Of a stretch of 64,000 nucleotides of DNA, positions 1 to 64,000 are shown piece after piece. Made by a program: the position numbers and the translations under genes. The stretch comes from Phallusia mammillata (lineage: Eukaryota). Position 1 is the first letter of the stretch, and the number at the start of each line of letters is the position of its first letter. Below the pieces are notes generated by a model. It ran no database searches, was not told the DNA's origin, and saw only the letters and a program-made list of their open reading frames with translations. The stretch spans positions 21,018,001-21,082,000 of the forward strand of contig OZ281497.1 of assembly GCA_965637545.1 (NCBI GenBank). The letters run 5' to 3'.

Positions 1-2372
1 TCGAGAAAGGTTTCAGCGCGTGGTGGAATGATATGAGAAACACCACTAACAGTATGACCGACTTCTAGTATACCGGAATCATGTGTGCGCAAGTCAGGGG
101 TATAATAGAACCGCAGGCCCGAAGAATCGACAATATCTAATAAGATGTAGAGAAGGGTTAAATAAAATAAAGCATGTGATTTGTTTTCCATCGGTCCGGT
201 ATCCAAAATTAAAATACGTGTACGATTTACCAATATATTCATATACACGTATTATTAAACGTCAAGATAAAATAACGAACGTGAATACCTCAAATTGTAA
301 TAAATTTATATTTTCTGTATGTACGTAATCATTTAGAAAATTGTAACTACTATATCGTAAGGAAATTAAGTGCACTAGTGGTGTGCGTTGAGCTAAAAAC
401 GTGAAAAGTACAGAATTTAACACGATATAACCTGGTTTGATTTCAGGATTGTCGTAATGAGTTTCCAATACGACGTACTTCGGTGCGTCTGGTGTTCCCA
501 AAGGATATCCAGTATGTTTAGGAAAGTGGAAGGCCTGGAGTAAAAAACACTGTAAAACTGGAGTAGGTACCAGACATTAGGTCAGTCTGTGTATTTTGTT
601 GTTATACAAGATAAGTTCATTTCGAGCATCGTCAGTGTCTAAAAAGCAAAGAGTGTATTAAAGGTACATATCAATTTTCTTGATTTTCACTTACCCCTCC
701 CCCGATAGCCCAGGCAATGATAACAAACTCGCAGCTGTGAAAGTCTTCAGGCATATTGCTGCTGTAACATTTCGCGTCTTCGTTAACAAGGGTCTGTAAA
801 AAGTTAGATATAATATCAACATCTTTATATCGTAGTGAGTGTGTTAATTGATAAAAAGCTCCTCTGGCTATTTTTCTCCCTTTTACAACCGATACTGTGA
901 ATCCAAGCGCTCTTATTATTGATGTAGCAAGAGTTTTTTGGCCGTTTATGTACAAATAAGAATATTAAGCTGGAAAAACTGAATCGCAAATCTATTTTTA
1001 AGGTAACGAAAATAATTTAAAGAATTGGATCAGACGATATCAACCACACAAACCGAAAATTACTGCAGTAATTTTATGTTGGTGTAAAGTTAATCAGCAA
1101 ACCTTTAGCGTAAAAACAAAAAATCCAATTAACAAACTTACTATATTGGCGTCGTCAGTGCAATGGTAAACCAACATGTGGTGAACGGCGAGTTCGTTCC
1201 CTGGCTGAACTATGGGTTCCACCTAGGACAAAAACAAACGCATAAAATCAAAAATATTATTGCTATAAAAAATGTTGTTCAACCTTGACTAAGTGATGTT
1301 TTTGTGTCATGTCAGGTATCTTTAGTAAACGACAATTGTAATAAGTATCCTCAGCTGGAGCATGAAAGTTGTCGTTGAGAAGGTCAAATGTCAAATGGGT
1401 TTCTCCTTCTGGAAACATGCTTTCGTCACTTCCCGCTGGATTAAGCAGCATAATGCTCTTCACGCCTAAACGAAATTGAATCGAGCTTTTGAAATATTGC
1501 TTTAAAAAAACCCTGTATGAAAGTAAAGGTGTAGATAGTACTTTTAACAAATATCAGTGCCACGTTGAAGCAGCTTGTTCTTTTAATGTTATGTCGACAA
1601 TGTTACTACCTCTGTTGGTGGTTGCATGTTGGTCTTCAAAACCGAAATCATCTCCGGCAGGATCGACGATTCCCCACGCGTATATCATTTGCAGCGTGTC
1701 GGCCTTGAATTCAATAGTTGGTTGTGGTAAAGCATTAACTTTAATGCTGAACTTCGTTTGTTACTGCGCCTTTTTAAACACCGCATTTCCAGGACAAACA
1801 TGCTATAACACTACTAACCGAAATATCAAGCAAAACTAAAGTCACAACCACAAGAAACAGGTGATTATATAGCACAATTGCTTCTGAAGAAGACCATTTC
1901 ATACCGTTATATCGACATCTTCATTATCACAAGTGACAAGCAGACGCCGAAACTTAATCACAGTGTAACCATCAACTTCCATTCCCTCCAATAACTCAAT
2001 ATTCTGAACTGTGTCCTGAGGTGGGTAACCGTTGTAGCTCTCGCCGTGACGATCCTAAAAGTTAATTACATTTTAATATTGTTAAGTTGCAAAAACCGAT
2101 AAACAAAAAGCTTGATACAAATTGTTGTTTTAAAAAACAAGTAAAACATTTGTTGCGTCAATTATTTTGTTGCAAGACCTGTAACAGCCGTTGGCAAAAA
2201 TTTGTTCACAATTGCGTGTGTGTTCATTGTAGGTTTGAAGTACTACTTTCCAGATAAACAACAACAGCAAGGGGTATTACACAAATTATTGACAGAGAAA
2301 AATGTTCACTTACTGTCAGTGTTGCCACTCCATTTTTTACCCATCCGACTATAATATCGGCATTGGCCATGC

Positions 2373-3006
2373 TGTAACGTATTAATTTTGAGTTTTAATA
2401 ATTTGTGCTGATTTCATGGATTTTCCACTAGTGAAATTTTGGCCGTTGTTTACTAGCAACGAACCGTTTGAATTTGAATAGCCCCTTTTGATATCTTGTC
2501 CAACGCCCTAAATAATGTTTGTCCACTAACAGCCGATTGATTGAATGCAGTAACGGTCTTTTGTTCCCCCTACTAACTCGTTGTGTACGAAGTTGTTTGT
2601 GTTTACTCAGACTGCGTTGTCACCACAAAAGCGCAGTGGTTGGTTGGAGAGTTGCTAAGATGCTGACCGTTAAGTTGGACAATAGCTTGAGAGCCTGATA
2701 TTGCATAACCGTTGAGCGTTGGTAAACAATATTTGAAATAACTGACGGTTTGTCTAGATCTATATATACGTAGTAAGTTAGGCCGAGCGTTATTCTACTT
2801 CCATTCTACTTCCATTCTACTTCCATTCTACTTCCATTCTACTTCCAGTCTAATTCTACTTGTACTACTATTCTGTTGTACTGCATTGAGCTGATGTAAG
2901 TGGATTCGCTCTGAGTAGAATCGAATAAACTACAAAAACAATCAACTTCTGGAGCAATTAATATCCAATCTGAACACGCAAAGGTTGTAAGACCTTCAAC
3001 CATACA
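2373..3006 (+). repeat. 5' LTR of the non-autonomous element
   Basis: Identical by eye to 4412-5023 over 612 bp (offset 2039); the last 22 nt differ. Confidence 0.93.
2792..2846. repeat. 11-bp tandem repeat (ATTCTACTTCC)x5 inside the LTR; second copy at 4831-4885
   Basis: Read directly; five units in both LTRs. Confidence 0.95.
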
Positions 3007-3009
3007 ATT

Positions 3010-3028
3010 TGGCGACCGCGACGTGATT
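3010..3028 (+). promoter_or_regulatory. Primer-binding site
   Basis: TGGCGACCGCGACGTGATT, 3 nt after the LTR end, is complementary to a tRNA-like 3' end (AAU CACGU CGCGGUC G CCA: T-loop end, T-stem, acceptor strand, discriminator, CCA). tRNA identity is not resolved: the T-stem is Trp-like and the acceptor is Arg(UCG)-like. Confidence 0.75.
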
Positions 3029-4411
3029 GGATTCATCCACGTTGACCAAAATTAAATTCAATCTTGAACACGTCTTACAATTTTGTGCCCCTGGCGACGT
3101 GATATATTGGAATTACCTATCAAAAATCCGACGAAGGAAGGACTTGCAAACGAACTGCAACATGAAGAGGCAACTAATAAACATTTCAACCAAACAAAAA
3201 CCTTCTGACACGAAGTCAAAGGAGTATGGAAACGGATTCGAAAATGGAAACGGAACAATAGCTTCAAGGATGTTCATTTAGAAATCAAAAGTTAAGTTTC
3301 ATATGTATTTTTGTTTTGCAAGCTTTGCCTAACAGTAATGTTATGTTATTATGTCATTTTCTATCCCCATCGCTATGTTTTTAAGTGAGCTAAGCGCTGT
3401 GAACACATCATATGTTTCGAACTATTTATTTCCGAGACTTAACTAATTATTTATCGCATTTTACTTGTCTCTATATCCATTAGCTTCGTGGAGACTCGAT
3501 TTTTAGAGTTGAGACACTTTATTCTCAAGGTAATCCCCCCTCGTTTGGAAAAGTTAGCTCTTAGTAGCAACACCGTGCTGCTGGTCAGCACACATTCCTT
3601 TACGTGGTTCTGAGAAATACGTTAGCTATTGCGCGTAGTCGCCCGGTTGTATATATTTTTCACACATTGTCTGCAAGCAACATAATTACTACTTGAGCTA
3701 TGATTTTTCCCCTTACATTGCACGAGGCTGAATGCCCTATATTGTTGCGCGATGCGCCTTTACTCATGTCATGACACATTATTACAAGGTTGCTACACCT
3801 TTACTGGCTAGATGGCGTTCCAAATGGATACACAATGCCTCATGATTCTAGACCAGGTTGTCCTTACTTATTATAGACCAGATGTCTATACCGGCCGCTG
3901 GCTGCCACGCAAAGCCATGGGATCTAACGAATATTGCTCCCACCTTAAGCCAAGTTGTTGCATTTTGAAGCATTTATACATATAAAGCAAAAGCGATTTT
4001 TAATTAGTGACGTTTTGTGATTTCGTCTTAAACAACCTAAATTTCGTTCCAGCTCAAAGCAAACTACTATATAACTTTGTATTTCTGTATACTGTCGTTT
4101 ATTTTATTGTTTCAGATGTGAATTTTGGATGTCGTTTCGCATTGTTCAGAGAAGGAGGACATTCAAATTTTCACCACACCACTGTTGATGTACAACTCAA
4201 CATACGCACTGGATTGAAAAACTACTTCCAGGAACGCGAGCGTTACGCAAATTCGTTGTTTTAAAGCGTATCGTATTGGTTGTCGGTGTAAAATCGAATG
4301 TTGTCTTTCTCTTCTAAATTCGTGTACAATTTTTTTTTCATATTGCATTATGATTTATTTTTCTTGTATTGTGATATTATAAAGTGAAACATTTGCTGGC
4401 AAGGGGCATAT

Positions 4412-5044
4412 TGTAACGTATTAATTTTGAGTTTTAATAATTTGTGCTGATTTCATGGATTTTCCACTAGTGAAATTTTGGCCGTTGTTTACTAGCAACG
4501 AACCGTTTGAATTTGAATAGCCCCTTTTGATATCTTGTCCAACGCCCTAAATAATGTTTGTCCACTAACAGCCGATTGATTGAATGCAGTAACGGTCTTT
4601 TGTTCCCCCTACTAACTCGTTGTGTACGAAGTTGTTTGTGTTTACTCAGACTGCGTTGTCACCACAAAAGCGCAGTGGTTGGTTGGAGAGTTGCTAAGAT
4701 GCTGACCGTTAAGTTGGACAATAGCTTGAGAGCCTGATATTGCATAACCGTTGAGCGTTGGTAAACAATATTTGAAATAACTGACGGTTTGTCTAGATCT
4801 ATATATACGTAGTAAGTTAGGCCGAGCGTTATTCTACTTCCATTCTACTTCCATTCTACTTCCATTCTACTTCCATTCTACTTCCAGTCTAATTCTACTT
4901 GTACTACTATTCTGTTGTACTGCATTGAGCTGATGTAAGTGGATTCGCTCTGAGTAGAATCGAATAAACTACAAAAACAATCAACTTCTGGAGCAATTAA
5001 TATCCAATCTGAACACGCAAAGGCCGTAAGACCTCAATCTTACA
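4412..5044 (+). repeat. 3' LTR of the non-autonomous element
   Basis: Starts TGTAAC, ends CTTACA, followed by TSD ATGC and the rest of MOXD1-like exon 2. Confidence 0.93.
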
Positions 5045-5931
5045 ATGCTGCCAGATGGTGAAATACCAATGCCCACCCATCCGTCAGTGAGTCCGTGTAT
5101 CTGAAAATAAAAATCACAGTTTAGTTTTCAAACAAATTGAACAACCAAATGAAATTGCTGTAAAGAAAACTGGTGCCACGCTGGTTCAAAATAAAGTGGT
5201 TTATTGAACACCACTTTGCGCCAAACCTCCATGCACAGCATGCAAATTGAAAGACAGAAAATATTGGAAATTTTTATTAGCAAATTTTTTTGAAAATCGA
5301 AAACTATACATTATAGCATGTTGTGGTCATTAATTACTGAACGATTTTGTAGGCTTGAAGAACTTTTTAGTGAACCGGAAAACATTAGTATTCTATAGCA
5401 AGGCTGGAGCCCAATGTAGTGGTCAACTTTGTATTTACCGTTGTAGATATTCGGGTTGTAAGGAGGGATTTTAATTGAAATAACACTTAAATAACACTTA
5501 AATTCACGCTTGTTGGAACGTTTATTCTCACATTCCCCACACTAAGCGATGGTATGACTCGGTACTATGGTAACACTAAGTTTAGTACCACTTTCTATTT
5601 ACACAGCCATAACGTACCACTTTCTTTGACATTATAAGTTATAGTACCTAGCACAAGTGTACACCCAAACTGCGCTAACAGTCGTAAACAGTCGTGTCCT
5701 GTAAATTTTAATAGTTGGGTGAATGTCGTCTGATGGCCACACATCTTACACGCAGTAATCACGCGCCGCGACAGGTTTCTGGCTGGTCAACAACGCGGCC
5801 AAAAACGCCCCGGATGTTTGCACAACAAAAACCTGAACGTCAACCGCTAAATATAACTTAAAAAAATATAACTTTGAGATGCTGTATTCAGAGCTCCGCT
5901 ATATTGACTCGTTACTTTGATTTACCTGAAG

Positions 5932-6335
5932 CAGGGGTGCACAACCTTGTTGCTAGGACTTCTAAGTTATATATATATATCTTCTAATAGCGCTAAAAAA
6001 CAGATCAAATTCTAAGTTGATGCACAGATAGATCTGAAAACCAATTTTGACAATCAGTCTTAACTGTTTATGACGTCATAAGAAGATTGTGACAGGTGTA
6101 TCTGTTCTTTTTAATTGACTTTTTTAAAGACTTTTTAAAAGTCTGACCCTCATGGTTACTAGGCTTGTAATACTCTTTCCAATTCCACCAAATCCGTTTA
6201 GAGCAGCTTTCAAAATATTTGGCGAAATAGTTTTATTTTTGTCACAGCCGCTAGTACATACACTTTAATATTCATGTTCGCGGCCGCACAAACTCGTCGC
6301 TGCGGCCGTACAGACGCAGGGGTTGTGCACCCCTG
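5932..6335. mobile_element. hAT-type MITE in intron 1 of copy A
   Basis: 15-bp TIR CAGGGGTGCACAACC / GGTTGTGCACCCCTG; 8-bp flanks ACCTGAAG / ACCTAAAG (1 mismatch). Confidence 0.85.
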
Positions 6336-9065
6336 ACCTAAAGGTATGATTTTATATTATTCTAAAAATATTTAGAGCCGGATTCGGCAACCTTTTGCAT
6401 GCAACAAACCAAAATCAAGATCAGTCAAGTCGTAGTGGGCCGTACTAATTTTTTTCTTTTAATTCCGTTAGCTTTAATGTTTACTGGGCTGTACTTTTTT
6501 GAACTTTGGTCTCGGGCCGGCTAGTTTTGCTTGCAGGACCGGATCTGGCCCATGTGCTGTTGCCGGCCCCAAATTTAGGGGCTACGTATAGTACATTACA
6601 TTTTCCCTAAATACATTTGATATCAGATTTTAAGCGGTAGTTATGATTGTAGTTCGCAATTATACTTTATAAAAAAACTCATACATCGTAGTGCGATCAT
6701 ATCGTTAATGTGGCAACTATATCTTTTTACACGTTTGAACCCTGGAAGCTCCCGAAACCGATCCGTGTTTTACGTCGTAGCCTACATGGTTTAGGCGCCT
6801 CGGACCAATCACAAACGTTGTAATTTGCTTTCCAAACCTCCTCCAGTAAATGTCTACCTTCGGTTTACCTTTACCCAGAAATATAAATTCCTCATGGCTT
6901 AAATTAGAAATATTCTAAAAGCGACGTAAATTTACCTCAAATGTGATTGAAGTTTCGTTGAAATTCCAATAAACTGTCATAACTTCTCCTACATCGAGGG
7001 CCACATTGTGAGCGAAAGTTTCTGTCGTGTTGGGTTGGCACTGGGCCAAATTAACCAAACACAAGACAGCGAAAATTTGCCAAAAACGAAACATATTTAT
7101 TCTTTTGTCTCGGTTATTTGATCCTGTTTATGACAAAATGTTTCATTTCCCAGTTAAGCTTAAAATACATTTTTTTAGAATAGTATTTAAATAAATAGAA
7201 AAAAAAAAAAAACTTATCAGTAGACATCTTTAAATTAATGTAAAAAACGCATTAAAAAACTATTACATTTTAGCCGAACAAATCATTTTTAACACAATGT
7301 TAGAAAATCTTCAATTAAAATAACGACATGTAGAAATTACATAAAAAAAACAGTTTGAAACTTGAGCAATGTTATTTTTACTCGTCGAATTTTTAAGTAC
7401 AATGTTACTCGTTGCTGTAAGGCCTTTTATACTGGAGATCGCAATAGCTTTTGTCACGTGATCGTCACCTGATGTGCAGTAAAAACAGAAAAATTTACCC
7501 ACTTTCTCACAATTACTCATGGCAAACAATTTTACTATTTGGTTTAACTGGAGCACTTAAACTTTGGAACTTGACCTTTGGACGTGCTATAGTAGCCATG
7601 TGGCGTGATAGTGATTGCATGTTAGAAGAAAAGTATCGCTTTGAGGCACGCTGTTGTGTTTATACAGGTCCACATTACAGTGGGACTTGCTTATAATAAA
7701 TGTTCACAGAGCAACAAATTAATCCAAAGTGAAACAAGAATACATGTAGATTTCTTTTAGGTTTTCCAGCACCATTTTTCTGTGTGCTTTTTATGTCATT
7801 TTACTTGCTTTTATAGCAGTACATTGTTCTTGTGGTTCGTTACCGGTAAGTCGATTTTGAAGTTTATTACGTCATGCTGTTTTGCCCTTTACCCTACTGC
7901 GTTACGCATGCAATAAAACTTCTGCAATCATTTACAACAAAAATGACATCACTCATTTGGACATCACACAGTCAAAGTGCTCATAAAGAGTTTCAGTCTA
8001 TTGTCCAAAATCGTTCTATAAAAAGCAGAAAGTTTAGCTGATGTAAAGAATTTGTTCCATTCCCGCGCAATTGGCTTCCAGTAAGCATCGTAAGAGAGAT
8101 ACGGTAAAAATATTCACAAATGTATGCATTTATTTTGGGGCCAATAAAACATCAAATAATCTTGATAGTTTGCTGATTTTTGTTTTAAAAGCAGCTTTGA
8201 TATTGGTTTGTTTGTCGATTCTTATTCAAAAAAAATAATGGATTTCCAGGCGGCATTAGGTTATTGGTGTAAATAAACACCATAGATACCTAGGCTTGCA
8301 ACTCCTTTGACCTATAGCACTTATTGGTAACATAAATCCTAATGAACTCCTATTCCATAAAACCTGTAAATCAGGCAATAAATTGTAAAACATATTAAAA
8401 TCTTTGTATCCTTAGCCTAAGCTACAGTCTTGGTGTTTGCACTTAGCAAAGCCTTTAACTATTTTACGATTGGTTCAAAGCGTCGATGGCAGTTCATGCA
8501 CTTTATATTATAACGCCCTCGTCATTAAACCATTAAGCTCCTGATACAGTTAAGCAATTGTTTATTTTAGGTTGTTGCGGAAAAAACATACCGTATTTTG
8601 TTCGTCTGACAATAGCTGTTTTTGTCCCTGGGATTGCAATGAATTTGAACGATCTCGTAATAAATGGCGTCAATTCAGCTTGTTCGGCACTCACAATGTT
8701 GCTAATTTTTGTGAACTTCATTTTCGAGACTGGGGAGACGAAACAGCGCTGTTTGGAATTATTAAACTGTTTTGCTCAGGTTGTTCTAAAATCTTGCTTG
8801 AAACTGGATATTCAAATGTAGAAATGAATATAATAGACATACACTGCGCACATAATGCTCAATTAGGCACATTTTAAACACTTTTACTTTGAGTTATTTC
8901 TTATAACTTACGTGTTTTTTGTATTTGCCTTTCTGTGTTGGACAGCTTGTTAAGTGTTTGTTTCTAATATTTTTGTATTTAGATCTGACAAATCAATAAT
9001 ATGCCACTTTAGATTCGTGTTTACTCTTTGCCGAGTATAGTCTTTGAAGATACCGATTGTACAAC

Positions 9066-12000
9066 ATGTCATATTGGCTGCAATTTTCTTTTGTGTTTTG
9101 CTTGGTCAGTGTGGCTCGGTGCATACCCAACACGACAGAATCGTTCGCTCACAGTGTTATTCTGGATGCAGGATAAGTTGTGACAGTTTTTTGGAATTTT
9201 AACGACACTTTTATAACGTTGCAGGTATGTGGTTCAACTTTTTTCGTTCTTTGACAAGTTAAGGCCAAACATCGTGTAAACCTAAGGTCGTGAAGTTGTT
9301 TGATCACAAGTTTGATATATAATGCTGATGCCGTTTCGACTTTTAACTAATGGTAGACTGGCCCTTTTTACTTATGAGTGCTGGTATCAGGTCAAAGTTC
9401 ATGTCCTGTATTAAGCTAAAGATTTGCAACACCTTAGAGCAGGGGTTCTTAACCTGGGGTGGACGCACCCCCAAGGGGTGCGAGAACTGTTCCTAGGGGG
9501 TGCGGGGATGCTGAATCATTAAGGTTGGTTAGGTCTATTCTATTTAAGCAATTACAGAAGGGGGAGCGAAAATTGGTTAGTGATTTGAAAGGGGGTGGGA
9601 AAATTGGTTAGTGATTTGAAATGGGTGCAGCAAGGAAAAAAGGTTAAGAACCACTGCCTTAGAGGCTTAGATTAATGGCCGAAAAGAAAAGAATCATGTT
9701 CACATCCTGGGCCTAAAACAATTATTCATTCCCCGTACATAAGTAGCGAGTCACACAATCACTTGGCTGCAGACAGTACACACCTACAAGGCCCCAGGGC
9801 AGCTGGTGACAAGATCTACATTAGCTCATAACGGCCTATGTCTTGTAGCCTACCTACTTCACTCATTTCAGGTCAAAACAGTGTGCGCTGTCTGCAGCCT
9901 AGTTCTCCTTCAATGTTTGTATTTCAGATACATGGGCACACAGAAGGATGGGTTGGCATCGGTTTTTCACCGACTGGAAGCATGGCTAATGCCGACATTA
10001 TAGTCGGGTGGGTAAAAAACGGAGTGGCAACAATTACAGTAAGCAAAGATGTGAATTATTTAAAATGTGCAAAACACATTGATTTTTTTCATCAATTGTA
10101 TCAGAGGATGAAATAACTATAATTAGATTGGTTTGCTTTTTAAAACGCAACATAACTTACTACAAAATGTATTTGTATAACAGACTCATGAAATGGGGTT
10201 AACTGAGACAACAAAACAACTACTAAAACAGTGTGATTACAAGCAAACGAAAAATCGAATAATATTCTTACCACAAGTATAATTCGCAGCATTTAAATAA
10301 AGTAATAATTGCATTTCAGGATCGTTATGGCTGACAAAGCAACGGTTACCCACCTCAGGACACAGTTCAGAATGTTTCGTTATTATGGTCGGGAATGGAA
10401 GTCGATGGTTACACTGTGATCAAGTTTCGACGTCTGCTTGTCACCTGTGACAACGAAGGCATGGATATAACAGTTGGAATTGGTGCGCTTGTTTTGCATG
10501 CATTCTGTTTTGTTATCCTATGTAAACATTCTAGGGTGATACCATGAAAATAATATACGCCTGGGGAGTGCTTGATCCTGTTGAAGATGATCTTACTCCA
10601 ATAGACAAACATGATGCTGGAAATAGAGGTAAATATAATACCCGGTCCAAAAATGTTTTAAAATATGCTTCATCACATATGTATGACTGAATTACTATTT
10701 AGGTGTAAAGAGCATCTTGCTGCTTAATCCAGCAAGAAGTGACGAAAGCAGATTTCCAAAAGAAGAAACCCACTTGACCTTGGATCTCGTCACCGAAAAT
10801 TTTCGTGTTCCGCCTGTGGACACCTATTATAACTGTCTTTTATTAAAAATACCTGACATGTCACAGAAGCACCACATTGTCAAGGTCAACCTGTTTAAGG
10901 CCAAAATTGCTTTGAACGATTTTAATTAACTTGCTTTTGTTATAGGTGGAGCCAATTATCCAGCCAGGACACGAACTTAATGTTCACCACATACTGGTTT
11001 ATCATTGCATCAATGACGCAAATATAGTAGGTCCAATAATATGCAAAAGTTGCTTTCCTTATTCGTGTATTAGGTATAAATGGCACAATTACAGTAACCT
11101 ATCTCAAAAGTACATACAACAACTGCAGAGGTATGCTAGATTTAAAACTTTTTAGACCCTGATCAATGAAACCACGGAATGCCACACGAACAATATGCCT
11201 GAAGATTTTCATAGTTGCCAGTTTGCCAATGTGGCTTGGGCAATCGGAGGAGGGGTAGGTAAACAACGAAAGATCAATTTTATTTTTAATTTTTATTAAT
11301 CTGGTTAAGAATTTGTCATATTTAGATTTAAATTTGGTTATGTGTGGCTGTACCACAAAACTAGAAAAAAATGTTTGTTGATATTTAATAGTATTTTTAA
11401 CAATTTTTGAAAGATAGGTTTAAATTGATTTTAATACTGTTGCACAAAAGAGTATCGTATAAGGCCTTCCACTTTCCTAAACACGCTGGATGCCCCCTAG
11501 GAACGGCAGACGCAGCAAACTACGTGGTTCTGGAAACCAATTATGACAATCCTGCTTTAAAATCAGGTTGGTGTGCCAAAACGAAGTTTATTACATTTTG
11601 CGTTTCGTTCACGTTGCAACAAAAGCGCGATAATTAAAATTCTTAAAGAGAAAGGTAAACATAAACTTTTGTGTCAACGCTAACAACCATTTTTAAAGCC
11701 TAATTATATTTAGCTTCTGTTGTTTACTTTACCTCGGTCTAGCAGAAAGGCAGGTGCTAAAAATCTAATAAAAAACTTTTATACCAGACATCGTCGACTC
11801 TTCTGGCCTGCGCTGTTACTACACTCCTGACTTGCGCAAGTATGACTCTGGTATAGTGGAAGTCGGTCACGTGGTCAGTGGTTTTACCGACATCATTCCA
11901 CCAAACGCTGAAACCTTTCTCGATTACGGCGAATGTACAGACAACTGTTTAGGATCCGTAAGCGTATTTGAAATATGAATCGTACAGTACTAATAAATAT

Positions 12001-12097
12001 TGAATCAAATGTAACGCAGCACATGAAATCGGAAGGTCAGGACTCTTTAAATGTGCTTGCAGTGTTGCTACAGGAAACTTACGCTAAAACATGTGGG
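9066..12097 (+). pseudogene. MOXD1: DBH-like monooxygenase (MOXD1-like) copy B, pseudogene truncated after exon 10
   Basis: Exons 9066-9224 (in-frame TAA at 9174), 9928-10038, 10320-10472 (in-frame TGA), 10535-10628, 10703-10884, 10946-11026, 11156-11254, 11464-11566 (ETNYDNP, His lost), 11788-11957, 12020-12097 (17-nt deletion removing HSH). No exons 11-15 found before copy C. Confidence 0.92.
9440..9656. mobile_element. hAT-type MITE
   Basis: TIR CAGGGGTTCTTAACC / GGTTAAGAACCACTG; perfect 8-bp TSD CCTTAGAG; internal duplication of AAAATTGGTTAGTGATTTGAAA. Confidence 0.9.
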
Positions 12098-12230
12098 GTA
12101 GGCCTTTCTGATACATTACAGTTTGTAAGCTAATTTTATTGCTATGTGTTTATAGAAATACCGATATTTATATAAGCTATTGTTGCCAGGCATAGTATGA
12201 AGTTTAAAGAGCTCTTCTGGCAAATGTGAT

Positions 12231-12281
12231 TTTATTCCGACGTTTCGACGTCCTATACAGGTCGTCTTCATCAGGGTAAAT
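12231..12281 (-). ncRNA. Minimal hammerhead-ribozyme-like motif, probable Penelope-like element remnant
   Basis: Minus strand reads CATTTACC-CTGATGA-A-GACG-A-CCT-GTAT-AGG-A-CGT-C-GAAAC-GTC-GGAATAAA: catalytic core CUGAUGA/GAAAC, a foldable helix II, palindromic ACGU helix III, GUC cleavage triplet, and an imperfect helix I. Confidence 0.6.
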
Positions 12282-12445
12282 GACACTGAATGCGACTAGT
12301 ACAGAGTAATACACAATTCAAATATATGTCATTTTTGTTGTAATTGCTCGCAAAGGTCTTAGAAAATTTAGAGCATGCGTAGTTTGTAGGATAGGGAGAA
12401 ACAACCTGACCGACCAAAATACTTCAAACTTGTTGATTTACTGTT

Positions 12446-13148
12446 TGTAAGATTTCTTGCCTCTAGCGGCGCAAACTGTTATGTACGGGTGCCAGGGAGA
12501 TCGTCCTGGCATTGCTATTGTCACAACAATGACTTTGTGACGTAAAATCCATTGTGGTGCGAGACCGCATGGTTATTAGTTTATTAGTGTCTGTGATGTG
12601 CTGAACGCGTGAAAGTGAGTTGTGATAGCTAAGTAACGTATTTCTGATTCTGTTTGAAACAGAAAGTATATTGTAAATGTGCAAAAGTTGTACCTAAGTG
12701 AACTGAACCTGTGAACTTTGCGCTGAGCATTGGATTATTGTGACCCGATTAATTTACTGTGGGCAAGATTCGGCCTGCATCGATCTGTGCGACGAAGTGA
12801 CTCGGTTGCATTGCTGTACGCCGGTATGTTTTAATGTAGTGGCCTGTATCTTGGTGTGTTTTTATGTGTTTTACTGATTACGACTTACGATATTTACAGT
12901 GTGAAAACCGTAATCTGTGATTTCCAACTGGGAAGTCTTATGCCTGGACCGATCAAAGTTTGGTACGTTATTTTGTTTCTCTCCTGTAAATGCGTTTTGT
13001 CGTTGTTCCTCGTTCTGACTTTTACTAGTGTTGTTATGTTTGCAGAAAACCGCGTTTATTGCGCGCGTCATTCATCTTGGTCGAAATAAAATTCTGTTGC
13101 TCGCACTGGTAGCTTGTCCAGGCGCTGCACTGAAGGTGCGACGCTACA
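12446..13148 (+). repeat. BEL-1 5' LTR
   Basis: Matches 19372-20074 (offset 6926) with no difference seen by eye; AATAAA near 13085. Confidence 0.96.
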
Positions 13149-13183
13149 TCGTTTTCAAACTGATCAACGTGTCTTAACCAACA

Positions 13184-13495
13184 ATGGATCCGGATGATGA
13201 AGTTATTGTTGCCGCTCACAGAAGTCTCATGGCTAAATATGTCAGAGCTGAAAGTCTGTTACTTAAACCTACCGACGCGCCTGTCGTTGAACAATTCCTT
13301 CCCGAAGTCGAAAAGGACTTTCAAAGAGTAATGTCACTGTGCGAAACAATGTCCGACGGGGACATTGTCCCAGGTAGCCGCACAAGAAAGATAGATTATA
13401 TTCGGATAAGATCGAGTTCGACGAGCGTATGGAACAATGGCTGTGTGATGTGCGGCAAAAAACTCCAGTTTCCAATGCATCTCTACCGCCATTAG
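13184..13495 (+). CDS. Short upstream ORF, likely the frameshifted N-terminus of BEL-1 Gag
   Basis: ATG 35 nt after the LTR; overlaps the main ORF frame, which is open from 13378 (HKKDRLYSDKIEFDERMEQWL). Confidence 0.55.
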   Translation: MDPDDEVIVAAHRSLMAKYVRAESLLLKPTDAPVVEQFLPEVEKDFQRVMSLCETMSDGDIVPGSRTRKIDYIRIRSSSTSVWNNGCVMCGKKLQFPMHLYRH

Positions 13496-16400
13496 TGGAC
13501 AGTCCCTTTATCGTAGACGATCAAAAGAGTATAGGCTCTACGACCAGCTCCATGCGTAGCTTGAGGTTGAAAGAAAGTCAAGTTAAACTTCGGATTGCCC
13601 AAGTGACCCGGCGACAGGACGAGGAACGCAAGCAAGAGGAGGCGGCTAGAAGGAAATTAAAACAGGAACTGGCGGACCGCGAGGCAAAAGCAAAGCAAGA
13701 TTTGGCCGACCGCGAGGCAAAAGCAAAGCAAGATTTGGCCGACCGCGAGGCAAAAGCAAAGCAAGATTTGGCCGAGTTTGCGGACCGCGAGGCAGAACTT
13801 GAGCGAGAGTTAGCAGACCGAGAGTCGCAACGAAAGTTGGAACTTGCTGAAACTGAAGCTAGAGCTTGGGAGGATGCGTCTGTAGCTGAATCCATTTGTG
13901 GTAAGCAACATCCTGGATTTTCTGGCTCGACAACAGTGCCTTTGCCGAGTAGCCCACTGGACAGCCCTGTGCATACCTACATTGACTACAAAGCGCAACC
14001 GACAGCACTTTGTAAGAATTATGCGCAAGACCAGCGATATACCGAACGCGACACTTTCGTCCAGAAATACGTTAAAGAAGAAGCAATTCCGCCTTATCAA
14101 TGCCGCGCACATGAGCCGACACAACTTAAATTTGATTCCTATCAGGCGCCCCCCAAACCACTCGAAACTCGAGCGCCCCGTGCTAGCCACAACCGATACC
14201 TGGAGGTTGGTGAACGTTTTCTCCCGAAACCGATTGTAGAAAAGTTTAAAGGTGACCCCATGGACTATTGGAGCTTTATCAACCGTTACCAACTGCATAT
14301 TACGGATAAGGTTGAATCGTTCGACCTGAAGCTAATTTATTTGTTGCAACATTGCGAAGAGCGTGTATACGAACATATGAAGCATCATTCTGCGTGTGAA
14401 AGCCCTCGAGAGGGTTACGAAATGGCCCGACGCGAATTATACGACAGGTACGGGCAGCCCCATATAATAGCTCGGCGCTGCGAGAATTTGCTACAGGATG
14501 TCCCGAGACTAACTTCAAATGACCCAGTCGGTCTCGAGAAACTGGCCGTACTGCTCCGAAATTGCTGTGCTTCCCTGGAAAAAATGGTTGGTACGTCCAT
14601 TGTAGACTCGGTGGGATTCATTTCCTCGATTGCTTACAAACTGCCACTTAAGATGCGGGAAAAATGGGTCTCTGAATCGTTGCGTGTTCAGGATAGAACA
14701 AATAATGTGGCGAGATTTGCTGACTTCGCAAAGTTTGTCATAGAGCAAAGCCGAGAAGCTAATTCGGTTTTTGGAAAGTGCTTGTTTTCTTCTCCTGTGG
14801 AAAAGGCTGACACGGCTGCACCCAGAAGACAGAAAGTATTTGCGTATAACGTAAACGTATCAGCTCCGGAGAGTGCCGCCGCAGCTGATTTCTCACGTCT
14901 GTGCACACTTTGCAAAAGGCCTCATCGAATCGACGAGTGTACACAATTTAAACGTAAATCGTACGAGGAGCGAAGAAAGTTTGCAAGAATCAAAGGGCTG
15001 TGTTACAAATGTTTGTCTCCTGGGCATTCGGTACGCGATTGTAAAGCTGAGACTAACTGCGACGAGGAAGGTTGCGACAGTGCCTATCATCACACTTTAC
15101 TTCACAACCCGAAGTGGATAAGCAAACCCACAGATTCCGAGGAAGAGAGAAACGGCAATGTGGGCGAATTTCACAATGACTGCATGAATTCCGTCATCAA
15201 CAGAGAAAATGGTTTGGCACGGAGACCGTCCGCTTACCTGGATATACTTCCTGTTCAAGTACGATGTGGACACAAGCTGGTGAATACATACGCCTTGATT
15301 GACTCAGGTTCTAATATGACATTTTGCGAACGTCAGTTGGCAGAGAAATTGGGTGCTAAAACAACTGCGAATGGCGTGCACTTTAAGCTAAACACATTAA
15401 CCACGGATCAGCCTGTAGCCGTTGATACTACTTCTGTGTCACTATTTATTTCACCGCTAAAGGGGGGACAAGAGCTGAAACTCCCTGATGTTGTATTGGT
15501 TGATAGGATCCCCGCCAACCCTAGCCGGGTACCAGAAGCTAAAAGGCTGGAAAAGTACGAATATTTGCGCGGTGTCGACTTGCCACAAATAGAGGGTGGC
15601 GCTGTAACATTGCTGATTGGGAACGATAATGCGATCGCACACAGGTGCCTGGAGAGCCGCTTTGCGCCCAATCCACGCGAAACCCCAGATGCGGTTAGGA
15701 CGCCACTGGGATGGCTATTGAAGGGCCCTTCTCTGGAGACACAAGCGTATGTGGAGGAAGAATCCAGCTTCTACTTGACGGCGTTTTCCTCAGATGTTGA
15801 AGCTGACTGTTTAGGAAACGTACTTATTAACGATGAAGGAAGCTCGTTCCCATCGCTAGAAGACGATATCGGCGATGTTGAATCTCTGATGCAATGGCTG
15901 CGCAGTCACGAGGAGGTTTCTAATTTTGGGATGAAATACTCGAGGGAGGATGTAGTCGCCTACGATATGATGACGCGACTGGTAGAACGCGTCAACGGGC
16001 ATTATCAGCTGCCACTTCCGTGGAAGAATGACAGTGAGGTTCTCCCAGACAGCTTGCCAATGGCCAGTGGGCGCTTGGAAGGCCTAAAGAAGCGCCTGTT
16101 GCGGAATTCTGCGATGCGCGATAAGTACATCGAGAATATGGCCACCCTGTTAGAAAAGGGTTATGCAGAACGAATTCCTGAAGACCAAGTTGGTACGAAG
16201 AATAGAGTATGGTACCTCCCACACCACCCAGTCGTCAACCCAAAGAAACCTGAAAAGGTCAGAATCGTTTTCGACTGTGCCGCGAAGTGCTCGGGTCAAT
16301 CAATTAACGACAAGCTAATGAAGGGACCCGACTTGGTAAACAACCTTGTTGGCGTTTTGGCGAGGTTCCGAAAGGATCGTGTTGCAGTTGTCGCGGACAT

Positions 16401-19245
16401 AGAGGCCATGTTCCACCAGGTGTCGGTCGCTCCCCGTGATCGCGACGCTTTAAGGTTCTTATGGTGGCCAGGAGGAGACATGTCAAAGGTGGCTACTCCG
16501 CACAGGATGAATGTACATTTGTTCGGTGCCCGCTCTTCCCCCAGCTGCGCTACGTTTTGTTTACGTGAAACTGCAAGGGAGCACGGAAAGTTCTTCGACC
16601 CCAGAGTTCCTGATGCTGTGAGATACAACTTCTATGTCGACGATTGCCTCGCGACAGCCCCTTGCGACTCAAGCGCCGTTAAGTTAGTGAAAGACTTAAA
16701 AGGCTTGCTCGCCTTGGGTGGATTCAAATTGACGAAGTGGGTTTCCACCAGCGACGCAGTCATGGAATCCGTTCCAGTCCAAGAAAGAGGCAAGGCATGC
16801 CAAAACGTTTCTTTAGGGGATTGCGTGCAGCAACGTGTGTTGGGAATAAACTGGGACGTGAATGAAGATGAGTTTCAATTTAGCGTCGACCTGCCCGCTA
16901 AACCGCTGACCCGACGAGGTATGCTCTCGGTAACTAATTCCCTTTTTGACCCCCTGGGATTCGTGGCACCTGTCGTTCTGGAGGCCCGATTGATGTACCG
17001 CAATCTGTGCCAGAAGAAGTTGGACTGGGACGAGGAAGTTGGTGGAGCTGACTTGACAAAATGGAGAAAATGGTGCGGCAGCTTGGAACGTTTGCGCGCT
17101 GTCCGGATTCCCCGATGTTTTAGGCCTAAAACAACGAACGAGATAACAGGCCAACAATTGCATTTCTTTGCTGATGCCTCTACAGTTGCAAGAGGATGTG
17201 TGTGCTACCTACGGACAACGATGGAAGACGGCAGTGCACACTGCAGTTTTGTAATGGGAAGGTCGCTCTTGTCAGGTTCTGGAAAGCACACGATCCCTCG
17301 TTTGGAGTTGGAGGCGGCGCTGGATGCTGTCAAGCTTTCCAGGACAGTCAAGAAGGAGCTGTGTATGGAAAACTGCCCTTGTGTTTTTTGGAGTGATTCT
17401 ACTATTGTTCTTCACAGTCTCTTTGCAGACAGCAAAAACTTTCCGGTATTTTCTCGAAACAGGCTTTCGCAGATTGAGAAATTTACGTGCGTACATGATT
17501 GGAGACACGTCCCTACCGCTTCGAACCCAGCAGACCAAGCCTCACGCGGCATGGCGACCGACGCCTTCGTTGGGTCGAAATTATGGCAAAACGGGCCAGA
17601 CTTCCTGCGATTTCCCCCGGATCAGTGGCCCAAGGGATTTGCTAAACCCGAAGTACCGGGGGGAATCTACAGCAGCTTTGATTTAAAAGAAGCAACTAAC
17701 GTGTTTCTTTCAATCAGCGACTGCTCACCGACCGATAAGCTGATCAACCACTTTTCGTCGCTCTACCGTCTTAAAATCGCCACTGGATGGCTCTTGCGCG
17801 TCCGAGGATATCTTCACAAAAAGACTAAAGGGGAAACCGCTACGCTTTCTCGCTCGCCAATCACCGTAATTGAGCTACAGGACGCTGAAAAGGCACTCGT
17901 ACAATACAACCAGCGGCAAGAATTCCCAAATTGGACTAAAGACCTTCCCTCGCACCAAAATAAGACGTCTCAGATCTACAAGCTAAATCCCATCATGGTA
18001 GACGGCGTGTTGCGAGTAGGAGGAAGACTGGAAAACTGTTGCCTGGATTACGAGGCTAAACATCCCGCCATTATCCCACACCAATCTCACCTTACCGATC
18101 TGCTAATTGAACACTACCACAGCAAGAAAGCGGGACACTCAGGTGTCAACCATACAATGAACCTGTTATGTCAGCGCTACTGGGTTGTTAACGCGCGAGT
18201 TGCAATCCGTCGTGCCTTGCGAAAATGTCAACTTTGCCGACGACGTGATGCCAACCCAGGATCGCAGCAAATGGCCGATCTGCCGTCGGCCAGACTACAA
18301 TTAAATGAGGCCCCTTTCACCCACACTGGGGTGGACTACTTTGGACCTTTCACAATTAAGATACGCCGAAGTGAAGTGAAACGCTATGGGTGCCTTTTTA
18401 CGTGTATGACCAGTCGCGCCATCCACCTGGAAGTTTCCCCCGACCTTTCGACAGATGCTTTCATTAACGCTATGCGACGCTTCATTGCACGTCGCGGACC
18501 AATCAAGCACATGTATTCAGATAACGGGACAAACTTTGTCGGAGCGGAACGAGTTCTCCGAGAGTCCGTCGATGAATGGAACCAACAGCAAATACACAAC
18601 TACTTAAGACAAAAGGCGGTAACTTGGCACTTTAATCCTCCTAGTGCCAGTCATTTTGGAGGTGCTTGGGAAAGGATGGTCAGATCTGTCCGCCGCATAT
18701 TGATGACGCTGCTTCCAGACAAACCACTCGACGACGATTTGCTACACACTTTATTCCTTGAGGTTGAAGATATTGTGAACTCGAGGCCCCTGACTCAAGT
18801 TCAATTAGAAGTAGGAGAGGAATTACCACTTACTCCTAACCATTTGCTGAAGCTAAAGCCAACGGTCGGTTTGCCGCCAGTGAATACTTCGAAGACCGAC
18901 TGCTACGCGAGACGCCGGTTTCGTGCTGTTCAGTACCTTGCTGACGAGTTCTGGCGTCGTTGGATGCAAGAATACCCTCGGACGGTCATCGCCAGACAGA
19001 AGTGGCATGAACGTAAGAAGAATTTTGCCGTTAACGACATTGTGCTGTTGGTAGACGATTCGACCCCGAGGGGGCGCTGGCCTATGGGCCGAGTTCTTAA
19101 CATATTCCACGACAAAAACGGAATTGTCCGAAGCGTTGAAGTAAAGACTTCCAGCGGAGTTCTGAAGAGACCTGTTGCAAAGCTGTGCGTTATCGTTCCT
19201 GCCGAGACTGGGGGCGACGAAGAAGAAACAGAGCCAAGGATGTAG
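13429..19245 (+). CDS. BEL/Pao Gag-PR-RT-RNaseH-IN polyprotein
   Basis: Zn knuckles CTLCKRPHRIDEC, CYKCLSPGHSVRDC and the BEL-type CDEEGCDSAYHHTLLH; protease ALIDSGS; RT YLPHHPV..RIVFDCAA, DIEAMFHQV, YVDD; RNase H FADAS, PRLELEAA; integrase HHCC, VDYFGP, SDNGTNF, GGAWERMVRS. Confidence 0.97.
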   Translation: MEQWLCDVRQKTPVSNASLPPLVDSPFIVDDQKSIGSTTSSMRSLRLKESQVKLRIAQVTRRQDEERKQEEAARRKLKQELADREAKAKQDLADREAKAKQDLADREAKAKQDLAEFADREAELERELADRESQRKLELAETEARAWEDASVAESICGKQHPGFSGSTTVPLPSSPLDSPVHTYIDYKAQPTALCKNYAQDQRYTERDTFVQKYVKEEAIPPYQCRAHEPTQLKFDSYQAPPKPLETRAPRASHNRYLEVGERFLPKPIVEKFKGDPMDYWSFINRYQLHITDKVESFDLKLIYLLQHCEERVYEHMKHHSACESPREGYEMARRELYDRYGQPHIIARRCENLLQDVPRLTSNDPVGLEKLAVLLRNCCASLEKMVGTSIVDSVGFISSIAYKLPLKMREKWVSESLRVQDRTNNVARFADFAKFVIEQSREANSVFGKCLFSSPVEKADTAAPRRQKVFAYNVNVSAPESAAAADFSRLCTLCKRPHRIDECTQFKRKSYEERRKFARIKGLCYKCLSPGHSVRDCKAETNCDEEGCDSAYHHTLLHNPKWISKPTDSEEERNGNVGEFHNDCMNSVINRENGLARRPSAYLDILPVQVRCGHKLVNTYALIDSGSNMTFCERQLAEKLGAKTTANGVHFKLNTLTTDQPVAVDTTSVSLFISPLKGGQELKLPDVVLVDRIPANPSRVPEAKRLEKYEYLRGVDLPQIEGGAVTLLIGNDNAIAHRCLESRFAPNPRETPDAVRTPLGWLLKGPSLETQAYVEEESSFYLTAFSSDVEADCLGNVLINDEGSSFPSLEDDIGDVESLMQWLRSHEEVSNFGMKYSREDVVAYDMMTRLVERVNGHYQLPLPWKNDSEVLPDSLPMASGRLEGLKKRLLRNSAMRDKYIENMATLLEKGYAERIPEDQVGTKNRVWYLPHHPVVNPKKPEKVRIVFDCAAKCSGQSINDKLMKGPDLVNNLVGVLARFRKDRVAVVADIEAMFHQVSVAPRDRDALRFLWWPGGDMSKVATPHRMNVHLFGARSSPSCATFCLRETAREHGKFFDPRVPDAVRYNFYVDDCLATAPCDSSAVKLVKDLKGLLALGGFKLTKWVSTSDAVMESVPVQERGKACQNVSLGDCVQQRVLGINWDVNEDEFQFSVDLPAKPLTRRGMLSVTNSLFDPLGFVAPVVLEARLMYRNLCQKKLDWDEEVGGADLTKWRKWCGSLERLRAVRIPRCFRPKTTNEITGQQLHFFADASTVARGCVCYLRTTMEDGSAHCSFVMGRSLLSGSGKHTIPRLELEAALDAVKLSRTVKKELCMENCPCVFWSDSTIVLHSLFADSKNFPVFSRNRLSQIEKFTCVHDWRHVPTASNPADQASRGMATDAFVGSKLWQNGPDFLRFPPDQWPKGFAKPEVPGGIYSSFDLKEATNVFLSISDCSPTDKLINHFSSLYRLKIATGWLLRVRGYLHKKTKGETATLSRSPITVIELQDAEKALVQYNQRQEFPNWTKDLPSHQNKTSQIYKLNPIMVDGVLRVGGRLENCCLDYEAKHPAIIPHQSHLTDLLIEHYHSKKAGHSGVNHTMNLLCQRYWVVNARVAIRRALRKCQLCRRRDANPGSQQMADLPSARLQLNEAPFTHTGVDYFGPFTIKIRRSEVKRYGCLFTCMTSRAIHLEVSPDLSTDAFINAMRRFIARRGPIKHMYSDNGTNFVGAERVLRESVDEWNQQQIHNYLRQKAVTWHFNPPSASHFGGAWERMVRSVRRILMTLLPDKPLDDDLLHTLFLEVEDIVNSRPLTQVQLEVGEELPLTPNHLLKLKPTVGLPPVNTSKTDCYARRRFRAVQYLADEFWRRWMQEYPRTVIARQKWHERKKNFAVNDIVLLVDDSTPRGRWPMGRVLNIFHDKNGIVRSVEVKTSSGVLKRPVAKLCVIVPAETGGDEEETEPRM
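13669..13770 (+). repeat. 33-bp coding tandem repeat (LADREAKAKQD)x3 in the Gag coiled-coil region
   Basis: Read directly in DNA and protein. Confidence 0.9.
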
Positions 19246-19371
19246 AAAATTTGGACTGTCATGAACGTTTATTTCGAGCGCGTCGGAGCTTAATGAGGCG
19301 CAAATCTTTTAATTGTTGTAAAAAATTGTAAACGCATTAACTGTAGCGTTTCCCATTTTGGTGGGGGAGGA

Positions 19372-20074
19372 TGTAAGATTTCTTGCCTCTAGCGGCGCAA
19401 ACTGTTATGTACGGGTGCCAGGGAGATCGTCCTGGCATTGCTATTGTCACAACAATGACTTTGTGACGTAAAATCCATTGTGGTGCGAGACCGCATGGTT
19501 ATTAGTTTATTAGTGTCTGTGATGTGCTGAACGCGTGAAAGTGAGTTGTGATAGCTAAGTAACGTATTTCTGATTCTGTTTGAAACAGAAAGTATATTGT
19601 AAATGTGCAAAAGTTGTACCTAAGTGAACTGAACCTGTGAACTTTGCGCTGAGCATTGGATTATTGTGACCCGATTAATTTACTGTGGGCAAGATTCGGC
19701 CTGCATCGATCTGTGCGACGAAGTGACTCGGTTGCATTGCTGTACGCCGGTATGTTTTAATGTAGTGGCCTGTATCTTGGTGTGTTTTTATGTGTTTTAC
19801 TGATTACGACTTACGATATTTACAGTGTGAAAACCGTAATCTGTGATTTCCAACTGGGAAGTCTTATGCCTGGACCGATCAAAGTTTGGTACGTTATTTT
19901 GTTTCTCTCCTGTAAATGCGTTTTGTCGTTGTTCCTCGTTCTGACTTTTACTAGTGTTGTTATGTTTGCAGAAAACCGCGTTTATTGCGCGCGTCATTCA
20001 TCTTGGTCGAAATAAAATTCTGTTGCTCGCACTGGTAGCTTGTCCAGGCGCTGCACTGAAGGTGCGACGCTACA
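19372..20074 (+). repeat. BEL-1 3' LTR
   Basis: Preceded by the PPT, followed by TSD CTGTT. Confidence 0.96.
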
Positions 20075-20247
20075 CTGTTAATGAACCACCAGACGCTAGT
20101 GCAAGGCTTTGAAAGGTTTGACAAACAAAAACACGGACAAATATCATGGTGAAAAACCTAAATTACCAAGATCCATTTTTTAACATGAACAAAGTTTTTG
20201 CTCTATAAAGTCGTACCAATGTTCGGACTTGTGATGAATACATTTAT

Positions 20248-20505
20248 ACTGGGATCAGTCCTGAAGCGTCTATGCAGACCAGTGCGTCGATGCAGAATCA
20301 GGGCATACTTATTGCAATCATAGTACGCCAGGCCTAATAAAGGTGTGATACCGAATCAAGCCGGTCGCGCAGTCATTCAAGGCACAGACTAGAAAAATTG
20401 CCCACCGCAGGCTAGATTTTTTTTAAAGTCTGTGCTATACCATATCGTAATGCTCACGAGACCGGTTCGATTGGATCACACCTTTTAAGGCCTGGCGTAC
20501 TATGA
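20248..20505. repeat. SINE-like repeat with an inverted duplication (fold-back, 20318-20505)
   Basis: Shares ACTGGGATCAG..AAGCGTC, CCCACCGCAGGCTAGATTTT and GGCCTGGCGTACT with 30799-30957; arms TCATAGTACGCCAGGCCT / AGGCCTGGCGTACTATGA, plus further paired blocks inward. Confidence 0.65.
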
Positions 20506-21084
20506 ATCTTCGGATTTGCTTTAATACACTTAAGCGTACATTTGCCGCTTGTCGCACAACAACACCTTTCTCCTAACATACAATCAAACCTCGAGGCAGT
20601 ATGGCAAGGTTCCAAAGGTCATGTGATCCAGGTATATCAGATACGAAATTGTTTTGTTTGCCATTAGTAATAGCGGAAAGCATTACGTTGTTTGCACACT
20701 GCTGGCTAAACGTCGGTATTTTTCCCTGCGATCAGGTGACACCACCCCGTGACCTGGTACGATGTCCTGCATAAAAAGGTCTTCTTCAGAAATGATGGCC
20801 TTCATTGCCGCAACTTATTTGGTATGTCGTTCGTCAACACCAGCCAACAAATCCTATACAAGGGTTTTAAATCTGATTTGTTTGGCTGGGTTTAATGTTG
20901 TTTTCAAATACGGACATTTTAATTGGATTTCTTAAGTAGAGGACACTGAGAGTTTATTGGAAACATATTGTTAAAGCCTTAATTTAGATATAAGTGAATT
21001 AAAATCAATGCAAATTTCACTTGACTGTGAATTAAAACAGTATGTAATTACATAGGATCAAATAATTAAGGCAATAAAATAAAT

Positions 21085-24000
21085 ATGTTGCGTTTTTGGC
21101 AACTTTTCGCTGTTTTGTGTTTGGCCAGTTTGGCTCAGTGCAAACCCAACACGACAGAATCTTTCGCTCACAATGTGGTCCTCGATGCAGGAGAAGTTAT
21201 GACAGTTTATTGGAATTTCAACGACACTTCAATCACATTTGAGGTAAATTATATCGTTTTGAGAATATTTCTAATTTAGGGTGTTTTGTATTTGCTATAA
21301 TGTGAAACTAAGTCCGACTTTTACTGAAGAAGTTAAGGAAGCAAATAACATAATTATTATAATTTTATTATTGCATCTTCAATTGAGTTACTTGTTATAG
21401 AGCTGTTTCCGTGGATCTATTGAACTGTTGCTATTTGTAATTTATAAGTTTGAAAATAAAATTGAATTTGCTTTTTAGATACACGGACGCACAGAGGGAT
21501 GGGTGGGCATTGGTATTTCACCATCTGGAAGCATGGCTAATGCCGATATTATGGTCGGATGGGTAAAAAATGGAGTGGCAACAATTACAGTAAGCGAGTG
21601 TTTTGCTTTGATAATAAAATACAATTACCTCTTATTTACGAATTTGCCATTGACCTAAATAATATTTTGCTGTTTGTTTCCACAAAAATAGTTAAAGTGT
21701 TATTAGAACTACCATACAATTAAAACTAGAAGAAAATTTTTACGTAAGTTGAGACTTTGCTGAGCTATTATGCCATTGACTAAACAATGTTGCTATTTAT
21801 TTTCTTTTTTTTATACAATGAAAGTTCCGCGTTAAACTACATCTTAAAGAAGTAAAGCTGGTGGGAACTAAGCGAGTGGCAATATATCACCGGTTAACAT
21901 ATAAAACAAACAGTAGTAACCAGGCCACCGCTGCGTTATATTGTCCAAAATTAATGTAACCGCCCCATATGTAAACAACACCGAAATTCTTGGACTAACA
22001 AGCTGTTGTGATAAACACACAAGTGGCAACAAATATTTACCAAAGGCTAAAACTACAGCTTAAAAAACAATTGACGCAAAATACATATGTGTTTCTAGTT
22101 TTAAAGACGTTTTGTAATAAAGTTAACAATTTCATTGTTTGTCTGTTTTTGCAACCCAACATTTTAAGATATAATTTATTTTTAGGATCGTCATGGCCAG
22201 AGCGTCAATGGTTACCCACCTCAGGACACAGTTCAGAATGTTGAGTTGTTAGAGGGAATGGAAGTTGATGGTTACACTGTGATAAAGTTTCGACGTTTGC
22301 TGGTCACCTGTGACAGCGAAGACATCGACATAACGGTGTGAAATTGTCTTTAAGTTTCATAATGCTTTTTTGTTTCATAATGCATTAAGTTAATGCTTTA
22401 ATACAAATAATGTTCAAATAAAGGCCGACACGGTAAAAATGATTTACGCCTGGGGACTCACCGATCCTGTTGGAGATGATATAGCTTTTGGGAACGTACA
22501 TGAAGCTTCAAACAAAGGTAGGGTCATTAGCGACTATTAAAATTTAAAATAACAAGCTGTTTCCACTTCAAACTGATATACAGTTGCAGTGACGATTTAT
22601 CTACACCTCTTATATTTTGTACTGTTTTTAGCAACATTTCCTAAACTTGAATCAATTTCGTATTAGGTGTAAAGAGCATTGTGCTGCTCAATCCAGCAGG
22701 AAGTGACGAAGTCATGTTTCCTGAGGGAGAAACCCATTTGACATTTGACCTTGTCAACGACCAATTTCATGTTCCAGCTGAGGATACTTACTACAATTGT
22801 CATTTAATAAAACTACCAGACATGGCAGACAAACATCATTTGGTCAAGGTTGAACAATATTTTTCGTAGCAATAATATATTTCATTAATAAGCGTTTGTT
22901 GTTGTTGTTACAGGTGGAACCCATAATTCAGGCAGGACACGAACTCAACGTTCATCACATGTTGGTTTACCATTGCACTGACGACGCCAATATAGTAAGT
23001 CTGTTAATTGGAAAATTTTTGCTCTCTCATTATAAAAGTCAAATTTAGAAAACGCCAAATACCATTTGTCACAGTCACCAAAATTAGCGCTCTTCATGCT
23101 GGTTGTATGTTGAAACTCGGATGGCTGCATACAATGAGTTAATTTTCACATTAATCACAAAAACGCATGGGCTATAATTTAAACCCATATTTAAACTGAC
23201 CATATTTATTTCAGACTCTAGTGAACGAAGACGCGACATGTTACAGCAGCAATATGCCTGAAGATTTTCACAGCTGCGAGTTTGTTATCATTGCCTGGGC
23301 TATCGGGGGAGGGGTAAGTTAAAATAAAAGTGATGAATATTATCTAGATGTTATAACGCAACGTATTCAGTTTTGGTTTATTGGTTTTCATGACAAGATT
23401 AATGTTTTTTTTTACTCCAGTCCTTCCACTTTCCTAAACATGCTGGATATCCCTTGGGGACGCCAGATGCACCAAAGTATGTCGTATTGGAAACTCACTA
23501 CGACAATCCTGAAATCAAATCAGGTTATACTATGCATATTTAGACATGGTTTAAACCAAAAATTTGTTATTACGTCTATATACAATGTGTTATATCTTGG
23601 TAAATATTGCACATTGAATAATTTTGGATCCCAACGCCATCAGTGGATAACTGAAGAGCAAACTTTATTTAACCTACTCTTCCCTCGCTAGACATTGACG
23701 ACTCTTCTGGCCTGCGATTTATGATAACCATGGCTATTTTATGTTGTTTACTTTACCTCGGTCAAGCAGAAAAGCAGGTGATAAAACCTACATAAAACTT
23801 TTCGTACCAGACATCGTCGACTCTTCTGGCCTACGCTTTCATTACAGCCGTGACCATTTTATGTTGTTTACTATACGGTGTCGCAGAAAGGCAGGTGATA
23901 AAAACTTGGATACTTTTTTTCGTACCAGACATCGTTGACTCTTCTGGCCTGCGCTTTTATTACACTCCTGACTTACGAACGCATGACTCCGGTATAATGG

Positions 24001-26805
24001 AAGTCGGTCACGTGGTCAGTGGTTTTACCGACATCATTCCACCAAACGCTGAAACCTTCCTCGATTACGGCGAATGTACAGAAAACTGCTTAGGATCGGT
24101 AAGCAAAGTTGAACTGCAGCTGTTTGTATATAAAGGTTGGTTAATAGCTAACTTAATGCTAAATCATTTTGTAACGCAGCACATGAAAATGGAAGGCCAG
24201 GACTCTTTGAATGTGTTTGCAGTGTTACTCCACAGTCACTTGCTGGGCAGGGAGCTTACGCTGAAACATGTGAGGTAAAGTCTTTTAGAAAAAAAAGTAT
24301 TTCTAACTGTACTGTAATATGTTGCGGCATAAATACCCCCATCTGTGTAGTCGTTGAACCCATGAGTTTAAATGAATGTGAATTTTGAGTTAAATTAAAA
24401 AAATGTTTTAGAAATGGCACAGAGCTTCCGTACTTGGCCAAAGATTCTTCGTACGACTTCAACTTTCAAGAGACTCGATTTTTATCGGAAGAGCGAGTGC
24501 TTAATCAAGGCGATTCTATGCAGATGATTTGCAACTACAATTCTCTTGACAGATCCACAGTCACATTGGTAATCACATAAAAGTTTTTTTAGGATATTTT
24601 ATCCAAGGACTCTTGGTACAAAGACATGGTACAAAAACCGAATTAGGGTTTTTAAAACAGCAATGAAGTGACCACGAATTTCATTTTTATTTTTGTTGTC
24701 AAGTACACAGTCGATGTAAAAATACACGTGTATAATGAGCTCCCGACTGATTTCGCTACCATGTAAGGTTGAACTAGACGCTTTATCCTTTGACCTAAGG
24801 GTCGGCAACCGTCGGACCGCGGTCCGGTACCGGTCCGCGACGAGTTAGTTACCGGGCGGAATAGTTTTTCAGGTTAATAGCTTTTTTGCCCAAATATCCC
24901 GGGGATGCTAAACTAATTTATGCGTTTTATTGATAAACATTTGAAGTTTTTTTGAGGCCGTACCGCGATAAAATTTTAGTTTCAAAAACAGTCCGTAGTA
25001 CAAAAAAAGGTTGCCGACCCCTGCTTTAACCGATTACACATTTCTTGTTGTTCTCATTTTAGGGTGGTCTATCGACCAGTGAAGAGATGTGTTTATCCTA
25101 TGTGTATTACTATCCCAAAATGTCTTTGGGATTTTGTGAAAGCGAGGCGGATTTATTTCTACTGCTACAGCACTTTGGTATCGCCATGGTGAGGTAAAGT
25201 ATAAACTTTTTACAAAAAAAATGTAAAGTTTGTAGCTGTTGTAAGTCGATTCGGTCTTTTCGGATTCGAGTTTGAGTTTAAAAAACGAGCTTGATCCGAG
25301 CATTACTTTTCATTCGGCATCTTTTTTTCTGCCCTTGTACTAACCTACGGGCCAGATTCGTGTTTTTTAAAGATCAGTGGTTCTGACCTGGTGTCGGGCT
25401 TTAGGTTTGACGCTTGGTGCGGACCCCAATCTCAGGCACTCTTCCAACTCCAGTTTAAAGGAGAAAATTTTACTACAAGCGTATTTATACCATATCTGGA
25501 GGTTTTTATACCATATCTGGAGGCTATAAAAACAACATTTTTTTATTTAAGCTATGTTGGCGAAGCTTTAGTTCCTGGTATGAAGAACTTGAAAATCGAA
25601 TCTCCCCCCGAAATCGCGAATCAAACTGTGTGGGAATATCTCAACACGGTAAAGTATAGTTGTGTAACATGACTGATTGTCTTTTATAAAGATCATTTCA
25701 GAAACCGTTCTGACAACGAGAAAAAATCTTTGGCAAAGCTGATAAAGTAACATTGTACATTTGGCTCGAGGACCAGTCTTACAATTTGGGCACTATACCC
25801 CTGCGGACGCATAAAACACCTTATATTTTTAGCTTAATTGGGATGAAGCATCGGCCGACGATTTTGGAGTAGCAGCTCAACTGATGTTTAGAAGTCAAAA
25901 ATGCTATTCAACCAAATACAGTCCTGTGGAGGTTGGTGATCGATGATTGTTTATCCTTGATATTGTAGGCACGCTTGTTTCACGTCCGTTTATTTCGACA
26001 CACTGAATAGAATGAAGCGAGCACACAATCCAACATCGCAAGTATTGTCGCGAGTCGCGTGTCGCGTGTAATTTAAAGATACGCTACAATATGTTCAATT
26101 TATTAACTACTTGTGTTTGTTATTTTAAACTGATCATTACAGATTTACAGATTTGATCCAGTCTGTGATATATGAATAGATTGTTTTAACGGACTAACGA
26201 TTCAAAATGTTTATCGAAAAGAAAACCTCGATTCCTAAAGAGGACACTGCTGCATGAATAATGTATTACTTTATAAAAACAGCCCTTTCCTAACACTAAA
26301 AACTATTTGTTACGTTCTAGCTTCCAAAGCACTATCTGATTTTACATTTGGACTGGGCTTATAATATGACTCCTTAAAAAATGTGTTTCAAACCGAAGAG
26401 TTTTTTGGTTAAACCTCTTCACATTCTTAGGTTGAACGAAATTGGCCTCCACTGATAATCGATAATCCTTACGTGGAGACCGCAATCAACTGTACTCAAG
26501 CTCCGACCAACGCACCAACTGACCCTCCAACTGATAAACCCACTGACCCTCCAACTGATAAACCAACTGACCCTCCAACTGATAAACCAACTGACCCTCC
26601 AACTGATAAACCAACCGACCCTCAGACTGATAAACCAACTGACCCTCCAACTGACACACCAGACGATGCAACAACTATGAATCCAACATCCATGACTCCG
26701 ATTCAAGAAGAGGAAACAACCAGTGCTGCTGCAAAGTTAAATTTCACTTATTCCTTTGTTATTGTATTAGTAGCAGCGTTCTTGCAAAATATTAACGGTG
26801 TTTAA
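21085..26805 (+). CDS. MOXD1: DBH-like monooxygenase (MOXD1-like) copy C, intact, 15 exons, about 700 aa, long TDKP/TDPP stalk
   Basis: Exons 21085-21243, 21479-21589, 22186-22335, 22424-22517, 22667-22848, 22914-22994, 23215-23313, 23421-23523, 23929-24098, 24180-24274, 24412-24568, 25063-25193, 25552-25648, 25833-25931, 26431-26805; all GT-AG and in frame. Copper ligands VHH, ETHY, HSH, EEMC; hydrophobic C-terminal tail. Confidence 0.93.
23692..23965 (+). repeat. Approximately 119-bp tandem triplication of the intron 8 3' end plus the start of exon 9 in copy C
   Basis: AG|ACAT(T/C)G..ACTCTTCTGGCCT occurs at 23692, 23811 and 23929. Confidence 0.85.
24796..25023. mobile_element. hAT-type MITE
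   Basis: TIR (T)AAGGGTCGGCAACC / GGTTGCCGACCCCTG; flanks CTTTGACC / CTTTAACC; same family as 32822-33042. Confidence 0.85.
26515..26661 (+). repeat. 24-bp coding tandem repeat (TDPPTDKP)n, about 6 units
   Basis: ACTGACCCTCCAACTGATAAACCA units in the last exon of copy C. Confidence 0.95.
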
Positions 26806-27785
26806 CTTGAATACCAAGAGTGGCAGAAAAGAGCAATGCAAATTTGCTGCTGTTTGATTGCTTGTTTTACTTTACACGTCACAACTGTAATGCCACTTTT
26901 TTGTTGCTAAAAGATACATTTTGCCACGCGTTTACTCACCCCTAATCATCAGTGTGAAATAAATTTTAAAAAGAAATTCCTTTGCGTATTTTGAAATAGG
27001 AAAATGCGAACAAGGTGGAAATTCCTTTGTGTTGTGGCATTTTGTGCAGTTAGTAAAGTCAGTATAAGCCTAGTTTGAAATGTTTATGTGTGTTTCAAAG
27101 TACTGTATTACATTGTCAATTCCGAGGTGGTTTGTCGAGATTTCGGAGTGAAGCTTGACATTTAGTTTGACATATTAATATAGCACTAGATATTTGACAT
27201 CGTTTACCCAGGTTTTTTTGACAAAAACAAAACCAATAGGTAAATTCGAAATGTGACACAAAGAGGAAAACCAAAAAAGCCAATAAAACTTGTTGCAAAA
27301 ACGTTACTGATCCACCTGGGACCCATCACGAAAATCGTTTGCACGAAAATCGTTTGCAAACACACAATAACAGGCGAACTCCAAACAAAAAACTTTGTCT
27401 TTCGTTTTCTTTGCTCACAGTTTTGAATTTTATATCTTTCTTCAACACAAATACCAGTGGCACCAACCGCCTATATTCCTGCATCTGTATATGACAGTGG
27501 TAAAATTTGCAAGATGGAAAACAGTGACGACGGATTTTTTTGCCGGTCGGCGCAGAAACAATACTTTATGTAGGCGGGCACAGGGATCACAATGCGGGTG
27601 TCATTGACTAGTCTACCAACTAGTAGCTACTACCAACTCCCGACAGAAGCAATGTTTTACAAACAACTTAGGCAATAAATATTTCAGAATCATCACTCAA
27701 CTGTTTTTAAGGAATATCCATATTTATGTCAATTTAAATGTTCATTGTCTTAAAATGTACGTTCAAAGACGAAATTAAATGAAGC

Positions 27786-27850
27786 AATGTTTTTAGGAAT
27801 GAATGGAGCTTTCGCATCTTACCAAGGATAAAACTTTCAAGACTCGATTT
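27786..27850 (+). pseudogene. Degenerate remnant of a MOXD1-like exon 11
   Basis: AATGTTTTTAG|GAATG..GAGCTT..CCAAGGAT..AACTTTCAAGACTCGATTT aligns by eye, with deletions, to the acceptor and first half of exon 11 of copies C and E. Confidence 0.5.
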
Positions 27851-29068
27851 AGGACGATTTAATGCTGATGGTACGCAAATTTTATACATTCAGAAAACCC
27901 GGTGTCACACTAGTCGATGCCTCTATTAAATAGATCACCGCAAATGCGGAAAATGACAATTTTAAAACGTCTCTGTTCCTAAAAGGTATATTGAGTCTTT
28001 TGTTAATTTGTTGCTAGTAAGACTAGTGCTAATTTAGATATTTAAAAAAATATTATGCTTTTATGTTTAGAAAATAAGATGCTATTATTTCAGAAAGATC
28101 ACCGAACAGTTCAAAACACTTCAATGGAAATGAATCTCACGAAAGTGCAACTATACGTCGCTGACGAAACCCTTACGTAAACGCCTTAATATATCAGTTA
28201 TTGTAGGAATCAAACGCATCGCAAGAACAAAGAACATCTTTCATCGTTTCATCTTTCATTTGTCCTTTTGTATTACTCACCCAAGACAAACATGTTCAAT
28301 TGGACCAAAAATTTAACAGTTTAATGACCGGATCTTTAAAACGCCCACGACATGCCGTTGACATTTCAAAACAATTGTGAAATACTTTATAGCTTCGTTG
28401 CACTGTCCATTTCAACATAAGTACGTACCTTACATTTTGGGTATGAAAATAAAAAAATAAGTGTTTATAGTTTTTTATAAGTTTACGGCCTGCTTTACGC
28501 GTTTTGTTACATTGAGGTAGTTTAAGGCAGTCGATTTTCAATGTAGGCCAAGTTCGTTCAATCTGGAGACGCTGAGACTGAAACGCAAAACGGCTTTTGA
28601 TCATAGCTTACAGCAGACTAAACATATTTTTGTCGGAATGTATTGCTTTTAGAGTCACTTAAAGGTAAACTTTTATGGCATTTTTAAACGGTGTAGACTG
28701 ATGTGAAACTGACCTACTGGTTTATTCTCACTTTTAATTTAAAACCTGTTGTAATGATTATGGTGATCACTATTTCGGACAGAGAATTGTCGTATATCTA
28801 CCCAAAGTGTTTGTACTGCTAAAAAGACATAGGGAACATATCGATACCTAACGAAACTAGATTTAGAGCTACATAGATATTAGACTCTGATTTTTCTGCT
28901 ATTTTACTTGTACACAGTCAACCTCAGTTACATAAGAAAGGCTTAAAGGTTTATGATGAATTTGTTATTAATTTTTAGGTGGTTTACAATATTGGGACAC
29001 ATTGATAAAATGCACAGCCGAACTAACTGTGAAAATTGAAAATTAAATTACGGCAATTGGTGCTTAAA

Positions 29069-32000
29069 TTAAATCCCGTTGATATTTTGATAACCGGCAA
29101 ATGCAAACACAATCACAGTGTAATGCATGATATTAAATTTTACAGCAGAGCTGGTCGTTTCTTCAGCCGGGGTGCCAGTGGGACAGTTGTGTGTGGTTTC
29201 CTCGTATGGAAAGTCAATCTTTAACGCAGGCCAGGTTTCCTTAACCTACAAACATACAGAAATGTAAACAAACTAAACTAAACTAAACGATCCAATGATT
29301 AAAATAAATGTATTTTAGACGATATAATCAGTTGACCAGAAAAAACAAAGCATTGCAAACAACGCATGGTATTAAATTGTTTTTTTTTTGTGTGTGTGTT
29401 TGCAGTAAATGAATACTTATAAAGAGTTGTGCAAGTGACAGTGACACTTTTTAAAACAAACCCTTACATTCGGAAGACTACTCTTGGAGGAATAACAATA
29501 TTGAGTTCTCATCATCAACTTGGCTGCTGAACTAAAGTCGTCGGCCGATGTTTTATTCCAATTTAGCTAAAAAACGTATAGTTTAGTTTGTTTGAAACTT
29601 CTTCCCCTATAAAGGTAACATTCATTCATATTAAAAAATTTGATGAATTTTGATTGATCTGCAAAAAAAATACATGCGAACCAAACCTAATGATTGGTTG
29701 CAACTTTGAAGACAACTTACTGAGTTTAGCACTTCCAACACAGTTTGATTGGCGTATTTCATGGGTGCTTCAACCAACAAAGACTGTAACCTGACCTCAC
29801 CTACATTCCTTTAAACACAAAATTAAAAACCAGAAGTGAATGCGATACTTTGAGAACAAGTGCTTTGTGTGTTCAAGCACGGTCCTAAATATTCTTAGCA
29901 AGAAACTACAAGTCAAATAGTTGCATAAAACATTACAACGTTTCAAAGTTTATCACTGTCATCGACAGGTAGAATAGGGATATAACTTGGTTCTGCACAG
30001 CTGAAAACGGGGAGGTGACACAACATTGCAAATAAAAGTAATTAGGGTGGGAAAAACGCATGTAAATTAAAGACTTTGTTTTACCTCACTGAGCCAATTC
30101 CAAAGTACTCCAAAAGTTCAGAAAACATTGGTTCGGTCTTACAGCCTCTCAACGTTATTTTTGGATAGTAGAAGACGTAAGATAAACACATCTCTTCTTT
30201 AGTTGATAGTCCACCCTTAAAACGGAAAACAAGACTGATGTTGTCAACATTACCGTTTTGATTTTATCGTCGGGCAGCATCAAAATAAATAGTTTTTACA
30301 TCATATTACACCGAAAAAATATAGAATAAACTTTTATTTCCGATTTTGTACTGCAATAATATTAACAACTTTATTGTATGAAACCCTTCCCTTCGCACTC
30401 AAAAAGACCTCAAAAAGCTTGTTGGCGACTTACTAGAGTAAAGTCGGATTTTCCAAGAGAGTTGTAATTGCAAATCATCTGCATTGAATCGCCGTGTTTA
30501 ACCTCACGTTCCTCCAACAAAACTCGAGTTTCTTGAAAGTTGAAGTCGTATGAAGAATCCTTGGCTAAGTACGGAAGTTCCGTACCATTCCTGAAAATAT
30601 TTGCTTCAAACTCCTAAAGGCTATAAGTTCGCGGGTTTACTCAAAATGCGCTCTCTTTGTTGTAAGCATAGCGTTTCAAATAAATCACGTAGCTTTTACC
30701 TTTAACCCACAATTGCGCCCCCTACATTTTGCACCTTAACATTTCATAACATTCTAATGTTGAGATGAACATAAGATGAACATATATATAAATTCATAAC
30801 TGGGATCAGCCCTAAAGCGTCCCGGAAAGACTCCTGTCGTGGATTCGAATCCCACCGCAGGCTAGATTTTTCTAGCCTACGCCGTGCCATATGGTGATGA
30901 ATGCTTGGTGACCGGCTGATTCGGTATGACGCCTTTAATGGGCCTGGCGTACTGTGATTTACATTCTAATGTAGCACATTTTTTTATTATTGTCAACGAA
31001 AAAGGTTTTAAAAATGTCTAATAAAGTTTACAATTATAGAAGTATTTAGGCCTATACACAAAACACCACAATGACAACTATAGGCTAGACTAATTACATA
31101 GGTCCAGAAATAATTACCTCACATGTCTCAGGGTAAGTTTCCTGCCTAACAGGTGACTGTGCAGAAATACTGCAAATACATTTATAGATGATTGTCCTTC
31201 CGCCTCCATACGCTGCGTATAAGTAAGATTTTATTGACACATTAGCCTTCTCACGACCAACGACAATATAATTTTGCGTACTGATCCTAGACAGTTTTCC
31301 GTGCACTCGCCGTAAGCGGAAAAGGACTCAACATTAGGTGGAATGAGATGAGTTATTCCTGAAAGGTGGTGTCCAACTGGAAGTATGCCGGAATCGTGCT
31401 CGCGCAGGTCGGGCGTGTAATAAAAGCGGAATCCGGAAGAGTCAACGATGTCTAGTATGATAAGCGTAAGTTCAAGCATGGGGGAAGTAATCAACACTAT
31501 AAACCAGAGTTGTAAACGGGCTTGAAATTGGAGTCTGAACCCGGCCTAAACCCGAAACAACAAGCCCAAACCCGGCCCGAAAGCCCGACCCGACTTATAA
31601 CTCTGCTATAAACTGCTTGTTCAGTGTACACAAGCCTACGTCAAACTTCAAGATTATAAACTTCAGTTACTACTTTTAAGTTGTGTGTAAAGCTTTTAAG
31701 GATGGGGTACTAAACGGCTTTTCACCACACACTAGCCTGGTTTGAATTCAGGATTGTCATAATGAGTTTCCAATACGACATATTTTGGTGCATCTGGAGT
31801 TCCCAACGGATAGCCAGCATGTTTAGGAAAGTGAAAGGCCTGAAGCAAAAAAAATGAGCGCAAACACATTAATTAAATTTCAGCCAATCGGTAAAAAACT
31901 GTAAACAAGTAAGTGAGTGCATATCAAAGAAATGCTTCAACTTACCCCTCCTCCTATAGCCCAGGCATAAATAACAGTCTGACAATTGTGGAAATCTTCT

Positions 32001-34068
32001 GGCATATTGTTTGTAAAACATTTGACGCTTTCATCAACATGGGTCTAAAATAGTTAAAACCATGTCAGTGTCCTTCAGTTTTTCTAAGTGCGCTACATTT
32101 GTAATGTTTCGCTGTGAATATTCCATTAATGCAGTAGTTTTCAAACTGTGCGTCGCGACGCCCTGGTGCGTCGTTTCAACTTTCCAAGGGCGTCGCAAAA
32201 TGTTTCCGTTTTGTGGCTTTTTGTTGTTGTATCAATAAACCTAACTTTAATAATAATTTTCCTCATTAACTTTTATATGCTGGTGGGTCGCAAGTTCAGA
32301 AAACTTTTCCAGGAGCGTCGCAACAAAAAAAAAGTTTGAAAATCACTACATTAATGGCATACAATGTTTGTGAAAGTTAAGAAAACCACACAAAAAAAAC
32401 AATAGACTACTTTATTTGCGTCGTCGGTGCAATGGTAAACCAGCATGTGATGGACATTGAGTTCGTGTCCTTTCTGGATTATGGGCTCTACCTATACCAA
32501 CAATAAACACATAAAATTATATTTTAGCTTAGAAATAATAAAAAAAGTTTGCCAACCTTGACCAAGTGATGTTTTTGTGGCATGTCTGGTATCTTCAGTA
32601 AATGGCAATTGTAATAGGTGTCCACAGCTGGAACATGAAAGTTGTCAGTGACAAGGTCAAATGACAAATAGTTTTTTTCCTCCGGCAACATGCTTTCCTC
32701 ACTTCCAGGTGAGTTAAGCAACAGCATGCTCTTGACACCTAAAATGTGACGGACAGTAATTTATTTGAGTAAAACACAAACTTACAAGCTGTTTTAACTG
32801 TGGTAAGCGACGAATTTAACACAGTGGTCGGCAACCGCCGGTCCGCGGCCCGGTACCGGTCCGCGGGGAGTTCGTTACCGGGCCGTATAATTTTTCAGGT
32901 TAAATGCCATGAACATTTTGCCCATGTATTCCGGGGATGATAAACCAATTTAAGCGTTTTTATTGCTAAATATTTGTAGTTTTTTATGACCGGTCCGCGG
33001 TAAAATTTTACTTTTAAAAGCGGTCCGCGGTACAAAAAAGGTATCAAACAAAACGATGCAGAAGCCTATCAAATGAAATTTCCAAATACACACTGCCACT
33101 GTGTTTAAGAAAAGTCTATGTAATATGACAGGCAGAAACTAATTATCAAAGCTCCTGATTGTCTTACCTCTATTCGCAGCTCCGTGTTGATCGTCAAAAT
33201 GTAGATCATCTTCAGTAGGATCATTTACTCCCCAGGCGTATATCATTCTTATCGTGTCGGTCTAGAATTCACCCACAAAGTTACGCAACGACTATTTATT
33301 TTATCAACTTCTTTAACTTTAATAATCAACAATATAAAGATATCTAAACAGTAAACTTGCACAGCCAAGATTACAAGACACAAGTGCAAACCGTTATATC
33401 AACATCTTCACTGTCACAGGTGACAAGCAGACGTCGAAACTTGATCAGAGTGTAACCATCGACTTCCATTCCCTCCAACAACTCAACATTCTTAACTGTG
33501 TCCTGAGATGGGTAACCGTTGGTTTGCCCGCCATGGCGATCCTGAAAAATAATTGGTTTATAAGAAGACAGTAAAGCATAGGCATTGAGATGCAATAGTA
33601 GAAATTGTACATGTTCCTAAATACAATATGTCTGCTTACCGTAATAGTCACTCCGTTTTTCACCCATCCGACTATAATGTCAGCATTGGCCATGCTTCCT
33701 GTCGGTGAAAAACCGATTCCTACCCATCCCTCGGTGTGTCCGTGTATCTAAAATAGGCGTAGCATATTACTGAATCATAGCAGAACAGAACATACGTTGC
33801 AGGTAACAAAATCTATTGTTTTGCTGAACTTGGTATGAGTATCAATTATTGTCACCTGCAGTTATATACAATAGAGTACAAAATATGTTAAAAATCCAAA
33901 TCCACTCACCTCAAAAGTAATGGTTGTATCGGTAAAACTCCAATATAATTTCATAACTTCGCCTTCGTCGAGAACCACGTCATGAGTAAAAGTCTCTGTC
34001 GTATTAGGTTGGCATTGTGCCAAGGTGATCAACCACAAAATAGCGAAAAGTTGCCACCAATACCACAT
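29069..34068 (-). CDS. MOXD1: DBH-like monooxygenase (MOXD1-like) copy D, intact, 15 exons, about 630 aa, shortest stalk; intron 8 has a GC donor
   Basis: Exons 34068-33910, 33747-33640, 33541-33392, 33261-33168, 32738-32557, 32491-32411, 32044-31946, 31839-31737, 31451-31282, 31212-31118, 30590-30434, 30215-30085, 29808-29721, 29566-29468, 29245-29069; ligands VHH, ETHY, HSH, KEEMC. Confidence 0.9.
30799..30957 (+). repeat. tRNA-derived SINE-like fragment
   Basis: B-box-like GGATTCGAATCCC at 30841-30853, followed by a tail shared with 20401-20505. Confidence 0.55.
31505..31605. mobile_element. 101-bp hAT-type MITE
   Basis: TIR CAGAGTTGTAA / TTATAACTCTG; perfect 8-bp TSD CTATAAAC. Confidence 0.85.
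32132..32348. mobile_element. hAT-type MITE
   Basis: Imperfect TIR CAGTAGTTTTCAAACT / AGTTTGAAAATCACTA; perfect 8-bp TSD CATTAATG. Confidence 0.85.
32822..33042. mobile_element. hAT-type MITE, right TIR lost
   Basis: Colinear with 24796-25023 (CAGTGGTCGGCAACC..GGTACCGGTCCGCG..TACAAAAAAGGT). Confidence 0.75.
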
Positions 34069-34793
34069 ATTTTAATAGTATCACAAGTCTAGAAAAAGAA
34101 CAATATTAAAAACCCTTTTTTTACAAAAGTTATTCAGGTGCTTTTGTTAAAAATTGCTAATTAACTTGGCCTCGAACATTTTAAATTAAACTGTAACCAT
34201 TTTAGAAAGATCCAAAAACGCTTCCAAACTGTGTTTTTCTTTCCAGCAATGGAAGTAAACTTCTTGTTCACTTCCATTGACCTCGAAAACCGCAGCAATG
34301 ATCTCGAAAAACCGCTGCGTAAGGGCCTTTATGTAAGTTACGAGTTGTCATAGGAATTCAACAAATCGCAAGGACAAAGAAAACGTTTTTGGTTTTGAAT
34401 CTGGACATATAAACTTTGACAAGCTATAACTTTCTGTATAATATGTTAACCCAGGATAAACAGTTTCAATGGGGTGATAAATTTAACAGTTTAAGGACCG
34501 GATCTTTAAAACGCGCTTAACCTGCCGTTGACATTTCAAAACAATTGTAAAATATTTCATAGCTTCGTTGCACTGTCTGCACCATACATAGCTTTGTTCA
34601 GTTTTAACAGATTAAGTACACGGAGCCTACAAGTGTTTATTTTTCATAATTGTATACAGCCCGCTTTCCGCGTTTTATAGCATTATTGTAGTTTATTAAT
34701 GCTTTTTTATTTAACTATATGCAATCAGCTGTACCCCGCAAGGTTGTGCGGTTCATTAATAAACTGTTATATTTGCGACTTTTAGAAGTTTAC

Positions 34794-37700
34794 TTAAACA
34801 CCTTTAACGTTTAGAAAGACGGCCAATACGATCACAATTACAAAGGAACGCATGAAATTAAACGTAGCAGCAGAGCTAGTTGTTTCCTCTTGATTTTGGA
34901 TAAACGTATCTATAGTTGTTACAGGGTCGAGGACGGAGTTTTCGGCAATATCGTCGGCGACGGTTTCTGTTGGGGGTACAGTGGGTGCTTGAGAACAGTT
35001 TGGTGAAGGCTCCTCGTATGGATGGTCGATTGTCAATGCAGGCCAAGTTCCTTCAACCTGAAGATGCAACGAGATTTAAACACAAAATAGATTTCAATGG
35101 TAGTTTAAAGCAGATTAAAATTGCTTTTGTCGGAATTTATTACTTATTAAGACAATTGAAAGAAAAACAAATAAATATGCCATTTTTTGAATCATAAACC
35201 ATTTATTGGGTTTATCACTGACATCTGGGGGACTGCCACCGAAGGAATGGCAAATTTGTGTTCTCGTCATTGATTCGGCAGCTGAACTAAAGTCATCGGC
35301 CAATGTTTCATTCCAATTTATCTAAAATATAATGTGCAATTTTTTGATAAGTAGACCACAAAACAAAATACAGCAAACTACGGATAATCCGGAGCTCAGT
35401 CAAATTCGCAAAAAATGTACAAATAATTTTAATGCGGAAAAATGTAAGTAATCAATATCGGTTAATCCGGACAATTATTTGTTCAGAAAGGGTCCGGATT
35501 AAGCGTAGTTATTTGTTCAGAAAGGGTCCGGATTAAGCGTACCGTATAGTACCCTGGATTGTAAAATTGCCTTTAAAGTGCCACTTTGGTGATTAGTTGA
35601 CTAAAAAAAATTAAGAAAAAGTTTCGTTGGATAAGCAATTAAAAAAATAAGATGAAAAGTCTGCAAGCTATATTACCAAACATTTTTCGCATCAAACGCA
35701 AAACCAGACAGTGACTTGCATGTTTGAATATGACTTACCGAGTTGAGAACTTCGAATACAGTTTGATTTGTGTATTCGGAGGGGGTTACAACAATCAAGT
35801 TTTTTATTCCGTCAAGAGGGCTTCCACCTCCATTCCTTTAAACAAATAGTGCTTACATTACCGTGTCATCAGGGGTTAATGGGCATAATGCTAGAAAACA
35901 TCCATGCATTTTACCTCACCGTCTCGATTCCGAAGTATTGTAAAAGTTCACTAAGAAGAGCTTCGGTTTCGCAAACTACCAACGGTATTTTGGGATAGTA
36001 ATATACGTAGGATAGACACATTTCATTGCTGGTCGAGAGACCACCCTTTAATGCAATAAAAAAATGCAATACGTGGGAAAAAATGATAAACATAGGTTCG
36101 AAATTGGGTTACAAACTATTCAATTAGCGATAATAAACAGCTACATCAAGTAAAACACAGGCAACACATTTAATTGGGATTTATCAGTTGTGTTCAGTCC
36201 TTATTTTGTAATAACACTATATATATTATATCAGTAGCTTTAGGTGATATTGGCGACTTACAAGAGTGACATTCGACTTGCCAACAGAACTATAATTGCA
36301 CACTGTCTGCATTGAATCGCCCTGCTTCAGCACACGTTCCTCCGACAAAAATCGAGTCTCTTGAAAGTTAAAGTCGTATGAAGCATCCTTGGCCAAGTGT
36401 GGAAGTTCCGTGCCATTCCTAAAACATTTGCACATGAATATATGGCTCGTAGAACATAAGGTGTTTAAACTAGAGAGCAATAATACAAACAAAAGATATT
36501 GGTAAGAATTTTTGCAAAACAGAAAAGTCATAAATACGTTTTACCAACTAAAAATGTCCGATATAATCCTGGTTACCTCACATGCTTCAACGTGAGTTCC
36601 CTGCCCAGCAAGTGACTGTGCAAAATGACTGCAAACACATTCAGAGAGTCCTGACCTTCCGCTTCCATGTGCTGCGTTACAGTTGATTCAATATTTTGTA
36701 TTCCTATATCCCACTTAGGTTACATACAACATAAGATTATTTCACTTACCGATCCAAAACAGTTTTCTGTACATTCGCCGAAATCGAGAAAGCTTTCAGC
36801 GTTTGGTGGAATGATGTCAGTAAAACCGCTCACCGAGTGTCCGACCTTCAATATTCCGGTATCGTGCGTGCGCAAGTCAGGAGTGTAATAAAAGCGCAGA
36901 CCCGAAGAGTCGACGATGTCTAGTACAATAAGGTTAAGTTGTTCAAAAACGTTGACACCTGCTATCCAACTAGGTCAGGTTTATCTGCACAATAATCGCT
37001 GCTGTGTATTTTCTAAGTTCAACCAACCAAGCTGACAAAAACTTAATGTTTGGTTTCCATGCACGCAAGCTTTTAATTTACTCAAATTTCTGTTAAAGTG
37101 CCTTGGTTGGACATTGATACATAGATAACGTGCGCAGAGATTTATAAAAGTGATAGTGTAAAATATTGTACAATAATAACCTGATTTGAGTTCTGGATTG
37201 TCATAATGAGTTTCCACGACAACATACTTTGGTGCGCCTGAGGTTCCTAACGCATAACCAGCGTGCTTGGGAAAGTGAAATGACTGACGTATAAAAACAC
37301 ATTTAAAGCTTTAGTGGAAATTGAAAACCAAGAAAACCAGACAATTTTTTAGTGTACGTTCAAACTGAATTTCGAAACAATTACAAATTTGCAAACAGGT
37401 ACGAAAAATACAAGCACGGCATTTTCGTTTTAACCTACCCCCCCTCCGATTGCCCAGGCAACGATAGGAAACGCACAATGGTAGAAGTCTTCCGGCATAT
37501 TGCTGCTGTAACATCTCGCACTTACATTAACAAGGGTCTAGAAAAAATTATAACTTCACCAACGTTTTAGGAGTTGTTAAATTTCCTATTGCAATAAAAA
37601 CGAGGTTTTTGACCGGAGGTATGGGATACTAGACTGGTTGTAAAAATAAATCCCGTTTAGACGTTATTGAAAGAAAAAGCACAGGATTTACAGTGGTTCG

Positions 37701-39736
37701 GAATATTTCTCACAAAAAAACGTTTCCAGTAATCGTAAACGAGGGGGCAAGAAAAAATTGAACGAAAGCGTAGCTGCAAGCAAAAAACACCACTAATGTA
37801 AAGAGAAAAATCGACTTCAACTTACTTGATTTGAGTCATCAGGGCAATGGTAAACCAGTATGTGATGAACATTGAGTTCGTTTCCATTTTGAATAAGGGG
37901 CTCCACCTTTAAAAGTAACAAATTGATGCAATTAAAGTAATGTTTGCCTTTAACAGGTTAACCTTGACTAAATGGTGTTTTTGTGACATGTCAGGAATCT
38001 TCAACAAACGACAGCTGTAGTAAGTGTCCTCAGCTGGAACATGAAAGTTGTCGTTGGCAAGATCAAATTGTAAATGAGTTTCTCCCGCTGGGAACCTGGT
38101 TTGGTCACTTCCTGCTTGATTAAGCATGAACATGCTTTTAACACCTAAACAGATTTTTCAATTCAATATAAGAATCCAAAAGTATCTTGACTAAAACGGT
38201 AAATTTTAAAATGTGTGAGTATTTGCTGGTTTTGCGACCTCTGTTCGTAGCTTCATGTTGGTCTCCGAAACCTAGATCATCTCCAGTCGGATCATCTACT
38301 CCCCAGGCATATATCAATTTCATTGTGTCAGCCTAGAATTAACCCATACCGTTAAATAAAACGGAAGATAATAAGCCATAAGTGCATACCGTTATATGGA
38401 TGTCTTTACTGTCACAGGTGGCGAGCAAACGTCGAAACTTGATCACAGTGTAACCATCGACCTCCATTCCCTCCAACAACTCAACATTCTGAACTGTGTC
38501 CTTGGATGGGTAACCGTTGAAACTCCCGCCGTGACGATCCTGAAATAATTAGTTTATAATGCAGACATTAGAAGGTAAAACAGCCACCATTGCTTTTGAT
38601 GCAAGGCGATTGGAGATAAAGAAAAGTGTTCGCTTACCGTAAGTTTTGCCACTCCGTTTTTTACCCACCCAACTATAATATCGGCATTGGCCATGCTTCC
38701 AGTCGGTGAAAAACCGATGCCAACCCATCCCTGCGTGTGTCCGTGTATCTGAAATGCAATATGATGGGTATTGTAGCACGCGTTAGTTAGGCCATAAAGC
38801 TGTTTCGAAATGTACGGAGCTTTAGTTTACTTTAAAGTTTAAAGTATACGGCTTGCAACCCTGACCGAACCACATGCATTATTGCCAGGGCCAAACCAGA
38901 TAAAATGTAACTGATTGTCCCAGCAAAACCTACTTTTGGCAGACAAAAGCTTGTGTTTTGCCACAAAAGGCCCCTAGAACCAGTGTTTCATACCGGAACG
39001 GAACGAAACCAAATAACGTTATTCGTTCTGAGCAAATTATTTATTTCGTTATTTCGTTCTGGACCGATATTTTCATTTCGTTCCGGTCTGACCGACATAA
39101 ATTTATAACGGTATTTTTCGGTATTTCGGTCTAACATTAGAACATTTCGTTGTGGTCGTTACAACTATTAAGCGAAAAACGAAAGAAAGTTGCAACACAC
39201 AACAATTATTGTCGGTAGTTGTTACGTCACATAACATTTCTCAATAATGGTCAAACGGATGTAAATTGTAGGAGCCTCAATTTTTATTATATCCTAACGG
39301 CGCGAAATTTTCAGAATTTTTTTCATGTCAAATGTCCAGAACGAAATACCGGAATAAAATAAAACGGTATTTCGTTCCGTTCCGGTATTTTGAATATTTT
39401 TTATTTCGGTATTTCGTTCCGGTATTTGAGCCAAAAATTATTTATTTCGTTCCGGTATAACGTTCCGTTCCGTTCCGGTATGAAACACTGCCTAGAACAA
39501 TGAACAGTTGATGGTTCGCACCAGTTAAAAAATTCTGGACCAAAAATTGAAATAATTTAAAAACCATTCCAACATACCTCAAACGTGATGGAAGTGTCGT
39601 TGAAATTCCAATAAACTGTTATAACTTGTCCAATATCGAGAACCGCACTGTGGGCAAACGACTCTGTAGTGTTTGGTTGGCACTGAGCTAAACTAACCAA
39701 ACACAAAACATAGAGAAGTTGCAGCCAATGCAACAT
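34794..39736 (-). CDS. MOXD1: DBH-like monooxygenase (MOXD1-like) copy E, intact, 15 exons, about 663 aa
   Basis: Exons 39736-39578, 38748-38638, 38539-38390, 38332-38239, 38144-37963, 37906-37826, 37537-37439, 37283-37181, 36919-36750, 36671-36577, 36418-36262, 36045-35915, 35835-35739, 35321-35223, 35057-34794; ligands VHH, ETHY, HSH, SNEMC. Confidence 0.93.
35371..35544. mobile_element. Possible pogo/Tc1-type MITE
   Basis: TA-flanked CAGCAAACTACGGATAATCCGG with a degenerate inverted counterpart CCGGATTAAGCGTA; a 34-bp tandem duplication at the right end. Confidence 0.4.
38981..39490. mobile_element. hAT-type MITE, 510 bp, in intron 1 of copy E
   Basis: 25-bp perfect TIR CAGTGTTTCATACCGGAACGGAACG; perfect TSD CCTAGAAC; subterminal TATTTCGTTCCGG-type repeats. 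Confidence 0.93.
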
Positions 39737-41151
39737 ATTGCAGTAGTCACCTCATTTGACGAAGATAAAATCGAAAGGAAATCGGTAACATTGGCCTAGC
39801 ACAACATACTGCATCATACACATAAGAATGCTCGGTTGCAACATCTCCTCATTTAAAATCAGAAAGTAACTGTGAAAAACAAAAATACAGGTTTGTTACG
39901 TAATAATGATTTTGTTTAAACAATGTTTCCACTGAATTGTATGTAAAATTGGTGGCAGTCACGATGGCCCATATGGCCCATATGGGCTTTCGCGGTCCCC
40001 AATCAATTGTTTTCCTGTTTTTTTTACTATAGAGTGCACTAAACCAAACTACTGCAGGATTTTCAACGTCTAGCGACCCACTTAAACGGTGTCACTAAAT
40101 CAGTGATTCTCAAACTGTGTGCCGTGAGAGATTTCCAAGTGTGCCGTGAAATTTTCCTATTTTAAAGTGCAATCATTTCCTGGTGATTAAGGACTTCATG
40201 ACAAAATAATGGTGTGCATGACAATCTTTCAAACCTCATGGTTTTGCTCATGGGCGCCGGCACGTAGGGGCAAGAGGGGGCGGCACTCCTCCCCCCACCC
40301 TGTCTGTGCGGGGATTTTTTTAAGTCTACTGCATATATTTTATGCCATGTGTTACTTGAAATAGTAATCTATCCCTGCAAGAGTGTTTTTGTCAAAGTAA
40401 AAACATTGGAAAAATCAAAGTAGCACTATTCTTGTTGCACAAGACACCTGGGAGCGGTAAAGAGTCGTATTCGTGTTCAAACATTCCCTTTTTTTAATCG
40501 TGAAAATGTCACAAAGACACAGTGGAAACAGATGCAATGAAACGTATGAAAAGATTAGAAAGTATTGGTTGAGAATAAAGAAAGTAGTCAATAAAGTACA
40601 ATGCCCTTCGCCTAATTATTCTTTAGTATCAGACCGTCTGAACCTAGGCTTTGCATCCTCATTGCATCTTAGCGGCTTTTACCAAAAGAAAGGGTGTTGC
40701 ACAAATACAAAAGTACATATCGATTGAACAGTTAATATCGAGCCGAAACATCAATAGGTCACAAGTTGGTCTATATTAACCGAAGAGGTTGAACCTGCGA
40801 CGAGGTACTGACGTACTTGCACATCGATTTTGCTGTTGGAAAGTCCGCTGATGAAAATGATATTGTTATTATAGAACAGGGTTTTATCCTATTTCACTGC
40901 TAAATATGTGTATACAGTGCTAAAAATGTCTGATATCTGCTGGTATTTTTGTCGAATTTTCGGTATCTGACGCCGATCGCATTGGGAGGGATGTGCTGAA
41001 GAGAGAAAAGAAAAAACGAACGCCAAATTTGACGAAAAACGCGCTGATAAAATATAAGTTGAGAGAGCGACGTTGCATTTAGACACACACCAACAAAGCG
41101 GTTTATAAGTCACATCTTAAATTGTTAAAAGGTAATAAATATTTCGCAAGA

Positions 41152-41783
41152 ATGGATATTGTTGCTTTTAGACGCGGACCAGTTCTGCTGTTTTTTATGA
41201 CAGCTGTAGTCTGTGTTTGCACCACATGTGAAGCAGCGGCCATAACAGCCAACGACGAGGATAGTTTTCAAGTGCAAGATTTGGACGTTAACATTGAAAG
41301 GTAAAAAGGATTGGTCACTTAATCTGCATTTATCGATATTGTGTAAATTAAATGTTTTTGTGACATACAAGGCAAACTGAGTATCAGGTCAAAAACGACT
41401 TTATGCAAATTGGCATAAAAACTGAAGTCGTGTGATAATAACTTATGCTTTGTAATTTGCTGATGATTTGTTAAAAAACTTAATTATAAAAGTGTGCACT
41501 AGTGTACTTATTTTCGTAACTAAATGTTGCCCTTTATTTTAGATTCCGACGGAGTCTTTACATGGTGGAGCGACGTCGTTGCGGATTTCGGCTGAAAAAG
41601 CATTGCTACATTCTCGCGTATCGATGCCACGCTTCTGTGCTGTCAAAACGAAGTGTGGACAACGATATGGAAGAATCATCACAATCAGATTCAATTCTCG
41701 AACGTGGAATCAGATCCATTGTGACAAAACGAAGACGTCGATTTCGGGCAAACTGTTCGATTTGTAGCGCAAGATGTTGGTAG
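41152..41783 (+). CDS. Secreted prepropeptide (129 aa) with furin/dibasic sites and two 3-Cys peptides; family not recognised
   Basis: Exons 41152-41300 (AG|GTAAAA) and 41543-41783 (TTTTAG|A) join in frame: MDIVAFRRGPVLLFFMTAVVCVCTTCEAAAITANDEDSFQVQDLDVNIERFRRSLYMVERRRCGFRLKKHCYILAYRCHASVLSKRSVDNDMEESSQSDSILERGIRSIVTKRRRRFRANCSICSARCW*. The phase-2 junction itself creates the RFRR site. Confidence 0.8.
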
Positions 41784-44700
41784 ATGAAATATCGCATCTG
41801 GTAGAGCGTTGATGTGCACGGTCGCTGTATGGTGTCACCGATGTTAGGTATCGGCCTGTTGATAAACATGACTTCCAGAGAGTTCGTTCGATGATTTGAT
41901 GGTTCAGCAGCATAAAAATTATGACCCTCCACTTAATTTTACTGCAAAATGGTGCGTTTATTGTTTGTTTTGCAATGTTTGACAGGTAAACCAAACTTCG
42001 CCTTCTGAATCATGAATACGCCTATTGAAACCTTTTTTCGGTATTTGTAAGTCGATTTCCCAAAACTGTCGTTTTCACAAACAAATATGCCGTTTTTTGA
42101 TAACTGGCGCTGTTGCATTACATTCTTCACCATTTTTTGTTTTTCTTTTTTCTTTTGTAGCATTTTTGAGCATGTCTGGTTTTCCTAGGTTTCACTCGAA
42201 ACTCTTTCAATTGATGCTTTGAACAGATTCGTTGCGTGACATATTTATTTCTATTTTACACAAATACAAAAAAGTCGAACTAAAATTTTTACAAATTACC
42301 CCGAAACTGTGCAAACGTGAGCAGAAAAGTATGAAGCATTTGCAGGTTATCTAAACATTCAACACAAATACTGGAGAATCCATCTCCGTTTAAAACCGCG
42401 TGTCAGGCACTTGTGCGGTAAAGTTCTTGACTCAACACATGTGCAATATCAACATTGAACTTGGCATAACACCAGCTTGGTGTCCCCCAGGGGTCTATAC
42501 AAGGACCGCTTATTGCCTTCAGGCTAAGAGATTCTTTCGTCGCAAGGCAATTGAACGGATCAGCGGAAGCGATGCGACTGTCCCTCGCTATGACATTTTA
42601 CCTAAGTCGCAAATGTAGACGAACAGTAGATTATGACGTCAACGCCATCTGGGATCGCGTTGTAATCAAATATACATGATCTGTTGTGATCTTGATTTAG
42701 CTTGTGTTGTTTGACATCAGGTGGATAACAAAGGGCAAATCTGATCACTACGTTGTCAAATCATCTCAAACGTTGAATTACATTACAAAATTTGCAAGAA
42801 GATAGCGGAAAAAGCTTCATGTATGGTTTTTTCCTATAAAATGTGCTTTTACTTCAAAGGTTCTCTTATTACATTGTTTAGACTTCCTTTTCGACCCCTG
42901 GTTTGCAAGTTAAAAAAAGCCGAGCGGTCGAAATTAAACAAACTGAAAAATTTTAATGGACTGTTGAAGGGTTCCTTCAACGCCAGACCTGTTTAGCAAG
43001 CGAGTAATAGGGCGTGAATGAATTCGGCGGAAAGGTTGTGCTTCTTATCGTCGATATCTTAAATTTCACGCTTGCGGTGGGATGTAAACTCAGGGAGAGT
43101 GGAACAAATCAATACACAACACAAACAAAATGACTGGGGCCGTTGTTTGTAGAAAATCTCCGGCTGAAATCACGTCCTATAAGCGAAACGGCACGTAAGT
43201 ATACTAAAGCTGTTGCGTTATGAAAGCAAAAGCAATTTTTCGCGTTCGAAGTATTTTAAACAGTTCGTGAGTGAGTGACGAACTGTTATCCAACAAACGA
43301 TTTATGTTGTCAAATATGAGACATATTTTTGTTAAAACACTATAATTTCAAAAAAGGTGTTTCATTAAAGTGTTACATATAGCTCCTAAAAGGAAAATGA
43401 TGGTAGATGTATCTAAGTACTTTCTGGATTCAAAACATAATTTGTTGCCATTTATATCGGTATGATATGTTTGCGTAAATTTATGCGTTGCGTGTTAATA
43501 GCAAAAGAGCCCTTAGTTAAAAGTGCATTGCAAGTTGAGATTTGAAGAAACCTACGTGGGTGGCCAAACACCATATATTTTGCTACGTTATGCAGTGGGC
43601 TATAGTAGGGGTAGCGCGAATCAAAAACACGGTTTGTTGCTTGTGTCCGAAATACGACATTGATGAAACAGTTTTCAATTTGACCGCTAGAGAAGGCTTG
43701 ATCATAATTTCGATAAGACTTTATGCAACGGTCAGAGCCCACTTTTAGAAGCGGGGTTGGTTACGAGGTAATGTAGAGACTTAAGACACTCGTTTACTGA
43801 CACAGGCGCCGAGATAACGGTAATCCCCGTACAAATTCAGCTACCTCGATACTGCTTTATCGTGGAAGGGCAGTCTCTTTTACTGCTTTAAAGTTAATGT
43901 ACACTGCTTTCACATGCAAGTAAACGGAGACGTCGGATAAACATCAAAGCCAATAATCGCACAATGACGTTAGCTTCGACAGTCGACGTTTTAGTTACGG
44001 ACACAGGTCCTATCTCAGTGCATCAGAACCTGGTTGTGTTGGGGTCTTGTCTGAGGTCGCCCGGTGATCCCCTGAGGCAACCACGACATGAGGTCACTTG
44101 CCCGCAAACGTTTCTGAGCGATTTACCGAAAAGCAGTTACGTAAACTATAATATATGTATACTCGACTGGTGGCTTAACATATCAACTCAAATAGACAAT
44201 AAACGTTTAAAAGGATAATAGCTCTTTTCTCAGCTTATGGAAGGCATAAATCGATGACGTCAGAATTAAAAATACACCAATAATAAACAACGACATCATT
44301 GTAGAAAATGTGTGGTTTACTGAATCAACGATGTATTTTATGAAACCATTTCATAAAGGAGATTAACATGCCTATTTTCTGACAAAACGCTCATCACGAA
44401 GATTAAAACTCGACCATGCATTTTGCAACACATGGAGTCACTTGTTTTTCTACAAAATGGTAAGAAAAAAAAGCTTTTCAAACCCAACTTATTTCTTGGC
44501 AAAATGTTTTTCTACAAAGGGTAGGTAACAAAACGTTTTAAACTTAACTGAATTGACCCCAAATCGCTTTTTCTTTGGGAGATATGTTATCGCATGCTGT
44601 CAACAGAAAGTAAACAACCAATCACATCGATCTCACTTTCGAACTTGTGTAACAAAGTTTGTTTATGCGTAGGCAATGAGGTTCGCCCAAACAGTCAAAA

Positions 44701-47700
44701 GGGGCCGTTTGTCAAGCGTATACGTGATACTATACACACACCATGTTGTGTTAAAACGTTACAAAAACCGATAATGTACGAAATTGTTTGACGTTATCAG
44801 TGCGTTAAAAATAATCCGTCTACCTTCGCGTGATTAGATTATTAATATGCTCGGAATATTTCACGTTTATATCTAAAGATTACCTCATTTAATAGCTTTT
44901 AGCGATTATTCGCGCCTGGGGATTGTGATGTCACTTTTTGGAAGAGGTTTTTGTACAATTCCCGCGTGGTTTTTGGTTTAATTTTTGTAAGCTTCTTGCC
45001 TCAATCCAATAAAACTCAAGTACGTATCACTCTGGTGTGTTTCCTGCTTCCGGACGTATCAACCTTGAGAAAGTCGCATTGAGGTCGCAAATGTAACCCA
45101 AGCCCGCGCCCTGAGCGACACTGGTGGACTTATTTACATGTATGTCGTTGCGCATCAAGTGCTGTGTCTTTCGAGGGAATCGAATAAGCACATTTTGCTT
45201 TTCTGGCTTGCAGGCGTTCAAAAACTCGTCAAGTGGAACTGATTTACATCGTGTATTAGGAAACGCGTCGACGCAAGTTCAGTGATAACCTTTGCAGGTT
45301 GGATAATTTGCCTTTTGCACATATGCAACTGGCGAACTTTTCAACTGAACCTTGCCAACACCCTTGCGATCCACGACAAATCCCCTTGACGTTATCGCGG
45401 CTCTATCTTCCGACCTTGCCTAGTTTCTTCCGTTTCGGTTAAGCAGCGTGGTAGAGCATTTAAAGGCACCTACGTGCGCCAGTAGTGATTCCTGACCTGA
45501 CCGCAACAGATGACTTTTGCCAAGAGATTGCCGGAAGTAAGCCACTGCTAAAAACTAAAAAATGCAAGGCTTTGGAATCTTATACTATCTGCCAATGCGA
45601 GTGCATTCTGGAGAAGAGAGTCTAGTTTCGTGGTCTAATCAATAAACAAAATCGTTTGATAGGCAGCCAATATCTTTTTTCACGGGAGACTTGGTTACAG
45701 ATCTGTCGAATTACAGATGACGGGTGTGAACGCAATACTGGCGCTTTCAAAAATGAATCGAAGAAAGGGGAATTGGAAAAAGGGCAACTGAATATATTTT
45801 TCTTTATATGTAAACGTAAGCTTTTCCAATAAAACAAAATTAGTTAGAGATAGTATATTTGCATTATTATAGTTCACACGAAAAATGAGACCTGTGAAGT
45901 AAGTTAATCAGGACTATTTGCAAATCGTTCGTAGATCACCCAGGTACAAGCTTGGAAACGAACTGGTCAAAGTAAAGTTAAAAATTCAAAAACGCATATA
46001 AAACGCGACTTAAAAAATTCTTGCACCTGGGCATTGTCTGTCAACGTAACCTTCACTAAACACCGACACAAACCGATTACGGCGAAGAAATGAGTTTTCT
46101 CCAGCTTTATTAATTAGCGTGTGCGCACGAACCAACTGTGCTACGGTCCATTACGTGATCACGTCACTGGAAAGGCGCCAGGACCCCAAATTTCCGCAAA
46201 GTCCCGTAATGGTTATTTATGGGTGTCGGGGCCATTTACCGCCCGCGTTCTTTTTGATGCAGATCAGAGATTGCAGGCCAACTTTGTGTATCACATTTTC
46301 CAAAGTGGTTGTAAAGTGTGGGAATTATAAAGGCAAGTACATGTTTTTCGTGAAATTACTGATGACGAATAACACGGTAAAGATAAACAGCTGGTTTTCA
46401 TAGTTCTCATGTCTTTAATCGTGTTACCTACCCTGGATTGCGGTCCTATGGTAAATAAGCGAAGACACCTATAGTAAACACTAAAATATTGTACTTAAAA
46501 AAGAACATCGCCTGACTGAACAGCGCTTTTGATAAAGTTATACAGTAACAAATGTAGAAGTTGCGAAAGGAGGGAACGTACGTCTCGGGTTTAAATCCGG
46601 CAACTTAAAACCAATATTCCTTCCAAACTGCCCTTCCCAGAAATAACCACAATGTTGATTATATAAGTTTTCCAAAATTGGCCAAAAAAATTACCCGATA
46701 CCAAACTAGCCAAGCCTTCGCCTAATTAAGAATTCGTTTATGCAAGGATTAATCGTTAATATTGTAGTTTCAGCTCAAATCGTGATTCCATCTGCCATTG
46801 GATCGCACCGCACATGTAAACTACTCGTGTGCGGTTAAACGCAAGGTAGATAATTCATCAAACAACAAACAAGTTTCTGGCACGAACGGATGTGTTTTGC
46901 ATGGATTAGTCTCACGAAATTACTCTACGTGAGATGCTAGTGGAATTTGTAACATCGTTTGTTATCGTTGGTGCAACAAATAAACCTTAGTATGGATTGC
47001 GCTCAGGTGAACATGCAATGGGCCTGGTGCAAAAAATTTAGTATGGATTGCGTTTGGGTTGGGATTAGTGAAACTTTCGAATTTATTATGAAGCTGACAA
47101 TGGTACATTATTATGCACCAAGTACGACATAATTTTGTCTTAAGCACTTGGTCGTGGTAATGCTTATATAGTTTAATATACAACTTTAATCCATAAGTTT
47201 TCTTTGCTGCTTTGTTAATCATCCGCAAAGTGTACCGAAATCGTTATTAACCCGTAAAGTTGAGCAATGTTAATGTGAATTAAAAATTTTGTTGTTTTCG
47301 TTAGGTCGTACATGTAAAACTCACAAAACGGTCGGTAAACCAAACAATAAATGCTCAACGACCACAACCCAAATATTGTTTCCGATGTCGCAAGCTTCCT
47401 TCCGTTTTCATTTCCTGGCCACGATAACACACATGAAAACAATTAATAAAACATAAGCAAGTTCTTTGTTAGTAAATATGAACCCACTTGACTGACAAAA
47501 ACATTTTTGAAGCACAAGCATTATACCATTATCAAAGTTCCCTACAACAGCAGCCCGTACTGCAGTATGGTAAAGGCCATAGATGTTTATTGTTGTATAG
47601 GATAAAGTTAATTGAAACACAGTTTTTCCGCAAAAGATAATCGTGTTGCATCAACAACAAGTACAAATGCACCATTGACTCAAAAATTGCCAACCATTAG

Positions 47701-48285
47701 TGTCCTGTATTGCCCGTTATCGACTTTCAACAACGTGTCCTTCCGGTAAGGAGAATAGTTTCAAGAATAAACAAATCGAAACACCACAAGAGCCCTTCCT
47801 CATTTCTACAAACTTACTAGAGATCGTGAAATGGTAAAACCAAATTTAAGGCCACCAAAATATTGTTTTTTCAAAAGTTAGGCCACACGTGATCTTGGTC
47901 AAGAGAACATTGAGACTAAATAGAGAACGAGATTACACATAGTGATTGCCAAGGTATCATTCTCCAAGCGATACTTATAACCTGACAGATTACGGTTTGG
48001 ATTAATATAATCCATGTAGTGCAAAACCGCTGTACGACCTTATAAACATGTAAGCCATGTGAGATAAAATTGTGGTTTGAAATTAACCTTGAATTTGTTT
48101 TGCATTCGTTTAAGTGAAGCTTTTCACAGAACTAATTAAAGTAAAATAAGCTTACAATTCAAAAAATTTAAACAAAAATAACTAACTGATCTTTACACTA
48201 TGTTGAAACTATTTGTTCTTTTAGCAATTAATGTAACATGTAAGTTATATGACGTCTCAATCTAGCTGTTTTTTTTAGTGTAACA

Positions 48286-48725
48286 CAGTGGTTCCCAACC
48301 TGGGGTTCGCGGACCCCCAAGGGGTCCGTGAGATGGTTTTAGGGGATCCGTGGAGGGAAATATTTTTAGTATCATTACCCAACAATACAATATTTTCTAG
48401 TTTCTAAACCTTTTTTACAATCCGGCATAGCCTACGAGTGCAAACTGTAACTGACAATATACTTTACAGATCTTTGTTTTACGTTTTGTACAGCAGAAAA
48501 TCTCGATCGAATTAATGACATCTCGATCGAATTAATTGCAACACTAGTACAGAACTTCATTGAAAATTAAGACTGTGAAGATTGATTAAAATGCTGCATC
48601 AAATAGAGAAAGTAATAAATGATGCAAGAAGTGAAATACATAGAAAGACTTAAATTACGTTGGGGGTCCGCAGACCTATGACATTTATAAAAGGGGTCCG
48701 TGACTACAAAGTGGTTGGGAACCAC
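48286..48725. mobile_element. hAT-type MITE
   Basis: TIR CAGTGGTTCCCAACC / GGTTGGGAACCAC with a small deletion at the right junction; flanks GTGTAACA / GTAACA. Confidence 0.75.
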
Positions 48726-50335
48726 GTAACACCACGCAAATCAAGTGTGTCCCCATTTAATTGGAAGTGTGAAGCAGACCGATGCGATCATGACCTATAT
48801 TTCCTGCAACCTGGTAGCTAACGAATCCATGTTCCAGGATTGAATATCCCTAGTTTGGCATATTGAGGACTGTGATTATAAATAGCAACATTACTCTTCA
48901 TGGCCGATATTTTAAAATGATTGTTTATAACTGTCTCTAGCTTTTTTCGAGATCACTAGTACATATAAGTTAATACTCCTTGAAATGTACTAGTAATCCA
49001 CCGAACCTGTTTCAAAAGGTATTTGCCGAAACCGAAAATTAGACTTAAAGGCCCAATAATCCGACAAAATCTGGCCGAACCTAAAACACTCGTCCTTAAA
49101 ATTGTTAAACAAGAATTGTTCTGTTGTTTTCGCAAATAAGTAGTAACCCCGTGAAGTAACGATAAGCCAAAACAAAGATTTAGGTAATACGTAACCTTAC
49201 AAAAAACGATTTTCCAGAAGCGTGAATCGTATTTTGTGATGACAATAACAGTTTTTTACATTACGTTATATTTAAAAATTTAGGCAATGATTTAATAGAA
49301 TAAACATTTCGTTCTCGGACTTCGTACCGCTTTGTGTTTGTAGATTGGCGGGTTTTGAACTCACCAGGACGTGATTGAATAATTTGTGTCAGATTTGCGG
49401 ATTGAAGGGCTTTTTCCTTCCACCCTTGGCAATAGACAACAAAACAAACAACTGTCATCCGTTTCAAGTGCACTTATCCGACAGTGGAAAGATTTTACGT
49501 GGCTCCAGAGTGACAACTACCGGAAATGTATATCTTCCTAAAGAACCGCAATATATGATTTCACATTGACAATTCGGTGTGGCTGGGTTGCATATTTTAA
49601 CGCATCAGGCGCAATAAAAGCAAAATGGCCATTCCGATTTGCACATTACTTGTTTTATGTGTAGCGTGGTCTAAACACAGAACACGAATTCTGGCTTTTT
49701 GTGTCATGTAAAAGGGAAAAAAATTGTATTAAATTTAACGAAACGTAGGTAAAGGTCAACACATAGGAAGCGCAGCTGAATTAACAAAGAAACACAACAC
49801 AGTGATTTCGAGAAAGCATGACAACGAAAAGGTTTTCATTCACCTAAAACACAGACTTTTGAAAATAGTATCATATTTCTAAGTAAAAGTGTATATTTGC
49901 CTTTAGTCTGATCACTATTGGAAAATTTCGGGAAAAAATTATCGTGTGAAGTGACGTGGCAGTCCCAAAGCCTAAAAAAATCTCTTTTGGTTGGGCAGGT
50001 GCGCGTTGTATGCAGGCGATTTAGGGCAGATGATATTTCTTTACTAGCGTTAGGGATGATCAATTGTCTAAAACGTACCTACACAAGAAAACAAACAGGG
50101 ATTTTGTAACAAATACAAAGAGAATACAAAACGTACAAAAACGTATGACCCGAATGCAAAAGGGTAATCAGCCTTCACTTAAACAGGGGGCTGATCGAAA
50201 TACAAAAAAAGTGTTTATCAGACGCCGCATAGAAATGAAAAAAATGATTTAATGCATGAAACGTATAGCCTTATGGCCGAAATCGCAAATGAAAAGTGAT
50301 GCATTGCGCGATGATAACCAAAATGCTTCTTCGTC

Positions 50336-53300
50336 TCATTTCAACGTATGGCTCCAATTAATCGGATTGTATTTGAGTTGTTCCGAGTCTCGTTTATTTT
50401 CCATCTGTTTTTGATGCCTTCGTTCTTTCCAACGCGATTCCATCATCTAACAATAAACGCAGTCAAAACATAAATATAAATGAAAGTATTTTGCTAACAA
50501 TTGTTGACTTGTAATTTTCTGGTAAATTAGTCAGTCAATGACGAACTTGCGGTACAGGGAAGAGTATTCGGCAGAATGTGAAAGGTTCTGACAGTTAATA
50601 AGAAAACAGGGAAAGGGAAAGAAATGCCTTTTAAGTATACTTCCGCTTTTGCTTTAAACTGTTGTATTTTATCCTGGTTTGTGAACACACCAAAATATAC
50701 ACCATGTGGTGACCGCGAAAGCAGTCGCGATTATCTTTTTTATTGCGATAACAACTCTTTGAGTACGTTTTAACGACAGTTGTTCCTAAAAAGTAAACTT
50801 GTATAAAATAACAATCCAATTCCAAAAACCAAACTCAGGGGGATAGAACACGACCACAGGGCACAAAGCGTACCACACACAAGCAGTAAAGTAAGATTTG
50901 AAAGAGTTCTTTTGTAAGGACAATAAATAAACATCCTGTTAAAACTTTACTTGCCGACTTTCGTCATTGCCAATCCACCATTACCTCTTTATTTGCTTTC
51001 GTAAAGGTCACAAGAAAGTTGAAACGGTTTTGTCGCTTTTCGGCGTCTTCCAGACAATCGCGTCGGTCCTTTTCTGACGTCATAATGCTCTCACTTACGG
51101 CTTCTTGCCACTGGTAATTTCGCATTCGCTGTCGATCTTCCATCTGCGTTTTGAGCGTTGAACGAATATTTGACCTTCAAATACATAAAATGTCACCACC
51201 GACCATAAAAGTGAGGTTGACTTATATGGACGAAAACTACCACAACATTCCACAAAGTTCAACGTAGTAATGAAACTGTACTAGAGCTTTTTTACCATTG
51301 GCCGCGGTAAAACTAAGCAGGTTAAAATAAAGAACATTTTGACAAAATCAAATTGTCAAATTTCACATCTTACTTCTGCACGAAATGTTTGAAATAATAT
51401 TAAACAAAAATTAATATGGACAAAAAGTAATGGTTTGGTCGTTTCATTGTACCTGTAACGTTTTCTGTCGCGTGTTCCCCTGTTTTCACGAAAACGTCAC
51501 ACAATGTGGCTCAATAAAAAACGCGGACACCATAAAGGAACGACAATTCGTTTTAATGGTATGGTCAATTCCGGTTTTTCTGCGAATGAAAACGAAAACG
51601 TATAAAGCACAAATCGCACTCGAAACACAACAAGTAAACATACCGACTGTTTGGCCACAGGGGTTTTGGTATTTAATGATGTTTTAAAGGCCGAACAAAT
51701 CCTGCACAAATAACCAAACATTTACAGTTTTAGAACAAAACTTCACATTACAGTACAAAGCCAAACTTACCAGCAAAATGATTCACAAATGCAGCTTTAT
51801 CAACTCAGCAATTTATTTATACTTTCTAGCTGCTAAATAAAGGTATCAAAGTTTAGATTGATGGCTTCAATTCAAATTATGCCTGTCAGCAGTTTACAAA
51901 CGTACACCACGAGGCAAGTTACAAATGATTGCAACATACACAGTACACAGGCAATTGACGTCACGCATTAGAACATTAATTGTCACGCAATGGAACACTA
52001 ACTGTTGCGTCACAGGACAATTGTTATACGTTTTGCTGGGCAAAGTTATGTTCACAACAGTTGGCGAAAACGACGTAACATACCCCCACCCGAATGTATC
52101 TCCAGGGGAGCATACATTCTAAAACACAAAACGTCGTTGAATATACACCGAACAAAACGAACGAAAATGAACATCGCAAACAGTTTACAATTTGCCGGTC
52201 GCGCAATCACCGCGGGAGTCCATCACTAAACACAGTTTGGTGATGGGTCGTCTGACGGAGGTGGCACCGGTTCCTACCAGTGCAGAGCGCACGACACCAT
52301 GCGCATCCGGAAAGGTCGAAATCACTCGGCCGATTCTCCAACGTGCTCGCGGAATGGATTCGTCCACAACCAACACTAGGTCGCCTGCCTCGACGTTCCT
52401 CTGCTTCGAAAACCACTTCTGTCGTTCAATGACAGTGGGTAAGTATTCTCGCACCCAGCGACGCCAAAATTGGTCAGCCAGGTATTGCACTTGTCGCCAA
52501 TGGTGGCGAACGTAACAGTCCTTCTTCACGAACACGCCAGGTGGCATGTTGGGCGACGGACGCAACAAAATTAAATGATTGGGAGTCAGCGGCTCGTCCG
52601 ATTGTGGATCCATCACCACTGGAACAATGGGTCTACTGTTGAGAATGGACTCCGCTTCAACAAGCACCGTTTCAAGGGTGTCGCGGGTCACGCTTTGTGC
52701 CGTCAGCAACGCAGAAAGAACTCTTCTTACAGACCTGATCATTCTTTCCCAGACGCCACCCATATGGCTTGCCGCAGGAGGATTAAAAGACCATTGGATG
52801 TCCTGTTGTCTCAAGAAGTCATCAATGCTCTGTTGATTCCATCTTCCGATAGCCTCTTTTAGCTCACGCACGGCTCCGACAAAATTTGTTCCATTGTCGC
52901 TGCAAATCTTAGTTGGTCTGCCACGTCGTCCGATGAATCTTCGCAGGCAGTTGATAAAAGCACTCGTTGACAAACTGTCAGCTACCTCCAGATGCACTGC
53001 CCTGACCGTCATGCAGGTAAATAGACAGCCGTACACCTTCACTTGGCTTCTTGCTTGGCGCACCATTAGCGGTCCAAAATAATCAACGCCAACGTACGTG
53101 AACGCGGGGCTATGGGAGTTCACACGATCAATCGGCAATCTGGCCATAAGTTGCTCGCCAACGGGCGCATTTCGTTTCCTGCAAAACACACAATTGCCCA
53201 ACACACGGCGTACAGCGGCTCCGCCCTTTATAATCCAAAATTTTTGACGGATTTCAGACCAGGTGTGACTCATTCCTGAGTGACCTACGTCCTTATGAAA

Positions 53301-56300
53301 CTTGACAATCAGTAAGTCGGTGAGGTGATGTCTGCCTGGAAGTATAATAGGATGCTTCGCATCATCCGAAATAGAGGCCAATTCAAGTCTCCCTCCAACG
53401 CGTAGGAGACCGTTGCGTAGGGTGGGGCCAAGCTTGTCAAACGTTCGAGAGTTCTTCGTTTTCTTCCACTGACCATTGCCTTTTCGCAGATTTTCAAGCA
53501 CCTCTGGAAAGGCTTGTTGTTGCACAATTCGAAACAGTGCCAATTCAGCTTCTTGAAGCTCTTGAACCTGAAGGGTTCCCTTCGGAATGGTCGTATTTGT
53601 ATCTGCACACCGTTTCGACAATAAAACGCGCTTATACCGTAACAACCAAGCGGTTGCACGTCGTAGGCGATTCCAATCGGAGTAATGATTGATCAGTTTT
53701 GAGATAGAATCCGTCTCGCAAGCGGTTCCACACGTAAAATTTGCACTGACCTTCTTTGCTTCCATTAAAATATCATCTCTATTTGAAACTTCTTCTTCTT
53801 TAGGCCAAGTAGATTCGTCACCCCAAAGAAACCGTGGACCGGTTAGCCAAACGTTGTTATTCACCATTTTCTTCACAGACAAGCCACGTGAGGCGTCGTC
53901 GGCAGGGTTTAATTTGGATGGAACATGTCGCCACTGCTCACTTCTGCTTCCACTGTCAATCTTTGCCAGTCGGTTTGCTACAAAGGTTTCGAAACGTTTT
54001 GTAGAATTCCTAATGCTCATCAACACCGACATGGAATCTGTCCAGAACGTCGATTCGCAGTCGGGACAGCCCAACTCTCGTCGCAGAAAGCCATCCATTT
54101 TAACCGCTAGCACCGCTGCCGTCAACTCCAAGCGTGGTATGGATACCGTATGTATCGGTGCAAGTCGTGACTTGCCAAGCAAAAAACAACAGTGCACCTG
54201 CGTATTGTGGTTAACAAGGCGCAGATAAGAAACTGCCCCGTAGGCCGAAGACGATGCGTCAGCAAAATGGTGCATTTCCATCTTAACTATCTTTCCAAAG
54301 GAAGGAGGTTTAATGCAGCGTTGAACCCGTACTTGGCTTAACATAGGAAGTCCCTCCATCCAGCTTCTCCAACGATTAGCATCTTCATTTGAAATATCTT
54401 CGTCCCATCCTAACCCTTGACGACAAAGGTCCTGCAAAAGTATTTTGGCACTTACTGTAACAGGAGCAACAAGACCTAAGGGGTCGTACAGCGCACTGAC
54501 GGCAGACAAAATTCCACGGCGCGTCAGCGACTTATTCGGCATCTGCACATCAAATCCAAATTCGTCATTTGGGACGTTCCAAAACACGCCCAAAATTCTT
54601 CCAGCTACGTCCGAATTAAGATCATGATTCTTCGCCATCTTGGACCGTTCGTCAGAAGGAATTGATTGTAAAACTCTATTACTGTTGCTCATCCACTTGG
54701 TTAGGTGGAAGCCACCTCTTTGCAGGAGCTGACCTAAGTCTTTCACCAACATAATTGCTTCGTCCTCGGTCGCCACGCTTGCAAGGCAATCGTCCACGTA
54801 GAAATTTGATTTTAGCGCTGTAGTAGCTGCAGCACTGAACTCGTGGCCAAACTCTTCCGCAGTTTGGAGCAAGCTGAAAGCGGCGCAGCTCGGAGAGGAT
54901 GTTGCGCCAAAAAGATGTACAGTCATCTCGTGGTCTTCCGCTGGCTTGGACAGATCGCCCTTGGGCCACCACAAGAAACGAAGGCTCGCAGTGTCTTCTG
55001 GCCTTACCCGGATTTGATGAAACATGGATTCAATGTCTGACACAACCGCCACGGGTTCCTTTCTGAACCTTGTCAGGACGCCTACTAAGTTGTTCATCAG
55101 ATCTGGGCCACTCATTAGGGCATCGTTTAATGCAACGCCTGCGTGCTTTGCGGCACAATCGAACACGACGCGCACCTTGTCAGGCTTGCGCGGGTGCAAA
55201 ACAGGGTGATGTGGAAGATACCACTCTCGTTTACTTTGGCCGCGATCGTGCGAAGAGATCCTTTTCGCGTATCCCTTTTGGATATAGGTTTCCACAGTGC
55301 CAACGTATCGCTCACGAAGTTTCTCGTCCTTCTTTAGTCTTCGTTCGAGAGAACGGAGTCTTCTTTCTGCCAACACGCGGTTTGGCGGAAGTTGAGTTTG
55401 ATTTCCTTTCCACAGCAAGGGCAACTGATAATGGCCGTCTACATGCAACACGTCCCGTTTCATAATTTCGAGCGCCGATCGGTCTTCACGCGAAATTCTC
55501 TTGTCATCAATTATGGTTAAATCAGAAAAATCGGTTCTCCACAGACAGTCGATCTCTTTGCTCACGTTGTCGTCAAAACTACTTACGTAGTTTAAATCAA
55601 TGCGTGTTCCGCTGGTGGGCACAAACGATGGCCCCAACAAAGACCACCCAAGAGCCGTTTTTACTGCAATGGGTTGTTCGCGGCTGCCGCAGCGCGTCTC
55701 CTGGAAAACCATCAGTTCAGGAGCATCGACGCCAATCATAAGTGTCACTTCTCCACCTTCGATCTGTGGAAACTCTAAACCGCGCAAGTATGACATCCTT
55801 TTCAGTTTAGTCTTTGATGGTAACTTGTTAGTTTTTACCGGAAGCTTATCGATGGCCATTACACTGTTAAGATTAATACTAGGTCCATCATCGAAGGCAG
55901 GAGCAACAGACAGGGAAACTATTTTTGTTGGCATAGTTTGCTCGTGGCCTACAGTTCGAAGCGATACAGTACGAGACTCCCCTTGCAAGTGTAGGGCATC
56001 CACTAGCCGTTGACTACACATAGATTTAGTGGCACCAGAGTCCAAAAATGCATAAGTGAGAAATTCTATGTTGCCATTTCGCGCCCGAACTGGTACGATA
56101 TTCATGTACATATCACCACATATACTGGTATTGCCACATATTGCAGAGGGCTTGGAATCTGACGCCAAGTGAAATGAATTAACTTCACTGGTTACCTTTT
56201 CTTCAGGAGCAGAACTGCGGTTGGCTTCTGCTCTAGAAACCTCCCGATGTAGCAGCGTATGATGAGAGTTGGAATCACAACCGGAGATCTTGCACGGATC

Positions 56301-59300
56301 CTCCTCCTTGCAATCTCTTGCATTATGTCCTTTCTGCAAACACTTAAAGCACAGTCTTTGCCTTCGTGCAAATTCGTATCGTTGGTAGACAGGCTTCTTT
56401 TCAAACGAATTGCAAGTGGTCAAATCATGGAGCCCTGTACAAAACAAACAGCGAGCCTGCGGGGCTTCAGTTCCCGGCAGCTCAGACGACACGACGTACG
56501 TCGCAGCCCTATTTTTTCTTTGACCACTAGGCGTCTCCCGTACGGGGTGATGGGCCCGTCTAAACGACGAACTTGCCACGGCAGCTTGATTATCGACAAA
56601 TTCGGTGAGGTCGTCGAAATTAGGTTCTCGATCGTATGTTTTAATTATACGGGCGACCTCTTTGTCCCATTGCTCTTGCATGTCACTGGACAAACGACGC
56701 ACAATCGCCAACAAATTTTGAAATGTGTCCAAACCTGCGTTGCCTTCGATTTGGGATAGTACCACTTGACATGTCTTCATCAACCTCGCGAATTTCTGCA
56801 TGCTATGGACGTCTTCCGAGCGAAGTTTCGGTCCGTACTGTAGTTGGTTTAAGCAGGTGCGCGCAATGATGTGATCCTTGCCATAATTTTCCTTTAGCAG
56901 TTTTAGGGCCTCGGCGTATCCTCCTTCTCCACTGAGCATGGAACAATGCTTAATCAAATCGTTAGCATCACCGACACAAAATTGCTGCAAGTAACTGAGG
57001 CGCACGTCGTCGTCAGAAACATGTTCAGCAATATGGCATTTAAAGCTACGAATAAAGGCATGGTACTCCATAGGATCACCGGCAAACTTTGATATCTGTG
57101 GGGGTGGCAGTCTAGAATCTTTCTTAACAGGTCGCTGATTACTAGTCGACGGTTGGGGCTCCGGCAAAGCACATACTGGCAGATCAGACACAGACAATTC
57201 GCGGACTTCGCCAACGACACTACTGGTGTTTGCACAATTACAACGGCATTTAGGCTCGAACGGAGTGGCTTCGGGCTTCAAAACTAGTTTTCTGGGTTTA
57301 ATAGGTGACGGAACAGACTTACTTGGTTCGTTGGACTTTGTAATCAAGGTCTGTGTAACTGCCGTACCTAATCCTTCCAATGGAACAGATAGGGGTACTT
57401 CAACGGGGTCTTCCTCGTAGGAGTTTACTTCCAGCTCCGCCATGTGGAGTGCGTGTTTGAAACGGATTGCCTTTTCCATCTCATCCAATTTTCGTCGTCT
57501 ATCCTTTTCTTCGCGCGAACAAAGTTCTTCTTCTTCGCGGCGCTGACGCTCTTCTTCGCGGTGCCGACTTTCTTCTTCACGTTCAACACGTTCCCTCTCC
57601 CTTTGGATAGACTGTAACTCATAATTCTGCTGTATTCGCATACGTAAACTTTGCAATTTTAATTTAGATCTCCGCTTCATTTCTAAGATAGCCGAACTAG
57701 ATAATGTGCGCACGCTACTTATCACCGAACCATCCACTGAGGGTGGGCGTTGCGCTACATTCTCCAGCGGATTCGATGTAGAGGGTTCGCCATCGCGGAA
57801 GGAGTGAACACTCGCTTCGACCCATTCTTCCGTGCGTTGGTTCACGTCGTCTAAATCGAATTCGGGATCGTCTGCTGCCATCTTCGTCGTGATTGCGTTG
57901 GTACTAGACAATTGACAGTCGGCCAGTCGAAAAACTTTTATGTAACGTTTTCTGTCGCGTGTTCCCCTGTTTTCACGAAAACGTCACACAATGTGGCTCA
58001 ATAAAAAACGCGGACACCATAAAGGAACGACAATTCGTTTTAATGGTATGGTCAATTCCGGTTTTTCTGCGAATGAAAACGAAAACGTATAAAGCACAAA
58101 TCGCACTCGAAACACAACAAGTAAACATACCGACTGTTTGGCCACAGGGGTTTTGGTATTTAATGATGTTTTAAAGGCCGAACAAATCCTGCACAAATAA
58201 CCAAACATTTACAGTTTTAGAACAAAACTTCACATTACAGTACAAAGCCAAACTTACCAGCAAAATGATTCACAAATGCAGCTTTATCAACTCAGCAATT
58301 TATTTATACTTTCTAGCTGCTAAATAAAGGTATCAAAGTTTAGATTGATGGCTTCAATTCAAATTATGCCTGTCAGCAGTTTACAAACGTACACCACGAG
58401 GCAAGTTACAAATGATTGCAACATACACAGTACACAGGCAATTGACGTCACGCATTAGAACATTAATTGTCACGCAATGGAACACTAACTGTTGCGTCAC
58501 AGGACAATTGTTATACGTTTTGCTGGGCAAAGTTATGTTCACAACAGTTGGCGAAAACGACGTAACAGTACCTGTAATTTTCTTTAACAGCCGCAGTGCC
58601 GTACACCGGTTTCTGCCACTCCCCGTGTTCTCGCATCCACTTCTGCTGCTGCATCAGTAAACATCTTCTTTGCATGTGAAACTGCGACTCTCCCGTCTCC
58701 ATGAACACTGTCCTTCGTGGCACGGTGGGTGGATGTAACACATTGATTCTGGTGAACAAAGAGACTAATAAAATAAGTATAAAACGGCTGCACACGTGTT
58801 GATTCAAGTTTGTTGTACTTGATGAAAGACAACATAAGACACAATAGCGCTAAAAAGTCAAAGAAAATTTCTTCGCAACGTTGCAACGTTATGTACGCTG
58901 CAGCTACACCGTTATATGTACCGCAATGGGTCGAGTGTGCTGATTGTGTTAGCGTATTATCATGGCGAGTAATAAGCTCAACATACAGATGGATATTTTT
59001 CTCAGTTTCCAAAACCAAACAACATCATTTAAAACAAACTGGTCAGTTTCCGTTAGAAACAATTTTTTCTCAAATGTATTGGTTTGTCTGTTTCTTGCTA
59101 AAGTTAAAAATCATTTGCTTTATAAAACGTATTTAAAATAACAACATTAAAACTGTTAAAATGCTTTCATCCGATCCACAGTGTAGACACAGTGGCTCGC
59201 TTCGTTAGGCGGTATAAACTCCCCTTAAGCGGCAAATCTGCACAAAGCGATTTCTCGAGACAATCAAGCGACGCGTGTTGGGTAAACAAAAATAAAACGC

Positions 59301-59980
59301 GATTTGTGGGAAAAGCGTAACAGTAAGCTAGACCACAACATACCGTGCCATTGTTGATAGAACGATCAAGCCACAACACAATTACACGTGTGGCGTTTAA
59401 TTCTTTTCGGCACGGCTTTTTCCGAGTCGCTTACAAAACTGATCAAACATATTAGCCGTGATAAGGGGTAACCGGACACTACGGCACGTTATATGTAATC
59501 CAGGATGTTTAACACGGGAGCTTGTAAAAGATGAAGATCACGGCACTGCTTGTAAAAACAATTAAATATATATATGCGATGTCAACTACACGTATTGTTA
59601 ATGAATAGTGGTTTTAAACCTCAGTTGTGCATTGAAATAACGGTGTTAATTTTGGTCGCCCAAGTCTATAGGAGCAAATAGCCTTGAAACTATCAATAAA
59701 AATATTTAAAATTGAATACGACTTAAATAGATTGACCAGATAACCCCCAAAAACGTCAGCTGATTTTTAAACAAACAAAATATTTAAAAAACACGAAAGG
59801 GTAAAACAATTTTACAAACCGTTTGACTGGGTTTAGATCCGACAAGGTGGGGGCAATGAGGGTCGACGGTGGGGTGATGCTGGGTAACCTTGTGGGTAAA
59901 TTGGCGCTTCTTCTGTGACGAGAACGGCTCTCCCTGGAGCTGGGAGTGCTGGTCGCGGTTGGCAACGTTGCCAATGTCAT
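50336..59980 (-). CDS. Small coiled-coil protein of unknown function (161 or 212 aa); one intron hosts BEL-2
   Basis: Exons 59980-59820 or 59351-59344 (alternative phase-2 first exons), 58748-58572, 51174-50985, 50446-50336 join in frame: ..RINVLHPPTVPRRTVFMETG..KENYRSNIRSTLKTQMEDRQRMRN..FTKANKEMMESRWKERRHQKQMENKRDSEQLKYNPINWSHTLK*. All junctions are GT-AG. Confidence 0.78.
51454..52080 (-). repeat. BEL-2 3' LTR
   Basis: Matches 57941-58567 (offset 6487) with no difference seen by eye. Confidence 0.96.
52185..57881 (-). CDS. BEL/Pao Gag-PR-RT-RNaseH-IN polyprotein, about 1898 aa, apparently intact
   Basis: First ATG at 57881 (MAADDPEFD); CLFCTGLHDLTTC, CFKCLQKGHNARDC, CKISGCDSNHHTLLH; AFLDSGA; YLPHHPV, DIESMFHQI, YVDD; FADAS, PRLELTAA; HHCC, VDYFGP, SDNGTNF, GGVWERMIRS. 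Confidence 0.97.
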   Translation of the reverse strand: MAADDPEFDLDDVNQRTEEWVEASVHSFRDGEPSTSNPLENVAQRPPSVDGSVISSVRTLSSSAILEMKRRSKLKLQSLRMRIQQNYELQSIQRERERVEREEESRHREEERQRREEEELCSREEKDRRRKLDEMEKAIRFKHALHMAELEVNSYEEDPVEVPLSVPLEGLGTAVTQTLITKSNEPSKSVPSPIKPRKLVLKPEATPFEPKCRCNCANTSSVVGEVRELSVSDLPVCALPEPQPSTSNQRPVKKDSRLPPPQISKFAGDPMEYHAFIRSFKCHIAEHVSDDDVRLSYLQQFCVGDANDLIKHCSMLSGEGGYAEALKLLKENYGKDHIIARTCLNQLQYGPKLRSEDVHSMQKFARLMKTCQVVLSQIEGNAGLDTFQNLLAIVRRLSSDMQEQWDKEVARIIKTYDREPNFDDLTEFVDNQAAVASSSFRRAHHPVRETPSGQRKNRAATYVVSSELPGTEAPQARCLFCTGLHDLTTCNSFEKKPVYQRYEFARRQRLCFKCLQKGHNARDCKEEDPCKISGCDSNSHHTLLHREVSRAEANRSSAPEEKVTSEVNSFHLASDSKPSAICGNTSICGDMYMNIVPVRARNGNIEFLTYAFLDSGATKSMCSQRLVDALHLQGESRTVSLRTVGHEQTMPTKIVSLSVAPAFDDGPSINLNSVMAIDKLPVKTNKLPSKTKLKRMSYLRGLEFPQIEGGEVTLMIGVDAPELMVFQETRCGSREQPIAVKTALGWSLLGPSFVPTSGTRIDLNYVSSFDDNVSKEIDCLWRTDFSDLTIIDDKRISREDRSALEIMKRDVLHVDGHYQLPLLWKGNQTQLPPNRVLAERRLRSLERRLKKDEKLRERYVGTVETYIQKGYAKRISSHDRGQSKREWYLPHHPVLHPRKPDKVRVVFDCAAKHAGVALNDALMSGPDLMNNLVGVLTRFRKEPVAVVSDIESMFHQIRVRPEDTASLRFLWWPKGDLSKPAEDHEMTVHLFGATSSPSCAAFSLLQTAEEFGHEFSAAATTALKSNFYVDDCLASVATEDEAIMLVKDLGQLLQRGGFHLTKWMSNSNRVLQSIPSDERSKMAKNHDLNSDVAGRILGVFWNVPNDEFGFDVQMPNKSLTRRGILSAVSALYDPLGLVAPVTVSAKILLQDLCRQGLGWDEDISNEDANRWRSWMEGLPMLSQVRVQRCIKPPSFGKIVKMEMHHFADASSSAYGAVSYLRLVNHNTQVHCCFLLGKSRLAPIHTVSIPRLELTAAVLAVKMDGFLRRELGCPDCESTFWTDSMSVLMSIRNSTKRFETFVANRLAKIDSGSRSEQWRHVPSKLNPADDASRGLSVKKMVNNNVWLTGPRFLWGDESTWPKEEEVSNRDDILMEAKKVSANFTCGTACETDSISKLINHYSDWNRLRRATAWLLRYKRVLLSKRCADTNTTIPKGTLQVQELQEAELALFRIVQQQAFPEVLENLRKGNGQWKKTKNSRTFDKLGPTLRNGLLRVGGRLELASISDDAKHPIILPGRHHLTDLLIVKFHKDVGHSGMSHTWSEIRQKFWIIKGGAAVRRVLGNCVFCRKRNAPVGEQLMARLPIDRVNSHSPAFTYVGVDYFGPLMVRQARSQVKVYGCLFTCMTVRAVHLEVADSLSTSAFINCLRRFIGRRGRPTKICSDNGTNFVGAVRELKEAIGRWNQQSIDDFLRQQDIQWSFNPPAASHMGGVWERMIRSVRRVLSALLTAQSVTRDTLETVLVEAESILNSRPIVPVVMDPQSDEPLTPNHLILLRPSPNMPPGVFVKKDCYVRHHWRQVQYLADQFWRRWVREYLPTVIERQKWFSKQRNVEAGDLVLVVDESIPRARWRIGRVISTFPDAHGVVRSALVGTGATSVRRPITKLCLVMDSRGDCATGKL
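57941..58567 (-). repeat. BEL-2 5' LTR
   Basis: TG...CA on the minus strand; TATAAATA at 58308-58301. Confidence 0.96.
58301..58308 (-). promoter_or_regulatory. TATA box of the BEL-2 LTR
   Basis: TATAAATA, 50 nt upstream of a consensus GTAAGT donor; duplicated in the 3' LTR. Confidence 0.55.
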
Positions 59981-62900
59981 ATTTGTGGCAGTTGAAACAA
60001 TTGTATAGTTGAGGTTTTTGTGATAAACCTATAGCCAGTTACGCCATCCTAGAACTGTTCAAATGAAATAGTTTAAGTGCGTTATTATTATAACCTGACG
60101 AATATTTCTATTTCTGCAATCCTGCTACATGCCGACAATTATCAAAAGGCATCAAACATACTGAAATCACTGCTGTCTTTCTATTTGCAGACAACTTTAG
60201 ATAAAGCTGTTATGACCAATCGCCTTGCACTTGTCATACAAAGCTATATAAATACAACTTTCCGTTTCTGTATATCCTTGTATACCACAACATTTAAACG
60301 TATTGTGGTCCTGAGTATACAACCCACATAAAAGAAACGTAACCATTCAACATAATGCGCCCTTACGACGTCAAGAAACCTGCTCCTTTCACTGCACACC
60401 TTAACATGTCGAACGCCACTTCACACTTGAAACCCAAGTTACATTTTCTTGACAGTAGCTAACTCGCATAATCCGATTACGTATGACGAAGCAGATCCTC
60501 GCCGCGTTCAAGAACAAAGGGTCTTGTGAAATCCTTACTAGTGATGACCTAACTGAGCATCTTCCCCTTAGCACAGATTACCTCTCGAACGACAGATGAT
60601 GCCTCGTCTCCCGGAACAACGTAACGACAAAGACCGCTAAATCTTGATGTGGCGTTGTTTGCTTTACACTTAGACAACTGCCGAGGGTGCTGAATGAAAA
60701 GGTACAAAACCCGAGATTAATGATCTTAACAGCGGCAAGGGCTCTCAAGTGGATCCTTGTCGCCGTACGACGCGTGGAAATGGCAACTGTGGGCAAGAAC
60801 TTTACTTCTAGAAATATGAATTGATTGTGCGATGGATACGGACTGTTGGGGATACAAAAGGCGAAAATCTTTGTTCGGTATAAAGGGCTATAAATTGTAA
60901 AATACGATTAGAATCTGCATTGGCACAACGCAGATTAGGCTATGCTGTACTGTATTTTAAGAGTCAACGGTATAACAAATTACGACAACCACAAGACAGT
61001 GGTTAGTCAGTAGATCTTTTTAATTTTACAACATATTGTGTTGGTTGCTCTTTGGCATAACGCTACTCATTTCCTTCTTTGGGGTCAACGTAAGTTATAT
61101 CCTTTTGTAATCTTTTTCTGCATTTTACTTTCCAAGTACCAGTCTGCTAAACGGAATTCTTCTTTTTAATAAACCAGTACATTCTATGTCGCAATCAACT
61201 TAACCTGGTCTTCGCAGTGGACCCTAACCTATGCAACCTACAACAGTTCATTAGAACTTTTTTCACAAAACCTGTTCTATCCTCTTGTCTGTAATCCTTA
61301 TTTACTCTCGATCAAGGCAGGCCTGATACACCGCACACATCGGGCTGGCAGTGGTATTTCGCCTCGCTGCTCCTACGAAATACCTTACCATAGTAACGCG
61401 CACTGCTTAATTATCTCTTGGGGCATTGTGTCGTCGGCTGGGGGACGTCTCGGCCTTTCAAACGACCTTGTACAAAACAAAGCAGTTGTTTACGGCCCAC
61501 ACAAAAGCATTGGTGTCGGTTTCCATCCGAGGTAGGTATTAGAAAGAACGTGACAGATGATTGAAGGATATAGGTCTTGCACAATTAAGACTATGTCGTA
61601 ACTGCAGCGAATTTCCGCTTTGTTTTTAAACACAGTCGGCGTCGGCAACTTTTTGAGCAAAGCGTGCCATTTTATTCATCTCAAAATGGGAATAGCTTCG
61701 GGTGCCAACATTTTTGTGTGTAAAATTTGGGTCGCAACTCGCAAGTAGAAGAGCACGGCGATTTGAAGACGATTGCATCATAATAAACAAACAATGGTTC
61801 GAATTGCACCAAATGTACTTGCACAAAATTTCGCAAATAGTTTGTCGTGTCATGAAAAAAAAATAGCTCGCGTGCCAGGGGTTGCCGAACAGTGCATTAC
61901 AAGCTTCTGCTAGTAGTTCTACAACACCAGGGCTGAATGTAAAAAAGTGGACAATTTAAAGCAGTATACAATGTGTGCAACTTGACGTACGTTGATATGT
62001 TATGTAGTTTTCTTCTAAATGTGTAAAACTGATAAGATTTCAACTGACGCCCGCCCTTACCTTTGGTTTAACTATCCTCTAAATGTGCAATCGACATCTA
62101 GGCGAAGTATATTGCTGGTTTGATAAATAAGTGAGCCACCAATGACGTTTATTGGCAAGTAGTACAAGCTGATTTGCGGCAGCATAAGCGCTAAGAACAA
62201 AATTGACGAGATCCAATAGGCTTTGTAAATCCATAGGGCGTGCTACAAAAGGAAAACAAGATGCAGACTAGGGTTTTACGACCGAACTTTTGCAACGTTC
62301 AATTGTCAACAAGTCAAGGTATTTTTTCAAAGTACAAAATGGAGTTGTCACAATGCATGAAACGCGACATAAAATTTAAAAGATAACTTGATAATAGGAA
62401 TAAAAATATTCGTCTTAAAAGATGATGAAACGAAAACACGAAAATGCTCGACGTTGTGTTTTTTAAGTGGGGCAACCAACTCAAAGTTAAGGTGCTAAAA
62501 TTAATAAAGTTTTAGATTAAAAATATTCTATATTAATACACATGGATATGAGAAACTTTGGTTCAATAATAAGTTTGCGCGACTGCTGCATAGCCTAATA
62601 ACTAACCTACGCCATTAATCTTTAAAGATATGCGGACAATTGCAGAAACTATTTGATCGAAAAGCGCATAGCATGACGGAAATCACACCACTAGATGAAA
62701 TACTTACAGTATGTGATGCCATGGTATGTAATACACTTGCACATAATATTGTAATAATATTTTTTATCTGTACCGAAAACGCCATGTTTATCTTTGCAAG
62801 CACAAGCGATATATGTTTCTACACAACACAAACGTGTTTTTTTTTAATTTGAAAACGGCAAGTGCGTTTACTTACTAAGGTGTGCTTGATTAGATTTTCA

Positions 62901-63483
62901 TGTAATAAAAACGGGTCGTAAAAATGACAGAAAAACACATTGTAACAACGGCAGTGACCAAAATTGCTTTTCACTATATCTACTATAGTGCAACTACGTA
63001 CAAAATACCTATCATGCAATAATGTTAAGTAGTGCAGGGCCTCCCTCGATCAAACAAAAAGCGTTTTATAGCAAAGACACGTATTGCTCATGGTGGACGG
63101 ACATGTTAAAAGTTCACTTGGTGAAAATGGACATGGAAAATTTTGCTCAAACAAAAGTCGTGACAAGAATGTTAAAAAGTGCAACAGTCATGGTCATTTT
63201 CCTGTAAAACTTGTTTCAAAAACCTTAAAATTGATGATTAGATACAAAAACATTTTTGATTATTAGCGTATATTTAAAACACGATAGAAAATGCGAAAAA
63301 GTGCTTTAAAATTATAAAAATTATACAGAAAATCCTAAATACACAAAAAAACGCAAACTGGACTTTTTTAAACCAATTCGCATTTTTGTAAAAATCACAA
63401 AAAAGGAACACAACAACTTATTGTGGCGTTTTAACACTGCACTTCCAAAGAGCAGAACCGAGACAGCAAAGCTGGCGAGCAAT

Positions 63484-63717
63484 CTACTGGCGGTCCTCTG
63501 GTTGAAAACCATGGTTTGAGCAAAAATCCTGAGTGAATGGTATACAGTTGATATAGCGACACCCGTTGCAGTCCGTGAGAGGGTATATGTAGAAAAAGAA
63601 GACAAGTGCCACAAAGAGTCCAATGAAAAGACATGAACATGTGATCACTTGAATGCGCTTGCGATGCTTGTCGAACTTGCTGAAAGTGATGTAGGGCAGA
63701 AAAATGAAGGAGAGAAG
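63484..63717 (-). CDS. RHBDF1: Terminal exon of an inactive rhomboid (iRhom, RHBDF1/2-like); upstream exons not visible in the window
   Basis: TTCAG|LLSFIFLPYITFSKFDKHRKRIQVITCSCLFIGLFVALVFFFYIYPLTDCNGCRYINCIPFTQDFCSNHGFQPEDRQ* matches, from recall, the iRhom C-terminus (LPYISFGKFD..RKR, last TM helix, C..C...CIPFT..FC). Confidence 0.8.
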   Translation of the reverse strand, partial: LLSFIFLPYITFSKFDKHRKRIQVITCSCLFIGLFVALVFFFYIYPLTDCNGCRYINCIPFTQDFCSNHGFQPEDRQ

Positions 63718-64000
63718 CTGAATAAAGGGATGCATGTAAGTAAAATGGTTTACCGCTTTTGCACAACAAACAATACCAGAAACATAACCTACCTGCTACC
63801 CTCCACATCAGAAACATTTATTGTATGCCACGTCTACAAAATGCGTCACACTGTATCTTGTCTGGAATATATCAATCTGCAGTAACTGCTGTTGTCGCTG
63901 GTCTGCGCTTCAAGGCTAATGTAGCTGATACGAGTTTATATTCTTACCTTCTTTCTGGATTAATTCTTGTTTTGTCATGTGAGCCTGAACTGCCCGGTTG

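Follow-up and report, generated by a model that had tools for sequence, protein, structure and literature searches.

A conserved two-exon gene for a predicted secreted precursor with the layout of a disulfide-linked two-chain peptide

A short two-exon gene was identified at positions 41152-41783 on the forward strand of the window, the whole 64,000-nucleotide stretch of DNA analyzed here. Judged from its sequence and from comparison with one relative, the gene is real, conserved and apparently unannotated, and it codes for a predicted secreted peptide precursor that would represent a new family. Its features point strongly to processing to a disulfide-linked two-chain peptide. The explanation that best accounts for the observations jointly is a single-copy, two-exon precursor gene whose product would be cut into a disulfide-linked two-chain peptide, most likely a signaling ligand, and we give this reading a probability of about one half. 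An earlier note on the same DNA had proposed an unrecognized prohormone-like precursor giving two peptides of three cysteines each and, as far as the sequence evidence reaches, that interpretation is supported.

The start codon at 41152 (forward strand, as are all features described below for the window gene) lies in a good context for initiation, with A at -3 and G at +4, and a TATA-like box (TATAAGT, 41053-41059), read directly from the sequence, is placed about 95 nt 5' of the ATG as a putative core promoter. In translation, coding exon 1 (41152-41300) comprises 49 codons and the AG with which an arginine codon starts, and it ends at the donor AG/GTAAAA (41300/41301). The intron (41301-41542) is 242 nt long, interrupts the coding sequence in phase 2, has GT..AG borders and closes with the acceptor CCTTTATTTTAG/A (41542/41543). 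Coding exon 2 (41543-41783), likewise translated, includes the stop codon TAG at 41781-41783, and the two exons joined encode a precursor of about 129 residues. The split codon (AG+A) specifies an Arg, which is the first residue of an RFRR motif. The GC content is 0.44-0.46 in the exons and 0.29 in the intron, a contrast that fits a real gene, and the frame of exon 1, if read through unspliced, meets a TAA straight past the donor. As the reading frame differs between the exons, they are listed as separate ORFs in a six-frame translation, and the remark in the earlier note that a six-frame scan misses the N-terminal exon as part of this ORF was correct. No canonical AATAAA was found in the window up to 800 nt from the stop codon, where only variants occur, for example GATAAA and CATAAA.

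The window is AT-rich, with a GC content of about 0.38 outside two GC-richer blocks, and contains no N. The gene is present in one copy, with no paralogues within the 64 kb, and searches of the window for Rfam families and tRNAs gave no match. The neighboring gene, in divergent orientation, encodes a DOMON plus copper type II monooxygenase (DBH-like), and its first exon lies 1.4 kb away. It belongs to a row of four tandem paralogues that take up most of positions 1-39740, and the region is flanked by two complete BEL/Pao LTR retrotransposons.

The precursor opens with a predicted signal peptide of about 28 residues (41152-41235), with RR in its basic n-region and, next to it, a hydrophobic core whose Kyte-Doolittle value averages 2.96 over 12 residues. 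On a heuristic reading of the n-, h- and c-regions, it would be cut after CEA or AAA, to within two residues either way, and these candidate positions obey the (-3,-1) rule. The signal peptide also contains three extra cysteines, none of them conserved in the orthologue described below. An N-terminal pro-segment of 21 residues follows (41236-41298), which has a net charge of -6 and is also not conserved. It leads into the first basic site, R-F-R-R, a furin-type R-x-R-R motif encoded by the split Arg codon (41299-41300 plus 41543) and by 41544-41552.

Peptide 1 (41553-41645) is 31 residues long and carries a net charge of +6, with the cysteine spacing C-x7-C-x6-C; its C-terminal half is close to invariant relative to the orthologue. 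Its exact N-terminus is uncertain, because a dibasic pair (RR or RK) stands right before its first cysteine. The second basic site, K-R (41646-41651), is a dibasic site of the prohormone convertase type, and it is not a furin site because there is no Arg at P4. The acidic linker behind it (41652-41729) has 26 residues, a net charge of -3 and a sequence that is not conserved. The third basic site, R-R-R-R-F-R (41730-41747), could be cut after the fourth Arg (as R-x-R-R) or after the sixth residue (as R-x-x-R). Peptide 2 (41748-41780) makes up the C-terminal 11 residues, or 13 if the cut falls after RRRR, and reads C-x2-C-x3-C-W-stop within the pattern x-N-C-x2-C-x2-R-C-W; its C-terminus is free, with no Gly for amidation. 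All of the elements listed in the earlier note are present base for base: the peptides that it quoted match 41553-41645 and 41748-41780 exactly, and its count of three cysteines in each was confirmed.

ORFs of about 80 codons are numerous in the AT-rich window, and one such ORF alone would be unremarkable. A HMMER search with the exon-2 peptide against 1.84 billion representative proteins (1.84e9) returned two matches, P0001 and P0002, only the second of which is a true relative. The top match, P0001, was rejected: it is a 1045-residue protein with a 67-residue tandem repeat, and its score is made up of 15 weak matches to the linker in which no cysteine is aligned. P0002 has 162 residues and was matched with an E-value of 3.5e-12, its C-terminus pairing with query residues 7-79. 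It is a single Logan entry, derived from run DRR090687, in which the ORF was mis-called and the N-terminal half is translated intron. When the window gene was compared pairwise with the exon-2 product of this orthologue by BLASTP, the E-value was 9e-19.

The 1869-nt Logan contig concerned (L001), re-read as eukaryotic DNA, has the same gene anatomy as the window. A TATA box (TATATAA, L001 position 693) lies 130 nt 5' of an ATG at 823, which begins a 40-codon signal-peptide exon. The donor AG/GTAGGT (944/945) opens a 273-nt intron at the same codon and in the same phase as in the window gene, and the acceptor TTTTCAG/A (1217) completes a split AGA Arg codon. This shared intron lends indirect support to the predicted splicing in the window gene. 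Exon 2 begins with IRR and a 28-residue peptide of charge +6; after KR come an acidic linker of 29 residues, RRRRVR and a second peptide of 11 residues, with the stop codon after its terminal Cys-Trp. Site 1 of the orthologue therefore reads R-I-R-R, and its site 3 reads RRRR-V-R and is followed by Pro. Its linker has a net charge of -5 and holds an additional K-R. The exon 1 products share 20% identity, yet in both the n-region is basic, the hydrophobic core spans at least 12 residues and sites obeying the (-3,-1) rule are present. ORFs on the antisense strand and in other frames of the window are not retained in L001. An AATAAA is found about 325 nt 3' of the L001 stop codon. An orthologue at an E-value of 3.5e-12 among 1.84e9 proteins, with an intron at the same position and in the same phase, indicates that the gene is more than a chance ORF.

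The two precursors also bear on the earlier description of the charged segments. The linker is acidic in both (-3 in the window, -5 in the orthologue), as had been claimed; the pro-segment, described as acidic as well, is so in the window (-6) and not in the orthologue.

The conserved family as described here consists of two sequences, the window gene and L001. In the alignment of their exon-2 products (A1), the six cysteines at C13, C21, C28, C71, C74 and C78 are invariant and identically spaced. At the basic sites, the Arg pair of site 1, K35-R36 followed by S-V, and R63-R66 within R-R-R-R-x-R are invariant, as are the stretches L-A-Y-R-C-H-A-S-V-L in peptide 1 and N-C-x2-C-x2-R-C-W in peptide 2. 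Conservation of the cysteines and cleavage sites in relatives had been proposed in the earlier note as a test of its reading, and in the one relative found the six cysteines, their spacing, RxRR, KR, RRRRxR and the terminal Cys-Trp-stop are identical. At the DNA level the window and L001 align over the two peptide-coding stretches only; introns and flanks do not align, and promoter footprinting between the two loci revealed no common motif beyond the TATA boxes.

Nei-Gojobori estimates were obtained for the separate parts of exon 2. For peptide 1 plus its sites, pN was 0.27 and pS was 0.94 (saturated); for site 3 plus peptide 2 the values were 0.21 and 0.57, respectively; and for the linker they were 0.63 and 0.58. 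These values indicate purifying selection on the two peptide regions and none on the spacer. The linker, which evolves freely (pN close to pS) and varies in length between an invariant KR and an invariant RRRR, therefore bears the mark of an excised spacer. The features of a convertase-processed precursor that were found comprise a signal peptide (from the heuristic reading), conserved basic motifs around conserved peptides, and spacers that are not conserved. Constrained peptides and constrained cleavage motifs combined with a free spacer are the pattern of a processed peptide precursor, and this pattern would exclude a chance ORF, a pseudogene or a repeat.

In the processing scheme that we propose, the signal peptide would direct the precursor to the ER and then be removed, and the six conserved cysteines would pair into three disulfides before the chain is cut at its basic sites. 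R-x-R-R and R-R-R-R are canonical furin-type motifs, and furin-type convertases would cut at the RxRR on the N-terminal side of peptide 1 and at the RRRR(xR) on that of peptide 2. A KR site that lacks Arg at P4 is cut by PC1/3- or PC2-like convertases in cells with regulated secretion, and an enzyme of the PC1/3 or PC2 type would cut the KR behind peptide 1. A carboxypeptidase would then trim the basic tails, and the acidic spacer would be discarded. Since each chain carries three conserved cysteines, an odd number, at least one disulfide would have to join the chains. The predicted product is thus a cationic and probably helical chain of about 28-31 residues, covalently joined to the C-terminal 11-13 residues that end in Cys-Trp. 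Cleavage at RRRR alone would already produce two chains, even in cells that contain no PC2-type enzyme. A Pro just after a basic site should hinder convertase cleavage at that bond, and because Pro follows RRRRVR in the orthologue, a start of peptide 2 directly after RRRR, two residues earlier, is at least as likely.

The cysteine spacing of each chain was considered on a helical wheel. If peptide 1 is helical, its cysteines (offsets 0, 8 and 15) fall within 80 degrees, and the same holds for the cysteines of peptide 2 (offsets 0, 3 and 7); by this geometry only, either chain could display its cysteines on one face of a helix. Structure prediction by AlphaFold2 from the alignment of the two sequences gave a model of unusable quality (pLDDT 45.8, pTM 0.29), with a low-confidence helix over the cysteine region of peptide 1. 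This model therefore supports neither a fold nor a pattern of disulfides.

Relatives in known families were sought with the two exons of the spliced model separately. Pfam scans of both exons and of both orthologues returned nothing relevant, and a word-index protein search, run in turn with exon 2 of the window gene, residues 83-162 of P0002 and alignment A1, retrieved no relative besides P0002. Protein collections queried for an exact match contained no record of the 73-residue genomic ORF, although the source species may not be covered by them. A metagenome scan with the alignment and with a degenerate pattern of the most conserved stretch gave no match, and the same pattern gave 0 matches in prokaryotic genome and viral collections, as expected. 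The literature yielded nothing on the conserved motif, and nothing matching among reports of novel mosquito cysteine peptides. The earlier assessment that the precursor is of no recognized type is in line with these results: no known family was matched in Pfam, in PDB sequences or in two protein collections. The absence of annotated relatives carries weight to the extent that the relevant species are represented in these collections.

Two further comparisons were considered. The only match in PDB sequence and profile searches, a borderline one to the Ig domain of CD79B (E 0.0013), was judged to be due to chance. Ig domains are beta-sandwiches of about 100 residues in which the B and F strands supply a cysteine pair, a Trp sits in the core and a G strand follows the second cysteine. 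The protein encoded here ends one residue past its last cysteine, has no Trp at the aligned core position, and contributes its unconserved linker as the aligned middle. The second comparison was with trissin, an insect neuropeptide that holds all six of its cysteines in a single chain of fewer than 30 residues, in a pattern that opens with C-x2-C-x3-C. By its general description, trissin may resemble the present product in being a small cysteine-rich peptide with a C-x2-C-x3-C run; it differs in that the cysteines here are divided 3+3 across a spacer of 26-29 residues with conserved cleavage sites. Trissin was returned by no search.

The more difficult question is whether the product signals or defends. 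We lean, modestly, towards a signaling ligand, hormone-like or cytokine-like, over a membrane-active antimicrobial; this is the weakest step of the explanation, and every argument for signaling is indirect. The alternative, which we consider unlikely but the strongest of the competing explanations, is a host-defense antimicrobial precursor in which the acidic spacer would keep a cationic, cysteine-stabilized peptide harmless until a furin cut released it to attack microbial membranes. The +6 charge of peptide 1 and the acidity of the linker are shared by both species, and a strongly cationic peptide paired with an acidic spacer is what host-defense precursors classically look like. Two of the three cleavage sites are of the furin type, which serves constitutive secretion in fat body and epithelia. 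The failure to match any hormone family is also consistent with a defense role. Furin-processed defense precursors of the insect defensin type share with this gene the signal peptide, cleavage of the RxRR type, a cationic cysteine-containing product and a balancing acidic segment. Each of their products, however, consists of one chain whose cysteines are even in number, whereas here two conserved peptides with odd numbers are set apart by a conserved pair of cleavage sites; no Pfam model of the defensin type was matched, and peptide 1 is not markedly amphipathic.

This last point was examined by shuffling: the hydrophobic moment of peptide 1 was reached by 696/2000 and 255/2000 shuffles, and its amphipathicity is therefore not significant, which argues against a membrane-active peptide. 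Many positions other than the cysteines are invariant while synonymous sites are saturated; such strong conservation of specific non-cysteine residues favors a ligand and is unusual for immune effectors. The single gene copy in 64 kb, with no paralogues, points in the same direction. No kappa-B-like site occurs within 822 nt 5' of the ATG, and these motifs are not enriched (3 found, 4.3 expected), the one at 40310 falling within the chance count. The non-acidic pro-segment of the orthologue also counts against the antimicrobial reading, and the KR site, being of the neuroendocrine type, speaks for the signaling ligand.

Somewhat less probable again is that the two conserved regions are never separated, and that the gene encodes a single-chain or partly processed secreted protein: one small domain of about 76 residues with three disulfides, either with its internal sites uncut or cut at RxRR alone. 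A KR without Arg at P4 would stay uncut in cells lacking a PC2-type convertase, Pro stands right behind RRRRVR in the orthologue, and the one weak profile match covers the entire exon-2 product rather than one peptide. The behavior of the linker is difficult to reconcile with a domain core, however, as it evolves as if free (pN 0.63, pS 0.58) and varies in length with an invariant KR and RRRR on either side, and the RRRR itself is a canonical furin site that lies ahead of the Pro.

The layout of the precursor inevitably recalls insulin and relaxin, and the earlier note had invoked their chain-linker-chain logic with interchain disulfides. Like the precursors of that superfamily, this one has a signal peptide, a first chain that is the longer of the two and has cysteines in a predicted helix, a spacer flanked by basic sites (dibasic on its N-terminal side) and a short C-terminal chain. 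The total of six cysteines is also the same, and in both cases the disulfides presumably precede cleavage and keep the chains joined. In addition, the first cysteine is followed by G-x-x-L, which recalls insulin B chains, although this is a lead only. The insulin framework places two cysteines about 11-12 residues apart in the B chain and four in the A chain, as CC-x3-C-x8-C. The gene described here has C-x7-C-x6-C and C-x2-C-x3-C instead, a 3+3 rather than a 2+4 division in which the CC doublet is absent. Its precursor also has an extra N-terminal pro-segment that would be removed at RxRR, and its second chain of 11-13 residues is too short for an insulin A chain; we infer that it cannot hold the two A-chain helices of the insulin fold. 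The Pfam Insulin profile (PF00049) matched neither orthologue at E-values up to 10, and no chain of insulin or relaxin was among the results of PDB sequence and profile searches at E-values up to 10.

A very divergent member of the superfamily, missed by homology searches in its lineage, would be one way to account for these results. The gonadulins, arthropod orthologues of Dilp8 and the most variable of the arthropod insulin-like peptides, offer an example, and they are too variable to be found easily (PMC7357564). Gonadulin is restricted to genomes that also carry the receptor LGR3, and for Aedes aegypti gonadulin is given as 'Not found' and LGR3 as 'Absent' (Veenstra 2020, PMC7357564), an observation that bears on the present gene only if the window derives from such a mosquito. 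The present gene resembles gonadulin and Drosophila ilp 8 in being small and fast-diverging, in its two-chain precursor logic and in escaping homology-based annotation. Gonadulins nevertheless retain six cysteines in typical insulin positions (Veenstra 2020, PMC7357564), and this peptide does not, which makes a divergent insulin or gonadulin an improbable identity for it. The processing logic thus appears to be insulin-like, as the earlier note had it, yet in cysteine framework and profile the precursor falls outside the insulin family.

A non-functional origin, as a pair of chance ORFs, a pseudogene or a repeat fragment, would fit the lack of a canonical poly(A) signal nearby and of an annotated protein in the databases searched, but it is scarcely credible for a locus that is unique in the window, yields one database match where a repeat would give many, and has an orthologue with the same exon structure, intact frames and peptide regions under purifying selection.

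Within the preferred reading of a two-chain signaling ligand, the most specific proposal is that the gene is a founding member of an unrecognized family of two-chain peptide hormones, one that would combine proinsulin-like processing with a different, 3+3 cysteine framework and fold and would act on an orphan or unknown receptor. We put this forward tentatively, as a proposal that may well be wrong in its particulars. The gene exemplifies the short, intron-split peptide genes that are missed by gene predictors and homology searches alike; the sole trace of its family in the databases is the wrongly called ORF on L001, an anonymous contig of 1.9 kb. Even as a defense peptide, a covalent heterodimer with three cysteines per chain would be an unusual design. 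If the preferred reading is true, a conserved, secreted two-chain peptide would imply a receptor-ligand pair that has so far not been looked for.

The only database trace of the peptide family is a mis-called open reading frame at positions 970-1458 of L001, a 1869-nt Logan contig (run DRR090687) that carries an orthologue of the peptide gene. The call (protein P0002) ran across the intron of the orthologous gene and also passed a TGA, apparently read as Trp. Because the ORF caller read through both, half of the recorded 162-residue 'protein' is intron.

Four paralogous dopamine-beta-hydroxylase-like (DBH-like; MOXD1-like) genes are clustered in tandem in the window, part of them inverted. They have exons encoding DOMON, Cu2_monooxygen and Cu2_monoox_C domains and lie at about 1-7127 (-), 9832-26800 (+), 31234-35075 (-) and 36229-39740 (-). 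Each is opened by a signal-peptide exon that is similar among all four (e.g., from 39735 downward and from 7100 downward). The peptide gene is 1.4 kb from the closest paralogue, in divergent orientation. An intronic stretch of that paralogue (39000-39480) contains many short inverted and direct repeats of the type 'ggaacgaaat / cggtatttcg'. It resembles a small non-autonomous element whose palindromic ends, at around 38985-39000 and 39470-39490, are MITE-like.

The window also contains two complete BEL/Pao-type LTR retrotransposons in opposite orientations. The plus-strand element (12446-20074), which appears to be located within the plus-strand DBH-like gene, has 703-nt LTRs (12446-13148 and 19372-20074; 100% identity, ends TG..CA), a 5-bp target-site duplication (CTGTT) and a single ORF (13429-19245; 1938 residues) with no breaks, containing DUF1759, RVT_1, Peptidase_A17, Integrase_H2C2 and DUF5641. 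As both LTRs are identical, the sequence suggests that this element was inserted recently. In the minus-strand element (51454-58567), the two LTRs span 51454-52080 and 57941-58567 and are identical, at 627 nt each; its target-site duplication is GTACC. A single, likewise unbroken ORF (52185-57911; 1908 residues) encodes the same five domains.

Two members of the DBH-like cluster have their final exons at 26431-26802 (+) and 34797-35075 (-). One of these exons encodes a Pro/Thr/Asp-rich tandem repeat with units like PTDPPTDK; the other encodes a Pro/Thr-rich counterpart without repeats. Together they suggest a mucin-like tail that is variable.
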